Part shown: piece by piece, positions 1-64,000 of the stretch
How positions within the stretch are numbered: position 1 is the stretch's first letter
Layout of the letters: every line of letters begins with the position of its first letter
From: Takakia lepidozioides
Taxonomy: Eukaryota; Plantae; Bryophyta
DNA length: 64,000 bases
Direction of reading: 5' to 3'
NCBI GenBank assembly: GCA_030704615.1
Contig: CM060734.1
Location: 25,048,001 to 25,112,000 of the forward strand
Made by a program: the position numbers and the translations under genes
The notes under the pieces: model-generated
What the model was told of the DNA's origin: nothing
Seen by the model: the letters and a program-made list of their open reading frames with translations, nothing else
The model's database searches: none

Positions 1-2084
1 GCCAGAATCCGAAGGATGATGTGGACCTGGGCTCAAACCAAGCTGGGCGACTGGCATCAAATAAATCTGCAGGCAAATCACCAGGGGTAGGGATAACTCG
101 CTCTGCAAGTGAGAGCTCTTTGGATTCAATGCAAGTAGTTAGTGAGCTGCAGCAGCCACAACTACTTTCTTTTGTGCCAATGGCAGGTCCTAAAATAGAC
201 CCTGTAAATGGCTGGTTTAGCCTTGTTCCGAGTCCCGTGGAGGATTAGGAGTGAAGGCAGATCAACCGATAGATCCAAGGGTGAAAGCTCTGCCTCTCTT
301 TCTTGAGTGACAGTGTCTAGACAATGCCTGCAGTTGCGTGGGGCTGAATCTGGGGTGGCTTATTTGGTAGGTGGATGCTCCAGTAAATAGTACTTGGAAA
401 TCTCAATCCAGCTTCATCCATGAGATTAGTCCCAGTACAGGAGCCAGCCTTTAGCATGTTAGTCACCCTTGCTCCCTTCTCTGGCATCCGTCTGATTTGA
501 ACACTAGTTTCTGATCAGTCAACCCCCTCTCCCAGGTCAGTGGTCTTGGTTAGCCAGGTACTGAGTACATTCTTTCACTCTCGTAGATTGCTCCTTAGCT
601 TAACATCCATAGAAGGTCAACTGTAACTGTATAATATTATGGCATCTGGACTTATCCTCCATAAAAATGGAGGCTATTATTTCCCTGAGGTCGTATCATC
701 CTTTGTACCCACAATTCTATCCAGGTAAAACTTCTGTCAAGCATTTGAGATGGGAACAAGCAGCCCCACATATGTGATGGTCGGATAAGCCCTCAAAATC
801 AAACAGGTAAGACATTTAAATAGCGTACTTGAAAATTAGACACGAACAAAGTCATGTTTCGCAATAGAGTGATGTCCTACATGGGTAGGGGTGAACAATC
901 CAGTAGCTCAGATGCTTATTAGTAAGATTGCGGTCCTCGTAAGCCAAAGGGCAATTGCTTCTGGACTTCGACAGGATCCTTCGATCTCATGTCCGCTAAC
1001 AAAGCTGCAGGCGTCATATTCTTCAGTCTGTTGAGCAGAACACACCAAAGTCCTTTACCAATACCGCCTAAGGAAGCCTGTTAAGGTTTTCACTTAACAC
1101 TTATAATGTGTTCATCGAGTCCCACCCATGCGATGGGAGCGAGGTAAGTCTTGCAAGGTTGATCAGTGACTTGAAAAGAAGACAAGATATGAGTAAAACA
1201 AGAGGTGAAGTTTCTGAACTTTACATGCTACTCATTCTATGAAGGACACGGCTTAAAGCTTACATTGAAAGAATCTATGTTTTAAAAACATCACTATCTC
1301 CTCTGCACTGTCATCCCTAACCTATTCAGTTTAAAAAATTGCAATTAAATATCTACTCACGGGGAGGATGACAAACTTGTTCCGACAGATCTTCCTTCAT
1401 CTGAAGAAGGATTTGGTAGCTCTCGGTTTTCTCTGAGTTGGCTTGCAAACTTTTGTGTGGTCAGATTCTTCAAGTTTGTAGTTGTGGAAGCGAGAGAGTG
1501 GCGGCATGGACCGAAAATATGACGGAAACCCCTGGACTATAACAAAAACCACAACTCTGAAATTGCCGTTGCTGGAGAAGAAAGACACGGCAGTCATGTT
1601 TGTTGGTCTCTCATCCTTCCTGAAGTCTGTGCCGATTTCTCGTGTGTGTCTTTCTATCTTCCAGCTGGGCCACTGCACCGCTGTTTTCTATCGGCGGCAA
1701 CTCGTACACAATGTCCCCATGGTGATATGTTGCTATGACAGTGATGGTTTCTTTGTACATGTAGGTGTGCAGGTTTACATGCAACTTTACACGGAAGAAA
1801 ATGAGGAAGCAAATGGAGTGCTAACCAGAAATGTTTCTCGGCCTTATGTTCAAAGGCAACCCATGGAGCTTTTGTCTGACATGTTGAATGTTAGTACTGT
1901 ATGTGCCATGTATCATTGACATTAAGGGTTCCGTTATGTTTCCATCCTAGGTTGTCTCTTGAGCCGTGTTCCAACTTCAAATTGAGTGTGTTTCTGAGCA
2001 GTTCAGTTGCTGGTTGCAAGATGAGATGTTCTACTTAGTCTTGCAATGGAGTAAATGGATGTTCAGGTCTACTGGCTCATATGC

Positions 2085-2570
2085 AGAGGAGAAGTAGAGA
2101 GGGGAAGTCCAAAAAGCTTCTTTCTGACCCCAGTCAATGGTGGGACAATCGTGGCAAAAAGGTGAATGCTTGTTGGATTACAGAGAGTAGTAGATGCCAT
2201 TGAGCATAGGAACCAGTGTGATAAGTTGAGTTTGGGTTTTTGTTGGAACAAATCTAGGGCTGTCATTGTCAGCAAGGATGTATGCATGATCTGTGCAGAG
2301 GCATGGATAGCTGAAGGAGCAGGGATAGAGTGTGGGTCCAGATTCAGCCAAGAGGGCCGGATTTCAAGCACAAGATTACCTATGATTCCTGTGGAAGGAT
2401 AGCTACAAGAAACTTGCATGGGTAGATGGTCAACTGGAAGCCGCAGCAGCAGCAACATAATGATAAAATCAGGCACTACTAATCAAGGCACCTTCTTCAA
2501 CACATTTCACCATGTTTTTCCCTCTTATCAGAATCGGCCCTAAATTTCCATGTTGAATTCTGCAAGTTAG
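2085..2570 (+). repeat. Copy of the dispersed ~555-bp exon/intron-like repeat unit
   Basis: Shares TTCTGACCCCAGTCAATGGTGGGACAATCG, GATAGAGTGTGGGTCCAGATTCA and GGGTAGATGGTCAACTGGAA with copies at 11.1-14.2 kb and 30.1-31.8 kb. Confidence 0.85.
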
Positions 2571-2650
2571 CTGCGTTTTTTATCTCCTTAGAAAAGTTAG
2601 AATCAGTTTCTTTTTATATTACGAGTACTCCACTGTAAGGGAGGAAGAAA

Positions 2651-2782
2651 GTGATGAAGATGCTAGAGGACAAGATCGTTGAACCGTTGGTCGGCAAGAA
2701 GTTTCATCTGGCTGACTTCAAGGCTGCTCTGGTAGAGGCAGAGCAGGACGCCCGAGGTGGCAAGGTGCTTCTGGTGAATTAG
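2651..2782 (+). pseudogene. Isolated C-terminal fragment of an MDR-family (zinc-binding dehydrogenase / enoyl-reductase-like) protein
   Basis: Manual translation VMKMLEDKIVEPLVGKKFHLADFKAALVEAEQDARGGKVLLVN* resembles the F-x-L-x-D-x-x-x-A...GKVLL C-terminus of MDR enzymes; no upstream exons recognised. Confidence 0.55.
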
Positions 2783-3742
2783 CGAGTTTACAATCTCATA
2801 ACGCTCACATAAATCCGACAGGTGCATTGTACTGGACTCTTCATCGCCCAAAATTCAATGAATGTACATAACTCATGCTTTCAAAGTGGCTGACAGAGCT
2901 ACCTAAAAAACTGCTTAGAAATCCCTTCGTTAAGATCGTTACCTTTGCAGATGAGAAGTTTTTTCCTGACAGGAGGAAGTACCTTACGCCAGGTGTAAGA
3001 CACCTAGGGCCTTAAATTAGTAAGCTCCACTTCAACCAACAGACCCAACAAAGAAACCAGGATTGAAGAATAAAAAACCACTAGAATTGTACACAGTGTA
3101 GTGTAAGTAGATCGATTATGAAATGTTTACTGTATATGCAAAGAGAAGCAGTACTCTGCAATTACTTGATGAAATTGAACAAATACATCTTCATCCTTGG
3201 CATCTCCAACACCGTTATTGTGTGAGCAGCTCACACAAAGTTTGTGCCAGGTTATTATTTGGTTAGCCCTTTGCTTCATACTATGGGCGGGTCAGCCATG
3301 TTCCGCTTACAAGGCTTACACATTCTGCATAGTTTATGCCCACCTTGTCCTATACAACCATACTTGTTGCAAGATGCACACTCCAGCATGAGATTTTAAT
3401 AATGCAGTCCTGGACTTCCTAAATATCAAACCCACAGAAATTGTTGTAAGTATCGCTGCACACTGTACCTATGTCAAATGGGTTAGTAAGTAGCAAGTTG
3501 TATTTTGGAAAGTGTGTATTTGCATTCTGTCCATCGCAATCAAATTTATGACTGTTTCCAGGATGTATATGTTTAAATCAGACTGACCATTTCCTTCGGA
3601 AGTACATTCTCTGCTTTGTGTTGTGAGGGGCGTGGTTTGTTTCCCTGGGGTAGTCTTACATGATTTTCATCCTGTTTTATTTTTGTCAGACAGTGTGAAG
3701 GAGAAACTGTATGAGAATCTGAGTGTATGAACTTCGGCACCA

Positions 3743-4112
3743 AACATGAAGCGCAAAAGCAAGACAGGTCTCTTGTCTTTATGTTAGTAGGATTGATGAG
3801 GTCATTTGCATAAACACTATGCATGCTCTGACTTCCCTTGACAGTGCTGCAGTCCCACCGCTTTCCCCGCTCAACATCATCGCGACCAACATCCCAAAAA
3901 ACCCTGCGAACTTCTGACCTTGCCTTTGAGTAGGAAGAGAGAGGCATACCTCCTCCCAACCTCATCCTTAGGAATGTAACAGCATCGGTAGCATTCTGAA
4001 GTTTCACACCATGTGGGACAAGTTGTTTGGCACGGTGCTGGCGCTTCACCACGGCACCAACTCCATCATGCTTTCCCTTTCCATGGCCAGACCCAAAAAA
4101 ATTCCACCCCCC
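3743..4112 (-). pseudogene. C-terminal fragment of a DDD/E DNA transposase (Sola2-like)
   Basis: WNFFGSGHGKGKHDGVGAVVKR...VKGSQSMHSV...RDLSCFCASCL in ORF 3573-4196; HGKGxxDGxGxxVKR plus a C-terminal SCxCxxC is typical of this transposase type; subgroup assignment tentative. Confidence 0.6.
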
Positions 4113-4114
4113 AT

Positions 4115-4540
4115 GAGAGGAACATTCTCCGGGATGTAAGTTGGAGGTTGCACTTGCCTCACCTGCAAGTCGCGCAACACTCGCAGCATCTCCCAAAACA
4201 GATGCGATCGTGCATCATGCAAACCATTACCATGACCTGCGGGAGAATGTCCTTGATAAGGCCACCATCCTATCACCAAGTCAATGGGATCATGCCGATC
4301 CAAATCCTCCGCCCCCATCATGGTAATGTCTCATTTTTTTCCCTTGAATTGTTGATAAAGGCAACAACTCAGGATACTGATGTGTGAGCAAGGCAACATG
4401 GCGCATGGAAACACTCCGAGCAATCTCATCATTCTCCACATACAAGTACTTGCGTACTTTGATTCCTTCTTGCAACACTCCTGTAAGCCCAGTGCTCATG
4501 CCTCCAAACAGGTCTAGCAAACAAATGCTTGAGTCAGGTT
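4115..4540 (-). pseudogene. DNA (cytosine-5)-methyltransferase domain (DNMT3-like), decayed
   Basis: Motif I ICLLDLFGGMSTGL, motif II-like YLYVEND, then a frameshift near 4335-4345, motif IV DLVIGWWPYQGHS (consensus GxPCQ) with GLHDARSHLFWE, and motif VI YIPENV at 4121-4129; cut off after motif VI. Confidence 0.85.
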
Positions 4541-7051
4541 GTTGCCAGATAATAGGCACTGTGACCAATGGAGCTAACTGAAGAGGTCCAGGTGATGTCA
4601 CTGAACTCCCCTCACCTACCTTTGAAATGGCCTCCTGCCATGCTTGCTGCACACACTGGCTTGACACTCGCTGCAAATCCCCAACTGTACCCCACAATGA
4701 GCTATGCACAGGAACATGAGGAAGCAACTCAGCCTTGTATGCCAATTGCTTGTCATCATAAGGTGGTGGCCTATCATCTGCATGGCTATTGCCCTCCAAG
4801 AGCTCACCACCCCAAGCCACCACACCTGAGAATGCAGCCAATGTTGGCATCATGTTCCTATGATCCACCGCTACATTCCCAATAAACCGCACTGGGAGCA
4901 GTGCACGTCGGTCATCCCCTGACTGCCACTCTGGCCTGTGGGATGTTGTTTCCTCCCAAAAGTCCAGAGTAAATTCCATGGGGTACAACACAGCCCCACC
5001 AACAAGCACATCATAGGACATCGCGTCCGTAACAATGGTTTTAGCTCTCATGACTGAGCCGTCCATAGGATGATCCGGCTGCAATCAAATGAAGAGCTCA
5101 TGGCGTGTAATCCCTCGCGCCTTCTCTGAACCACCCAAAGATGTTTGAATTTGGAAAGGGCAAGGCTCCAAGTCCGCCTCTGTAAGGCCCAAGCCTGCAA
5201 TAGCTGCTCTCCCCAACATCAAAGGCTGTGCTCCTGAGTCCAACAAGACCCGCAGTGGCCTATACCTCCTCCCGGTTGGACCACCCAATTGAAACATTTC
5301 ATCCTGATTGTCCACCAGGACTACTCCAGGAGTCACCATGCTGCGCTCAATGGCTGGCCTAGCTGGCAACTCCTGTAACCTTGCAGCTGCCGCTTGCCAT
5401 GGCGCAGCTGTGGCTGACTTCACCCTCGAATCCAAAGCATCAATAGTCTGCATCTTATCTGCTATCTCCGCAGATAGTGTCAATGCATCACCACTCTCAC
5501 AGAGTCTAGCTGCTAGTCTGAACACAGCAGCTGGCCGAATCTCCGGCATTGCAATGGTCATTGCAGAAAACAATGGAGCTTGGCAAACCGCCGTAGCCGC
5601 CCCAAGAATGTACTGGCTGCACCTTGCTTTACAGCACCACCCACTGGCATTTCCCGAGCCACACCAACTCTCCCCAATGGTACTCGTGACTCTACCTCTA
5701 ACACACTTGGGCGAGCGGGTGCCATTGATGGCGTAGGTGGCACTGTCTCAGCCAATGTAAAGGACTATGGAAGCCTTGTCTGACGACTCGCTTCCCCCCT
5801 TTGTGGATCAAAATCCACATCCGCTCATCTTGGCTCAGGAGCACGCGTTGCTGCTCGAGTGACAGCAGCAGCAGAGTCCAATACATGCAATGGCCCTACA
5901 AGTGCGGCTCCACACATGAAGCCCATACCAATCTGGTCTTCCCTAGGCATAGGAGGTTGTGCAAGTGGGGCTTGAACCTCAAGCCTTGGAGCTGGCGCAA
6001 CATGAGTAGTGGCCATGGCAGCAAGACGTTGCTCTAGCTGGGCAAGTTTATCCACCATGCCTTGGTCATGACCTTGACCCTGACATTGTGCTCCTTGGTT
6101 TTGGTTACGACCTCCACCCCGACCTCTGCCTCCTTTACCTCTCTGGACTACATTGCCTCGTCCTCGGCCACCATTGTTCCCTTGGAACTGGCTTGGCCGT
6201 AGCTCAGGATGCAAGCCATAACAATGGGCCTCCACATGCCCATACTTTCCACAATGCCCACACTGTAGTTGTGTAGGCTGTGCCTGTGCCGGCCCTTTGC
6301 CTCTCTCCGGGCAATCCTTCTTGATATGGGGTCCTCCACAATCCCAACAAGTCACACCCGACTGTTGTTGGCCTGAGAATGAAGGAAAAGACCTCTGCAT
6401 CTGAGATCCTCTCTATCCTTCCCTGGGCTTCATCTGAGCCCCCTTGTTGCCTTGAATACGTTGAGGTAGTGGTTGTTGTTGGCTAGGGGCCCCACTTCGT
6501 TGTGTCTCCTTGCCAAGCCCCACCATAACCACTCGCTCCTCCACCATATTGAGCTCTATCCGCTCTGCCAGCAAAAACACATTTGATAAGGTGGGTTGGT
6601 CCACTTGTAGGAGAGTTGCATCCCGCACCCTTCTCCTCAGCTCCTTGTCCAATATCCCATACCAGAATTGGACTGCCTGAGCTTCCGTAACCCCTTGGGT
6701 TACATTTATCAAGCGCCTCATGCGAGTGTAAGCCTCCCTCAAACTCTCAGTAGGCCTCCATTGGAACTTTTGCAAGCTCTGCAACTTCTCTGTCCTTATC
6801 CCTTGGTAGTTTCTCCTCAACTCCTCGAAGAACTCCACAACTGGGTTAAAGGCAGGCACGGGTGCTGGTGTTGCAGCAGGAGCTTGAGTGGATTTCCCAG
6901 CTCCTGTACCACTTGTCCCACTACTAGTCTGACAGGTCATCACCCCAGCCTCATCACCGACAGCACACTCTAGGATTGACCGGTGATCAAATCCGGACCA
7001 ACCTCCTATGAAAACAAACGCCCACACAAAACTAACATAGCGCACAGTCAA
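4115..7051 (-). mobile_element. Truncated Ty3/Gypsy-like retrotransposon: gag - 2 zinc knuckles - aspartic protease - C5 cytosine DNA methyltransferase
   Basis: Gag-like ORF 6413-7051; CWDCGGPHIKKDC and CGHCGKYGHVEAHC knuckles (5825-6400, same frame after one stop); protease LRVLLDSGAQ (5085-5573); same frame continues after one stop into a MTase domain. Confidence 0.85.
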
Positions 7052-7449
7052 GCATGCAGGTGTGGAGGGGATCCAAGCACAAGAAAATCAAAACAGTAAC
7101 TCCCCCACACCAAAAACACTCCACCGTGTCGCTCCTGCAAGACACCCCAACCCAAACGTGGACTGACTCTTGCCTCCACCTACGGAAAGGTTTTGGCCTA
7201 CAGAGAGGGTGGAAGACTACAAAGAAGAGAGACTAAAGCAATTCCTATCACAGCATGCTCGCATCCCACTACCCTATCCTGCACTCCACAGTAATCAACT
7301 TTAAAAGTCCATGGCTTTCTGGTACATGATTGCTTTTGCAATCTAACAATTGGTACACATACCTATTGTAGTTAGAAACCCTATACCATATAAATTTAGA
7401 TGAAATATTGAGTTGTTGGACAAATATGGGTAAAACCATGGAGGGAGGT

Positions 7450-8317
7450 CACCAAATTCGGATAGCGGAAGGAGATGAGGAAAGACAGCGTGCAGGACAA
7501 GGTATGGTTCATACAAATTCCTGGTGATGCCTTTTGGGCTCACCAACGCGCCAACGACCTTTAGCACATTAATTAACAGCCTTTTCCAGGAGTGGTTAGA
7601 TGACTTTGTGATCGTGTACATCGACGCATCTTGGTGTACTTGAAAACAAAGGAAGACCACCTGGAGCACCTCAAAAGGGTGTTCCAGAAATTGCGGGAAG
7701 GCAAGCTCGGGGTCACAGAATTCGGGGTCACAAAAGTGGAGTTCCTAGGGCATGTGATTACATAGGATGGAATCAAAATGGATGACAGAAAGGTGAGGGC
7801 GATCTTGGACTGGGAACCTCCGACTTCGGTCCCGAGAGTGTGATCCCTTCTAAGACTCGCCTCCTACTACCGAAAGTATGCGAGGAATTTTGCCAAGATC
7901 GCGGGGCCGCTGTCAGACCTCTTGTGTAAATCCAAGGTATGGGTGTAGAACACCTTTTGTGGCCAAGCTTTTGCCGAATTGAAGCAGCGGATGGCGGAAG
8001 CCCCAGTTTTGAAGATCCCGGAGCTCAACCGTCCGTTTGAGATTCACACAAATGCGTCGGACTTCGCGATTGGGGGTGTGCTAATGCAAGAGGGGCGTCC
8101 AGTGGCTTACGAAAGTAAGAAACTGAACAAAGTGGAGCGACGGTGGCCTACGCATGAGAATGAAATGAAAGCGGTGGTGCACTGCCTGGAGCTTTGGCTC
8201 CACTATGTTGGTTCCAACCCGGTGAAGGTGTTCACGGACAATGTCACGGTGAAGCCAAAGCTCACCGTGACAAGACATTTTGGCATTGTTTGACGTGGAT
8301 ATTCAGTACAAGCCGGG
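7450..8317 (+). pseudogene. Chromovirus (Ty3/Gypsy) RT-RNase H fragment
   Basis: [34 protein letters not shown]; near-identical to the reverse complement of 36520-37390. Confidence 0.9.
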
Positions 8318-8398
8318 AGGTACATCCCCAAGAGATACAGCAAGCACATGAACTAACGAAATTGTGCGGACACAATTTCAAAAGAGGGGGGGAATAAA

Positions 8399-9269
8399 TG
8401 ATAACGGCTAAGCTACGAGGGCCAGACAACGAGGGTCACGACGGGACATACCGGATGGTGATTGGTGTACACTACCTGGTCACGGGCAGAAAAAGCTAAG
8501 TATGCGGTACTTAGCAAATGGCCGAACAATGGTACATTACCACGGGAGCAGTAGTGGGTAGTGTAGCAATCGTGGGCCGTGAACCACGATATCACACGGC
8601 CACGTTAGCATCGGCTTTTACTAATAGAGGAAGTAGTGGATCGTGTACCACTATGGTACACGACCACTACAACGAGCCACCTTTTTAGCAAACCCTTTAG
8701 GTTGCATAGGCGATTAGGCAAACGGTCATTAACGACTGCAGGCTGTAACGGCTCTTTCGAGCATAGTATAAAAGGGTTGCACGCAACTTAGAAGGTATCA
8801 GTGATCAGTGTGTATTCAGTGGACTCAGAGTGATTCGATGTGTACTTCTGCTATGATGTGATGAACTCTGAAGTAAAGCCATGCTATTCGAAGTATCTCT
8901 GTGTAGAGTGAACGTGAGATGGAGAGAATGTATATTATGAGATAATGTGAGATGGTGAGAATGTGTATCATCTCAGAATAGCTCTTGTTTTGTCTTGACT
9001 ACCATCTGATTGTATGAACAAAGAGGCTTCAGTCTTTCCGACTAAGATCTTTTAGGCCAATGAGACTGTAGGTTAGGCTTAATCAATAAGATTAAGCAAC
9101 ATGTAGAGATATTGATTCATACGACGGTCATGGTTTAGCTATCATTAAAATGATTACTTTGTAATCGTTTCTGAAAGCATACCATCGGACAACCTCTGTT
9201 GCATGTCTTGGGAAATGGGCAGTAGTGCTGAGAGCCTGTTTTGTCTAAGTCATAAACGAGCGGTTAACA
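8399..9269 (+). repeat. 871-bp LTR (3' LTR) of the non-chromoviral Gypsy family, preceded by a polypurine tract
   Basis: TG...CA ends (TGATAAC...GTTAACA); AAAAGAGGGGGGGAATAAA immediately upstream; inverted near-identical copy at 29215-30085. Confidence 0.92.
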
Positions 9270-9577
9270 GCCATCATGAAATCCATTGAGACACTCTCCC
9301 AAGACCCCTCTGGAATCGGCAAAGGTTGTAACAGCCCCGCTTGCTTTTTGTACTCGCTCTAGTTTTGCTGGCATGTGGTGCATGTCTTGACATACTCCTC
9401 GGCCTCCTCCCGAAGTTTGGGTCAGAAATACTCTTTCTTCAAGAGTGCCGCGGTGCGCTTGGCCCCGTCGTGGCCCGCAAGCGGGCTATCATGGCCTTCT
9501 CTCAAGAGACTATCTTTGAGCCCTCCCTTCGGCACGTAGAGACGTTTTTGCTTGTATCGGAGCAGTCCATTATGCAA
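9270..9577 (-). pseudogene. Chromovirus integrase N-terminal (H2C2) fragment, inverted relative to 7450-8317
   Basis: LHNGLLRYKQKRLYVPKGG...HDSPLAGH...CTTCQ...SMDFM; matches 36065-36370. Confidence 0.9.
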
Positions 9578-9720
9578 GGGGGTGCACTCCAGCCAATATG
9601 TACCAGCCACGTGCGTGCACAGGAGGGGGTATTTTAAACCCCTCCATGTACAACATTATACATATAGAGGGGGGTTTAAATCACCTTAAATATAATCTTA
9701 CAGGAGGGGGTAATTGAATT

Positions 9721-9820
9721 GTAGGAGTAGTCTAGTGGTAAGGACGTAGAATGTGTTGTGATGCACCGCGGGATCAAATCGCGATGCACTATTGTTTTGC
9801 TTTTCTTTTTTTTCTTTTCT
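9721..9820 (+). other. Degenerate tRNA-like / Pol III promoter-like motif with T-rich tail
   Basis: A-box TAGTCTAGTGG (9728-9738) in a D-arm GTCT..GGAC; B-box-like GGGATCAAATC (9770-9780) flanked by CGCG/CGCG; T runs follow; acceptor stem not intact. Confidence 0.45.
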
Positions 9821-11079
9821 CCCCGCGATCTGTCTCCCGTGGGCTCTCTTTTCCCTCCTCCCGCGCCCCTTCCGTGTCAGCTAGGTCTTAGCAGGCCATG
9901 TTTCAATCTCTGCTTTTTGGTGGGAAGCAGATGGTATTCAGAGAAATTTGTGAAGGGGCAATGGGAGAAGGAGGAATGCATGGTGGAATGGGAAGCATAT
10001 TATGCCTGTGTCTCGGTACTCTCCCTCTCTAGTTCTCAAAGTTTTCATCTCTTGGTACCTTTATCACAATTTCTAGTGGTTTTTATGTACACTTTGTTGG
10101 TTTATTGCACTATGAAATGTAGGGGTTTCATGTAGTTAATGGTTCCAGTAGTTGTGCTTGTGGCTTCACATGGGTGCCTGACATGCGCAGACCGTCACCT
10201 CACCAGCAGATGTCCATGTGTGCTTAGTTGAGGTGAATGGTGACGATGGCATCAGTGGTGGCGGGGATGCGATGGAGCGACAGTGAAGGTGTGGGGAGGC
10301 ATAGGCAGCTTACTCCTTTTGTTGTTCTTTGGACCTACTTTAGCAGGCTTCAGATTTTGGTGATGTATTTGTCTGCATGAACTACACATCTCCTGATTGT
10401 GTGTGCAATCTTCAGGTGGGCGCCATACTTGCTCTTTGAGCAAGGATTGTAGTCAACGAAATTACTTTCAAAGTACAAGTCCTGCAAGCCTCAAGACACC
10501 ATTTTATCTCTCTGTCTCAAGTGTCTCCTCTCCTGGATTCGAATATTCAATGAGAGATAATCTTAGAGCTAGTAGATAGATCAAGGCTGCTGTTTGTGGA
10601 AGCTTGAGGCCCCACCCCATAGCTGTGGCACACAAATGAGGAGGTATTTAGATCAATGTCTGTATTTTGGGTTGGTTTCCATGAGGCTACCTTATTGGGA
10701 GTCCTGGGTTCAAGTATTTGGAGGCCTCTGAGGAGTGACAGGTGTACAGTTTTCAGCCATTTACAGACATGTCATTGACCTTACCATCAAGCACCTAGAG
10801 CCTTGAAACTTGAGGTGGCACTGTAAGCCACCATGAAAAGTAACAATGTCCTCAGAAGAGACAGTAGCACTGACAATGTCGGCAAAGAATTGTGGCTCCC
10901 ATAACCTAGTCTCATTGTTCTCTTTTTCAATGTGATTTTCTCACTACATAAACACAGAAGCTGGATGACTTTGGACCTTCTATCGTTCTTATGGAGTAAC
11001 TTGGAAGGAATCATCGTGGAAAGATAAGCAGAAGTGTGGTCTAGTTGGAGCTATATTCTCAACCTCTGTGTTTTCTCTT

Positions 11080-14000
11080 CATGGGTAGATGGTCAACTGG
11101 AAACAATAGCGGCAGCAACGCATTGATAGAACAAGGCACTGCTAATGAAGGTACCTTCTTCAACGCATTTCAGCCTATTTTCCCTGTTAGTAGAGTCGTC
11201 CCTATTTTTTCATGTTGAATTCTGCAAGTTAGCTCGTTGGTGGATCTATGGTGGTTTTGGAGTGATTTTGTGCTCCCTGTACCTTCTTCTTCAACCTATT
11301 TCAGTCTGTTTTGCCCTCTCATCATTAGGGTTTAGGGTGTTTGCTGGAAGAACTTCATGCCATCAGTGTCAGCTGCTAGTAGCAAGGCTGAGGATGTATT
11401 CATGATTTGTCCACAGGCAGGGATAGCTGAGGACTAGGGATAGAGGTCCAGATTCATCCAAGAGGGCCGGATTTCAAACACAAGTTTATTTCTGCTTCCC
11501 TGTGGATCAATAGCTACAAGCAATCGCGCGGGTAGATGGTCAACTGGAAACATCAGCGGCAGCAGTGCAATTGATAGAACAAGGCGATGCTAATGAAGGT
11601 ACATTCTTCAACACATTTCAGCCTGTTTTTCCCTGTTATCAGAGTTTTTCCATGTTTTTGCCTGAAGGAGCAAGGATAGAGTGTGGGTCCAGATTCATCC
11701 ACGAGGGTTGGACTTCAAGCTCCAGATTACCTTGATTCCATGTGGGTCAGTAGCTACAAGAAACCTACATGGGTAGATGGTAAACTAAAGGCAGCTATTG
11801 CAGCGGCACAGATGATAAAATCAGGCACCTCAACCATGACCACAGCTTCTGAAAGAGGATCAAGAGAGGGAGTCCACAATGCCTCTTCTGACATTTCTGG
11901 GCATGTGAAGATACTTTGTGCGGCAGACAGCCTGACAGAGGCTCTACAGATTCTAAACCAAGGAGGCATTTTAGGAGATTCAAATATGTATGTTTGTCTC
12001 TTGCTTAAGTGCATCAAGATGGAAGGTCTCGAAAGCTGGAAAGCAGGTGCACACTCACTTTATCCAAAGTGGGTTCACGACAGATGTTTTTCTACTCAAC
12101 ACGTACCCTTGTCAATATGCATGTTAAGTGCCGAGCATCAAGGATGCTCACCAAGTGTTCAACAGAATGCCTCAATGATCTTTGATCACGTGGAATATTA
12201 CGTTGGAAAGATTTACCAAGCATAGGTGTCGTAGGAATGTTTTGGAGACATATGAGCAGACCTGTGCTTGCCTTCTTCAGGGATGTGCTAAAACGAAAGC
12301 TTTGGCAATTGGCAAGGGGGGTTCATGCCCACATTCTCAATAATGAATTCGAGCCAGACATTTTTGTTGGAAACACCCTTATTAGCATGTATTGCAAAGT
12401 GCGGGAGTGTGGTGCATGCACGCCAAGTGTTTGACAAAATGCCCAAACGCAATGTGATCTCATGGGCAAGATTAGCTCAGCAATGCCATGGTGCAGAACC
12501 ATTCGACCTCTTTCGACATATGCGACTAGAAGGAGTGAAACCTAACGAGGTTACATTTATTGGGATTCTCAATGCGTGCTCCCTCCCAGCAGCTCTGGAG
12601 CAGGGCAATTGGCTCCAGGCCTGCATCATTGTTGCTGGATTCTAGTGGGGAATGCCCATCTGAGCATGTATTGCAAGTGTGGGAGTGTGGCTAATGCGCT
12701 CCAAGTGTGTGATAAGATGCCTCGGAGAAATATAGTTTCATGGAATGCCTTGATTGCAGGATTAGTTCAGCAAGGGCAAGGTGCAGAAGCATTCAAACTC
12801 TTTGCACGCATGCAAGGAGAAGGTGTGAAGCCTGACAAGGCCACTTTCATTAACATCCTTACTGCTTGCACCAACCCTCTAGCTCTGGAATGGGGCAAGC
12901 TGCTCCATGCAAGCATCATCAAAGCTGCTTTGGTGTCAGATATCCAGGCGGGGAATGCCCTTGTGAGCATGTATTGCAAGTGCGGAAATGTGGTGCATGC
13001 CTGTCAAGTGTTTGACAAAATGCCTAAGAGAAATGTGATCTCATGGAATGCGATGATTGCAGGATTAACATAGCAAGGGCATGGTGAGGAGGCGTTCAAA
13101 CTTTTTCAGCAAATGCAACGAGAAGGTATGGAGCCAAATGAAAATCACCTTCATGAGCATCTTGAACGCATGTACTACCCCAATAGCCTTGGAACAGGGC
13201 AAGGGCCTCCATGCAGGGTTGATCAAAACTGGATTTGAGTCGGATGGCAAAGTGGGAACTGCCCTTCTCAGCATGTATTGCAAATGTGGGAGTGTGTTGA
13301 TGCTCAGCAAGTGTTCATCAAAATGCCCGAACGAAATGATCTGATGAAGGTACCTTCTTCAACACATTTCAGCCTGAGGGCACCTTCTAGTTTGACATGT
13401 TTCAGCCTGTTTTTCCTCTCATCAGACTCAGCCCTGAAGCATATGTATTGAATTCTGTAAGTTAGCTCGTTGGGTGGATCTGCGGTGCTTTGGAGTGACT
13501 TTGCAAGTTACTGCCAAGGTGACAGCATGACAGTACCTAAAAAAAGATAACAGAGATGGAGAGAAGCTTTCAAGGAATGAATACTTCTCTTACCCCAATC
13601 AGTGGTGGGACAATGTGAGTAGATGGTCAACTGGAAATAGCAGCGGCAACAGCGCAATTGATAGAACAAGGGACTGCTAATGAAGGTACATTCTTCAACA
13701 CATTTCAGCCTGTTTTTCCCTGTTATCAGAGTCGTCCCTAAATTTCTAGATGGCCGGATTCCAAGCTCCAGATTACCTATGACTCCATGTGGAAGGATAG
13801 CTACAAGAAACCTGCATGGGTAGATGGTCAACTGGAAGCCACTGTAGCAGCTGCAGAGGCATGATGTACGCATTGTTAGTGTGGAGGGAGGGGTAGCTGT
13901 TGATATAGAGAGAGGATCGTGGGTGCAAAATCATCCAAGAGGGCCAGATTTGGAGCAAGGAACAGCGCTGGCAGGAGCTCTATAAATATGATCCACAACG

Positions 14001-14260
14001 GTGGAACAATATTGTCAACAAGGTGAGCTTTCTTCATGCAACATCGTAGGGAGTTTGACAGAACTTTGTATTTAAATATGTTAGTGTGGAGGGAGGACTA
14101 GCCGCTAATGCAAGGATGGACTGTGGGTTCAGGATCACCCAAGAGGGCTACCAGCAGTGGAAGTAGCAACATTTGGTCAATAGCAGCAGCAAGAATTAGC
14201 AATGTCAAACTCATCAATCAGGTACTTGCTTCTGTATACATTTCATCCTCTTATCAACGT
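11080..14260 (+). repeat. Array of degenerate exon/intron-like repeat units inside the transposon
   Basis: Repeated GGGTAGATGGTCAACTGGAA (about 11082, 11530, 11771, 13618, 13818) and AATGAAG|GTAC(C/A)TTCTTCAACACATTTCAGCC donor-like junctions. Confidence 0.8.
11829..13341 (+). pseudogene. Captured, frameshifted PLS-class pentatricopeptide repeat (PPR) gene fragment
   Basis: Repeated GNALVSMYCKCG...QVFDKMPKRNVISWNAMIAG...EAFKLF..MQ.EGVKP...TF..IL.AC triplets in ORFs 12325-13344; several stops and frameshifts; no E/DYW domain seen. Confidence 0.92.
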
Positions 14261-14380
14261 AGTCCATGCTTGGACAGCCTATAGGGTTGTATAAAACAGG
14301 ACTTTGGAACCTTCCAACCCGGGTGCTTTGTTATTGGTCTATCAAGGTCTGATTTGAAATGTTTTCATTGCATTTTGCAG

Positions 14381-17300
14381 GTGAACTCATCATGGAAGAA
14401 GAGTTGGAAGTAAAAGTCCTGCTCGTTGGAGGAGATGCATCACCAAACAGGCTTGGTTCTATGTTCACTATGCAAGGTGTCACATACAAATGCATCCGAG
14501 CAGAAATTATAGGTGATGAGCTTGTCTCAGCAAAATTTCATTTCATTTCCATGGGGGGTAGTGTCTTTTCAGCCAAGCAAGAAGAGAGGATGGTTCTGAA
14601 ATGGGATACTGTACACATTAAGATTTCAGACCAAAATGATGGGGACCAAGGATTGAAAAGACCTCTATCTTCCAGTGGTTCTACGATCTTGCATGAGGAC
14701 AGACCAGGCGAGGACCCGGCACCAGTGTCTACCAAGATGAGGATGGACCCTGATACACCCTTTGCTGGCGATGGTGGAAATGAAGACCATGCACATGAGC
14801 ATGCACTTCAGCAGAGATCTGATAGATTGTGCAGCACGTTGGCTACATCCAACGATATTCAAAAATGGCATAAAGAGATTAGAGCCGTTGAAAGGAAAAT
14901 CTCTGCAGAAGGACGATGTGACAAGTTTGAGCTGATGACAAAGGATCAACAAGGACAAGCAATGTTCCACATATGGTGTGTTGAGTGTGAGGATGTTTAT
15001 GCACGGTCTGGGAAAAACAAACCATATGATGCATGTGCAAACTTTATGAGATCTCATTTGAGGAGTGAGGGGCATCGCATAGCCTATGAGAGGCGTCATG
15101 GGAAGGGTTCATCACAATGTGTCATCAGCCCTGTAAATGCAGATGAAGCATTAGATGCAAAGAAGAACAGGGTGAAGGAGGTATTAGAGGAAGTCGCTCG
15201 GTTTTGTGAGGACAATCCTGGAAACAGATTTGAGATTGTGGAAGCCACAATTGGAGACTATTCGCAGTTGGGTTCCATAAGGATTAGGTGCCCACTTGAT
15301 TCAAAGTGGCTACTCTTGTTTCCAAGGACAGGTTCTTTGCAATCTTCTTTGACAGAGCATGTGAAAGGAAAAACTCATGTCGATGCAGAGATTTGCCAGA
15401 AGATTGGAAGTAGTGAAGGACTGTGCAAAAAGAGAGGAAGGCCTCCAAAGCCTATGATTGCCAAAGATGTAAAGCAACGGGATCTAAGCTCTTTCTTGGT
15501 CAGTCAACCTGTGTTGCCGTCCCCACCACTTGACAATCCAATTGTGGCATCAACAATGGGAGCATCCTCGTCACAAACTCCATACACTTGTGTTGACGCT
15601 GCCCAACGGGCAGATCTGATCGAGGATTGACAATTACAGCAAAGGTCCCAATGCAACAAAGGAAGAGACAGTTTGTGTTGGGGCCTATGGGATGAATGGT
15701 GGGAGTACAACCAGCAGAGAATAAGTCTGAAACCATTCCTTCAAGATAGCAAGGGAGGAAAGAAGTGGTATGTCGAGCCATTGACAAATGCAACCATCAC
15801 TCTAACCAATCAAGAGCATAAGGTTGTTGGTACGTTTCGGCACGTGGATTGTTTTAGAGTGTCATTGGATGGGGAGCCATTTCCAAACTTGAGATGTTCA
15901 GCATGTTCTTCCATTCCCTTGGAAAATGACTTCACAATGAGGGTATATAGAGAAAGAGGTGCCATGGAATGTAGAGGGGAGAGAGATACTGGCAAGGGAA
16001 GAAGGTTGTCATATCTTGGAAATGCCGAGATTGTCAAACAAGTTTACAAAAACAGATAGGAGTTGAGACAGTTGAGGAGGCCAAGACCAAAGTGGCATCC
16101 TTGTCTGTGCGATGTAGGAGTTTGAAGGAGTCTGGGATTGAGGCAATTGAAAGAGGAGATGTTCTCAAATTTTGTCGTGATATTGTTGATGCACATAGGA
16201 GGGGGGATTTTGAAGGAAAAGAAAGTTTGTGGGATTTTCTTGTTGATATGGGCAAGAATATTGACAGGTCTCCACAAGGGAAGAGGTATGGTACTAGCAC
16301 AAAAACAATGTTTGAGACTGTGCAGCTTTGGGGGGGTCCGAGATTGCATCATTTTTTGGCTTCAAATGTGGGGGGTCCTTCTATTGATACTACAAGACGG
16401 TCTTTGAGGAAAGGTTTGAAGTACAGAGCGGGACAAATGGATGATATATTTCAGCATGTGGCTGGAATTTACAGAGATGTGATGGAAGATGCAAATATTC
16501 CAATGGGAAGCATCCCAGTGATGGTGGCCGAAGATGAAACTGTTGTGAAGCGATTGGTACGTTGGATTGCTAGGGATGATACCCTTCTCGGGTTCTGTGG
16601 GCTTCAAGACAACCATGTATGAATTTCAAATTTTGTGGTGCAAGTGGGAGAAGGGGAATCAGGGTACGAACATATTGTGGAGGCATTCAAAAACAATGTG
16701 GTTGCCCATTACGCCAGAGTGTTGATAGCAAATCCTCTACATGTACGATTACCTCGATTGGTATTGGTAATCCAGCTCACTTGCAATAGATTTGACAACA
16801 ATTTTGTGAGATCACAATGGGAAGTGGTGAGACAGTTGTGGGACAAATATGTGAGGGACGTGATTGGGCCTATAATTGGGCATGCTTCAGACGGAGATAG
16901 TAGGAGGAGAAAAGTGATGTTAGAAGATTATGCCAATGGGGCTGGAAGTAGATTTTGCATCCCTTGGGAAGGATGGTTGTTTACAGGTCGAGTGTGCAAC
17001 GGGGGAGATATATACGGACTCCATGATCAGGACTTCATCCACAATGGGAAAAAATTGGTAAATCCCTTGGACAGTGCATCACGGACTTTGGTGTTGGGTG
17101 ATGAGGTTGCTACATTGAATCATGTGTTATTGGTCTACCATTCATTTTCAGTGGACAAGCATGGACTTCGGGAATGTGATATCAAAAGAGAAGATCGACA
17201 GAATTGGGCAACAGCTCAACGACTGGCATCTCGGAAGATGCAAGCTTGTTTGAGGGAGTTACAATCAACTGTGAATCATCGAAGGGAGAGGACCAAAGGT

Positions 17301-18790
17301 ACTGAAATTTACCTATACATCATTTCATGCTACATCGACATTTTTTTGTCTCCTCACATGTCATTGTGTGAGAGGGTACAATCTGCTGCGAAGGTATCGT
17401 TTTTTTCAGATTGTGGAAGTTGTGGTTATTCCACCACGAGGTGTATAATCTGAAATCCTTCTTCATTAGCAGGGAAGCATACTTGGATTTACAAATTTCA
17501 TGCCACTACGTGGTTCTACTTATCAAATTGTTCAAGGATAAGTTTAATCATGTGCAAGTTCCTTTGAGCCTTGTTGGTTCAGATGTGTGTGAAATATTCT
17601 TCAGCAAAGTGGGAGGTATGTTACGGAATGAGAGGACATATAATGGGTGTGATTTGATTGAGAGTGCGGGAGCATTAACACGCATATCCGAGTTCGAGGT
17701 GAATCCAAAAGGACCCAAGTTCTCAAGAGCTCACAAGAAACAAGAACACATTTGGTTTTCTTTGGAGAAGAAGCCAAGTATCCCCCTTGCTGATTTGTCC
17801 GACTTTTCTACTGTCCAATCGGATGATTGCATTGTGGAGGCTTTGAAAACTAGATTTCTAGAAGCGCAACTTTTATGCCATAAACTTGGGATGAAACCAA
17901 ACAAAGCGACAAACTTGGATTGGTGGAATGAGCCATGGACAATTGAGAGACAAATGGAGGCCGAGCTATTCAAAAGCATGGAAGAGGAGGGTGATGATGT
18001 CGATGCCATATATTCTATTTGTCCTCTTAATGCAGACACACATATTCAAAATGAGGTCGTGGAAGATGAATTGGTGTGCGGGCCATCGAATTCAATGGAG
18101 GATGTTTTGAGCCAACCTTTGGATGATCATGCGGAAGAGGTACTTATTCAGAGTGAATTGAGACATACTCTGGATGCTGTCATTGATGAGTTTGAACAAG
18201 AGAAAGATGGACCGAAGGCGGTGGTTCCATTTGTCAAAGTAGACGAGAAGACCATATTCAAAAGCACTTTGGTTAGCCAACTCAATGGCAACCCTACTCT
18301 ATCCAAGGATAGATTGACACGAGTAAGAAGTGCATCGATGTTGTTTTGCCGAGAAAACAAACCAACTACCAGCAACAAAACCACGAGCTTGGGATTGGGT
18401 TCGGATTGTGCTGTATTTTTTGTTGATGAGGAGACTGCGATCCAAACTACAAACAGGAAAGGCAGACCAGGGAAAACCTGCAGAGGAGCAACCAAAGGCA
18501 CTTGGTATTTGGGCAGGGTTCAAAGAATGCGGAAGAAAATCAATAAGCGGTTTGTAGAATGTAGGAATTCTGTTGATTTATTGGAGCGTCATTCTCATAT
18601 GGAGATTGGGTTAGCATGGTACCAAAAAATTCGAGGAGGGGTCTATACGTACGATTTGACGGATAACATGATGGTTGATTTGGATTCCATTATCGCGTTA
18701 GCATGTTTAAAGTACAATGTCAAGTCAAACACATATGTACTTGATGCAAATGACCGAAAAGTCTTTGACAACTTTATCAAAGGCAAATAA
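14381..18790 (+). pseudogene. P-element-like transposase (about 1450 codons), disrupted by 2 stops and 2 frameshifts
   Basis: Splice acceptor TTTTGCAG at 14380; Cys/His finger-like motifs; AT-hook KKRGRPPK; RNase H-like core AEDET (16533), ASDGD (16890), QDFIHNGKKLVN (DxxH, 17031), DRQNWATA, GSDVCEIFFS (17591); stops at 15628 and 16620, frameshifts near 16040 and 17400. Confidence 0.75.
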
Positions 18791-19079
18791 TTTTTTAATT
18801 AATTTTTTATATTTTAAATGAATAAATTCGATATAATATAAAAACATACATATACATATTGGAGGGTTATTTTTAATGATGGAAAATGAGAATATACATA
18901 CAGAAGGGGGTACTTTTTAAAAATTGTAAATTTTTGTATATTTACAGGAGGGGGTTTTATAATCTTCAAAAAATATGTACAGAGGGGGTATAAATTATCC
19001 AAGGACCCGTATACAGGGGGTTTTTTTTATTAGGCGACGAACGCACGTGATACGCACAGTTTATAAAGAGTGCACCCCC

Positions 19080-22035
19080 AAGGGGGATGTAGGGTGGTGG
19101 CATGCCTGTCTGCTGGGTAGGAAGTGCGTCCCAGGATTGTCGTGGTGGCATTTTCTTGTTTCTGTTGTCATTACTGTCTGGTTGCTCCTGTGGTCCGTGA
19201 GTGGGCCAGCTTTCGTCATCAGGGTGTTCTGTTATTCCGTCCCCACGTACCATGTCGATTTTGGTGGTCAAGGTTTCTCGGTAGGTTTGCAGCTCCTCCT
19301 TGGTCCAGGGTATAATGTTTTTAGTTGCCCTGCTGCCCATTAACCAGTTAACAGCTTGCGTCCCTGTTTCTCTGAAAGGGTGGTCTCTGTCCAAGACCAA
19401 TGGTGAAAAGTGGTCTTTCGCCTGGCGCCATGCTTCAGCATATAGTGGTCTGTTCATATATGCTGAAGTGCCTGCGACTCTCTCTGGTGGCTGGAATTTG
19501 GGTAATTCCCAGTGAGTATCTTTTTCAATACTCTCATAGCGCTGCCAGCTTCCCCTCATTGTCACGAACATCCAATACAAGTAACTTCCAATATAAAAAC
19601 TTAGGCAGCCCATTACAACGTCTACTGCCGGGGTAGGATTAATCTTCAATTGCCCCACTGCCCACATGTAAGCGACCAGCTCCTTGTACTCCAGGGGAGC
19701 CTGACGCCAGAATTCAACCAATTCTGCCCCTGACCATGTCTCCTCCCTAGCCAATGGCCTCATCCTGTATCTCAAAGGTATGAGAGTTTGATTGAGCAGA
19801 TGCAATTGACCCAATGACCTGCAGGGGGTTAAGGTTTTGAATACCTTTTCTAGTATTTCTGGGATTTGGTGGGCTGGGACTACCATCATTTTAAAGTATT
19901 CCTCTGAATACTTTAGCCACTCCCCATCCTGCTTGCATGGCATGATTTGGAAATCATCCACTGCTACCGAAGTTGATGCCACCAGAACACTTGGTAATGG
20001 TACGGGGTTTACCTCTTGAGTAGATGGCCCTGCTGTGGCCTGTATCAGTGCCTGTTGACTTTTGTGGTGGTTGTGTTGTTGGTGGTGTTTGTGCTGGTGT
20101 TGTTGTTGTTGTTGATTGTATTGGTGCTTCTTGTTCATGGTCTTGCTCCTCTTAATCGTCTTCGTCCATGAGCTCATCTTGTTTGGAATTGGTGGCAGAA
20201 ATTCCTCGTGAATGTCTGTCACCAATTTCGCCAATTGACATTTCATTTGTCTTACCATTTCCCTGTTGAGTTTCTTCATTTCCAGTTCACTCCCTTCACT
20301 CAACCAGGCTCTAGCAAAGGCTGCGTCTGCTGCGTCCAGCCCTGCTTGCAATGTCAGCTTCTCCAGCTGTTTGTTTCCATTCTTGTTCATTGCCCATGGC
20401 AATGTCTCTTTCTGTGGTGACTGTGAATAGCCTGCTTTCAGCATTTTCCCTTCCCCTCAGCAGTACAGTGTTGCATGAGAAACACTTGCTTCCCTGGTCT
20501 TTGGCAGTCTTCAGCTGCCCCTTGAGTGTATCCACCTGCTCCTTAAGTGTCTGGACCTGTCCTGTGAGCATTTCCACCTTTGTCTCTGTTTTCCAAGATC
20601 GTTCTCTTTCTGCATCGAGGTCGGCTTGGACATGGCATTTTTCGTCTCTCTGTCTTTGCCACTTCTGTTCCCACTCGTCTCTGCGTTGTATCAAAGTGTT
20701 GTATTGGCGAAGTAAGGTCGTCTTTTGATCTTCCAATGATGCGATTGTAACCTCGTGGTTACATACTGTTCTTGCTGCCGCCAATTCCCTCTGATGTTTC
20801 TCTTTGATGTGGTCCAAGATCATGCTAAGGTTCTCCGGGCTTATGTAATCCTTGGCCCTGTCCATGCAAGCTCTTACTTGACCCAATGCTTGTTTCTTCC
20901 AAACCTGTGTCCCATGCTGTTGTATCCAGAACCTATTGTGCGAGTAGTAATTCCAAATTGGAATTATTGTCTTGCTGCTGCTGACTCTGTGCCTCTTGCA
21001 CCACCTGCTGTTGCTGCTGACTGTGTGTCTCTTGCACCACTTGCTGTTGTTGCGCCACTATGGTTCCCTCCTCTGTTCCTGGTTGTGTGGCCTCTACAGG
21101 TGTTGTTTGCTGGGTTTCGGTGTCAACATGGCTCATTTCCATGGGTGTTGCTTCATTGGTCTGTGGTTGGTTCCCTCCTTCTGGCTGTTGATTCTTTCTT
21201 TCTCTTTGTAGTGTGGAATCAGCCGTCAAGTTGAAGATGTCCTCTGCTACTGCACTTGTGGTTGCTTCGTTGATCCGGGCTCTCTTTGCAAGTCCGCCCT
21301 CTTCTTCTTCTTGACCTGCTGCTGTGTCGATTCCTTCTTCCTCCATCGTTTCTACCCGCTGCATGATTCCCAACGTCGTTTTCTCTTTTGGTGTCAAGTG
21401 TACAGTGTGTCGAATCATTTGGAGTAACAAGGGAGTAGCCATGGTAACAGTCGCTTCCTTCTTCTTCTTTGTCAACCGGGTCAATTCTTGGGTTAACTTC
21501 TTCAATAAGAAGCTTGCCCAATTCATGATTTGCCCATTGAGGCAAATCAACACTTGATCGATTAGCTCCTTGGTGCAGTGGCTGTGGTTTTGCCTAAGGC
21601 AAAACAACGTGCTAAGTACCGGGGCTATCTTCTTAAAGCCGGGGTTTTTGCTGTGACTGCATTTGTAGCCCTGATCGGCTTGGTTGAGATTCTCAAACAA
21701 GTCCGCAAGTACAAACCTTGGAGGTTTGCCGCTGTGCACCAGTACGTCCAGACTGGGAAGGTGAAACACTTCCGCCAAGTACTTCTCTGTCAATAGAATC
21801 TGTGTGTCACGGACATTTGTGCTTCGAGTGCTGGTGTTGTAATTTTCCAAGAATTCCCTGCACAGCTCGTCGTGCTTAAGGTCCAGTCCAGCGTGGTGAT
21901 GAAGTACCGCAGGCCAAGACTATCCAATGTCTCCTGTGTCTCTGTGTCCTGCTCGATTTTCCGCAACGCCGGGCTGATTTTGAAATTCACTTGCGCATAA
22001 GAACTTGGTGCCTTCCGCTTGATGCCTGCCATTTC
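19080..22035 (-). pseudogene. Accessory 3' ORF(s) of the Gypsy element (env-position; plant-mobile-domain-like, coiled-coil and Q-rich)
   Basis: MAGIKRKAP...LDSLGLRYF, ORFs 20933-21850, 20311-20886 and 18966-20444 downstream of integrase on the sense strand. Confidence 0.6.
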
Positions 22036-22987
22036 CCTTAGTTTTGCTATTGCTGTAAGGAATTGGAGCACCAATTCCTGTATCACAAGCAGTATGAAGC
22101 ACACTAGAAGTTGTGTAGACGGCAATTTCCAGTTTGCGGAAGAGAAGGTGAGGAGCTTGTTTCTGGGTTTAAGTAGGGGTTCTCCTCTGTAGGCTTCTTC
22201 TCTAACTTCTCTCGAGGTTCTCGTGGAGGTAATTCTATCCTGCTGTCCGCCTAGGTTTAAAGTGCAGTTAGCTTTAATTGCTGGGCCCAGGCTTACCAAG
22301 AAGCATTTAGCTTCTGGTAAAGGTTTTGAGTAAACCTCATCCCTTTTCTGGATGTGCCTGATTTTCTTCCATTGATGTTTTCTTCGTGGTTTGTCTTGGA
22401 TCGAACTGATGGTTATTGATGATTGTCCGGTTTCGGTCAGTTTACGTTCATCCATCTTGGATGTGTTCATCCATTTTGGTATGTGGTCCGTTTTTAGATG
22501 GGCGGCGTGTGCACAGTACTTGTAGCTTGGTTTAATGGCTTTGCCCTTATCATCCGCCGTCTTTTGGCAATCCGTTGGATTGTGCCGTCGTTCTTCCTCC
22601 GTGTTATGATCGATGGTTAGTGGTGTATGATTACCACGGTCGGTTGGGTAATCTGGAGCGTACATCTCACACAATCAGTGACTCGTTGGCTGTTTCGTAT
22701 TCGGTCACGGTTCTGTAAGGCATATGTGCTGGCCACGGTTCACCATACAGTATACGGGGTGGTAATGTTGTCCTCCAGATGAATGGTGGTCTAGCCGTAG
22801 TGGTGCCCTAAACTCGTATTGCCACCTGTCTTAGTACATGCCGATTCACAGTGTCGTGATGAATGTAGTATGCACTGGCGGTTTCACGCTCCTGATCTGC
22901 AGTTTGATCTTCCTCGTTGGCGTATAAGTCATGTATAAGGGCTTTGTCATGTATCCCTTTGTAGCCTTTTAACTTGTTAATATTAAT

Positions 22988-25900
22988 TCATCCCACGAAT
23001 TCTTGTTCCAAGGTCTGCAAATCAACAGTTCCATTGTCATGTACCTTTTTTATTTGAAATGGTCCCATCCATGGCATTTTCAATTTTCCTCCCAATTTGA
23101 TCTTCTTGATTTTTGGTAACCATAAAACAATGTCTCCGTCCTGGAAAGATTTTTCTTTCCCTTCAGATATTCTTTTTCTTCGTTGTTCTTGAATTCGTGC
23201 CATGTTATCGGCGGCGTCTGCCCGAACTTCTTCCAGATTAAATAACTCATATTCCCTGACTCGTAAAGATTCCTCTAAACCTCATCGTTCATGAGTTCTG
23301 GTTCGTAGTGTGGGTATCATACATTCAATGGGTAATAGTGCCTCTGCTCCATACACCAATTGAAATGGTGTATGTTTCGTGGTCACCTTGTATGATGTCC
23401 TGAATGCCCATAGTGTTGTGTTCATTTTGGTGCCACCAATCTGTCCCATTTACTATCTTGGTTAAGATAGTGCATAATATCTTGTTGGTAGATTCGGCCT
23501 GGCCATTTCCTTGGGGATAGTAAGCAATACTCTTGTGATGTACGATCATGAATTCCTCCGTCAAGCATTTTATGGCATCATTTATAAAATGTGATCCTTG
23601 ATCACTGACGAATTCCAGTGGGCAACCAAATCATGTGATGATGTTTTCACATAAGAATTTGGCTGCCGATCTGGCAGTGTTGTCTCTGAGTGCCTTGGTC
23701 TCTACCCATTTGGTAGTGTAGTCAGTGGCTGTGAGGATGTATTGGTTCTGTGTGTACCTTACTGGAGGTTTAATGTGCCCCACGAAGTCTATCCCCCAGC
23801 GTTGAAATGGTTCTGTTGGTAGTGTTGGGTGCATAGCACCCTTCCCAGTTCGTTCTACTGGTCCCATCCTTTGGCAAACATCACACCGTTGACAATGTTT
23901 ATAAGTGTCTCCAAATACAGTAGGCCACCAGTAACCTGCTAATAATATCTTCTTTGTTGTCAGGTCCGAACTGAAGTGTCCTCCTGCAATTCCTTCGTGT
24001 AGCTCTTGCATCACTGTTTTGGCTTGTTCTTTGTTCACACATCTTCTCATTATGGAGTCAATTCCTCTTTTGTACAGAATCCCCTTGATTACTGTGTATG
24101 GCTTGCTTTTCATTGAAAGCTTTCTCCTGTCATCTTTGGTGTAGTCTTCAGGAAATTTCCCTGTGTTCAGATAGTATTTGATTGGCCATTGCCAATCGTC
24201 TTGATCTTGATTCTGAATGTCTTCTGATTCTTCCTTGGTAACTGTATAAGCTCTAATACTGATATTGGCCAACTCTTGATTGTCTGTTTCTTCGTTTTCC
24301 TTGTCATCTTCTTTTTTCTGGATTTGGCTCTTCCTCAATAATAAGTCCTTCATCAAGAGGTTCATCTTCATCTGATGAGTCCTCTTCTTCATCAGTGTCA
24401 TCCATGAGTTTAAGAGAATCTGGAAGGTCATAGTCTCCTTGAAACACTCCCAGAGCGTCTAGAGGATCTGTCTCTTCATCTTGTGTTTCTGGTTGAGCAG
24501 CAAATAGAAATGCGTCGGGAAGTTGATCCTCTACCCCCATGGCTAGTTCTCCTGTAGTAATTCTTGACAAGTGATCCGCTGTAACATGTAATCTTCCTGG
24601 TTTATGAACAACTTCAAAATCATACTCATGAAGAAGTAATAACCATCGAGCAACCCTGCCACTAGCTAGTGGTCGATTTGCTAAATGAACTAGAGCCTGA
24701 TGATCAACAATAAACTTAAAGCGATTGCCAAGTAAATAATGCCAAAACTTTTGAACAGCATAAATCATTGCCAATGCTTCCCTTTCCGTGGTGCTATAGT
24801 TCTTCTCAACTGCTGTCAGCAATCTGCTTGCATAATAGATTGGTGAATCTATTGTGCCCGTTACATTCTGAGCTAGAACTACCCCCAAAGCAATGCCTGA
24901 TGCATCACTGTGTACATGAAATGGTAAATCCCATCTTGGATTTATCAGAATTGGTGCTGCTGTGAGTGCCCTTTTTAGTGAATCAAATGATTCCTGGCAA
25001 GCTGGAGACCATCGGTATTTGGCATCTTGCTTCAGCAGTCTATAGACTGGTGCCGCTCTGTGAGCATTTTTGTCCATGTACCTCATGTAATAGCTTGTCT
25101 GTCCCAGAAATCTCTTGAGTTTCTTGGGATTTTCTGGTGGTGGTATTTTCTGGATAACCTCCACTTTCTTTGGATCCACCAAAATTCCCTGTTGGCACAC
25201 AATGTGTCCCAACAATAATCCTGAATTCACACAAAATGTACATTTTTCCGGATTGAGACTTACTCCATTGTTTCTGCAGGCTTGTAGGCAAAGTTTTAAC
25301 TGTGCCAAGTGTTTGGATTTCTGTCCGAAGACACTAAAATCATCCCAAAATACCTGCATAAAATCGTTGAGATAATTCTTGAATATCTCGGATACTGCTC
25401 GCTGAAACATGGCTGGTGCATTGCAAAGTCCAAATGGCATGACTTTGTAAGCATAGGCTCCCCATTCAGTGATGAATGCGGTCTTTTCTTGGTCTTCTTC
25501 TGCCATTTGCACCTGGTTGTACCCACTGAACCCATCCATGAATGAGTACATCTCATGTCCTGCCACTGTGTCCAACACTCTTTCGGTGAAAAGGTAGTGG
25601 AAAGGGGTCTTTCTTGGTTCCTGCGTTTAACTTGCGGTAGTCCACACATACTCGTAATTTTCCATTTTTCTTGGGTACTATCACAATGGGTGATAACCAT
25701 TATGGTGTCTCTACTGGGTATATGAATCCTGCATCTAGTAATTTCTTGATTTCTTCCCAAACTTTAGCTGCATAGTTGGGGTTCATTCTGTAACAGTTCT
25801 GACGAATTGGTTTTGTGACAACTTCCAATTCAATTTGGTGCTGACAGATGTTGGAAGGTATACCCTTCAAATCTTTGTAGTTCCAGGCAAATACATCCTT

Positions 25901-28050
25901 GTATTCAGTGAATAATGCAGTGGCTTCTTGTAGAAATGATTCTTCAAGACCTACACTTACTCGTATTATCTGTGGTTCTTCCACTGTTCCCAGATTCACT
26001 TGAATCAATTGAGTTTCTTCCGTTACTGTCCATCCTGCAATCTCTTGTCCGATGGTTGCAATCGTGGCAGGTACTTCACTGATTTTAATGTCCTCTTCCC
26101 TTTCTTGATAAAAACGGGCAGGGTGTTGAGGTGTGTCCATAGCTTCTTCCTCCGGATCTTCCGTTCTCGGAGTATTCGGTTCTCCTTGGGTGTTCACCAT
26201 GTGACATCCTACTGTTGTGGTATGTTTGACCACTAATTGCAAGGTCGTTTCTCTCGTGGAATGGTCCCTCGTTGCTTCGTAGTGATAGTGACTTGTTCTG
26301 ATCCTTTTTTGATCGTGAGAGTCTGACTTCCCCAATCGTGGTGTGATTGGGCTTGTGTAAACCATGGTCGGCCAAGTAGTAGTGAATATCCTTCTGCCAC
26401 ATCCTCCATTCTGAGAATGGTTATTAATACTTCGTATACTAGTCCTGCTACTTCCATTGCAAGTCGTCTGATGATACCCAATGGTTGCACTTTTCGTTGA
26501 TCGGCCATTTGTACCGTGAATGGAGCAGGTTCCATGTGCCCCAATCCTAGGGACTTCTTCATCTTCTCTGTCATGATATTCACTCCGGATCCTCCATCGA
26601 TGAGTATATCCGTTACTAGCTTCCGTCCAATACGTACTTGTATTACAGGTATTGCTTCGTCTTAGTCTGGAGTTTGTTGTATAATTGTGGGTTTAATCGT
26701 GTAAACCTCTGGTGTTGGTTTTTGTTTTGGTGTGGGGGTCAATGCCTCAATTGCCCGAAATAATTCAATTGTTTGAGACTCAAGGGCATGAATCTATGGT
26801 GACGGATTTCTTCGACACCTACCTTTGCAGTGTGGAGCAATTTTTAATAATTGTCCAATGTTAATTTGGGTCTTGGTCTGGCAGATTACTTCAGCCAATT
26901 CTGTTTCCGTGGTTGCATTAGTGGTCTTCATCGTTGGTCTGATTTGATTATCTGGAGTTGGCTCTCCATATGGTATATGGGTTCCCTCTTGCATTTGAGC
27001 TATGGCTTTACTTACCTCTTGGTGTAAGCTCTTTTCTTCCTGCCATGCTGCCCTTTCTGGATATTGTTTTCGTTCTTCTTCAATCTCCTTATCTGGAGGT
27101 TTATTGGCCTGAGTTCGGGTTACCGCAAGGGTATCCACTACAGGAGTTACCACACTCACGGCTACACTCGGTCCGGCTTCCATATTTCCCACTTCTGCCT
27201 CATGCTTGATTCGCAACTGACATTCATGTTTCCGGTGTCTCTTTTTCTTGCAATAGTGACATCTCGTGATTTCTTTGTTTTTGGGTTGATGTTCTCTATC
27301 CCGTGGTGGATAGTCATCTCGTGGTCTCTGATAACGATTACCCATATTGTATCGTCTTGGTCCATCCGATCCTCCCCGTCGGATTTGGACTTGGTGTACC
27401 CCCACCTCTCGTGTGTACCCACTCTTCTTTGGCCCGTTGATTGTAAATACAATGGCTGGTATTATGATTGTTCATATGACAAATATCACAGTATTTGTCT
27501 TTCATGTGGCATTCTGTTGCCAAGTGTCCTGCAGTCCGCATTTGTGACACCATGTTGCCTTTCGTGGCCCTTCACCTTTAAAATTCTTGATAGCCTCTGC
27601 TATCTTCTGATCCAAAGTGGTTTTGTCAATCACTTCTTTCTTCTTTTGCTTGGGCTTTTCTTCATCATCAGAGTCTTCTTCTTCCAAGGGATCCTTGGAA
27701 TCTTTACTTTTGCTCTGATGAAATCCCAATTCCAATTTCTTTGCAGTCCCTACTGCTTCAGCCAAAGTGTTGTTAGGCATGACTGTAACCATGGTTACAT
27801 ATTCAGGACGAAGTCCGTTGATGAACCATGATTTTTGCAAGTAATCACCTGGTGCTTGAGGTAGCTTCCTGATCAGAGTCTTCATTCTCTCCAGGTAGTC
27901 GACTACCAATTCTTTCCTTTTCTGTCTCAGGTTTTGTAATCCTGTGAAGCTTTCAGACGTGGATTTGTTTAATCTATATCGTTCTTGAAATGCGGCTCTC
28001 ATATCCGCCCACTTTGCAAAGTGATTGGCTGGAAAGGTTGCCAACCATTG
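22988..28050 (-). pseudogene. gag-pol polyprotein (gag-PR-RT-RH-IN), frameshifted
   Basis: ORFs 27502-28044, 26794-27405, 26233-26583, 25700-26365, 24304-25578, 23631-24431, 23325-23564 and 22988-23203 carry successive domains. Confidence 0.92.
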
Positions 28051-29214
28051 GTGTTGGGATTGTCAAGGCTAGTGGTATTGTTGGTGTTTGTCTTCCAAAC
28101 AATGATTCAAAGCTAGGAGGTCTTTGTCCCAATGATAGCCGTCTTCCAGCTGCTGTCCCTACTAAGCTTAATGAATCTTTAAAAGCTTTGAGTGCAGTCC
28201 TGGTTATCCTTTCTGGAGAAGTAGTTTCACTTTTTTCCCCTTCTTCACTCAGAATATTCTCAAATCTTTCTTCCAATATTTCAGCAAAACCTCGATTTGG
28301 ACTTGTTACTGTAGAAGGTCCTTCAGATCTTTCTTGTGGTAACCATTCGCCAAGTGCATTACTTGCAACTCCTTCTAGTGTAGTGTTCCCACTTTTCAAA
28401 GATCCGATTTCCTGATCTTCTGGTTTATCACTGTCAATTTGTCTTGATGTCTCACCTTGAATAATATTCAAGTTTTGTAATTCTGGGAACTCTTTTCTCA
28501 ACCGAGCTTCCCTTTCTACAACATATTACTCTATTCTTTCAGCTCTGTCTTGCTTAGTTTTTTCCTTAATTTCCTCATTCATTCCCACATCATATACAGA
28601 ATTCCTTTTCAGTACCCTTTAATAAGCCTTGGTATGTCAGTAAAGAAAAATTATAGTGGTCTCTACCCTTTCTCCAAGATTTACACTATCTTGCCAGAAT
28701 CCGTATCACGACTTAATTTTCCTTTACTGATTGATCACCAATCTTTTAATGGGCACAATAATACCATTTGTCTTTCTCAGTATATCTTACTTGTAACAAG
28801 TCTTTGGGTATCCAGTACTCCACTGCTTCTATGATCATATGACAATATTCATAATTTGAACATCCTTCCCTGAAAATATAATTAGTGTAGCAAACTTTTC
28901 TGATTGGGATTAGAGTAATCAATAAAGCTAGATGAGACAACCATTCTTCACTTCTGTTTCTACATTCCCAAGGTACTCGGGTAATACTGATCACTCCTCC
29001 TTTTAATCCCCATTTGTCATCTTCTTTCACAATTGAAAGAAAGATCTTATGTTGTATTGCTATTGGTAAGCCATGAAATTTGTTCAGGAATGTTTTCCAT
29101 TCCTCTGCTTCCGTTGACTCCTTCTTTTGTGATTTCAAGAAATCACTGAGTAACCATCATTCCTTCAGTTCACTTGAACTCAACATACCATTAGTCCCCA
29201 GTATGGTCGCCAAA

Positions 29215-30085
29215 TGTTAACTGCCGGTTTATGACTTAGACAAAACAGGCTCTTAGCACTACTACCCATTTCCCAAGACATACAACGGAGGTTGTCCGAC
29301 GGTATGCTTTCAGAAACGATTACAAAGTAATCGTTTTAAGGATAGCTAAACCATGGCCGTCGTATGAATCAATATATCTACATGTTGCTTAATCCTATTG
29401 ATTAAGCCTAACCTACAGTCTCATTGGCCTAAAAGATCTTAGTCGGAAAGACTGAAGCCTCTTTGTTCATACAATCAGATGGTAGTCAAGACAAAACAAG
29501 AGCTATTATGAGATGATACACATTCTCACCATCTCACATTATCTCATAATATACATTCTCTCCATCTCACGTTCACTCTACACAGAGATACTTCGAATAG
29601 CATGGCTTTACTTCAGAGTTCATCACATCATAGCAGAAGTACACATCGAATCACTCTGAGTCCACTGAATACACACTGATCACTGATACCTTCTAAGTTG
29701 CGTGCAGCCCTTTTATACTATGCTCGAAAGAGCCGTTACAGCCTGCAGTCGTTAATGACCGTTTGCCTAACTGCCTACGCAACCTAAAGGGTTTGCTAAA
29801 AAATTGGCTCGTTGTAGTGGTCGTATGCCATAGTGGTACATGGTCCACTACTTCCTCTATTAGTAAAAGCCGATGCTAACATGGCCGTGTGATATCGTGG
29901 TTCACGGCCCACGATTGCTACACTACCCACTACTGCTCCCGTGTTAATGTACCATTGTTCCGCCATTTGCTAAGTACCGCGTACTTAGCCTTTTCTGCCC
30001 GTGACCAGGTAGTGTACACCAATCACCACTCGGTATGTCCCGTCGTGACCCTCGCTGTCTGACCCTTATAGCTTAGCCGTTATCA
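29215..30085 (-). repeat. 5' LTR (871 bp) of the non-chromoviral Gypsy element
   Basis: Reverse complement of 8399-9269 (about 95-97% identical by eye); TG...CA ends; followed by PBS. Confidence 0.93.
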
Positions 30086-31790
30086 GATACTACCAATGTG
30101 ACAACAGGAAAGTATCCAGAAATAGGTAACAGCTGAGACGAGGAGAAGCTGTGGAATGAATACTTTTCTGACCCCAGTCAATGGTGGGACAATCGAGGCA
30201 AGAAGGTGAATGTCTGTTGGATTATAGAGAGTAGTAGATGCGAACAAGTGTGATAAGTTGAGTTGGGTGTTTCCTAGAACAAATCTAGGTTGTCATCGTC
30301 AGCTGCTAGCAGCAAGACAAATATGTATGCATGATTTGTGCAAAGGCATGGATAGCTGAAGGAGCAGGGAGATAGTGTGGGTGCAGATTCACCCAAGAGG
30401 GCCGGACTTCAAGCTCCAAAAGGTGAGTGCAGGATCAGGTGGCTCAAAAACGGCAGATGTGACCTCCACGAAAGTCCCTGGGCAAATATTTAATCTATGT
30501 TTTTTGTTCAAATATATTTTTACATTGATAGATAATGATATGCCTAACATTGTTAGTAAAGGGATCCATCATAAATATTTGAGATATGTTTTATTAGAAA
30601 TATTATTCCATAATTTAAAAAATAACTAATTTGTAGGTCCCCAATTATATAGGACATTTGTCGATCTAGTTATAAGAACTTGTAGATAATGACAATATTT
30701 ATATTGTCATTGAAGAGTTCTACCCAAATATGATTTTTTTGAACACCATGAGCTTTTGAAATTTTGGGTATATCTAGCGATATGTAAAAGTTCATAGTAC
30801 ACTAACAAATGAATGAAATTGTCTACAAGTTCATCCATGTCTCTTATTCCTCAAAGGTAATCTATAATCGAAGTCCATATGTAAAATGGCTAAGTGCAAG
30901 TTAGTGTTTGAGAGTCCAATTATGGACAAACTTGGAATGTTATAGCCGAGAGTGCAAGTCCTAAAAAGTCCATAGCTCCATGATAAATCATCTAACTTGC
31001 AAAATAATCATACCAACATGTAGATATGGTAGATGATTAGCAACATTCAATCTCATTTGGGATGAAGATAAACTTATTTGCACAGTGTTACAGATAATAT
31101 GAAGAGCACTCAATGAAAAACTGCAGTGTGACGTCCAAACTGAGCCACCTTAGCCTGCCTCACCCCAGATTAACTATGATTCCATGTGGATCAATAGCTA
31201 CAAGAAACCTGCATGGGTAGATGGTCAACTGGCAGGCGCAGCGCACAATTGATAAAATCAGACACTGCTAATGAAGGCATCTTCTTCAGTACATTTCACC
31301 CTGTTTTTTCCCTCTTATCAGAAATTTCCATGTTGAATTCTGCAAGTGAGCTGGTTGAGTGATCTAGTTTGGAGTGACTTTGACATGATACTGCCAATGT
31401 GACAATAGGAAAGTATCAAAAAACAAGTAACAGAGATGAGGAGAAGCTGTGGAATGAATACTTTTTTGACCCCAGTCAATGATGGGACAACCGAGGCAAA
31501 AAAATGAATACCTGTTGGATTATAGAGAGTAACAAACGCAATTCAACATAGGAACTAGTGTGATAAGCTGAGTTGGGTGTTTCCTAGAACAAATATAGGC
31601 TGTCATTGTCAGCTATTAGCAGCAAGGCAAGGATGAATGCATGTGTTGTGCAGAGGGATGGATAGCTGAAGGAGGCCTGATAGAGTGTGGGTCCAGATTC
31701 ATCCAAGAGGGCCAAATTTCAAGCACACGATTACCTATGATTCCCTGTGGATCAATAGCTACAAGAAACCTGCATGGGTAGATGGTCTAT
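30086..31790 (+). repeat. About 1.7 tandem copies of the ~555-bp exon/intron-like repeat, interrupted by a MITE-like element
   Basis: GATACT(A/G)CCAATGTGACAA at 30086 and 31387; same motifs as at 2085-2570 and 11.1-13.9 kb. Confidence 0.85.
30422..31164. mobile_element. Non-autonomous AT-rich TIR element (MITE-like, ~743 bp)
   Basis: Imperfect inverted termini GGTGAGTGCAGGATCAGGTGGCTCA / TGAGCCACCTTAGCCTGCCTCACC; interrupts the repeat at TTCAAGCTCCA|GATT; no ORF. Confidence 0.75.
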
Positions 31791-33375
31791 TTCGTGGGAC
31801 TCAATCTGTCACTAAAGTCTTGCATTATGAGGATCAGAAATGCTTGGCAGCTTACCTGCATGAGGCCTTGACCCTTAGGCAATCCCCAGAGCAGCAGTAG
31901 CTTTTGGGCTACTTTTGTACTTTGGTCTTGTCTCATCTCTCTTGTTTTTTTCCATTTTGTCCCATAAGCTCTTTGAGCTTTCCGCACAGGTAATAAAGTA
32001 CCATTTTGTTTCATTTCATTTCGTTTTGTTTCATGGCATGTCTTTCATCGATTTCGCAATTCTAATGACATGATTAATTCTCTTGTATGGCATTACATAC
32101 GTATGTACTAGTCGGCTCACTACAAACACCAAAACTTCAAAGCATAAACCACTATGAATGATTGTTCAAGTAATTTCGAGCAATTCATTTAAAGTAGTAA
32201 ACCAGTGGTTGCGCCGACTTCCGCAGTCGCAGTTGCCATTGGGCATGTAGCACTGCAAATTATGTGGTCGACTACCACGTGGCAGCAGTGCTGCTCGTCG
32301 TGGCACCGCCACATCGGTGTCCACGTCGGCATCCACGTCCGCGTCCATGTGTCACCGCGGTCCGGTGAGTCATTCCACTCATGCGAAGGGGAAAGTCAAA
32401 GTCAGCCCAAAAGGTCAGACACACGGACGGCTCGCCTGGTTACGCCACATGGTTCTTCAGCAATAATCGTTGAGCAGTCGTTCATGCGTTTGCATCCGTT
32501 ACCACTTCTATCATTGGATGTCCGATCCAACTTCCATGTCTGTTGTAACTAGTCGTTTACTAATTCCAGTGGATCCCGGTTTTTTGACTTTTTCGACTCA
32601 AAGTGAGTCGTTTCCCGAGTCGTAAAGGACGGATTTTCTTCTAGTGGGTTACTCGGTCTGCTATTTCAAACGAGGTTAGCTCCCTCTGGCTCATGCAGCT
32701 TTGCTGTCATGGCCGTGAGCTCGACTCTTGTCCCCCCCTTTGGCTTCCTCCTGAACTAGTAGGCTTACTTAGACTCCTCCGTCTTGCTGGTTTCTACCTT
32801 CGCCTTCTTGGGATAGTGTCTCTCATTTCCTTCAGGTACATGTGGTACGTAACTAGGTTGGTGAGCGAGCGGTGTCATTCCCCTCAAATGAGCGCTCTCA
32901 GCTCCTGTTGAACCCACACTCCTGGTCGTAGACTTGTCTCCATAGGGTTAGCGTCCAACAGTACCCCTTCCTCTGGTTCTATCCTCAGAACCCTTTGTTC
33001 TTGGCCAAACAAGACCTCCAATTCCCTCCATCACGGGGCTTAACCCATAGCACGTCAATTGGGAGGTAACACAGTACGTATGTCTCTCCGAAATATGGGT
33101 GCTAACAATGCTCAGTATGCGACAAACACTCCTTGTGGATGAAGCAAATGAAATGAATATGTATTATTGGCGTTAGTGCATAATTCACTGCAGGAGCACC
33201 TCTCGCCGCCGCTCCCACAACATCAATCCGTCCACGTTGATCACTCGGTGTCGCAAGTACCAAGTCTTGGAACCTCCGTGTCGCGCACCTCACTTCGGTA
33301 AACTCCCCTTCAAGTCATAGTTACTCGCTTTGATGTACGCCTAACTCCCAAACTGGCCGTCGAGCTAACTCGGAG

Positions 33376-36300
33376 TGTCGCGCACCTCACTTCGATAAGC
33401 TCCCCTTCAAGTCATAGTTACTCGCTTTGATGCGCGCGCCTGACTCCCAACCTGGCCGCCCGGGCCAACTTGGAGCTTCGGCTGCTCACCGGGACATAAC
33501 GGTCCCCCTTCGCTTCCCACTAAACCCTCCACCTATTTGGGACTAGGAGAATTCCCTTTGGTAGATGGCAGTCCGGAACAACTCCCCACTCTTTGGTCGC
33601 TTTCCGGCTCGCTCGCTTACTCACTAGTTTTTGGTCACCAACGGGCTTGCACCGTTCTCGGGGTCACTATTCCCCTTATATATACTTCTGTAGCTGTCCG
33701 CGGGGGTTTCACAACCAGCCATGCCATTTTATGGCGAACCACCACGAAAACCCTCGACTCCCGGTGATGAGTCGCGGTGAGTCTTGGCCCACTCACTACG
33801 GCCCCTATGGACCGTGATGAGTCCCAAGACTCCCCACGACTCCCACCACGAGGTCTCCGCCCCCATGGTGAGTCCTATGCCACCCCCACTAAGTCCCGCT
33901 AAGCTACCACCACCCCTTGTGGAGCCACCCCCACCGCAACCCGGTGTGTGGGGCTCCACCTAGTGAGCGCCTCCGCCTCCTTGGGTGCCTTGGGCACTCA
34001 AGGGTGCTTCAGCCCCCCATACCTATCGCTGCCGCTGCCCCCACCACAGGGGCAACCCCTCATGTGTCCCGACCCCCTTGCCCTCAAGGCAAAGGGCCGC
34101 GACACACACCCCTACCAACAGGGAGTCGATGTCCTCATCGACTTGTTCATTTTGTAGAAACGAACATCCAAGTTGTGGCGTCCCACATCAAGGAGTTTGT
34201 TTCCGTACCATGGCGTCCCATGGCAAAGAACCAAACCCCACACTTGACTCTACTCTCCACTAGCTAGTTCGGCCGACTTCCTCCAAGTCCCGGCCAAAGG
34301 TGGAGCCTCTCCAGCTCCTCCCAGTGCACTCTTCTTGGCCTACTTCAAGGCCAAGGAACGATCCTCCCCGAGGATCGAATCGCCTTACTGCAACAACATT
34401 GCTTGCGACTGCTCGTGATGCCGCTTTGGGCATCACCTTGAGCAAGGGTTCACCTGAACCTCTTTGACTAGGAAGATAACCTTGAACCAACCGTGCGCCC
34501 CAATCACTACAATTGGGTCCGCCTTGGAATGCTGGCCTGAGGTACGGGAACATGTCGAAGCCGCACTACGACTTCGTCCCGAGGCTACACGATTATAGTA
34601 CGTGAACGGAAGCACGTAGCTTCCGCGTTAGCCCGCACTACAAGGCAACCACCTCGGTAGCGCAGTTATAGTACGCGCACGCGACAGGTGCGCACTAGCA
34701 CGTGAACTCCCAAAGAAGGCGCATGTTTCTTTGCCCCTTGGATGGGAGTCACCCGGTTTCGGCACTGCGCAAACACACGATTAACCCAATTTACCTCTCC
34801 CACTTTTGTAAGCTAGCATGCATTCTACACACTAGCCAACCACACCATGCATCACCATTCCAAACACAATAGGACGCACAATATTTGGAACCCATTTCCT
34901 TTATAACAAATTTTTGTACAATACAAGTTTTTGCAATCGGATTCCTGAGCTAGTTAAACCGGGCTAAGCATGCATTTCCTCCCCCACGCTCCAAGGTTGA
35001 TGTCCCCATCAATGTTTCTTCCGCTTTTGAGGTCGCCCTTCGAACGCGCAAACTGCCTCCTCGGATGCGTTTCCCATTTCTGAGGCACGCACCCAAGATG
35101 CCTCCACATGATGATAGCCCTTCCATTTCACGAGATACTCCGTTTCTCAGTTCTTGAACCTCCTCGACTTAAGTACTGCCTCCACCTCGTACTCAGGTTC
35201 ATTTTCATGATCCAATAGCATAGGTGGCGGACGCAACACTTGATGCCGATTCGGACGCGCTTCATCTTTGAAGTAAGGCTTCAAAAGGGATACATGGAAT
35301 ACTGGGTGCACCTTACTGTTTGCCGGCAGCTCCAATTCATACACATCCTCATTCATAACCTTCCGAATGCGAAAGGGTCCCGCATACGGAGGTACGAACT
35401 TCGGACTCACTTCCGGAGGTAGTCGGAAATTCTTGATGTTCAACCAGACCTCTGTGCCTGCCTCAAACTTCACTTCCCTCCGCTTCTGATTCGCCTGCCT
35501 TTCATATTGTTTCCTAGCTTTGGCAATATTGTACTTTGCGAGCTTCAACAAACGCTCGCGTTCTTCCAGTACCTCCGCTACTGCCGGTTCCTCAACGTCC
35601 TGGGCGGCCCAACTTGTCGGCACCAGAGGTGCTTTTCCATAGACCAATACGAAAGGGGAAACTCTCCGCTGCGGAGTGTTTGTGTTATTATAACAGAACT
35701 CTGCCGCGTCTAAGTGTTCCATCCAGTCTGATTGGTCTGCCGACACGTAATTCCGCAAGAATTGCTTCACTACGGAATTCACTCTTTCCGTTTGGCCGTC
35801 CGTCGTAGGTCGGAAGGCGGTGCTCATCTTCAGCCTCGTCCCCATCTTCTTCCAAAGTGTCCTCCAAAATTTACTGGTAAACTTTGGATCGCGGTCCGAG
35901 ACAATATCCTTAGGGACTCCATGATGCTTTAAGACGTTGGCAAAGTAAAGTCGCCCTGTCTCCTGCGCCGTTGCCGTCTCCTTGGTGGGGATGAAATGGC
36001 CCATTTTACTGAACCTATCCACCACCACCATGATTGCATCGAATCCTTTTGACAGCGGCATAGCAGTCATGAAATCCATCGAGACGCTTTCCCAAGTCCC
36101 CTCTGGAATCGGCAAGGGTTGTAACAGCCCCGCTTGCTTTTTGTACTCGCTCCGGTTTTGTTGGCATGTGGTGCATGTCTTGACATACTCCTCTGCCTCC
36201 TCCCTCAGTTTGGGCCAGAAATACTCTTTCTTCAAGAGTGCCGCAGTGCGCTTGGCTCCGCCGTGGCCCGCAAGCGGGCTATCATGGCATTCTCTCAAGA

Positions 36301-39300
36301 GACTATCCCTGATCCCTCCCTTCGGCACGTAGAGACGCTTTTGCTTATACCGGAGCAGTCCATTTTGCAAGTGGAACTGCGATTTAACCCCCATCATCAA
36401 GTCCTGCATCACGGACTTCGCAAGCTCATCCTTCCGGATCTTCCTTTGGAGCGCCGTCTCGCCCTTGTACACCAACAAGAGCTGCTGCTTTCTACTTAAA
36501 GCATCGGCCACCACGTTGTCTCGTCCCAGTTTGTACTGGATATCCACGTCAAACACCGCCAAAGTATCTTGCCACCTAAGTTGTTTTGGGGACAACTTGG
36601 GCTGCGTGGCAAAATACTTCACCGTGACATTGTCCGTGAACACCTTCACTGGGTTGGAACCAACATAGTGGCGCCAAAGCTCGAGGCAATGCACCACCGC
36701 CTTCATCTCTTTTTCGTGCGTCGGCCACCGTCGCTCCACTTCATTCAGATTCTTACTTTCGTAAGCCACTGGACGTCCATCTTGCATAAGTACACCCCCA
36801 ATCGCGAAGTCTGACGCATCTGTATGAATCTCAAATGGACGATCGAACTCCGGGATTTTCAAGACTGGAGCTTCCGCCATCCGCTGCTTCAATTCAGCAA
36901 AAGCTTGGCCACAAAATGTATTCCATTCCCAGACTTTGGATTTACACAGAAGCCTCTTTAATAGGAGGCGAGTCCTAGGAAGGATCGCACTCCCGGGACC
37001 GAAGTCGGAGGCTCCCAGTCCAAGATCGCCCTCACTTTCTGTCATCCATTTTGATCCCATCCTGTGTAATCACATGCCCCATGAACTCCACTTTTGTGAC
37101 CCCGAATTCGCACTTTGAAGCTTTGGCATACAGCTTCCCTTCTCGCAATTTTTGGAACATCATTTTTAGGTGCTCCAGGTGTTCTTCCTTTGTTTTCGAG
37201 TACACCAAGATGTCGTCGATGTACACGATCACAAAGTCATCCAACCACTCCTGGAAAAGGCTGTTCATCAGCGTGCTAAATGTCGCTGGTGCATTGGTGA
37301 GCCCAAAAGGCATCACCAAGAACTCATATGAACCATACCTTGTCCTGCACGCGGTCTTCTCCTCATCTCCTTCCGCACCCGAATTTGATGATAGCCGGAG
37401 CGCAAGTCGATCCGGCTGAAATACTTCGCTCCTGCCAACTGATCAAGAGGTCGTCGATCCTTGGCAAAGGGTACCGGTTTTTGATAGTCACCTTATTCAG
37501 AGCCCTGTAATCGACACACATCCGCAGCGTCCCATCCTTCTTGTCTGCAAATAGTACCGGGGCTCTGTAAGGTGACTTACTCGGCCGGATATAACCTCTT
37601 TGACATTAGATCCTTGAGCTGAGTCTTCAGCTCGACCACTCTCTGTGGCTCAACCGGTAGGGCGCCTTGGCAGGCGGTTCGATCCCGGTATCACCTCAAT
37701 CTTGTGGTCAACTCCTCTTCGCGGTGGCAAGCCGCTTGTAAATCCTCCGGCATCACATCCTGGTATTTCTCCAAAATCCCCTTGATCCAATCTGGGCTCG
37801 GCCCCCATCGCCTTCTCCTTTCACTTCTCTATGTAAAGCAAAAATTGGGGCTCGTGTGCCTCCTCCACGGCCCACTCCTTGCTGACAGAAGGTTTTATTC
37901 GCCCTCCCACGGATTTGGGCGTTTCCGACACTCGTAAAACCTCGCCACCATTCCCACATGGCAGCGTGACTACTCTCTTGCGGCCATCTATGACCCTCCG
38001 GATTTGCTCAAAAAGGTCATCCCCAAATGAGATCCACTCCATCGATCTCGCAGATGGTGAAGTTCTCACGTCCTCCCAACTCCCCAGTTGAAGAGGAACA
38101 TCAAACGCCAACCTTGTCGCCACTGTGGTTCTCCTTGGCAGAACGCACCTCAATAGAGGCCCCCACGTCACTTGTCGGGAGTCCCCACTTTCGTGCCGCG
38201 CCGGCGTCATGAAGGAGTGCGACGCTCCTGTGTCCACCAACAACGACACGTTAGTTCCGGATATTATCCCATCCACGAACAATAACTGACTTCTTTACGC
38301 AGGGCGCCAGTTTCCTGATACAACTCACAAGAATAGTTGCCTACCTTGCAAGTCCTGGCGACCACCGCTTCCACCAAGCGACTGATGGTATCTTCCGACA
38401 GCTCCGTGGTTGCCGCGAGTCATGTTCAATGTCGAGGTTTTGTGCACTTCTTGGCCATGTGCCCGGGCTCCCCGCAATTGAAACACACTCCATCAAAGGT
38501 CGCCTTCTGTCCGCCATAAGCCGCTCCACCCGCTTTTCCTTTCGAAGCACCGGGTGCCGCCTTGACGTGTGAAGGCCCTCCCTTCGATTTCCACGTGCCA
38601 TTGTCGCCGCGTGGCCTATCCCACTTCTTTTCCGGTCGGGAGGAGTCACCTTCCCGCCGGGTCTTCTTGTGGTTCAGCTCCGTACGGCCTTGTCTCTCAC
38701 CCCTAGGGACATCTGAGAAACATTCAGCCCTCTCAATTGCCTCGTTCAAGTCTTAGGTGGCTTCTCCTCCAACTTCCGCCTGGCCCATGGGGCCACCCCG
38801 CCACAAAGTTGAAGACCATTTCTGGTTCTGCCATGTCTGCGACTTCGAGCAACAGCACATTGAAAGCCTGGACATTCCCCGAATGTCATCTGTTTGCTTC
38901 AAATTCCTCATCTTGTCCCGGGCAAGCCAGGACGCGTTGAGGGGCACAAACTGTCGCTTCATCAATTCCTTGAACCCACTCCAGTTCAAAGTTTCCGGGC
39001 TTGGACCTCGGTCGTGAAGGCGTTTCTGCCACCATTGTTGAGCATAGCCCCTCAAATAGGTGGGAGCCACTTCCACCCGATCCTCGTCACTCAACTTGGC
39101 CGCCCGGAAGTACTGCTCTAGCTCCAAGAGCCAGGTGTTGAGTGCCTTCCGATTTCGGACGCCCTCAAGGTGCCGGGTTTCTTAGGCTTCACCTTAAACT
39201 TTGCCTTAGTGGAAGTGGCATTAGCCGCCTTCAACACGTCTTTCAACGTCCTGCCAAACTGCGCCAACAACCCTTCCCAAAAAGCTGCCGGCATGGGAGA

Positions 39301-40278
39301 CATCTGTTGGTCTGACGGAGCTCTCATGGATTCCTCGGGCTCCGACTCCTCGGATTCCTCCCGCTCTTGAGCGGCCTAGTTTTCAGAAACCTGCGTCGCT
39401 TCCTCAAACGGCCGCGCTTCGGTGACACGTCGCCCCCATCGGGCTCACCAGGATCATCATCTTTTGGGCCGTTCCGCTTTCGCTTTGGCTTGCCCGACCC
39501 CATGATGAGGCCAATCCCAAGGACGATCGCGTACTGAACTCTAAGTTCTGATACCAAGTGTCGCGCACCTCACTTCGATAAGCTCCCCTTCAAGTCATAG
39601 TTACTCGCTTTGATGCGCGCGCCTGACTCCCAACCTGGCCGCCCTGGCCAACTTGGAGCTTCGGCTGCTCACCGGGACATAACGGTCCCCCTTCGCTTCC
39701 CACTAAACCCTCCACCTATTTGGGACTAGGAGAATTCCCTTTGGTAGATGGCAGTCCGGAACAACTCCCCACTCTTTGGTCGCTTTCCGGCTCGCTCGCT
39801 ACTCACTAGTTTTTGGTCACCAACGGGCTTGCACCGTTCTCGGGGTCACTACTCCCCTTATATACTTCTGTAGCTGTCCGCGGGTTTCACAACCAGCCAT
39901 GCCATTTTATGGCGAACCACCACGAAAACCCTCGACTCCCGTGATGAGTCGCGGTGAGTCTTGGCCCACTCACTACGGCCCCTATGGACCGTGATGAGTC
40001 CCAAGACTCCCCACGACTCCCACCACGAGGTCTCCGCCCCCATGGTGAGTCCTATGCCATCCCCACTAAGTCCCGCTAAGCTACCACCACCCCTTGTGGA
40101 GCCACCCCCACCGCACCCCGGTGTGTGGGGCTCCACCTAGTGAGCACCTCCGCCTCCTGGGTGCCTTGGGCACTCAAGGGGCTTCAGCCCCCCATACCTA
40201 TCGCTGCTGCTGCCCCCCACCACAGGGGCACCCCTCATGTGTCCCGACCCCCTTGCCCTCAAGGCAAAGGGCCGCGCA
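33376..40278 (-). mobile_element. Near full-length chromovirus (Ty3/Gypsy) LTR retrotransposon
   Basis: LTRs 33376-34104 and 39559-40278 (TGTCGCG...CGCGACA); PBS TGGTATCAGAAC (tRNA-iMet type); PPT-like GGTAGGGGTGTG; 5-bp TSD CGGAG/CGAAG; gag, CFNCGEPGHMAKKC, LVDTGASHSF, YIDD, RNase H, integrase, chromodomain. Confidence 0.95.
35010..39500 (-). pseudogene. gag-pol with C-terminal chromodomain
   Basis: ORFs 38753-39127, 38426-38749, 37821-38282, 37032-37319, 35147-37060; after the TGA at 35147 the frame continues EYLVKWKGYHHVEASW (chromodomain, preceded by EYEVEAVL). Confidence 0.92.
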
Positions 40279-41009
40279 CGAAGCTTCGGCTGCTCACCAC
40301 GTCCCCCTTGCTTCCCCCACGAGACCCTCTAACAGTCGGCCAAGTGGAATTCCCTTTGGTAGTTGGCAATCCGAAACAACTCCCACACTTTTTTCGCTTT
40401 CCGGCTCGCTTGTTTACTACTAGCTTTTGGCCACTTAACGAGCTTGCAACGTTAATTCGGAGTTACTACCCTCTTATAAATACTTCTGTAGGTGTCGGCG
40501 GGGGTCTCACAAACAACCAAGTCCTTTTATGGTGAACCACCACCAAGACCCCGATTCCCTGTGATGAGTCGCGATTAGCTTGCCCACCCACCACGGCCCC
40601 AATGGGCCGTGGTGAGCCCAAGACTCCCGGACTCCCACCACCAGGCCTCAGCCCCGTGGTAGTCCTATGCCACCCCACTATGACTCCCTTACGCTATTGC
40701 CACCCCACATGGAGAGCCCCCCCCCCCCCCCCCCCATCGCAAACATGTTTGCGGTTCCACCCAGTGAGCGCCTCCGCCCCCTTGAGCGCCTTCGGCCCTC
40801 AGGGGTGCTTCAGCCCCCTTTCATACTTGCTGCCGCTGCCCCCACCAAAGGGGCAACCCCTCTTGTGTCCCGACACCCTGCCCTCAAGGCAAAGGGCCAT
40901 GACACACACCCCTACCAACAATGAGTCGATGTCCTCATCGACTTGTCTTTTTTTGTGGAAACTAATATCCAAGTTTGTTTCCGCGCCATGGCGTCCCATG
41001 ATGGAGATA

Positions 41010-42474
41010 ACTTCCTTGCGTGAGGATGTCTGTTGGAGAAGGAATTCCCTCCATTCCTCTTTGATGTCATGACACACTTGATAATTCATCTTGTAGACGA
41101 GGTAGATACATGTGGTCCCGTGGCAACAAGATGGATATATCCCATAGAGAGATACATGAAGGATCTCAAAGGATATGTACGCAATTTGGCAAGGCTAGAG
41201 GGGAGTATGGTGCAAGGTTATATTTGCGATGAAGCCTTGGGCTTCATGATGGAGTACATGTCTGGATTTGATGCTATTCAACGTCGAGTATGGGATGAAA
41301 ATGAAGAAAGAGGCGTGGAGGGAGAGGTTTTGGAAGGCGCAGGGACAAAACAAGTTATGGAGCATTCCGAAATACAGTGCATATGTATGCTCTAAACAAT
41401 ACAAAATGCATGACATCATGGAGAGAGTAAGGGCCTAAACCATTCAATTCTGATGTTTTCATGCATTGGAAATCTGCTACCACAGTAGTAGTTCTGCTTA
41501 CTTGATGTAGTCATTTCATTGACTTGAGGCACTACTTGTGAGTGGACTCAAGTCATTTCAATCAATGCGTAGCCACTACAGATTTATGAAGAGGACTTAA
41601 GATTATTATGTCATTCTTTATCTAGGGTTTAATATATATATATACTAGTTTTCATTATGTTTTGTTGTGGCCAGCAAATATGTAGCAAAGAAGGAGCGTA
41701 TAAAACATGCGTGTGATGCATTCATGTCATGGAGACGAATCCGATCCACATGTGCACTCCCCACTGAGTATCCCTCGACAATGAATGAGTTGGAGCTCTT
41801 TCCAGCTTGGGTTAGAGCCCGGGTAAGTGCATTTGCAAGGGGCAATGAAGTGAAGGACAAAGATATGGTATATCTATCATTCCCCCCTTCATTGACAACC
41901 ACCTCCTATTGCTCAATGAAAGCCTATGGCAATCATTATCGTGTGGATGATGAAGCCTCCCGTCTAAACGTAACTTTTGATAGTGACATCACCTTCTCAA
42001 GGTAGATTATGGTCTTTTACAGCCCATTGTATTCTGTTGCTCATAGGTGAGAGCCAATATAGTGGAAGACAATGCCACCATGGTGCGAGATGAATATGGG
42101 TTTCTTTCCGTTGATTTCAGAAGGATGCTACCAAAGCATCGGGAGCCTTCATCTTTCCGGCCCAAGTAGAGCAAGTGTTCTTTTCCGATGAAACCATCAA
42201 GCCGGGATGGAAGGTGGTGCTTCATAAAGATCCACGAGCTAAACGAGTTGCGGCTGAAATCAATGAGGTGAATCTAAATGAGAATGCAGATTTTATAGGC
42301 TTGAGGGAACCTACTCATCTTCCAAATGTGGTACAAGAAGCATCTTTACAAGATGCGGTTGACCTTAATGCGGAAGAGACTCTTGAAGCAAGAATAAGTC
42401 TTAGAGACATTGTTACGCGTCCTAATATTGAGGAGGAAGAGGAGGAAAATTCTGAAGATGAATATGATGATTGA
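41010..42474 (+). pseudogene. CACTA/EnSpm transposase (TnpD-like) 3' fragment
   Basis: FPPFLFDVMTHLIIHLVDE...GPVATRWIYPIERYMKDLKGYVRN..RLEGSM..GY (DUF4218-like); YGNHYRV; EPFIFPAQVEQVFF...GWKVVL (DUF4216-like). Confidence 0.9.
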
Positions 42475-43689
42475 TTATCAATGTCCACATTTTTTTGGAG
42501 CTGTTTGGCAATCCCCCTTCCCAAATTCTGGATCCTTCGCCATTCTGGAATTACCTTTACTGTCGATTGATTGTAGGCACTACAACCATAGTCATTGTAG
42601 GCACTTGAGTCATAGACATCACTCCCAAATCAACTACTAATCACTAAGTATCAAAGTTGGCCACGTCAACATTAAATAATAATCTCTTAGTTGTATGCCA
42701 AGTAGTTTCAATGACTCAGTATTACACGTCATTATAATATAATATAATTGTGCGTTATTAACCAACATTTATGGAGTTGTATGTGAAATTATTACTATGA
42801 CTGTAATTTCCACATAATTATGCAAGGTGTATATGTATGTATAATTCAAATACCACGTCAAATTGTAATCGGTAAGTACAGTAATTCCTGCAATGACTTG
42901 ATGTGCCATGTCATTATATCTATATACTTTATTTAAAATAAATATTTGATATATAATCATTAGTCGTTTATGGAGTCGTAGATACAACGGGTTTTGCCAC
43001 TCCAATGACATCTGGCACAAATTATCAGTTCCTACTGAACTATCGACTACGGTCGTAGGGTAGTGATTTGTAGAGTCATACCAGACATGGGTCGTAAAAC
43101 AGTGGAGTGGGAAAAGACAGGAGATTGTGAACATGGGAGACCTCCCATGAGATTTAACAGAGGAGACCTCCCGGGCTTGTGAATAAAACAAAATTAGGCC
43201 TATGCGATGCGTTCCGGGGAGATACGAAGGGACAAACTGAACCAAATTGCATACCTTGAGCTTGGTCCTGCCATGATGCCAATGCGGCTGCTCGCTCTCA
43301 AATCGCAGCAATCGCATAATTGCAATATCGTCTCGCAACACATAACCCCAGCAAATAAATCGCACCACAGAATCGCACCAAGGAAATCTCACTAAAGAAA
43401 TCGCCTCGCAACACACAACCCCCTCACAGAATCGAACCTCTCATAATCGCCCCGCAGAATTGCATAATCGCAGAATTCGCAACACCTCAATCTCAACCTC
43501 AACCTCAATTCTCAACCCCTCAATCTCCTCGCAACACTTCCTCTCCCTCTCAAGCCTCAATTGTCATGTTTAAATAGTGAGCTGATGTTTGCGTAGGGCT
43601 TCGCCGTATCGAAGCGTTGAGAGAGAATTTGAATGAGGGAGCTGCCCCTTATATACCTAGAGAGGGCAGACCCATGAGTTGGCTCGGCA

Positions 43690-44040
43690 TGGGTATGCCA
43701 TGCGTTGCCATGCGGCGAGATTCAAGCGGCGGCGGCAGCGCTAGGGTAGGTCGAATCATTGCTGCGAGGGGAGAGCTCCCGTCGGGCGGCGCATCTCCGA
43801 CATGGCCATGGAAGCTTCTATGATCAGCATCAGTGATGGACGGTGCAGATTTATTCATTCATGCCATCCTGGATGTGGATGCATATGCCATAGTGGATTT
43901 ACACGGCCATACAGAAATCGCGCGTTCAAGTACATCAGCGTACGGGAGGCCCCCGTGGCTGTATCTATCACTGGTACGCCAGGCCTCTCGGTCAGCCTCT
44001 GCGGGTAATGATTCCCCAGCTCCACGCGGCCACCATGGGC
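43690..44040 (+). repeat. Block homologous (direct) to 51790-52175, upstream of the Sola-like transposase
   Basis: Shared GGTCGAATCAT..CTGCGAGGGGAGA.CTCCCGTCG.GCGGCGCATCT...ATGGCCATGGAAGCTTCTATGATCA and TGTATCTATC.CTGGTACGCCAGG. Confidence 0.8.
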
Positions 44041-47000
44041 CGATATTGATCAATGCTTAATCTGCAGGGGTTGTTGTTTAGGGTGATTCATTTGTGGTTC
44101 ATAGCTCACAGAACAAATGAAGGAGTCTGGAGCTCTTGCTGGTTACCAAAATGACGAGGGTGTCGAGCGGGCCACCACGTTCTCTATATAATTTACCAGG
44201 GCCTTAGGGACTTTCAGAGTCACACAATCCCCATACTGAGACAGGAAGGGCTAACCATGCAACATGACGACATTTTCCCAGCTTGGACGGTACAAGTGGA
44301 GAAGCTTTTATCCTGGCCTATGATTATGAGGCAGAGCAACATATTACAGGCTGCAGATTGAAACAAGGGAATGGTCCAGATGTAGACACTGCGACAGAAG
44401 TGGAACAGAGCACCGTTTTTTCTTCTCCTGTCCTACGGACTACGAGATCCAAGGAAATATTATTCTTTTTAGAGCTTCCCAATCTTTGCCGGAGGCCTTT
44501 ATCATTGATGATCTGAAGGGCCTTGTGAGCTACCTACCTGCTTGAGGCACTCGGGGCAACACTCGATGTACTTGGAAGTAGTTCTTTGGTTCGTCCTACC
44601 TTAAAGACGTAGCCTCAATTTTGTAGCCCTCTTGGCTCAAGGCACTGCATCATAACCACAACCCCAACAAAAGAAAGACCAGATAAAAAACAACTGAAAA
44701 AACTGCAAAGTGTGATGTCCAAATATGCAGTAGCTACCCACAAACAGTTTCACAGGTAGAAAGGTCCCAAAAGTTTCGTGCTTGCCCAGTGTAACTAGAG
44801 CTCGAAAGTAACGGTGTCGTGACTGGGCATCATTGGGCACATCCAGCTTGGTTATGGCAGACATGGCCTGAATTGCCTCTATCTTCCTTCCCTGCAATTG
44901 CAAGCCAACAACAACAGGACACTTCACGATCAGAACAATAGACTGCCAGAGCCAACAAGTTATAAGCCTTTGCAAATCGTGTGCGTCTATCAAAGATTAC
45001 TGAGCAGTTATTCACCATATGTGGAATAGGTGGGGGCGGAGGGAAGTACTCTTGATAAAGCATGTGGGATACTTCTGTCGGTACATCACAGAGCTGCTCT
45101 GTTGCATTCTACAGATTTACACCCATTTCGTCGATTACCTTGTGGCTGTGTGCACATGCAGTTGTGTCTGAGAAAGACCTGATTGAAAAGCGCCACTCCA
45201 GCTCCTAGGGATGCAGCAATATAGAGCCCATCCCCCTTACTCTGTAAAAAAGATATAGATCAGATACTCATCTACTCTCAAGGTGACAGTGTGTCGCAAT
45301 CAGAACTCAAATGGCAACAACATTGAGAAAAAGAAGAGCTCATTCTTACAGCACTAGGTGCAAGAGTAATACCTTCCCTGATGCAAGTCCATAATATTTT
45401 GAGGCTTCAGACCACTGCTTCCGCTCAATGTACCTCTTCCCCAAAGCAAGGAATGCTTCTGCATGCTGGGATATTTCTCCACGGTATAGCTGCATAAAAT
45501 AATATGGGAACAGGTGAATGAGTATATCCATTATCAGCCTTAGACATATGACTGAGTCTTCACTTACGAACCTCAACACAAGCCACACATGATCATCAGA
45601 GCTTGAACAAGTTTGTTCCCAAAAGAAGTCCTCACTGTAGAGCTTGAAGAGCTTCTTCCTCCCGTCCCTCAGCCACATGCTTTGCTGCCAGCTGCCAGTA
45701 GGAGACCTCTTAATAAACGGAAGATGCAAGACGGGCCACACAGCTTCCATCCATGTGAAACAGAGCAATGCAGTGCAGTATGAGCAAATTTGAGAGACAA
45801 TTGCAAATGGACAGCAGACAACCTCCCAGATCATTGACCACCCTGCTAAAGCTCCAGCCTTTGTAAATGCATACTGAGCCTACCTCACTTTGCTGTCAGA
45901 ATAAGAGGTGTCACAGAGTTCACCCGCCCTACTCTAAAAGGAACCACACATGCCAGTATGCATACTTTTTCAAATTTCAAAAGAAAAGAGGGCATGAACT
46001 TACCCTGTGTGCCAGAGGTACAGCTTGTCGGTGAGCTTTTTCCCAGTAATCTTGACCTATTTCTTTGCATTCAATACAGTGAAGATGTCACCATCATCAC
46101 GATAGGGAGCATATGTCGGTTTATCCTTGCCCTGCAACACTATTGATAGCCGTGATGCCAGCCTCCCCAACATCTTCTCACCAACTCAGCTTTCAAAATG
46201 TGCAAACCAGGGGCCATTGGCAAGAACTTGACATCTACGCTGCTGCTTGCTCCTACCCTCAAAATGGCCCAGATCCTCTCTCTTCCTGTCTGCGTTCTAA
46301 CCTCATGTTTTCTAATAACGTCAATGTCAATGCACGAAGCTGGATTCGGCGGTAGCTCCGTGAAGAAGAACAGAATCCTCGCCCGGCAAAAGAAGACTGG
46401 ACCTGCTCCAAATTCGTCTTCACAAGCAGTACACATTCGTGATATCTGAATCCATCACCGAGCCCTGCAAAGAAGAGAAAAGTTGCTCAGAAGAAGAAGA
46501 CTGGAGCTGTTGAGAATCTGTCACAAACTATGTCTGGAACAGCAGAAGCGCAAGACGTCACAGGAGCTAACTGCCTCTCAGATCAGTCACTTGCTTGTTT
46601 CTCAAGTCCTATCCCCTGCTGCTACCTTCAGGCTAGCGCAGAGTAGTGAAAAACAAGTAGTACAGTTTTGCTGAGCTGCCTACCTCTCAAAATAGTCAAG
46701 ATAATTCGCTCATTGGCATGTTCGCTTCTCAATGTCCTTCAAACCTACAATCAGACATTAGTGACGCCATCAGACATTCAGAAAAATTGCAAAGATGAAG
46801 AGTGGAGTGTCATCTGCAAGAGGCACTAGAGACCTACTAGATACTGTAGCAGGCCATGAAGTGTACTTATTCATGGATGGCGTCAGTGGATATAATCAAG
46901 TTTCATCACTCGCTGACCTGTTCGCTTCTCAGTCCTCTTCAACCACACAGGCAGACACCAGTGACGTTGTAACTCAGTCACAAAGCCATGCAAAGATGAA

Positions 47001-48809
47001 GAATGATTTTTCTGGTGCAGGTCTGGAGGTCTTCGATCTGTGAAAGGTTTAGTTAATTCATCAAGGGCTTGGAGAAGGAGAAAACGACGAGAGAGAGAGA
47101 ACTTGAAGGGAGCCAATTAGGGCACATTGGAATGGATGTAGAAAGTCACAGTTGGATGAAAATATGTTTCATCTTTAAACATTCATGTGTAGTAAGATGA
47201 AAACGGGTAGCAACTAGCAGTGAAGAATCTAGAATCCAGAATCTGCAGTACATCCTCTCAGCACTGAGTCCTTGCCCTCACAACAAAGCACTTGAGCAAA
47301 AGGTGGTGTTATTTTGCTATAAAGTTAATTCAGAGCTTGATTCTGCAAATCTTGGACGAGTAGTCTGCAGTGAGTGTACTATGACATCCGTGGGAGATAC
47401 TACACTGGTCAATTCCGAGATAACCATTTTCGTGTTGCTCAAGTGGAGCGCCAGGTTGTCCGTGAACGAGTGCATCGACTTCATGACTTACGAAGACGGC
47501 GGTCAAGACTAACTCACCTGTACATCTCTGCCAGATTGAATGAGGAAGTCACTTTATGGTAGCTTAGAGATATTTAATCATAGGCTCCTCACAATGGAAA
47601 GAAATGATGTAGTTTGAGTAGTAGCATCATGTTTCATGAGCTCTATGGGGGTGTGGATCTAGTATGTAAAGACCGGGGTGGATACCAGGTGAGAAAGCGG
47701 GAGGGGCAAGGGGGAAGGATTCTCCAGAATCTGCCCTTTCATGCCATCTCTGCACCAATGCTTGACAGCCTTTGTTTTCTAATTCCAAGAAATAGTGTGC
47801 TCACAGAATGTGCGCCAATGGGCCATTTCATTCCCACCAAGGACACTACAACGGCGCAGGAGACGAGGCGACTTTACTTCGCCCATGAATTCTCTTAAGA
47901 CCAATGACCTAATGAAAAGCAAAACACATTCTCTTTGAAGTAATGACAAGCCTTCTCTACATATTGGGGTTTTATTGTTCCAGAGGGTGTAGGCCTGGTG
48001 TAATGGGATATGTCAATGCCCTCTCGGCATGAATTTTATACCTGTATATCTCAAGGGACATCCATGTAAGGCTCCCCCTTCGTACCGTGTTTCTACGAAT
48101 TCTGAAGGATATGGCACAAATGACAGTGGTTGTAGCATCTATAATCAAAACTGGGGATTTGTGAGTGACATCTTGAGCTTCATAGTAGTCGAGTAAAACT
48201 ACATTTGGGCGACGGCAGTCAAGGATGGTTAGGATGGCAGGCTGGAGCAGCTGAGCAAGGAGAGGAAGGCAGATGAAGCATTACACTTGCAAAGAGCACT
48301 TCAAAAACAGTCGAAAGCACTGCAGAAGCAGGTGGACGTCATGGCACATATGGTTAGTTCTGTTTCGTTTTAATTCTTTCTTTCCGTTCTCCACCTCCAA
48401 TCAAGCCATCAGGATGGGACGGATGAGCTCTTGAGAGATTTCTCGGCGAGTATCACTCCATGTTGGTATCTCCCTCGTGTATTTTGAGAATTCCAGAGTC
48501 TGTTCTATTTGCCAGAAGGACCTTGTCCGAAGCAGTTAAGTAGAAAGTCTCCCTCATGGTTCTCCCTCTCCTTGTGAAAGTTATACTAGTTGCTGAGCAC
48601 ATTCAAATTAGGTTCAATGAGAGAAAAGAAAGAAAGGAGAGGAAATCACAGGAGAAAGAAAAGAAGAAAGAAGGGAAGGAATTTTACAATATCTATTTCA
48701 AGCTTGTCTCTGGTCATCTTTGGAGATTGTACAGACTACAGTGCCTCGGTTTTGAGCTCTGGATTGATGGAGTATGAAGAAGATGGGGTTGCTTGAGCAT
48801 TTGGATGTG

Positions 48810-49005
48810 AGTTGTGTGCTACATATATGCTCGGCAGAGAATAAGAGAGGTGAACATGGGCAGGTTGGATAAGAAAGGGGAGGTGGAGATGCAAGGGCAG
48901 CGGAACCATGTGAAGCAGCAACTCATGACACTATGTGATGATGCTGGCGACTCCCTACCGCTAGTGCTTTGGGCCGATCAGATTGCTGTCTCCAATCTCT
49001 TGAGG
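48810..49005 (+). pseudogene. Exon fragment of an OB-fold nucleic-acid-binding protein
   Basis: LMTLCDDAGDSLPLVLWADQIAVSNLL followed by a GT donor; resembles the OB-fold L-x-D-x-x-G-x-x-x-x-x-LW motif. Confidence 0.45.
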
Positions 49006-49355
49006 TATGCCATTGTGCAAGGAAGTTAGCAAACAATCTACATAAAATAGTTTATTACCACAGGGGGTTCCCACCAATGTCTGCAATATTATTTGGCTGT
49101 TTATATACCATTATAGGAATGGAAACCAAGGCAGATGTGGGGCCGATGACAAGCCAGGAGCTAAGAAATGCAGCCACTACCAGCATAGCCTCTTTCTAGA
49201 GCCATCGAACAGGTCATAGGGGGAGAGTTGCACCACCTACCTTTAGTTTTTGATAATAAGAGCCACATTGATAGACTCCACCCTGGTGTGTGGGTAAGTT
49301 TCCAGTCCTGGAGTTAGCGATCCTCCTCTCAACCCGTTGACGACATGTTTTGCAG

Positions 49356-50215
49356 GTATGGCATCATCCTTTGCCAAATGGATTACAATTTTATCGATGG
49401 AGTGGCAGTGTTAAGTCTGGGTTATGCTATGACTTTAAGTTACCCAGAAGACAACCTGGGCAAGGTCTGGTCTCTTTCATCATGAAGTTGGTTAGTTGTT
49501 AAGCTTTGGGGCTCAGGATGTACAAGTTCCTACATAATGACTTTGATTGGAAGCTCTGTATTGATCAACCACCCAATGTGCATCATTAAAGCCATCCGTT
49601 CAACAAAGATACACCAAGGCAGTGTTCACAGTAGGTTTAATGCAAAGTTTTGTGGTGATTGTTTGTACACATGACTACCAGTTCAGACATGTTTAACACA
49701 GACCAATATACCCGGATATACGCTTGTGACAAATGGTTTACACTGAGGTCACAGATGATGGTGGGATGGGAATGAGTTGCAGGTGCGACCGACATCGAGT
49801 CTATTGGGGCCATTGAATGTGGCATCAGTGGTAGGGGTGTGGCTCATCAATCCAGTGTTCCTTGTGGGTGCCCTTTACTTCATGGTCACCGAGACTGGAT
49901 ACATTCAGTGGCATGCAATGTAAGGAACTCCTAAAAACATGTTTTCTGGAGATTGTTCTCATGAAAGTTGCACTTCCAGTAATGTGTATGAATGAGTTGT
50001 TGACGTCTTTCATTTGGGTGTTTCCATGCAGCTATTCACATGGAGCAAGCTGGTGGATCCTTGGAGATAAGAGGGAGTCAGCTGTTATTTTTTTGGTGAT
50101 GTACTTTCAGTTCATCACAGCAGCATTTGTCTTCACTTTTGGATCTGCGTTTCAAAAAAATGTCTTTTATAATTGGGTTCTATTGGTGGGTAATCTGGCT
50201 TTCAGTTCTTCTGAT
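49356..50215 (+). pseudogene. P5B-type (ATP13A-like) P-type ATPase C-terminal transmembrane exon fragments
   Basis: AG/GT-bounded exon YGIILCQMDYNFIDGVAVLSLGYAMTLSYPEDNLGK (49356-49464) and YSHGASWWILGDKRESAVIFLVMYFQFITAAFVFTFGSAFQKNVFYN (50030-50190). Confidence 0.6.
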
Positions 50216-52755
50216 TATTTTGTCAGTTAAGTGTCCACTTCATGTCAAATTGTTGTTATATATTGCAAAGGGACTGCTTTTGCATGAGCTGGGAAGACAC
50301 AAAAAGAGGGCGGATGTCAGCAAGGGGGCAGATTTCGATGATGGCCGTGCTGCTGGATGATTGCAAGACACTGAGGGGGCTTCCTTGAGGCAGCTACTGC
50401 GCCAGGTCTGCTCACCACTCTTCGAGATGGTTCGGAGGTAAGGTTGTTCTACTGGATACAGTTTTTGGAGTGTGGTATTTGCACGCCGCGTGTTAGATAT
50501 GATGCCCAAGACAGATTTGATCTCATGGATCATCCTCTCTTTTGTTCCAAACTCCCTCGGGAGTTGGGGCTGCTCTGCTTGCCGCATCTGGTATGTGAAG
50601 AAATGACAATGATGAAAATATGTACCCTTGTTTCCATGCTAGTTTGGTCCCTGAAAAAGTGATCAAAGTTGTTGCGTTCCTCAAACATCTGTGAGTTGGT
50701 GCAAGTGGGGGGGAGCTCTGGTGGGGTCTGGTTTTCCTGTCGTTCGGACATCCGCAGGGTACGGTGGATGCAAGTGGCGAGTGCTGGTCTTGTCTCCCAG
50801 CGAACCTCAGCATTGACGGTTCCTCCGAATCCAAACAGGTTTTGAGGAACAGGGATGTCAAATATCGGTTGGTTTTAGTATTGGTAATGATAGGATGATG
50901 AGCATCGCCAACAGCAATCATTTACAGTCGTTTTGTGCTTCCCAGAAGTACCCTAGTTTCTACTCTTGCGTGCTTCCAATTCTCTGCTGATTCAATGCGA
51001 GACTTTAGTCGTACCATAAGCAATATAGTAGTGGCCAGGGTTGGAGATTAGGTGAGGTTAGTTATTATGAAGTTTTTCAGCTCTAGCTCACCCTGTTAAG
51101 GAAGAAGGCTGGTGAACATAAGCAGCCTCTTCACGGTTCTTGCCCCCAGGCTTGACCGACCCATTTTCTTTTCGGTATGCTTCACATCTCTAATTTGAGC
51201 TTATAGCAACATTCAAAAAAAATATTCCAAAAATAAGAGCTCAAGGAGATAACTCTTTTCAGGGATTGAATTCTCTTTGGCTTACTTTGTACTCAGCTGT
51301 GTGCTTCTAAATATGAATGCCCACATCTTTGAATGTATCTTTTATTCCAATTTGTTTGATAAAAAATGTCTAAATACATCATATGGAATATTTATCAATT
51401 CAAATTTATCAACAATCTACTCCAGTTGAAGTGTACAGGGCACACCAATATAATGCTAGCCAAGTGCCACACGAAATCATTATGTATTCCGTTGTCCACA
51501 ACTATAATATCAATTTAGCATAAATACCATGAACACGTGGGGAACACATTTTCAAATGATGCTGTCGTGTGAATATGCAAACCCAAATTGCATGAACGTG
51601 CCAATAGGCAATTGTGCGTGATGGACAGTCACAGCATACACACCAATCGCATTCTTTTCGTGTAATAATTGTTAAAGTCATGATGATATCATGATTGTGT
51701 GGTTATAATGCATAACACTATGACACCAATATAGTTTGGATATAGCACGAACCCATGAAACTCCGGAAAAAGTGTCGTATTTATTGGGTATCCATGGCAC
51801 GGCAAATTAGAGATGGCGACCAACATGCGGCATTATTGAAGGTGGCGGCGGCGCTGACCGGTACGGTGGCAGACGCCAGGTCGAATCATGGCTGCGAGGG
51901 GAGACCTCCCGTCGCGCGGCGCATCTATGTTATGGCCATGGAAGCTTCTATGATCATCCTGAGAAATGGACGGCTCAGATTAAATTTTAGATGTTATGCT
52001 AGATGTGGACGCATATGCCATGGACGATATACATCCACGTGGCGGCCATGCAAAACTCGTACGTCCAAGTACTGACGGGTACAGGAGCCCCCCACGTGCC
52101 TGTATCTATCGCTGGTACGCCAGGGCTCTCGCTCAGCCTCTTTGGGTACTGATTCCCCTGCTCTCCATGCATCATGTATGGGTGAAATCGTCCACATCCT
52201 CATGGAACTCCGACACTACATAAGGGGCTCATTCTCCCTCTCATTTCTTCATGTCTGGGCAAAGCCCTGCCAAATTGGGGAGTGTAGGTTTTGGGGAGGG
52301 TGCGAGAAGACTGAGAGTGCTCTTTCTGCTCCGTTAACTTTTGCTCTCAATCTCTCTCTCTATTTCCCGCAGATTTCCATCCTCATTTCAGGCATCCTCC
52401 GTTTCATGTCTTGGTCAAGTCAAGAGGGATTGTTAAGGGATAAAATCATTTTTATTTTTTTTGCATTTGTATTCTGCATCTGTTTATTCCTTTCCTGGTG
52501 GTTCAATGCATTGTAGTGTTAGGGTTAAGGCAAAGAGAACGAGAGATCTTTCGTCATCCTGAGCAGAGTTCTCTTATAATGTCATGTCACGGGAGATCAC
52601 GATGTCGGCATCTGTTTCGATTTTAAGATCCATTGTACGGGAGATCTCCCGTCAGCTGGCATATTGTCATACCTGAGTTTGTTTGGAGTTAAATTGAACC
52701 GTATTGAGTTGGATAGTTAGAACGGTTTAGCACGGAAGATCTCCCGTGGTCCAAG

Positions 52756-55700
52756 ATGGTTGCATCTATTGGAGAGCTGTCTGTCGGAGAAGTCGTGAGT
52801 CTACTCCATCTCGTCTGCTCTGGATGTCCACAATTGGTTGCTGAGGGCACCTGTCTGAATATATTGGGAGATGGATTTTGTCATGGCAGGTGTCTCTCTA
52901 GGAGTCTAGTGAGTGTCGTATTGAAAACCATGATACATGGAATGGAGTCCATCAGCTTGTCGTATTCACATCTAGAAGCGGAAACTATTGGAGAAGCCGT
53001 GGGAACACCCGTGGTCTGGAACGTCAGTCATGTTCAAAAACTTCTACAATCGGAGGATGAAAGGGCTAGGTCCGATATAGGAGCAAGCACAAAAGTCGTA
53101 GAGGATACAATACAGAAGGAGAGTGCCAACCCTCAAAAAGGCGCACGAGAGATTTTTGGAAGAGATACTTGGCGTCATCAGATGTGCAATCTTCTCAATG
53201 ACGAAATGGACGTCATTGCTGAAGGCCGGATTGAGGCTTGCCTCCCTGAGCAAGTTATTCTGCGTAAGAATCTCGGAGAGGATCACGTTGGTGTAATCGT
53301 TATAGGAGTTGGTGGGTCGGCTCAGGATATGTTAATGTCAATTAGAAAATGACGTCTTATACATACTACACTTTGAAACGGCCGTAAACTATCAGAGTTG
53401 CTCACTAAGTATTATGAAGATCACGACTCAGACACGGAGGATGACCAACTCGAAGGAGTTAAAAAATCCCAATATAAATGCTTGAAGAGAGTTCGAAGGG
53501 GAATCGAGGACTCAAGGGGGGGGAAAAATGATTCGACTCTTAAATTCGGAATCAATTCAAGCAATAAGCTCGGTGAGCTGTTGTGGTAGAAATTGTTGTC
53601 AACACTTCAGCTGGGAGAAGACTAAGGCTATCCAGAGTAAGTTCTGGGCATCTTCCTTTGAAGCAAAGAGAGAGTTAGGGTTTGACATCCCCCGACGATT
53701 ACACAAACTTCCAGGTTGTGGTCGTCATGCCTACCTCACCATGGAAGGAGTTGAGGTTTGTGAGAAGGCGTGGTGGACAATCCATGGAATCGGAAGGTCA
53801 ACGTACCTTGGATACACGAGGAAGAGCAAGAACGGATACATCTCGTCAATGCATATGAATAGAGGAATGAAGAAGCCCCGACCAAAAACCGTACAGGCAG
53901 AGACAAATTTTACTTTCGCTGGTTTCAAGAAATAGTGACCTTATGCCTCATAAGATGAAAGGTATCGGAGAAGGAAGGTAAGAGGTTTTGAAGTTGCTAC
54001 CTGTCGAAATTAATTGGACAGAGGTGAACAGACAGTCCAATGAGGTACGATGATGTCTAGCAACCCATTTTAGATCTGCCTCTATGAATTTTCCACTTTC
54101 TCATTTTAAAGGGAGGGGAGATCACGGGAGATCTCCCCGTCCTCATTCTCCCCTCCTCGTGCTAAAAGTTGAAATCGAATTTTAAAGATGTAAACGGACA
54201 GTCCATTGATGTACAATGATTTCCAGGCAGCATATTTTAAATTGGCCTCTATGAAATTTTCAGTTTCTCATTTTATGGGGAGAGGATATGACGGGAGGTC
54301 TCCCGTCCTCTTTCCTACATGTTGCGTCGTGCTCCCCGTCGAAACTGTATCGGGGAGAGTTCGTCCACCTCTGTACGACGATGTTCTGGCTTCAGGCGTT
54401 TGATGTGCCTCCATCAAATTGCATCTTTCTAGATGTTAGAGTATCGAGCTCCAGTAAAGCTAGAAATCGTATCAATGTCAATGGAATATATCCTAGTTAG
54501 TTTGTACATTTAGGTCACGGGAGATATCCCGTCCTAAAGACCATACATATTATATATTGTTCGTTTTTATCGTGAGATACATTAATATATCCCACGAATT
54601 GGACTCTTGGATCAGACAAACAAACAAATGGGTCTAGTGCCATTGTCGAAGTTTGGGATAAGCCGAATTCAAACGAAGGTATTTGGGAATGTTGAGGTTT
54701 GAAAATCTGGTGGAAAATTTGCGAAGTGCACAAAGTGTGAGATATTCAAAGATCTTATCAATAAATCAATCAACGGAACTGAGGAGCAGAAAAGCACAAG
54801 AAGAAAATTGGAGAGACACTTGAAGCATCAAGAGTCATGTCGCAGGCTTTACCATAGTTGGCGGAATGAATCAACGATGGTGAGTGAGGAGTTTCTATGT
54901 ATTATTCACGATAAGATGGATGGATAAGATGGATAAGATGAATCACTCGAAGACTGCCTTGCCACGGCTCTTGATCGTAATAAACAAGATGATATGAGGT
55001 ATTGTGACCCACGGCCATGGTTACGGTGTCTATGCTCAGTTCTCGAACGAATTCTGGTGAAATGATCCGAACTTTACGATCGGCTCCTTGGCTTGCACTT
55101 GAGAAGCCCACGAGAAGCCCACATGTCGAAAGTCAAGAGAGATTTTTTATAGAACTCATTTTTTGAAACTATAATGAGGGGAAAGTCTGGATGTGAAAGG
55201 GCACTGAAGCCTATGGATTCTAAAGGTCCTGTTGGACCCAAGCCATTATCCCGTTGACTATATCTGCACAAATGGACAACTGAAAATGAGAACAAAAATC
55301 ATTGGATGTTAGTTTTTTTGTCACTCTTGACGGCGAGAGGTGTTTTTGAAGAGATCCAACTTGGATTCTTGATGTTTGGTCACACCCACAAGGACATTGA
55401 TGCATACTTTAGTTATCTCTCGAGGAAGTTGAAAGAGAACACATATATTTTTCCGGATCTCATGCGTCTTTTTATGGAGTCTCAACATCTCTCGTTTATC
55501 CCTCAGTTGATACAGGAGGTCCCAGACTTCAAAAAGTTTGTGGATGGATTTATTATTGATGGGAATGACAGGCTAATCAAGTTCTATGTTGATTATGACG
55601 GTTGGCATGTAATGTAGTATAAGAAATCGGCAACCAACGCTGACTGGCTTCCGAAGCAGGGTGCTGTGAAAATGTGGAAGGTTAGTGAGGACGGGAATAG

Positions 55701-56404
55701 TCTCCCCTGCTACCCCGGGGGGAGCCGTAACTTGTTCCACTGCAACCTATTTGGGGAGACACGAACAATGCAAAGACAAAAGAGAATAATGCCAAAATTG
55801 TTAATGGTCTTTCAAAGTACCACGAATTCTGGAGACGTAGGATGGATATGAACAAGAACTATGGAAACATCATGAAGAACTATGATGAATATTGGAAGGA
55901 TGTTTTACTGGAACCTGACCAGCCATTGCCAGAGCCAAACGACAAGCTTGAAGAAGGGTTTTGGCCTTCGACTCGTTGAAAATATAACCATGATAAAGAT
56001 GGGATTAGGGTTGAATATCAGAGTGAGGAAGAGTCAGAAGATGAGGATCGCAACCAACTGCATCCATATTATGGACCAAAGAGTCAGAAACCTAAAGAGC
56101 CAATAAACCCATTCAAAGATATTGAAGTTGGAAACTTCGTACTTGTTTGACCACTAGACACAGAGACATATCCAGTTTGATAGGTGTGACAATTTTAGAT
56201 GTCGTTCGTGACCGTTCAGATGCGAGATATCGGCAAGTCTTTATGGAGTGGTGGAGACCTATCAAAGGTGGTGCGCCGAAGGACGTGGAGAGATATAGAA
56301 ACTGTTGGGACAAAGCTTGGGAGTTCGATGAATCTGATCCGCCTACGTGGATACATATGAACAGTGTGGTGTGGACAATGCGTCATCAGAAGAACACCTT
56401 GTAG
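52756..56404 (+). pseudogene. Decayed Sola1/DUF7869-like DDD transposase gene with introns
   Basis: CCGRNCC, VCEKAWWTIHGIGRSTY, FAKCTKC, CIIHDKMD, LYLxxD/ENKN (frameshifted), FLMFGHTHKDIDAYFS; Tudor-like C-terminus (IEVGNFVLV...MEWWRP...WDKAW). Confidence 0.7.
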
Positions 56405-57019
56405 GTGCATTAAAAAACGCTCGGATTGTTTTTTGAGCCAGGAGAGCCGAATTGCATACAGACAGTGAAGAACAAGGACCATTTGTATCAGAAACGGCAA
56501 AACATCGACACAGCTACTTGTATGGCCCGCAAATGGAAGAGTCTGCATTGTCCATGAAGCCAAAGCGCTCAGGAGTTTATATTATTAGGGTACCTCCAAG
56601 AAACTCCAAGGAGCAACAGTTGAAGGCGTGCGATTCCAGTCGTCCGTTCGAACATCTACGGGCCGATTAAATGACTGCAGACAACAGTCTGTCTGTTCCT
56701 CACCTCAACGTCTGATCGCTATTCAAAGCAAATGCAAGCAAGGAGTGCTTGGCCTTAAGAAGAAAACGTCGATGAGCCTGTGCTTTAAATGACACGGTTG
56801 ACAACGGTCTCGCAATTACAGGTAGAAATTTTCACGTTGCTTCAACGCAGTTTCATGAGGACACTGGAGGCGTGGAGCACACATGCTCATGATACAATTT
56901 CATTTTCATGCTCGGATACGTCGGTGACAGGGATCAAGCATGGGTTCCCATGTATTTTAGTTCATTCATGCAAACAGACATTGCAATGCGGCAAGCAGCA
57001 AACTGCCGGCAGTGATCTC

Positions 57020-57745
57020 TTTTTCCCAGCCAACAGGTTCAAGTGGGAGGGGATACACCTGCTTCGAGTGTGGGAGGATGGTCGGGTGAGGATCGTACCT
57101 CACCCAACACAGCATGCACGGTTAGTGCGGCATGCCCATGAGGAGTTGGGGCATTTTGGAGTGCGATGCACTCATAGTTTACTGCAGGGGCAGTATTGGT
57201 GGCGTGGTATGCACACAGATGTGCAATAGTTCGTGGCTAGGTGCATGGTGTGTGACAGGGTGCGTGCTTCATTCAATGTCCCTACACCATAGTTGCATCC
57301 TTTACCCATCATGGGATTGGGCTACAGGTGGAGTCTTGACTTCGCAGGGCCTTTGCCACTGACAATGCGTCACCACAGATATGTGTTGGTGATGGTGGAG
57401 CACTTCTCCAAGTGGATTGAGTTGGTTCCATTGCCTGACAAGGCTAGTGAGGGGGCTGCGTATGCATTCCTGGATCGTGTGCTTAGCCGATTCGGTGCTC
57501 CAACTGAGGTACTCACGGACCAAGGGAGAGAGTTCTTGGGGGAGTTTCAGGCTTTGTGTGATAAAGCCTTGATAGACCAGCGTACCATTTCTCGGGATCA
57601 TCCTGAGGCCGATGGCTTGGCAGATAGAGTGGTGCAGACGGTGAAGAGGAGTTTGCGCAAGTATGGCTTGCAAAAAGGACACCTAGGAGATTGGGATCTT
57701 CAGATACTTTGGCTAGCCATGGGCTACAGGTTTAGCAAGCAAACA
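57020..57745 (+). pseudogene. Ty3/Gypsy integrase fragment from a third family
   Basis: HEELGHFG...YWWRGM...CMVCD, WSLDFAGPLP, VMVEHFSKWIE, VLTDQGREF, HPEADGLADR. Confidence 0.9.
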
Positions 57746-60700
57746 CGAGGACATTTCCACTTTTTAGTGTGAATTCAATTCAAGGAGCTTCCAAAGAGTC
57801 TTGATCTTCTTCAAAAAATCCTAAAGAGGTTTTATCCAGCGGTAGCGGCCGACTGGGATTTTGCTGTATTAAGTACATTCAGCGAACAGGACGAAGCCGG
57901 AATCGAGTGCTGTTTGGGGAAGGTTTTTAATGTGTGGTTAAAAGTGATACAAGATGATGTGGGAGGAATTTCAGGCCCAAGCGTTGATCTGTTCATAACC
58001 AAAAAATACGCTACGCGTTGAAAGCTGTGTTTTCACATGCAATAAGCGCTTGTTGATTTTCCATGGTTGATGGTGCAACCACATGGACCTGAAGTTTGGT
58101 GGGTGTTTCAAGCATACCACAAGGGCATTTGTGGCCAAGTTTCAAGATTTTTGGAAGAGGTTATCAACAAATTATCATTTTTGAAGTTTTCGAGTGCCCG
58201 TGGCCACAAGAAATTCATTTGGAGTGAATTTTTTGGCTTAAAAAATCTACCACCGGCCCTAAAACAGCTGGTTGTATGAAATGTGTCACCTACCAACCAA
58301 GAAGTGATTGATTTCTTTTCTCATCCAAGGATTTTGGATGTTCCATCCAATCTTTTTTTTATAGTTTTTCTAATATAAGTAGCTTAGGAGGTGAGCTTGT
58401 TCACCACTTCACTCTTATTTTTTTGCTTGTAGTTGCCTCCAAGCATATAAAAGCTTGGATGACCGTACTAACATGGGTACCTAGGTGAGCTAACCCTTGA
58501 GGTTAAGCCATGATGCTATGTGAAGGTACCATACAAGATTGTCATGCCATGGATGAGGGTTGCCTAAAAAGTGGCGCCAAAGAGGGGGTGGTATGGCAAT
58601 AGCCATGTGTTGACCATGGTACTTAGGCGGACTTGCGCCACAGGGCGCACTAAGGCGTTGACCCATTTTGCTTTAAGCAGCTCGACAGCCCCATGTGGGG
58701 AGAAATGGCCACATAGGCTGGGCCCGCGCCCTCCATTAAACCTGAGTTAAATACTTCTGCGACCAGCGATCACTGCAACGGACCGCCTGGCAGCGACCCC
58801 CGGTCCGTCTAGATGGCCTATGGTGTCGCGCCACGCCGTCATATGGACCAGCGGTAAAGATAGTACTCTTATCCAGCGGTATAACTTTTAAAGGGGGTCT
58901 TGAGGGAAAAAAAATACTTTTGTGGGAAAAGAGTTCCGTCCGGTTAGGGGCGGCTCACCATGTTAAGGTTTTTGCGGCTAGCCTTGAAATTGTAATAGAA
59001 GGACGAGGGCTTGAGGTCCATTCTTTGGGTATGGACTAGGGAGTTTGATATCCAAACGGCCACTCAGCCCATGCCGAGAACGGACGAGATGTCCAAAGGT
59101 TTTTGACGAGGAAAAGGGGGTTTAGATTGGGAGAGAAGGTCATTTCTGGGTGCACCCAGTCTTAAAATGCGCTTGGGGAAGGTGGAGGAACCAGCAGCGG
59201 TCCCACAGGATATTATTAAGGGGGGTAAGAGGCGTGTTTTGAGGTAGGGGGAATGGTGGGATTATTTTGGATGAGGATGGATGAAATTTATCTGGATGAA
59301 ATATGCAGTATTTCATCCACGAGATAAAATATCCTCCCAGCGTGGGGGAAAGGATTTGAACCTAGGATCTTGAGGTTGGGGTCAATTATTAAAGGTTGAG
59401 GGGGGAGATTTTGGACCTATAGGGTGCTTCCCTAGGTTTCCCTCACCATGAAGAGAGTTTTGGGCAAAAGGAAGTGGCTAAAGAGTTATCTCATATGCCA
59501 TTGGCAAGCTTAGACCAAGACCCACCTAATGCTTATTTTTCCAGAATTAGTGATTTTTCAGCTTGGGAAATTAATTTAAATTATGTTTTCAGCTTAGAAA
59601 ATCGCAAAAAAATAGGAATAGAAGTAATTAAATATAGAATTTTTATTTCTATTTCTTAATTAAAAGAGTTTGCCTATGATAGTATTTTTTCTCATTTTCC
59701 TTATTGACATCTAGTACTAGAAAATAGCCAACATCTCTAGAAATTAGCAGGAAATGGGATATTGTCCAGGTGAATAGCTTTTCTTCTAGGCTAGGGTGTG
59801 CTCTCCCCTCCGGATAGCGGGAACGTAGGCGACCCCTTTGTGCACACGTGCGATCCGGGGAAGCGTGTTTGTGAAGCAACCCAGACCTAAGCGGCTTGCC
59901 CTTAACGTTTTGTAGAGTCTTCCGGAAACAGTCACTCCAGTCGAAAAGAACTTTCCGAGAGCGCTGATAGCTCCGGGGTGAAGCCGTGTTAACGCTAATA
60001 AAGAAGTCTTGGAAAGCAATTAGTTAGGAGTAGATTCTGTAGGTCACACAAATGAATTTGGCCCCGCAAACATAGGAGTTGGACCCTGTGTGTGCTGGGT
60101 GGTAGTTAGGATAGCGGGAGGAGTTCCCTCCGTCGACCGCTGACCCTCCGCCAAGCTTAGCGACGCATCTCACAGGTGGGCGGTTCTTGAGCCCAACCCA
60201 CCTCGTCGCCGGCTAGGCCCCGGATCGACGTCGTCTTTTTCCCCTTCGTGATTGCGCGTGGGGCGAGGCTCGTCACACCTCCAAGTCGAGCTTTAAACGT
60301 ATTGGAAAAGCGGAAGCAGATAAGACGAAAGCAAATCTCGATGCTGCGAATGATCAAAGTGAATGTGATGAAGTATAGTGTAGAGAGGTGCTCGGGAGAT
60401 CTCCCGTGCTAAAATCACCACATGATTTGTGAATGTTGATCTTAGTCGTGATTGTAGATTAGCTTATGGGATCTCATTTGATAATCAGAAGGTGACCTTG
60501 AATTGTCTGGCTCGACCATTTCAACCTTTCAAATTCTTAACATCTATATCTCTAGCGATTTTAACTGTGACTGCTGGCATTTTAGTTTAACTTTGTTTTG
60601 TTTGATGGTCTATTGCTTTACACATGGAGCGCGGGAGATCTCCCTTGCTGACTTCATTAACCTCATGATTTTTGTTTATTTATCTTAGTGCTGATTGTAG

Positions 60701-61513
60701 AGTATAGTAAGGATTCCCAAATTTTGATGTTCTGAAGATGATAAAGAATTGTCGGGTCCGAAAACTGTAATATTTCAATGGCGGGATGTCCAACAGTGGC
60801 CCTTTAAGATTTTTTTACGTTTTAACTTGTTTTTTCTCGATGGTTCTATTGATTTCAGGTGTAACACGTGGTATGTCTCGATGACTTCTCGACATTTACT
60901 TTTGCGGAGATTGTAGAATATAGGATGGATTCTTATTTGGTCTTCAGAAGGTAACAAATAACTTTTTGTAACTCCAACTACTGTAACTTTGGGTAGTTAG
61001 GGTGGTCACCTGCGTCTTCTGTAACTCCTCCCTGTACCCCAAGGGGAGTTACACTCCCCACCATGTAACCTGGTATAACCCTTAGTGGAATTACACTCCC
61101 TTCAGTTCCATGTCACTCACAAAGAGGGTGGGGAAGATTTGACATGTCGGCAACCAGCTACCATCACGCTGTCAGAGATTGCTCGTGTGCATTAAGTTCT
61201 TCCATTATTCCTAGTGTTCTCCAGTTTGGAGCATGAGCTATACCCAAGAAACTTTAATCATTTCAAATACATATAAAGTAAAGTAACAACATTTTACCTA
61301 CACCATCTTCCGGTGCCCATTAAGCTGCAGCTAGCTGATAGCTGACCATTTTAGGGCACCAACACCACAAGGTGGAAAATATCATCACATCATGACCTTT
61401 CTAAACACCAAATGAAAACCAGGCGCCTTGAGGATAAATGCTAGTGCAAAATGATGAAAATACAGCTCTATGCATATTTTCTCCAAAAAGTCAACTTAAC
61501 CTAGCACAATCAA

Positions 61514-63102
61514 TTACAAGAAATAATCTGGTGTCCGCCGCGTCACATCTGGTTCTCCTCGCCTTGGTGCAGGTTCAAACTATGCCCAGCCCCAACATAT
61601 ATCCACCAATATCACTCCGTACCTGCTCCCCTCTTCTGTGCTGTTCAAACTGGACACAAGGTCTAATGTAGGCAGACCAGGGGTTAGAAAAGGGTACTCA
61701 TCGGTCGGTTTGGTGATGCTAGATTGGACTGATACTACACCAGCCCTCAGAGTATGTCCAAGCCTACAAATCTCTGGTGCAGTTCCTGCTGGAAAGGAAT
61801 CTAGAACTACGGCAAACATACGACTGTACCATGGAAAGGTGGAAGCTGTAAATGTACGAGACATACCTGGATAAAAGTATGGCCCATGGCATCATCCACC
61901 TCCAAAATGGATGCCATGTTCCCTGCACCGTACCAGATATTTGAGAGAATCAAGAAATCATTATTTGCATTGCTTTAATGCAGTGCAGAACTTGGATTTT
62001 ATTCGGAACAAAGCAAAACGTGTGGCACAACAAAGGCGGCAAAGGGTGTACCACAGCGATAGCAGTAGTTGGGAGCACTAAATATGGTCACCACCTTATG
62101 TTCCTGCCCTCCATCCAACACACATGGCACCCGCAATTGAGCACTGGAAGCACTGCTAGATCACCAAGAACTCAAAGATATTCTAGAAGAGCCACAAGCC
62201 TGTGGCATCAACAGTGATCCAAGGAGGGAGGGCGTGACGTAATTGAAAAAACAAAGAGCAAAGAGAGGAGATGGGCCTGGGACATACGTGTCCCCAGTTA
62301 TAGCCCTCCATGACTAATTGATGGGCGCGTGCCACCAGTTTTAAGTTGTTGTTGTGATTGAACTGCTCTGATATGTCCTGCACTCACCAAATCCCCTTTC
62401 TCTTCAGCCGCGTTACCTCTCCACAAATCATTTCATCAGGACACTCATAAGCAGCCTGAACCATGATATGTAACCCTATCTCCTACACAAACTGTCACTG
62501 GCCATTAAGCATATGTGTTGCCTAGGGTGTTCCACCCAGAGCATACCAGCTACTTAGAAGATGGGTGACTTAAGTTAGACACAGATGGCCCACTGGAAGT
62601 CACTGCCTTATTTCCCAGCATCTCCAGAGTTTAATATACACTAGAATACTTCAGCCAATGCTTTCCACAGGACCTCCAGGGCCGCAGACATGACATCCCG
62701 TGTGAAGCATGGTATCCCAGTTTCCAGGCCCAAGCTGCGAAACAGAGGGTACAGCCAGACAAACATACAACAATACGAGGTTAACAAATTAGACTGGGTG
62801 TAAATTAATCCTCAAAAAGATGATCTCGAAGACTGGTAGTAGAAATATATGTAATGGAGAACACCCACTTAAATGTGACAAGATATAGGACTTGAAGAGG
62901 GGCTTCTGACCTGGCCAAAGGTGTAGCCAGCACCACGAGGAGAGATGCCCCAACCACAGCGATCATCGGGATCAGACCACAGTAGGTCACACATAGGGCC
63001 CTCATGTGGAACCTCTTGCACCCGTTCCAGGTCGCGAATGTGGTCCAGCGAATCAATGCTCGGTGATAGTCCCCCATGCAAACAAAATATTTCTGACTCC
63101 AC
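61514..63102 (-). CDS. PP2A: Serine/threonine protein phosphatase 2A catalytic subunit, last five exons (62911-63102, 62288-62377, 62052-62103, 61867-61922, 61514-61579); 5' exons not found, probably beyond the window
   Basis: Spliced translation [15 protein letters not shown]...[10 protein letters not shown]...[17 protein letters not shown]...[43 protein letters not shown]...[23 protein letters not shown]; all GT-AG and in phase. Confidence 0.97.
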
Positions 63103-64000
63103 CTGAAGCAGTGAAATATATACAGTGGCCCTGCCTTAGTGACCTTTCCCCCGACATTTCTTTTCTGATTCACTTCTCTGTTTGGCTTTCTTGTTCTCAT
63201 CCATTTCAACGGCGAGTCCGACACTGGCATCACTGAAAGTAGTGCTAGTGCCCATAGTAATGACCGACAAATCTTGCCATTCAGGGTCCACAAATGAGAA
63301 AAACCTCTTCTGCTTCCTGCTCCAGCTTGTTTACCACAAGGGCTTGAGCCTCCAGTGTGTACTAAAAGTAGTTGATGACCAGAGGGTGTTCAGGCCGGGT
63401 GGGCCCATGTCCTGCTATAGAGGGACTGCCTCGGTCCTGTATCCGGTAAATAGCAACACCTGCCTATTGGCTGCCATGCATGCCGGAGGTTTGTTTTTCC
63501 ACAGATCCTGGTTGGACTTCGTAGTTGGATAGGTTTCAACCAAATCTGCGGTTCCAACTATTCATGTAAAGACAACATCAGTCTCCACAGTATGCAGCTT
63601 CCATAGCCAGAAGGCGGTGGCAAGTGCAATCTAATTAAAGCACTCTTTCCTGAGTTGCTGACAAACTTTGTGACTCAATGAGGTGCTACCCTGGCACTGG
63701 CAGCATTCTCCATTCATGCCATGCCCAACCAGGAAAGGTTAATCTGGACATTTAAGGCTGCCATGCTACTTTAAGCCCTTGTCAGGGAAAGGCATTACAA
63801 GTTGATCTCCATCCATATCGTCCTAGAGAAACCAGGTGCCTCAGTTAAACCTTACAATGTATGGATGTGGTGGTGGTCCCAGAAGCTGAAAGAGATACAT
63901 CTCAGCAAATTCTCATTTATCAGCAGCCATGCAAAACCAAGAAAGGCTCCCTCCTTTGGGTGTGGCTGAAGAATGTTTTCATTTTTTCACAGAAATCACA

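What the first reader, a model, noticed from the sequence alone, without database searches (positions are those of the whole stretch)
4115..7051. LTR retrotransposon carrying its own cytosine DNA methyltransferase in the pol frame, in an apparent land plant
Seen: gag, two CCHC knuckles and a DSG protease, then, in the same frame across one TGA at 5085-5087, a C5-MTase with motif I (LDLFGG), motif IV (DLVIGWWPYQGHS...GLHDARSHLFWE) and motif VI (ENV). The MTase sits where RT would normally follow, so it is an element-encoded polyprotein domain rather than a neighbouring host gene. Known: retrotransposon-borne DNMTs have been reported in dinoflagellates and a charophyte alga but are not a standard feature of land-plant LTR elements. 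Inference: this lineage may persist in non-seed plants and methylate its own cDNA, to self-silence or to mimic host chromatin. In this copy the catalytic Cys reads Tyr (TAT, one transition from TGT), so it is dead.
Basis: partly seen in the sequence, partly recalled or inferred. Interest (0 to 1): 0.9.

Follow-up and report, generated by a model that had tools for sequence, protein, structure and literature searches.

The report
Plant retrotransposon carrying its own DNMT3
This is a broken, half-deleted copy of a high-copy plant jumping gene whose family, also found in liverworts, peat mosses and green algae, encodes its own DNMT3-type DNA methyltransferase, likely made in bulk with the capsid protein and predicted to methylate the element's newly copied DNA, which could now be tested in the model liverwort Marchantia.

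Summary
Real, but not as drawn. The element is on the minus strand. Gag with two CCHC knuckles, protease and a DNMT3-type domain (PF00145, E 5e-7) are split by two stops and two frameshifts. The copy breaks off after motif VI, with no RT, integrase or terminal repeat attached. It belongs to a high-copy family whose sister copies keep the catalytic Cys. Named relatives occur in Marchantia, Riccia, Calypogeia, three Sphagnum species, Closterium, Mesostigma, Klebsormidium and chlorophytes. Whole relatives read gag-PR-DNMT3-RT-RH-IN-PHD with split repeats (A…B-A-B), the layout published for KnitGypsy-Dnmt3, plus TGTC…GACA ends and 4-bp target duplications. In this subfamily the methyltransferase ends ORF1, before a conserved in-frame stop with a TMV-like context, so it is likely made at Gag level and RT-integrase by readthrough. 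An integrase fragment of the same subfamily lies at 57 kb. Methylation of the element's cDNA is inferred, not shown. Ten literature searches found no land-plant report. New variant of a known kind, testable in Marchantia; interest 0.65.

The parts
6200..6990 (-). gag: C-terminal part of the capsid region plus two CCHC knuckles (6311-6349, 6221-6262); N-terminal part absent; stop at 6413-6415
   Evidence: 45-54% identity to Marchantia, Calypogeia and unnamed ORF1 proteins
5620..6199 (-). gag-protease linker; frameshift between about 5620 and 5705
   Evidence: tblastn of P0078 and P0085 changes frame here
4900..5619 (-). aspartic protease region, LLDSGA at 5229-5246, interrupted by TGA 5085-5087
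   Evidence: 44-50% identity to relatives over protease plus linker
4341..4535 (-). DNMT3-type catalytic domain, motifs I-III (LLDLFGG 4500-4520, YVENDE 4425-4442), in the protease frame
4108..4330 (-). DNMT3-type catalytic domain, motifs IV and VI, after a frameshift at 4331-4341; Tyr at the catalytic position; truncated after motif VI
   Evidence: PF00145 E 4.6e-7; sister copies read Cys and leave the window sequence at 4331/4341 and 4108
6991..7400 (-). likely 5' untranslated part of the copy; upstream end uncertain (about 7250-7430), terminal repeat A not found
   Evidence: summed contig depth stays far above the flank to about 7370; no TGTCATG terminus in 2800-12000
3576..4107 (-). unrelated DUF7869-like (putative transposase) ORF fragment that replaces the rest of the element
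   Evidence: ESM Atlas feature hits 0.95-0.97, DUF7869 on 13-26% of members, recognition below the usual level, so a lead; its own sister contig diverges at 4107
56790..57745 (+). separate decayed fragment of the same subfamily: integrase zinc finger and core
   Evidence: Pfam Integrase_H2C2 E 3e-10, rve E 5e-14; 74-77% DNA identity to A1 loci over 57043-57735; inside the A1 clade, 99/92

Best explanation
The stretch is a dead, rearranged 5' half of a high-copy Ty3/Gypsy-type retrotransposon whose family encodes a DNMT3-type cytosine methyltransferase at the end of its gag-protease reading frame, where it is likely made and packaged in Gag-level amounts and would methylate the element's own cDNA before or at integration. 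SHOWN: domain order gag-CCHC-PR-DNMT3-RT-RH-IN-PHD in whole relatives; split repeats A…PPT-B-NN-A-B with TGTC…GACA ends and 4-bp target duplications; one conserved in-frame stop between DNMT and RT in two of three subfamilies; catalytic Cys kept in sister copies; Ka/Ks below 1; DNMT3-like predicted fold (identity and architecture about 0.92). INFERRED: RT-RH-IN is made by readthrough of that stop (about 0.7); the protease releases the methyltransferase inside the particle and it methylates double-stranded cDNA, so the new copy arrives already marked like host heterochromatin (about 0.5); integration uses a two-repeat circle opened at an internal GACA-NN-TGTC site, which would give exactly the A…B-A-B layout (about 0.45).
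For: Family, not one-off: 12 hits to the window's protease-linker-motif I piece among 2,024 candidates, 10 of them Marchantia polymorpha, 33-48% identical over 64-99% of the query. DNMT-domain searches name 15 M. polymorpha proteins, Calypogeia fissa and Sphagnum fallax among 67 hits, and M. paleacea, Riccia sorocarpa, S. troendelagicum and S. tenellum among the 120 listed of 617. Host multi-copy: 13,795 contigs of run X1 lie on 3400-7500; summed depth is 23,000-860,000 over the copy against 62 in the flank (not a copy number). At the catalytic codon all laid depth differs from the window and gives Cys: 17 contigs in X1, 1 in X5, 3 in X6. Architecture: 55 of 80 fetched loci show DNMT plus RT or integrase, with the element's RT/RH/IN downstream; L015 has two open frames, 1369 aa gag-PR-DNMT and 1046 aa RT-RH-IN-PHD, split by one TAG. 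Stop: 9 of 9 same-frame A1 loci and 16 of 16 A1 loci bearing the anchor motif (14 TAG, 2 TAA, then CAA CCY); 2 of 2 A2 loci have TAG CAG TTA, the CAR-YYA signal (PMC2754532); background CAR-YY 0.7%; intact liverwort and unnamed A1 ORF1 proteins mostly end 120-126 aa after the same motif, against 126 in the loci; in L015 the first Met of ORF2 is residue 117, inside RT. DNMT3 type: best PDB sequence hits DNMT3A E 8e-11, DRM 4e-7, HhaI 3e-3; AlphaFold model of relative P0266, pLDDT 94, matches DNMT3A/B/C at E 3e-18, TM 0.83 by target. Selection: median Ka/Ks 0.50 (36 pairs, A1) and 0.32 (77 pairs, A3), against 0.31 and 0.40 for RT. Tree: window copy inside the clade with Marchantia, Calypogeia and Sphagnum elements, SH-aLRT 100.
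Against: No activity is shown for any member; the Klebsormidium domain was inactive in yeast, though DNMT3B was too. The A1 context CAA CCY misses the last A of the TMV consensus, and an ATG follows three codons after the stop in most A1 loci, so re-initiation or splicing is possible. No consistent stem-loop follows the stop (z -0.55, -0.35, -2.73, -0.90). Subfamily A3 has no conserved stop (4 of 11 same-frame loci open, no position shared by more than 2), and P0123 and P0384 are single ORFs, so Gag-level expression is not universal. The DNA context of the stop was not seen for Marchantia or for the window's own host. Ka/Ks pairs are not independent, come from decayed copies, and exceed the <0.2 published for K. 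nitens. The DNMT tree holds no host DNMT3, carries long-branch warnings and does not join Klebsormidium to the land-plant clade with support. Target duplications were exact in 3 of 6 complete elements, one mismatch in 2, absent in 1.
Confidence: 0.7

Rival explanations
1. The element enzyme is active but acts mainly in trans or after integration, on genomic copies or insertion sites, as a self-restraint that limits transposition, or as an extra de novo methylase for the host.
For: Gag-level expression would give far more enzyme than one cDNA needs (inference). The integrase carries a PHD finger, which suggests chromatin-guided delivery. In Marchantia met mutants TEs are derepressed and non-CG methylation rises by an unexplained route (10.1101/363937, section 11).
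Against: No expression or activity data. The authors of that preprint favour an RdDM-like route, and bryophytes have host DNMT3 and CMT enzymes that can do this (PMC6453930).
Confidence: 0.2
2. The domain is kept as a nucleic-acid-binding or RNA-modifying module of Gag, not as a DNA methyltransferase.
For: KnitGypsy domain inactive in yeast. Motif IV varies: PC in 24 and EC in 25 matches across the 80 loci.
Against: Cys of motif IV, EN of motif VI and R-x-R of motif VIII are at least 90% conserved over 67 sequences; the whole DNMT3 fold is predicted; related SymbioDIRS DNMT3 domains methylate CG.
Confidence: 0.15
3. ORF2 (RT-RH-IN-PHD) is made by re-initiation or from a spliced or subgenomic RNA rather than by readthrough. 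This rivals only the expression step.
For: ATG three codons after the stop in 15 of 16 A1 loci and at codon 5 in L016; no stimulatory structure.
Against: L015 has no Met before residue 117 of ORF2; ORF2 is in frame with ORF1 in both subfamilies; the stop is followed by CAR-YY in 18 of 18 loci against 0.7% background.
Confidence: 0.25
4. A one-off chimera: a retroelement fragment fused by chance to a piece of a host DNMT3 or DRM gene.
For: The locus is a patchwork of fragments.
Against: The same fusion occurs in dozens of proteins and loci from liverworts, mosses and algae; it is intronless, lacks DUF3444 in Pfam scans and has unpermuted motif order.
Confidence: 0.02

Closest known systems
KnitGypsy-Dnmt3 of Klebsormidium nitens (de Mendoza et al. 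2018, PMC5890265; parts 1, 3 and 4 of 7 read; figures and the main supplementary PDF not seen)
   Same: Gypsy domain set, unrearranged intronless DNMT3, DIRS-like A-coding-B-A-B repeats, purifying selection. A K. nitens protein (GAQ93235.1, P0216) has CCHC-DSG-DNMT in one ORF, the same order, and scores 192 bits with P0004, against 44 bits for human DNMT3A with P0020.
   Different: Found in land plants and at high copy number. In subfamilies A1 and A2 the domain ends the gag-protease ORF before a leaky-type stop, whereas the paper places it in the Pol ORF. PHD finger on the integrase (not mentioned in the text read). Direct sisterhood is not resolved by the tree.
SymbioDIRS-Dnmt3 of Symbiodinium (same paper)
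   Same: DNMT3 domain in a retroelement polyprotein and split repeats; the only such domain shown to methylate CG.
   Different: Tyrosine recombinase elements; the family here has a DDE integrase and 4-bp target duplications.
EpiLTRs and DAM-LTRs (bioRxiv 10.64898/2026.05.21.726589; passages read)
   Same: LTR elements carrying methyltransferases and a chromatin reader.
   Different: Their DNMT is sister to DNMT4 and comes with a chromodomain and an adenine methylase; the preprint calls it distinct from streptophyte Gypsy-DNMT3 and names no land-plant host in the passages seen.
Host plant DNMT3 (PpDNMT3a/b; PMC6453930, passages read)
   Same: DNMT3-type catalytic domain with canonical motif order.
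   Different: Host genes carry a C-terminal DUF3444; the element domain has none and sits behind gag and protease.
Stop-readthrough retroelements (MuLV, SIRE1, Tca2; PMC2194720, passages read)
   Same: Two ORFs in one frame separated by a stop; CAR-YYA-like 3' context as in tobacco mosaic virus.
   Different: Here the stop falls after gag-PR-DNMT3, so an enzyme would be made at structural-protein level.

Membership tests
Ty3/Gypsy retrotransposon | gag with CCHC knuckles and aspartic protease | tested here: met
   motifs and homology in the window; Pfam scores there are below cut-off, relatives pass or approach it
Ty3/Gypsy retrotransposon | RT-RNase H-integrase order with DDE integrase | tested here: met
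   in relatives; absent from this copy, integrase fragment at 57 kb
Ty3/Gypsy retrotransposon | TG…CA termini and short target-site duplication | tested here: met
   TGTC…GACA; 4-bp duplication exact in 3 of 6 complete relatives, one mismatch in 2, none in 1
Ty3/Gypsy retrotransposon | two ordinary direct LTRs with a tRNA primer site behind the 5' LTR | tested here: not met
   repeats are split A…B-A-B; no TGG start behind repeat A in 7 of 7 informative loci; none in the window copy
KnitGypsy-Dnmt3 type | A-coding-B-A-B repeats on a Gypsy domain set | tested here: met
   6 complete loci, 2 with A…B-A, 4 more with the 3' B-A-B; published layout in Fig. 4c legend
KnitGypsy-Dnmt3 type | intronless, unrearranged DNMT3 with intact catalytic residues | tested here: met
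   for relatives; for sister copies; broken in this copy
KnitGypsy-Dnmt3 type | DNMT inside the Pol ORF | tested here: inconclusive
   A1 and A2 end ORF1 after the DNMT; A3, P0123 and P0384 run on into RT; K. nitens P0216 also ends after the DNMT but is flagged partial
KnitGypsy-Dnmt3 type | purifying selection on the DNMT | tested here: met
   all pairs below 1, medians 0.50 and 0.32; weaker than the published <0.2
KnitGypsy-Dnmt3 type | one DNMT clade with K. nitens elements, apart from host DNMT3 | tested here: inconclusive
   tree without host DNMT3, deep forks unsupported; bit scores favour it
KnitGypsy-Dnmt3 type | methyltransferase activity | not testable with these tools
   needs an assay; published test of the K. 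nitens domain was inconclusive
Host plant DNMT3 gene | C-terminal DUF3444, no gag or protease | tested here: not met
   against PMC6453930
DRM | permuted motif order | tested here: not met
   order I-IV-VI-VIII-IX-X
DIRS/Ngaro tyrosine-recombinase elements | tyrosine recombinase instead of DDE integrase | tested here: not met
   rve and Integrase_H2C2, no recombinase hit

The most novel reading that the evidence does not exclude
An old green-plant retrotransposon lineage, abundant in liverworts and mosses, makes a DNMT3 at capsid-protein levels, packs it into its particles, methylates a circular cDNA that its integrase opens at an internal palindrome, and, when derepressed, adds de novo methylation to the host genome. 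Marchantia would then hold a dozen or more overlooked DNMT3 genes that could account for part of the unexplained non-CG gain in met mutants.
Probability: 0.15. Interest if true: 0.9.

Novelty: new variant of a known kind. Interest (0 to 1): 0.65.

Why it matters
Since 2018 it has been open why retrotransposons carry the enzyme that normally silences them, and the known hosts (Symbiodinium, Klebsormidium) are hard to manipulate. Finding the family, with annotated full-length methyltransferase ORFs, in Marchantia polymorpha makes the question testable with genetics, methylomes and existing mutants. It moves the date of capture back if inheritance was vertical: relatives span Mesostigma, Klebsormidium, Closterium, bryophytes and chlorophytes. 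It suggests a design I did not find described, an epigenetic enzyme expressed at Gag level ahead of a leaky stop. It also means DNMT inventories of bryophytes leave out many element-borne DNMT3 genes. The window copy itself is a fossil.

Tried and rejected
No whole genome is held for this window, so no genome-wide count of intact copies. No RNA holder was listed; run X8 is only a guess at RNA and is not used for expression. Terminal repeats of relatives were not found in the window. Single-sequence AlphaFold failed, pLDDT 34; the alignment-based run was used instead. IMG/VR gave only 30 distant phage-type methyltransferases, used as outgroup. No stimulatory hairpin after the stop. No conserved stop in A3 between protease and RT. 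CpG depletion (0.36-0.59 in the family, 0.85 in a younger Gypsy) is confounded by age and is not used. Host lineage: PPR remnants point to Streptophyta; I could not narrow it. Reading them as PLS-class, a land-plant trait, is from recall. No vascular plant is named among the listed hits, but 497 of 617 hits were not shown and candidates were capped, so absence is not shown. The REM1 paper (PMC1291216) is not held; its resemblance is recalled only and not used. Two regex matches (L063, L077) lay in the RT of A3 loci and were dropped. L008/L010 and L062/L064 look like the same insertions and are not independent. Not-in-print claim: searches (open-access library only); the main supplement of PMC5890265 was too large to read and bioRxiv supplements are closed, so a listing of Marchantia sequences there cannot be excluded.
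Full report
1. The observation. The element lies on the minus strand. Frame A carries gag, two CCHC knuckles (6311-6349, 6221-6262) and a stop at 6413-6415. Frame B carries the protease motif LLDSGA (5229-5246), the TGA at 5085-5087 and motif I LLDLFGG (4500-4520). Frame A resumes for motif IV (4247-4282) and motif VI (4121-4135). So there are two frameshifts and two stops, not one frame. The piece 4100-4330 hits PF00145 at E 4.6e-7, above the curated cut-off; gag and protease hit below theirs. Against the intact 1319-aa relative P0078 the copy covers residues 163-531, 551-983 and 989-1062: the gag N-terminus and the second half of the methyltransferase are gone. At 4107/4108 a DUF7869-like ORF takes over (a lead), and contigs of both partners leave the window sequence there. 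No RT, integrase or terminal repeat is attached. A separate integrase fragment at about 56,790-57,745 is 74-77% identical in DNA to whole relatives and falls in the same subfamily (99/92).

2. It is a high-copy family in this host. No genome is held, but public contigs of the same organism label could be laid. In run X1, 13,795 contigs lie on 3400-7500, in all identity classes. Summed depth is 23,000-860,000 over the copy against 62 in the flank, with a sharp edge near 4100; this is not a copy number but shows a large family. At the catalytic codon all laid depth differs from the window and gives Cys (17 contigs in X1, 1 in X5, 3 in X6; X7 does not cover it), and loose ends on both sides of 4331-4341 show that this frameshift is not shared by those contigs. 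Host: PPR remnants at 12.1-13.3 kb point to Streptophyta. That they are PLS-class, hence land plant, is my recall. The exact lineage is open.

3. Range. The window's protease-linker-motif I piece found 12 proteins among 2,024 candidates, 10 from Marchantia polymorpha. P0003 (Mp4g09160) is a complete gag-CCHC-PR-DNMT ORF with PCQ; P0015 and P0022 run into RT and RNase H; P0001 ends in a PHD finger. DNMT-domain searches gave 67 hits among 7,994 candidates scored (15 M. polymorpha, Calypogeia fissa, Sphagnum fallax, Monoraphidium neglectum, one bacterial bin, the rest unnamed) and 617 among 7,991, of which 120 were listed (adding M. paleacea, Riccia sorocarpa, S. troendelagicum, S. tenellum). No vascular plant is named in those lists, which are capped. 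A full HMMER scan gave 305 representatives at E up to 1e-30. Of 20 looked up, names were Closterium (3 clusters), Mesostigma viride, Klebsormidium nitens, Scenedesmus sp. and one unclear eukprot label. Two domain orders exist: PR-DNMT-RT in streptophyte-named proteins and RT-RH-DNMT-IN-PHD in chlorophyte-named and many unnamed ones.

4. The enzyme. Best solved relatives by sequence are DNMT3A/B (E 8e-11), then DRM (4e-7) and HhaI (3e-3). An alignment-based model of relative P0266 (pLDDT 94) matches DNMT3A/B/C at E 3e-18. Catalytic Cys, EN and R-x-R are at least 90% conserved in 67 sequences. Host plant DNMT3 carry DUF3444 (PMC6453930, passages); none was hit here. Ka/Ks of the domain is below 1 in all pairs, medians 0.50 (9 loci, 36 pairs) and 0.32 (13 loci, 77 of 78 pairs), like RT at 0.31 and 0.40; pairs are not independent and the copies are decayed. 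In a 60-row quick tree the window copy lies inside subfamily A1 with Marchantia, Calypogeia and Sphagnum elements (SH-aLRT 100), outside their 13-row core. Deep forks, including Klebsormidium's place, are unsupported, long branches meet, and no host DNMT3 was available.

5. Whole elements. Of 327 confirmed metagenome stretches the best 80 were fetched; 55 show DNMT plus RT or integrase, in the order gag-PR-DNMT-RT-RH-IN-PHD. Six are complete with split repeats A…PPT-B-NN-A-B, two show A…B-A, and four more show the 3' B-A-B. Ends read TGTC…GACA. The B|A junction is GACA-NN-TGTC or a one-letter variant in 12 loci. Four-base target duplications are exact in 3 of 6, one mismatch in 2, absent in 1. 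No primer-site TGG follows repeat A in 7 of 7 informative loci. This is the layout published for KnitGypsy-Dnmt3 (PMC5890265, Fig. 4c legend), and K. nitens GAQ93235.1 has the same CCHC-protease-DNMT order. Common descent is therefore likely, though the tree does not prove it. Inference: a circle with two B-NN-A repeats, cut by integrase at one internal junction, would integrate as exactly A…B-A-B.

6. A stop after the methyltransferase. Among 32 of 80 loci with both anchors, 22 are in one frame. All 9 A1 loci stop at the same codon; with a looser anchor 16 of 16 do (14 TAG, 2 TAA, then CAA CCC or CAA CCT; two unrelated matches dropped). Both A2 loci read TAG CAG TTA. CAR-YYA is the tobacco mosaic virus readthrough signal (PMC2754532 and PMC2194720, passages); CAR-YY follows 0.7% of 34,810 stop-like triplets in these loci. 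Marchantia and Calypogeia ORF1 proteins that look whole end 122-126 residues after the anchor, against 126 in the loci; several truncated gene models end earlier. L015 has both ORFs open and no Met before residue 117 of ORF2. Against: most A1 loci have an ATG three codons on, no consistent hairpin follows, A3 has no conserved stop (4 of 11 open), and the junction was not seen in the window's host or in Marchantia DNA.

7. How it likely works. Shown: anatomy, conservation, copy abundance. Inferred: ORF1 makes Gag-protease-DNMT3 in bulk; occasional readthrough adds RT-RH-IN-PHD; the protease frees the enzyme in the particle, where it methylates the double-stranded cDNA so the new copy arrives pre-marked (about 0.5). 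Rivals: action in trans on genomic DNA (0.2), non-catalytic or RNA role (0.15), one-off chimera (0.02). The only direct data are from 2018: SymbioDIRS domains methylate CG in yeast, and the Klebsormidium domain was inconclusive. One speculative hook: Marchantia met mutants derepress TEs and gain non-CG methylation by an unexplained route (10.1101/363937, section 11).

8. Novelty. DNMT3-bearing Gypsy elements are known from K. nitens. A 2025 paper (PMC12344493, passages) and a 2026 preprint (passages) say only 'streptophytes', the former citing that work. Ten searches found no land-plant report and no mention of the stop; 'KnitGypsy' occurs in one paper. PMC9406493, PMC10952607, PMC9940879 and PMC8557442 were read as passages and add nothing on this. 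Unseen supplements and subscription journals may hold more. Two earlier notes of this scan on other genomes agree; they are leads, not support. Verdict: real; a new land-plant variant of a known kind; this copy is a fossil; interest 0.65.

Noticed in passing
P0037, P0044, P0059, P0161, P0187 and others: Many RT-RH-DNMT-IN-PHD relatives end in a further domain with DPWxG and SPP/WF-like motifs, resembling an amino-methyltransferase (recalled motif; no Pfam hit). If real, these elements carry DNMT3, PHD and an adenine- or N4-type methylase together.
   Followed up: partly
P0147 (Scenedesmus sp.), P0069 (Monoraphidium neglectum): Chlorophyte elements carry the related DNMT3 between RNase H and integrase, so the domain has moved within the polyprotein; 13 such rows form one clade (97).
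   Followed up: partly
L028, L060 and other A3 loci; P0128, P0221, P0123: Motif IV reads WECQ instead of WPCQ in subfamily A3 and in Closterium and Mesostigma elements; the Cys is kept.
   Followed up: partly
P0072, P0291: Two family proteins are labelled as bacterial metagenome bins (Spirochaetia, Obscuribacterales); likely plant or algal DNA inside the bins.
   Followed up: no
window 33,270-40,900: A younger, unrelated Gypsy with near-identical terminal repeats (100% over 244 nt, 98% over 224 nt); a decayed relative lies inverted at 7,440-8,320.
   Followed up: no
window 8390-9269 and 29215-30094: An 880-nt, 96% inverted pair, probably two solo LTRs of one family.
   Followed up: no
window 18,966-28,525 (-): A large Gypsy-like element with extra 3' ORFs of 496, 248 and 328 aa; the two scanned have no convincing Pfam hit.
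   Followed up: no
window 14,353-18,790 (+): About 1,400 codons of nearly continuous ORFs without Pfam hits, probably an undescribed DNA transposon.
   Followed up: no
window 12,100-13,300 (+): Frameshifted PPR gene remnant; a further PPR-like repeat at 50,460.
   Followed up: partly
window 2,100-2,600, 11,000-14,200, 30,100-31,800: A dispersed short repeat family with 6-7 copies (D1, D4, D8-D12, D17), SINE- or MITE-like.
   Followed up: no
window 2645-2782 (+): Last exon or remnant of a zinc-binding dehydrogenase gene (ADH_zinc_N_2 E 0.003).
   Followed up: no

Follow-up and report, generated by a model that had tools for sequence, protein, structure and literature searches.

P does not appear among the six TIR superfamilies that a 2022 review gives for land plants (PMC9033089). 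The question raised by this locus, which lies in a 64-kb stretch of the Takakia lepidozioides genome (the window), is whether a bryophyte nevertheless carries a P-type element, as a first-pass annotation had proposed. The element, a DNA transposon, occupies window positions 9578-19082 (9.5 kb). We put the probability at about 0.88 that it is a dead cut-and-paste element of the P superfamily, representing a transposon lineage found in seed-free land plants. Its transposase belongs to a large family present in ferns, liverworts, and T. lepidozioides. The suggestion that this plant family is undescribed agrees with the literature searched, including that on P or Kolobok elements in bryophytes, ferns, and lycophytes (Repbase and Dfam lay outside the search), in which no description was found. 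The window copy is neither mobile nor enzyme-making; its gene carries two stops and has lost 13 nt at one site and 1 nt at another, and its left tip is damaged.

The inverted termini first noted are real. A two-part signal of 12 + 9 nt, GGGGGTGCACTC-N18-CACGTGCGT, has one match per strand across all 64 kb, at the two ends only: on the forward strand at 9578-9616 (GGGGGTGCACTC, an 18-nt spacer, and CACGTGCGT) and on the reverse strand at 19041-19079. On the right, the inverted motif is followed by an outer CAAG (consensus CGAG, a CpG transition), and the terminal signal thus spans 19041-19082; the right end reads ...CCCCCAAG, from CGAG, and the element extends to 19082 rather than to 19079 as originally given. 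The left tip is incomplete. The consensus end in relatives is CTCGGGGGGTGCACT, a spacer of about 18 nt, and CACGTGCG, and its outermost CTC(G) is missing here; on this side, the flanking retrotransposon can be followed by homology up to ~9578. Repeats of the GGGGT type lie within ~150-200 nt of each end. Those on the left, of the ACAGGAGGGGGT type, occupy 9619-9714 on the forward strand (9619, ~9665, and 9700); the first lies ~50 nt in, like its counterparts in the relatives L002, L005, and L006, and these repeats are candidate transposase-binding sites. The ACAG(A/G)AGGGGGT repeats on the right, at 18900-19030 (18900, 18944, 18979, and ~19011), are also on the forward strand and are thus direct relative to those at the left end.

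No target-site duplication flanks the window copy, and the right flank (19083 onward) does not continue, at either the DNA or the protein level, the retrotransposon interrupted on the left. The missing duplication fits recombination between copies. A single inversion was considered for the window flanks and dropped: the retrotransposon pieces are 83% versus 92% identical, they are separated by an unrelated repeat of 0.87 kb, and ~150 bp are absent. Also rejected as a duplication was the 4-bp CAAG at both junctions, because the right CAAG is the decayed CGAG tip of the element and the left one is part of the host retrotransposon. The element occurs only once in the 64-kb window. Within the element, a block at 11080-13990 has no counterpart upstream of the transposase in the relative L001; on the forward strand it consists of fragments of a PLS-type PPR gene (11683-13344) flanked on both sides by a repeat of very high copy number (11080-11830 and 13400-13990), and it is taken to be nested or captured DNA, outside the element proper.

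The transposase reading frame, on the forward strand at 14392-18790, comprises 1,466 codons (~1,470 aa) in five pieces. A spliced contig among sequencing runs of the same organism, from a run guessed to be RNA, contains the joint of a GT..AG intron at 14222-14380 (forward strand) in the 5' leader, and 14392 is therefore a likelier start codon than 14359, the one chosen in the first-pass annotation. The two stops (15628-15630 and 16620-16622) and two frameshifts (near 16075 and 17399) reported there were all located in this frame. They are mutations rather than introns, because intact homologues join all five pieces colinearly; the pieces were searched one by one, and restoration of the frame was judged by indel lengths alone.

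Working from left to right on the forward strand, piece 1 (14392-15627) holds the N-terminal domain and closes at the first stop. Its first finger has CxxC at 14974-15000 and HxxxxxH at 15043-15075, its second finger (15283-15378) has lost the second Cys, and an AT-hook, KKRGRPPKP, lies at 15427-15453; these Cys/His fingers (CxxC..HxxxxH) and AT-hook, recognized on first reading, are kept in relatives. Piece 2 (15673-16056) is a conserved Cys-rich region with CWGxW, FRHxxC, and CxxC, after which comes the first frameshift, a 13-nt deletion at ~16075. Piece 3 (16092-16619) contains the match to the P-transposase HTH and, in AEDET (16527-16541), the first catalytic Asp, and it closes at the second stop. 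The second catalytic Asp, in SDGD (16887-16898), is in piece 4 (16635-17405), together with the DQDxxHNGKK motif, here DQDFIHNGKK (17025-17054), and the first part of the helical insertion domain, including DRQNWATA (17193-17216); this piece is ended by the second frameshift, caused by loss of 1 nt from the T-run at 17399. Piece 5 (17411-18790) supplies the remaining insertion domain, the catalytic Glu in the SDVCE of SDVCEIFFS (17579-17605), a linker, and a predicted C-terminal BAH-like beta-barrel (~18440-18787). Every motif of the P-type layout originally claimed is thus present in the sequence.

The same-organism runs were compared using 5,901 letters. They hold copies with an additional 13 nt after 16075 and an additional T after 17399; with these additions the frame is restored and the family sequence KVSFFFRLW appears. 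Internally deleted forms, with joints 13957>18698 and 14522>18607, also occur in these runs, and the right-terminal bin is deeper.

In a profile search, the window gene matched the modelled relative, P0085, at E = 3.8e-141. The D/E, D/G, D..H...K, and E positions are invariant in 40 long members, and the window motifs align there; the DDE columns (the Asp of AEDET, the Asp of SDGD, and the Glu of SDVCE) are conserved in 40/40 and in the window. At E <=0.001, the family has 3,586 representatives in a 50%-identity library. The duplication length, which it had been proposed to define from independent insertions, is 8 bp at five insertions of relatives with homologous termini. Two duplications are perfect (GTTTCAAT at L002 and GAATAGTC at L006), and that at L005 matches at 7/8 positions. 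The flanks of L007 and L008 are reciprocal (GCTTTGAG and TGTAAAGG), and undoing the inversion yields two perfect 8-bp duplications; an inversion between these two copies of a related element is thus directly visible. At two of the five insertions, the copies are 99.86% identical and encode an intact 1,423-aa protein. L001, L003, and L004 did not yield both ends in full. Independent loci tie homologous termini to homologous ORFs.

The fold was predicted with AlphaFold2 for P0085 (pLDDT 85.5, pTM 0.80), a relative ~39% identical in the core, and not for the window's own broken protein. A Foldseek search of the PDB with this model, a check suggested at the outset, returned Drosophila P transposase as the top match (6p5a_A, E 2.6e-8, TM 0.68 by target), with RAG1 next at 1.3e-3. 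VIA-align superimposed 412/442 residues on 6p5a_A at Z 25.2, model residues 182-686 corresponding to chain residues 134-566 and covering the HTH, the split RNase H domain, and the helical insertion domain; the model is helical across 493-634. As modelled, the transposase core (HTH, split RNase H fold, and all-helical insertion domain) is thereby shown to be built like that of Drosophila P transposase. Outside the core, the N-terminal model is poor (pLDDT 50) and had no match in the PDB at E <=0.001. The C-terminal domain has no Pfam match; it is beta-rich, as had been noted, and by predicted structure resembles a BAH or chromo-barrel domain rather than the SH3/Tudor fold first suggested.

Residues aligned by structure are only 12-14% identical to P transposase, which is why Pfam models miss the family: the five window ORF pieces gave zero Pfam matches, no P-family model reached its gathering score even with intact proteins of 1,423 and 1,530 aa, and phmmer and profile searches of PDB sequences found nothing significant. 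Below threshold, PF12017 (Tnp_P_element HTH) was found in 2/40 members at 6.4e-5, and PF21787 (TNP-like_RNaseH_N) at 2.6e-4, with 21.7 bits against a cutoff of 24.6. These sub-threshold scores leave some room for an element of Kolobok or of another superfamily that has no solved structure and a core that only resembles that of P; because no Kolobok structure has been solved, Kolobok is excluded by the type of target duplication only. We consider this improbable. The duplications at the five insertions are 8 bp and of unrelated sequence, the TTAA of Kolobok not being seen; the P match at Z 25 extends over the HTH, RNase H, and insertion domains; and TNP-like/THAP9 domains (PF21787, PF21788, PF21789, or PF12017) are carried by the closest clusters of the ESM Atlas.

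Elements of the hAT superfamily make 8-bp duplications and often have BED-type fingers. The 8-bp duplications, the CxxC..H..H fingers, and a shared D..H motif would therefore suit a hAT-like element, and Transib and RAG1, as the second-best structural matches, would suit a Transib/RAG-like one. Either is very improbable: P transposase is the best structural match by a wide margin, its Z of 25.2 comparing with 11.6 for HzTransib, 10.6 for RAG1, and 7.6-8.0 for the Hermes chains, and neither the hAT dimerisation domain (PF05699) nor BED was matched in Pfam even at E 10. Transib target duplications are 5 bp, against 8 bp in this family. CACTA/EnSpm termini with a 3-bp duplication were likewise not seen, the termini being CTCGGGGGG... 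and the duplications 8 bp. Of the outcomes named beforehand as contrary to a P assignment (a best match to hAT, MULE, or CACTA, or termini unlinked to the ORF), neither was found. An immobile host gene derived from a transposase might account for the thousands of representatives and for the several fern gene models in which family fragments are fused to P450, PPR, or gag domains. It is the least probable reading of all, given the inverted termini, the 8-bp duplications, the near-identical duplicate copies, the internally deleted derivatives, and the inactivating mutations of the window copy.

As a P-superfamily element, then, it can be set beside its closest known systems. Drosophila P, vertebrate THAP9, and the zebrafish P-like elements have the same core order of HTH, split RNase H fold with an all-helical insertion domain, and C-terminal region, and the superfamily shares the 8-bp duplications, the short terminal inverted repeats with subterminal repeats, and the internally deleted derivatives (PMC7776569). 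Both also have a DDE triad whose Glu is preceded, three residues earlier, by an Asp. THAP is confined to animals according to a review (PMC7776569), and the plant family indeed lacks it, with no match at E up to 10 in window pieces or intact relatives, as the first reading had it; two CxxC..HxxxxH fingers, an AT-hook, and a further Cys-rich region are found instead. Drosophila P transposase is 751 aa long, whereas the plant protein is ~1,470 aa and has the C-terminal BAH-like barrel, and its element has G-rich two-part termini. The hosts also differ, being land plants here. Fungal P-type elements in Repbase come only from Pucciniales and Allomyces (PMC5751038). Among ESM Atlas predicted structures, the nearest belong to Basidiomycota proteins that carry no annotation (TM 0.77-0.79 by row), and many full-length relatives of 1,000-1,140 aa are on ~5 kb metagenome contigs. 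The plant lineage has a ~420-aa N-terminal extension that is absent from these proteins. Like hAT elements (Ac, Hermes), the family has zinc fingers at the N-terminus, a D/CxxH motif following the second Asp, and target duplications of 8 bp, but its insertion domain and overall fold are far nearer P than Hermes, and it lacks the hAT dimerisation domain.

How the intact enzyme might work can be outlined from these likenesses. The fingers and AT-hook may stand in for the animal THAP domain and, judging from the sequences, could bind the subterminal GGGGT-type repeats together with the A/T-rich DNA around them, whereas the terminal repeat would be bound by the HTH. By analogy with P, the insertion domain may bind GTP. 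GTP-contacting residues in Drosophila are D528, K385, K400, V401, S409, F443, D444, and N447 (PMC7776569); bearing on this question are a DRQN motif conserved in the family and the Asp at Glu-3 in SDVCE, which in the window, too, stands three residues before the catalytic Glu (cf. D528/E531 in P). The modelled C-terminal barrel might tether the enzyme to chromatin. Insertion would then duplicate 8 bp of target, as shown in relatives. A bolder proposal, which we hold only tentatively and think rather unlikely as a whole, is a plant-specific P-type clade that swapped THAP for BED-like fingers and an AT-hook and gained a C-terminal BAH-like reader of histone marks steering integration to particular chromatin, with at least one member (that of 1,423 aa, in two copies 99.86% identical) perhaps still active. 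If true, this would be a plant-native, possibly GTP-dependent transposase.

Because no Pfam model reaches threshold, domain-based annotation would leave the family unclassified or call it a host gene. Its assignment to P adds bryophytes and ferns to the hosts of the superfamily and suggests that a P core can work with a DNA-binding head other than THAP. The swapped flanks of L007 and L008 illustrate elements reshaping plant chromosomes by recombination, and the intact family members could be used to ask whether dependence on GTP is an ancestral trait of the superfamily.

The transposase gene of the element (9578-19082) was read as five open stretches on the + strand between positions 14,359 and 18,790: 14359-15627 and 15673-16056 in frame 1, 16092-16619 and 16635-17450 in frame 0, and 17411-18787 in frame 2. 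All transposase motifs quoted in the first-pass annotation lie within them. Homologues span the five corresponding pieces in order and without gaps at the joins; the breaks are thus not introns but in-frame stops (15628-15630 and 16620-16622) and two frameshifts, the very damage that had been proposed. In a single contig, from a run guessed to be RNA, 14222-14380 is missing with GT..AG borders; because the upstream exon has a stop six codons ahead of the 14222 donor, translation probably starts at 14392. Contigs from three DNA runs of the same organism, one labelled a plant metagenome, map to 13600-19500 and differ from the window at roughly 1-3% of letters. These other copies carry 13 extra nt after 16075, with the downstream frame back in register, and some contigs have one extra T after 17399, which yields KVSFFFRLWKLW, the family consensus. 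Joints at 13957>18698 and 14522>18607 point to derivatives with internal deletions. The right-terminus bin is 3-5 times deeper than the element body, a depth that does not equal copy number because the runs are stored as contigs; from such runs, expression is no more than suggested.

AlphaFold2 was applied to P0085, a relative of 1,015 amino acids, with a 108-row alignment that included the window's pieces (pLDDT 85.5, pTM 0.80). Against the PDB, the top Foldseek match was 6p5a_A, the Drosophila P transposase strand-transfer complex (E 2.6e-8, TM 0.68 by target), followed by RAG1 (1.3e-3), HzTransib (1.8e-3), and Hermes (1.3e-2). VIA-align placed model residues 182-686 on residues 134-566 of the 6p5a chain with a Z of 25.2 (412/442 residues, 4.7 Å), compared with 11.6 for HzTransib, at most 10.6 for RAG1, and at most 8.0 for Hermes. 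Around every catalytic motif, the modelled residues can be aligned with the window's pieces. In the ESM Atlas, the nearest models were unannotated Basidiomycota proteins, and then rotifer, echinoderm, and arthropod clusters with PF21787, PF21788, PF21789, or PF12017. The catalytic residues of P transposase are D230, D303, and E531, and D528 is among its GTP contacts (PMC7776569); the plant family also has an Asp three residues before the catalytic Glu.

None of the transposase pieces matched Pfam or PDB sequences, and profile-versus-PDB sequence searches with the family gave no match. A word-based search with piece 5 returned 77 proteins, of which the only named ones, all "hypothetical", belong to Adiantum nelumboides, a fern, and Riccia sorocarpa, a liverwort. 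In three Adiantum gene models (P0014, P0041, and P0055), transposase fragments are fused to P450, retrotransposon gag, or PPR domains, most likely as chimeras that arose in annotation because the transposon family went unrecognised. With a profile, 3,586 proteins at E <=0.001 (511 at <=1e-30) were recovered from 1.84 billion representatives, many of the proteins being full-length at 1,000-1,140 aa on ~5 kb metagenome contigs. Columns invariant in 40 long members are D-E (AEDET), D-G (SDGD), D..H...K, and E (GSDxCE). Sub-threshold Pfam matches were to the PF12017 HTH (2/40 members, 6.4e-5) and to PF21787 (2.6e-4, 21.7 bits versus a cutoff of 24.6).

The inverted termini proposed for the element are real: both ends carry the same inverted signal, GGGGGTGCACTC followed by exactly 18 nt and CACGTGCGT, and each half has a single occurrence on either strand across the entire 64 kb. 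Both ends have ACAG(G/A)AGGGGGT repeats, all on the + strand, in their outermost 150-200 nt or so. Among loci fetched around related transposases, L002 is an element of 6.75 kb whose ends read CTCGGGGGG(G/T)GCACT; it has the 18-nt spacer and CACGTGCG at the right end, as in the window, and a perfect GTTTCAAT duplication at its flanks; an exact 8-bp repeat is expected in 0.005 among 316 chance 12-mer inverted pairs. L006 (8.2 kb) also has a perfect duplication, GAATAGTC, and L005 (8.6 kb) is flanked by TCTCCCTT and TCTCCTTT. L007 and L008, copies of 7.74 kb that share 99.86% identity, lie about 50 kb from each other on a single contig (ENA ERZ25073694, ctg132431), inverted relative to one another, and both encode one and the same intact 1,423-aa protein. 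The two copies have reciprocal flanks, GCTTTGAG-element-TGTAAAGG and TGTAAAGG-element-GCTTTGAG, reflecting either recombination between the copies that inverted the segment separating them or a flip introduced by the assembly at inverted repeats; inversion implies two original perfect 8-bp duplications. The target duplication, whose length the first-pass annotation had left to independent insertions, is therefore 8 bp in relatives. L001 and L004 retain a right end built in the same way, and all four complete elements have a GGGT(A/G)T site 50-54 nt in from the left tip.

By the relatives' consensus, the window's right end is ...GTGCACCCCCAAG, reaching 19082, with its tip changed from CGAG to CAAG by CpG transition; at the left end, the outer CTC(G) is lost. 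On the left, the flanking sequence (9274-9577) shares 92% identity with window 36067-36374, which belongs to a retrotransposon whose uninterrupted copy reads GCAAG-TGGAAC, so host homology extends right up to the G-run. The right flank (19083 on) does not continue that retrotransposon at the DNA or protein level, and no target duplication is visible at the flanks of the window copy; this absence and the damaged left tip fit later rearrangement. An 871-bp stretch (8399-9269), 96% identical to 29215-30085 in inverted orientation, sits exactly between differently oriented pieces of one retrotransposon family (7449-8318 and 9274-9577), making the neighbourhood a mosaic of rearranged repeats. Two direct repeats of 729 bp (33374-34101 and 39557-40276), 97.8% identical and some 6 kb from each other, precede a third copy (~80%) at 40282-40975 and are probably LTRs of a GC-rich retrotransposon whose pol matches the left flank. 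A 492-aa ORF on the - strand (18966-20444), with a Gln/His-rich tract, runs from the right flank into the transposon's last ~115 bp; it has no Pfam match and nothing similar elsewhere in the window.

The internal block 11080-13990 contains PPR repeats (Pfam E 5.5e-28) with copies of another repeat on either side; in all four sequencing runs the latter has about 100 times the depth of the element body. In tblastx, window 9578-14400 shared no segment with relative L001, and the block is taken to be nested or captured DNA. The frameshifted PLS-type pentatricopeptide-repeat gene fragments at 11683-13344 (an N-terminal region and several PPR motifs) may derive from a host gene, either captured or nested. 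The high-copy repeat at 13600-13990 has related stretches at 11080-11830, 2121-2577, and 30086-31790 and shows numerous loose ends and back-joints; it resembles either a short element of very high abundance or a conserved segment of a gene family.

In an alignment of the window with intact relatives, a conserved ~80-aa domain at the N-terminus is followed in turn by finger 1 (CxxC ... NLFxNFxxSHLxSxxH), finger 2 (RCxLD....LCP ... HVxGxxH, its second Cys lost in the window), an AT-hook (GKRGRP), and a further Cys-rich region; the Cys/His fingers and AT-hook noted earlier are thus shared. The N-terminal region contains no THAP, BED, or other Pfam family even at E 10, nor do the intact 1,423- and 1,530-aa proteins, in agreement with the reported absence of THAP, a domain confined to animals according to a review (PMC7776569). 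The N-terminal model is poor overall (pLDDT 50) and has no PDB match reaching E 0.001; both fingers form beta-beta-alpha modules at pLDDT 70-86. The conserved first ~80 residues (L005:7036-7300, window 14392-14640) weakly match ubiquitin-like or PB1-like folds (Foldseek probability about 0.9, low pLDDT) and could be an oligomerisation module replacing P's leucine zipper. The C-terminal ~110 residues of the model, to which the window's C-terminus aligns, match BAH domains (EBS at Z 8.0, then SHL, AIPP3, DNMT1 BAH1, and ZMET2) over 80-90 residues at about 3 Å, with Foldseek probabilities of 0.98-0.99 for AIPP3 (7cce) and DNMT1 BAH1 (7lmm) and no match to Pfam. Because a Z near 8 may reflect only a common arrangement, chromatin reading by this barrel is a hypothesis.

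The P-superfamily assignment made at first reading stands on the best structural match to 6p5a, the catalytic columns, the termini, and the 8-bp duplications; the points of disagreement, THAP and the Pfam threshold, both describe the animal clade. The element lacks the TTAA target duplications of Kolobok, hAT and Transib disagree in fold, and CACTA disagrees in its termini and 3 bp duplication. A 2022 land-plant review lists only Tc1-Mariner, hAT, Sola, MuDR, PIF-Harbinger, and CACTA (PMC9033089), a fungal survey reports Repbase P entries from Pucciniales and Allomyces alone (PMC5751038), and plants go unmentioned in a 2026 survey of THAP9-like RNase H domains.

By analogy with the family, the DDE active site would make staggered cuts 8 bp apart in the target, the HTH would recognise the ends together with the N-terminal fingers and AT-hook on the subterminal repeats, and GTP would be a cofactor; more speculatively, the C-terminal barrel may tether the transposase to chromatin. 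The L007/L008 pair indicates that family copies swap flanks by recombination, an assembly flip being the alternative. The analysis demonstrates the P-type core, the terminal design, the 8-bp duplications, and the decay of the window copy: this is a THAP-less plant lineage of P-type transposons, of which the window holds a dead, rearranged copy.
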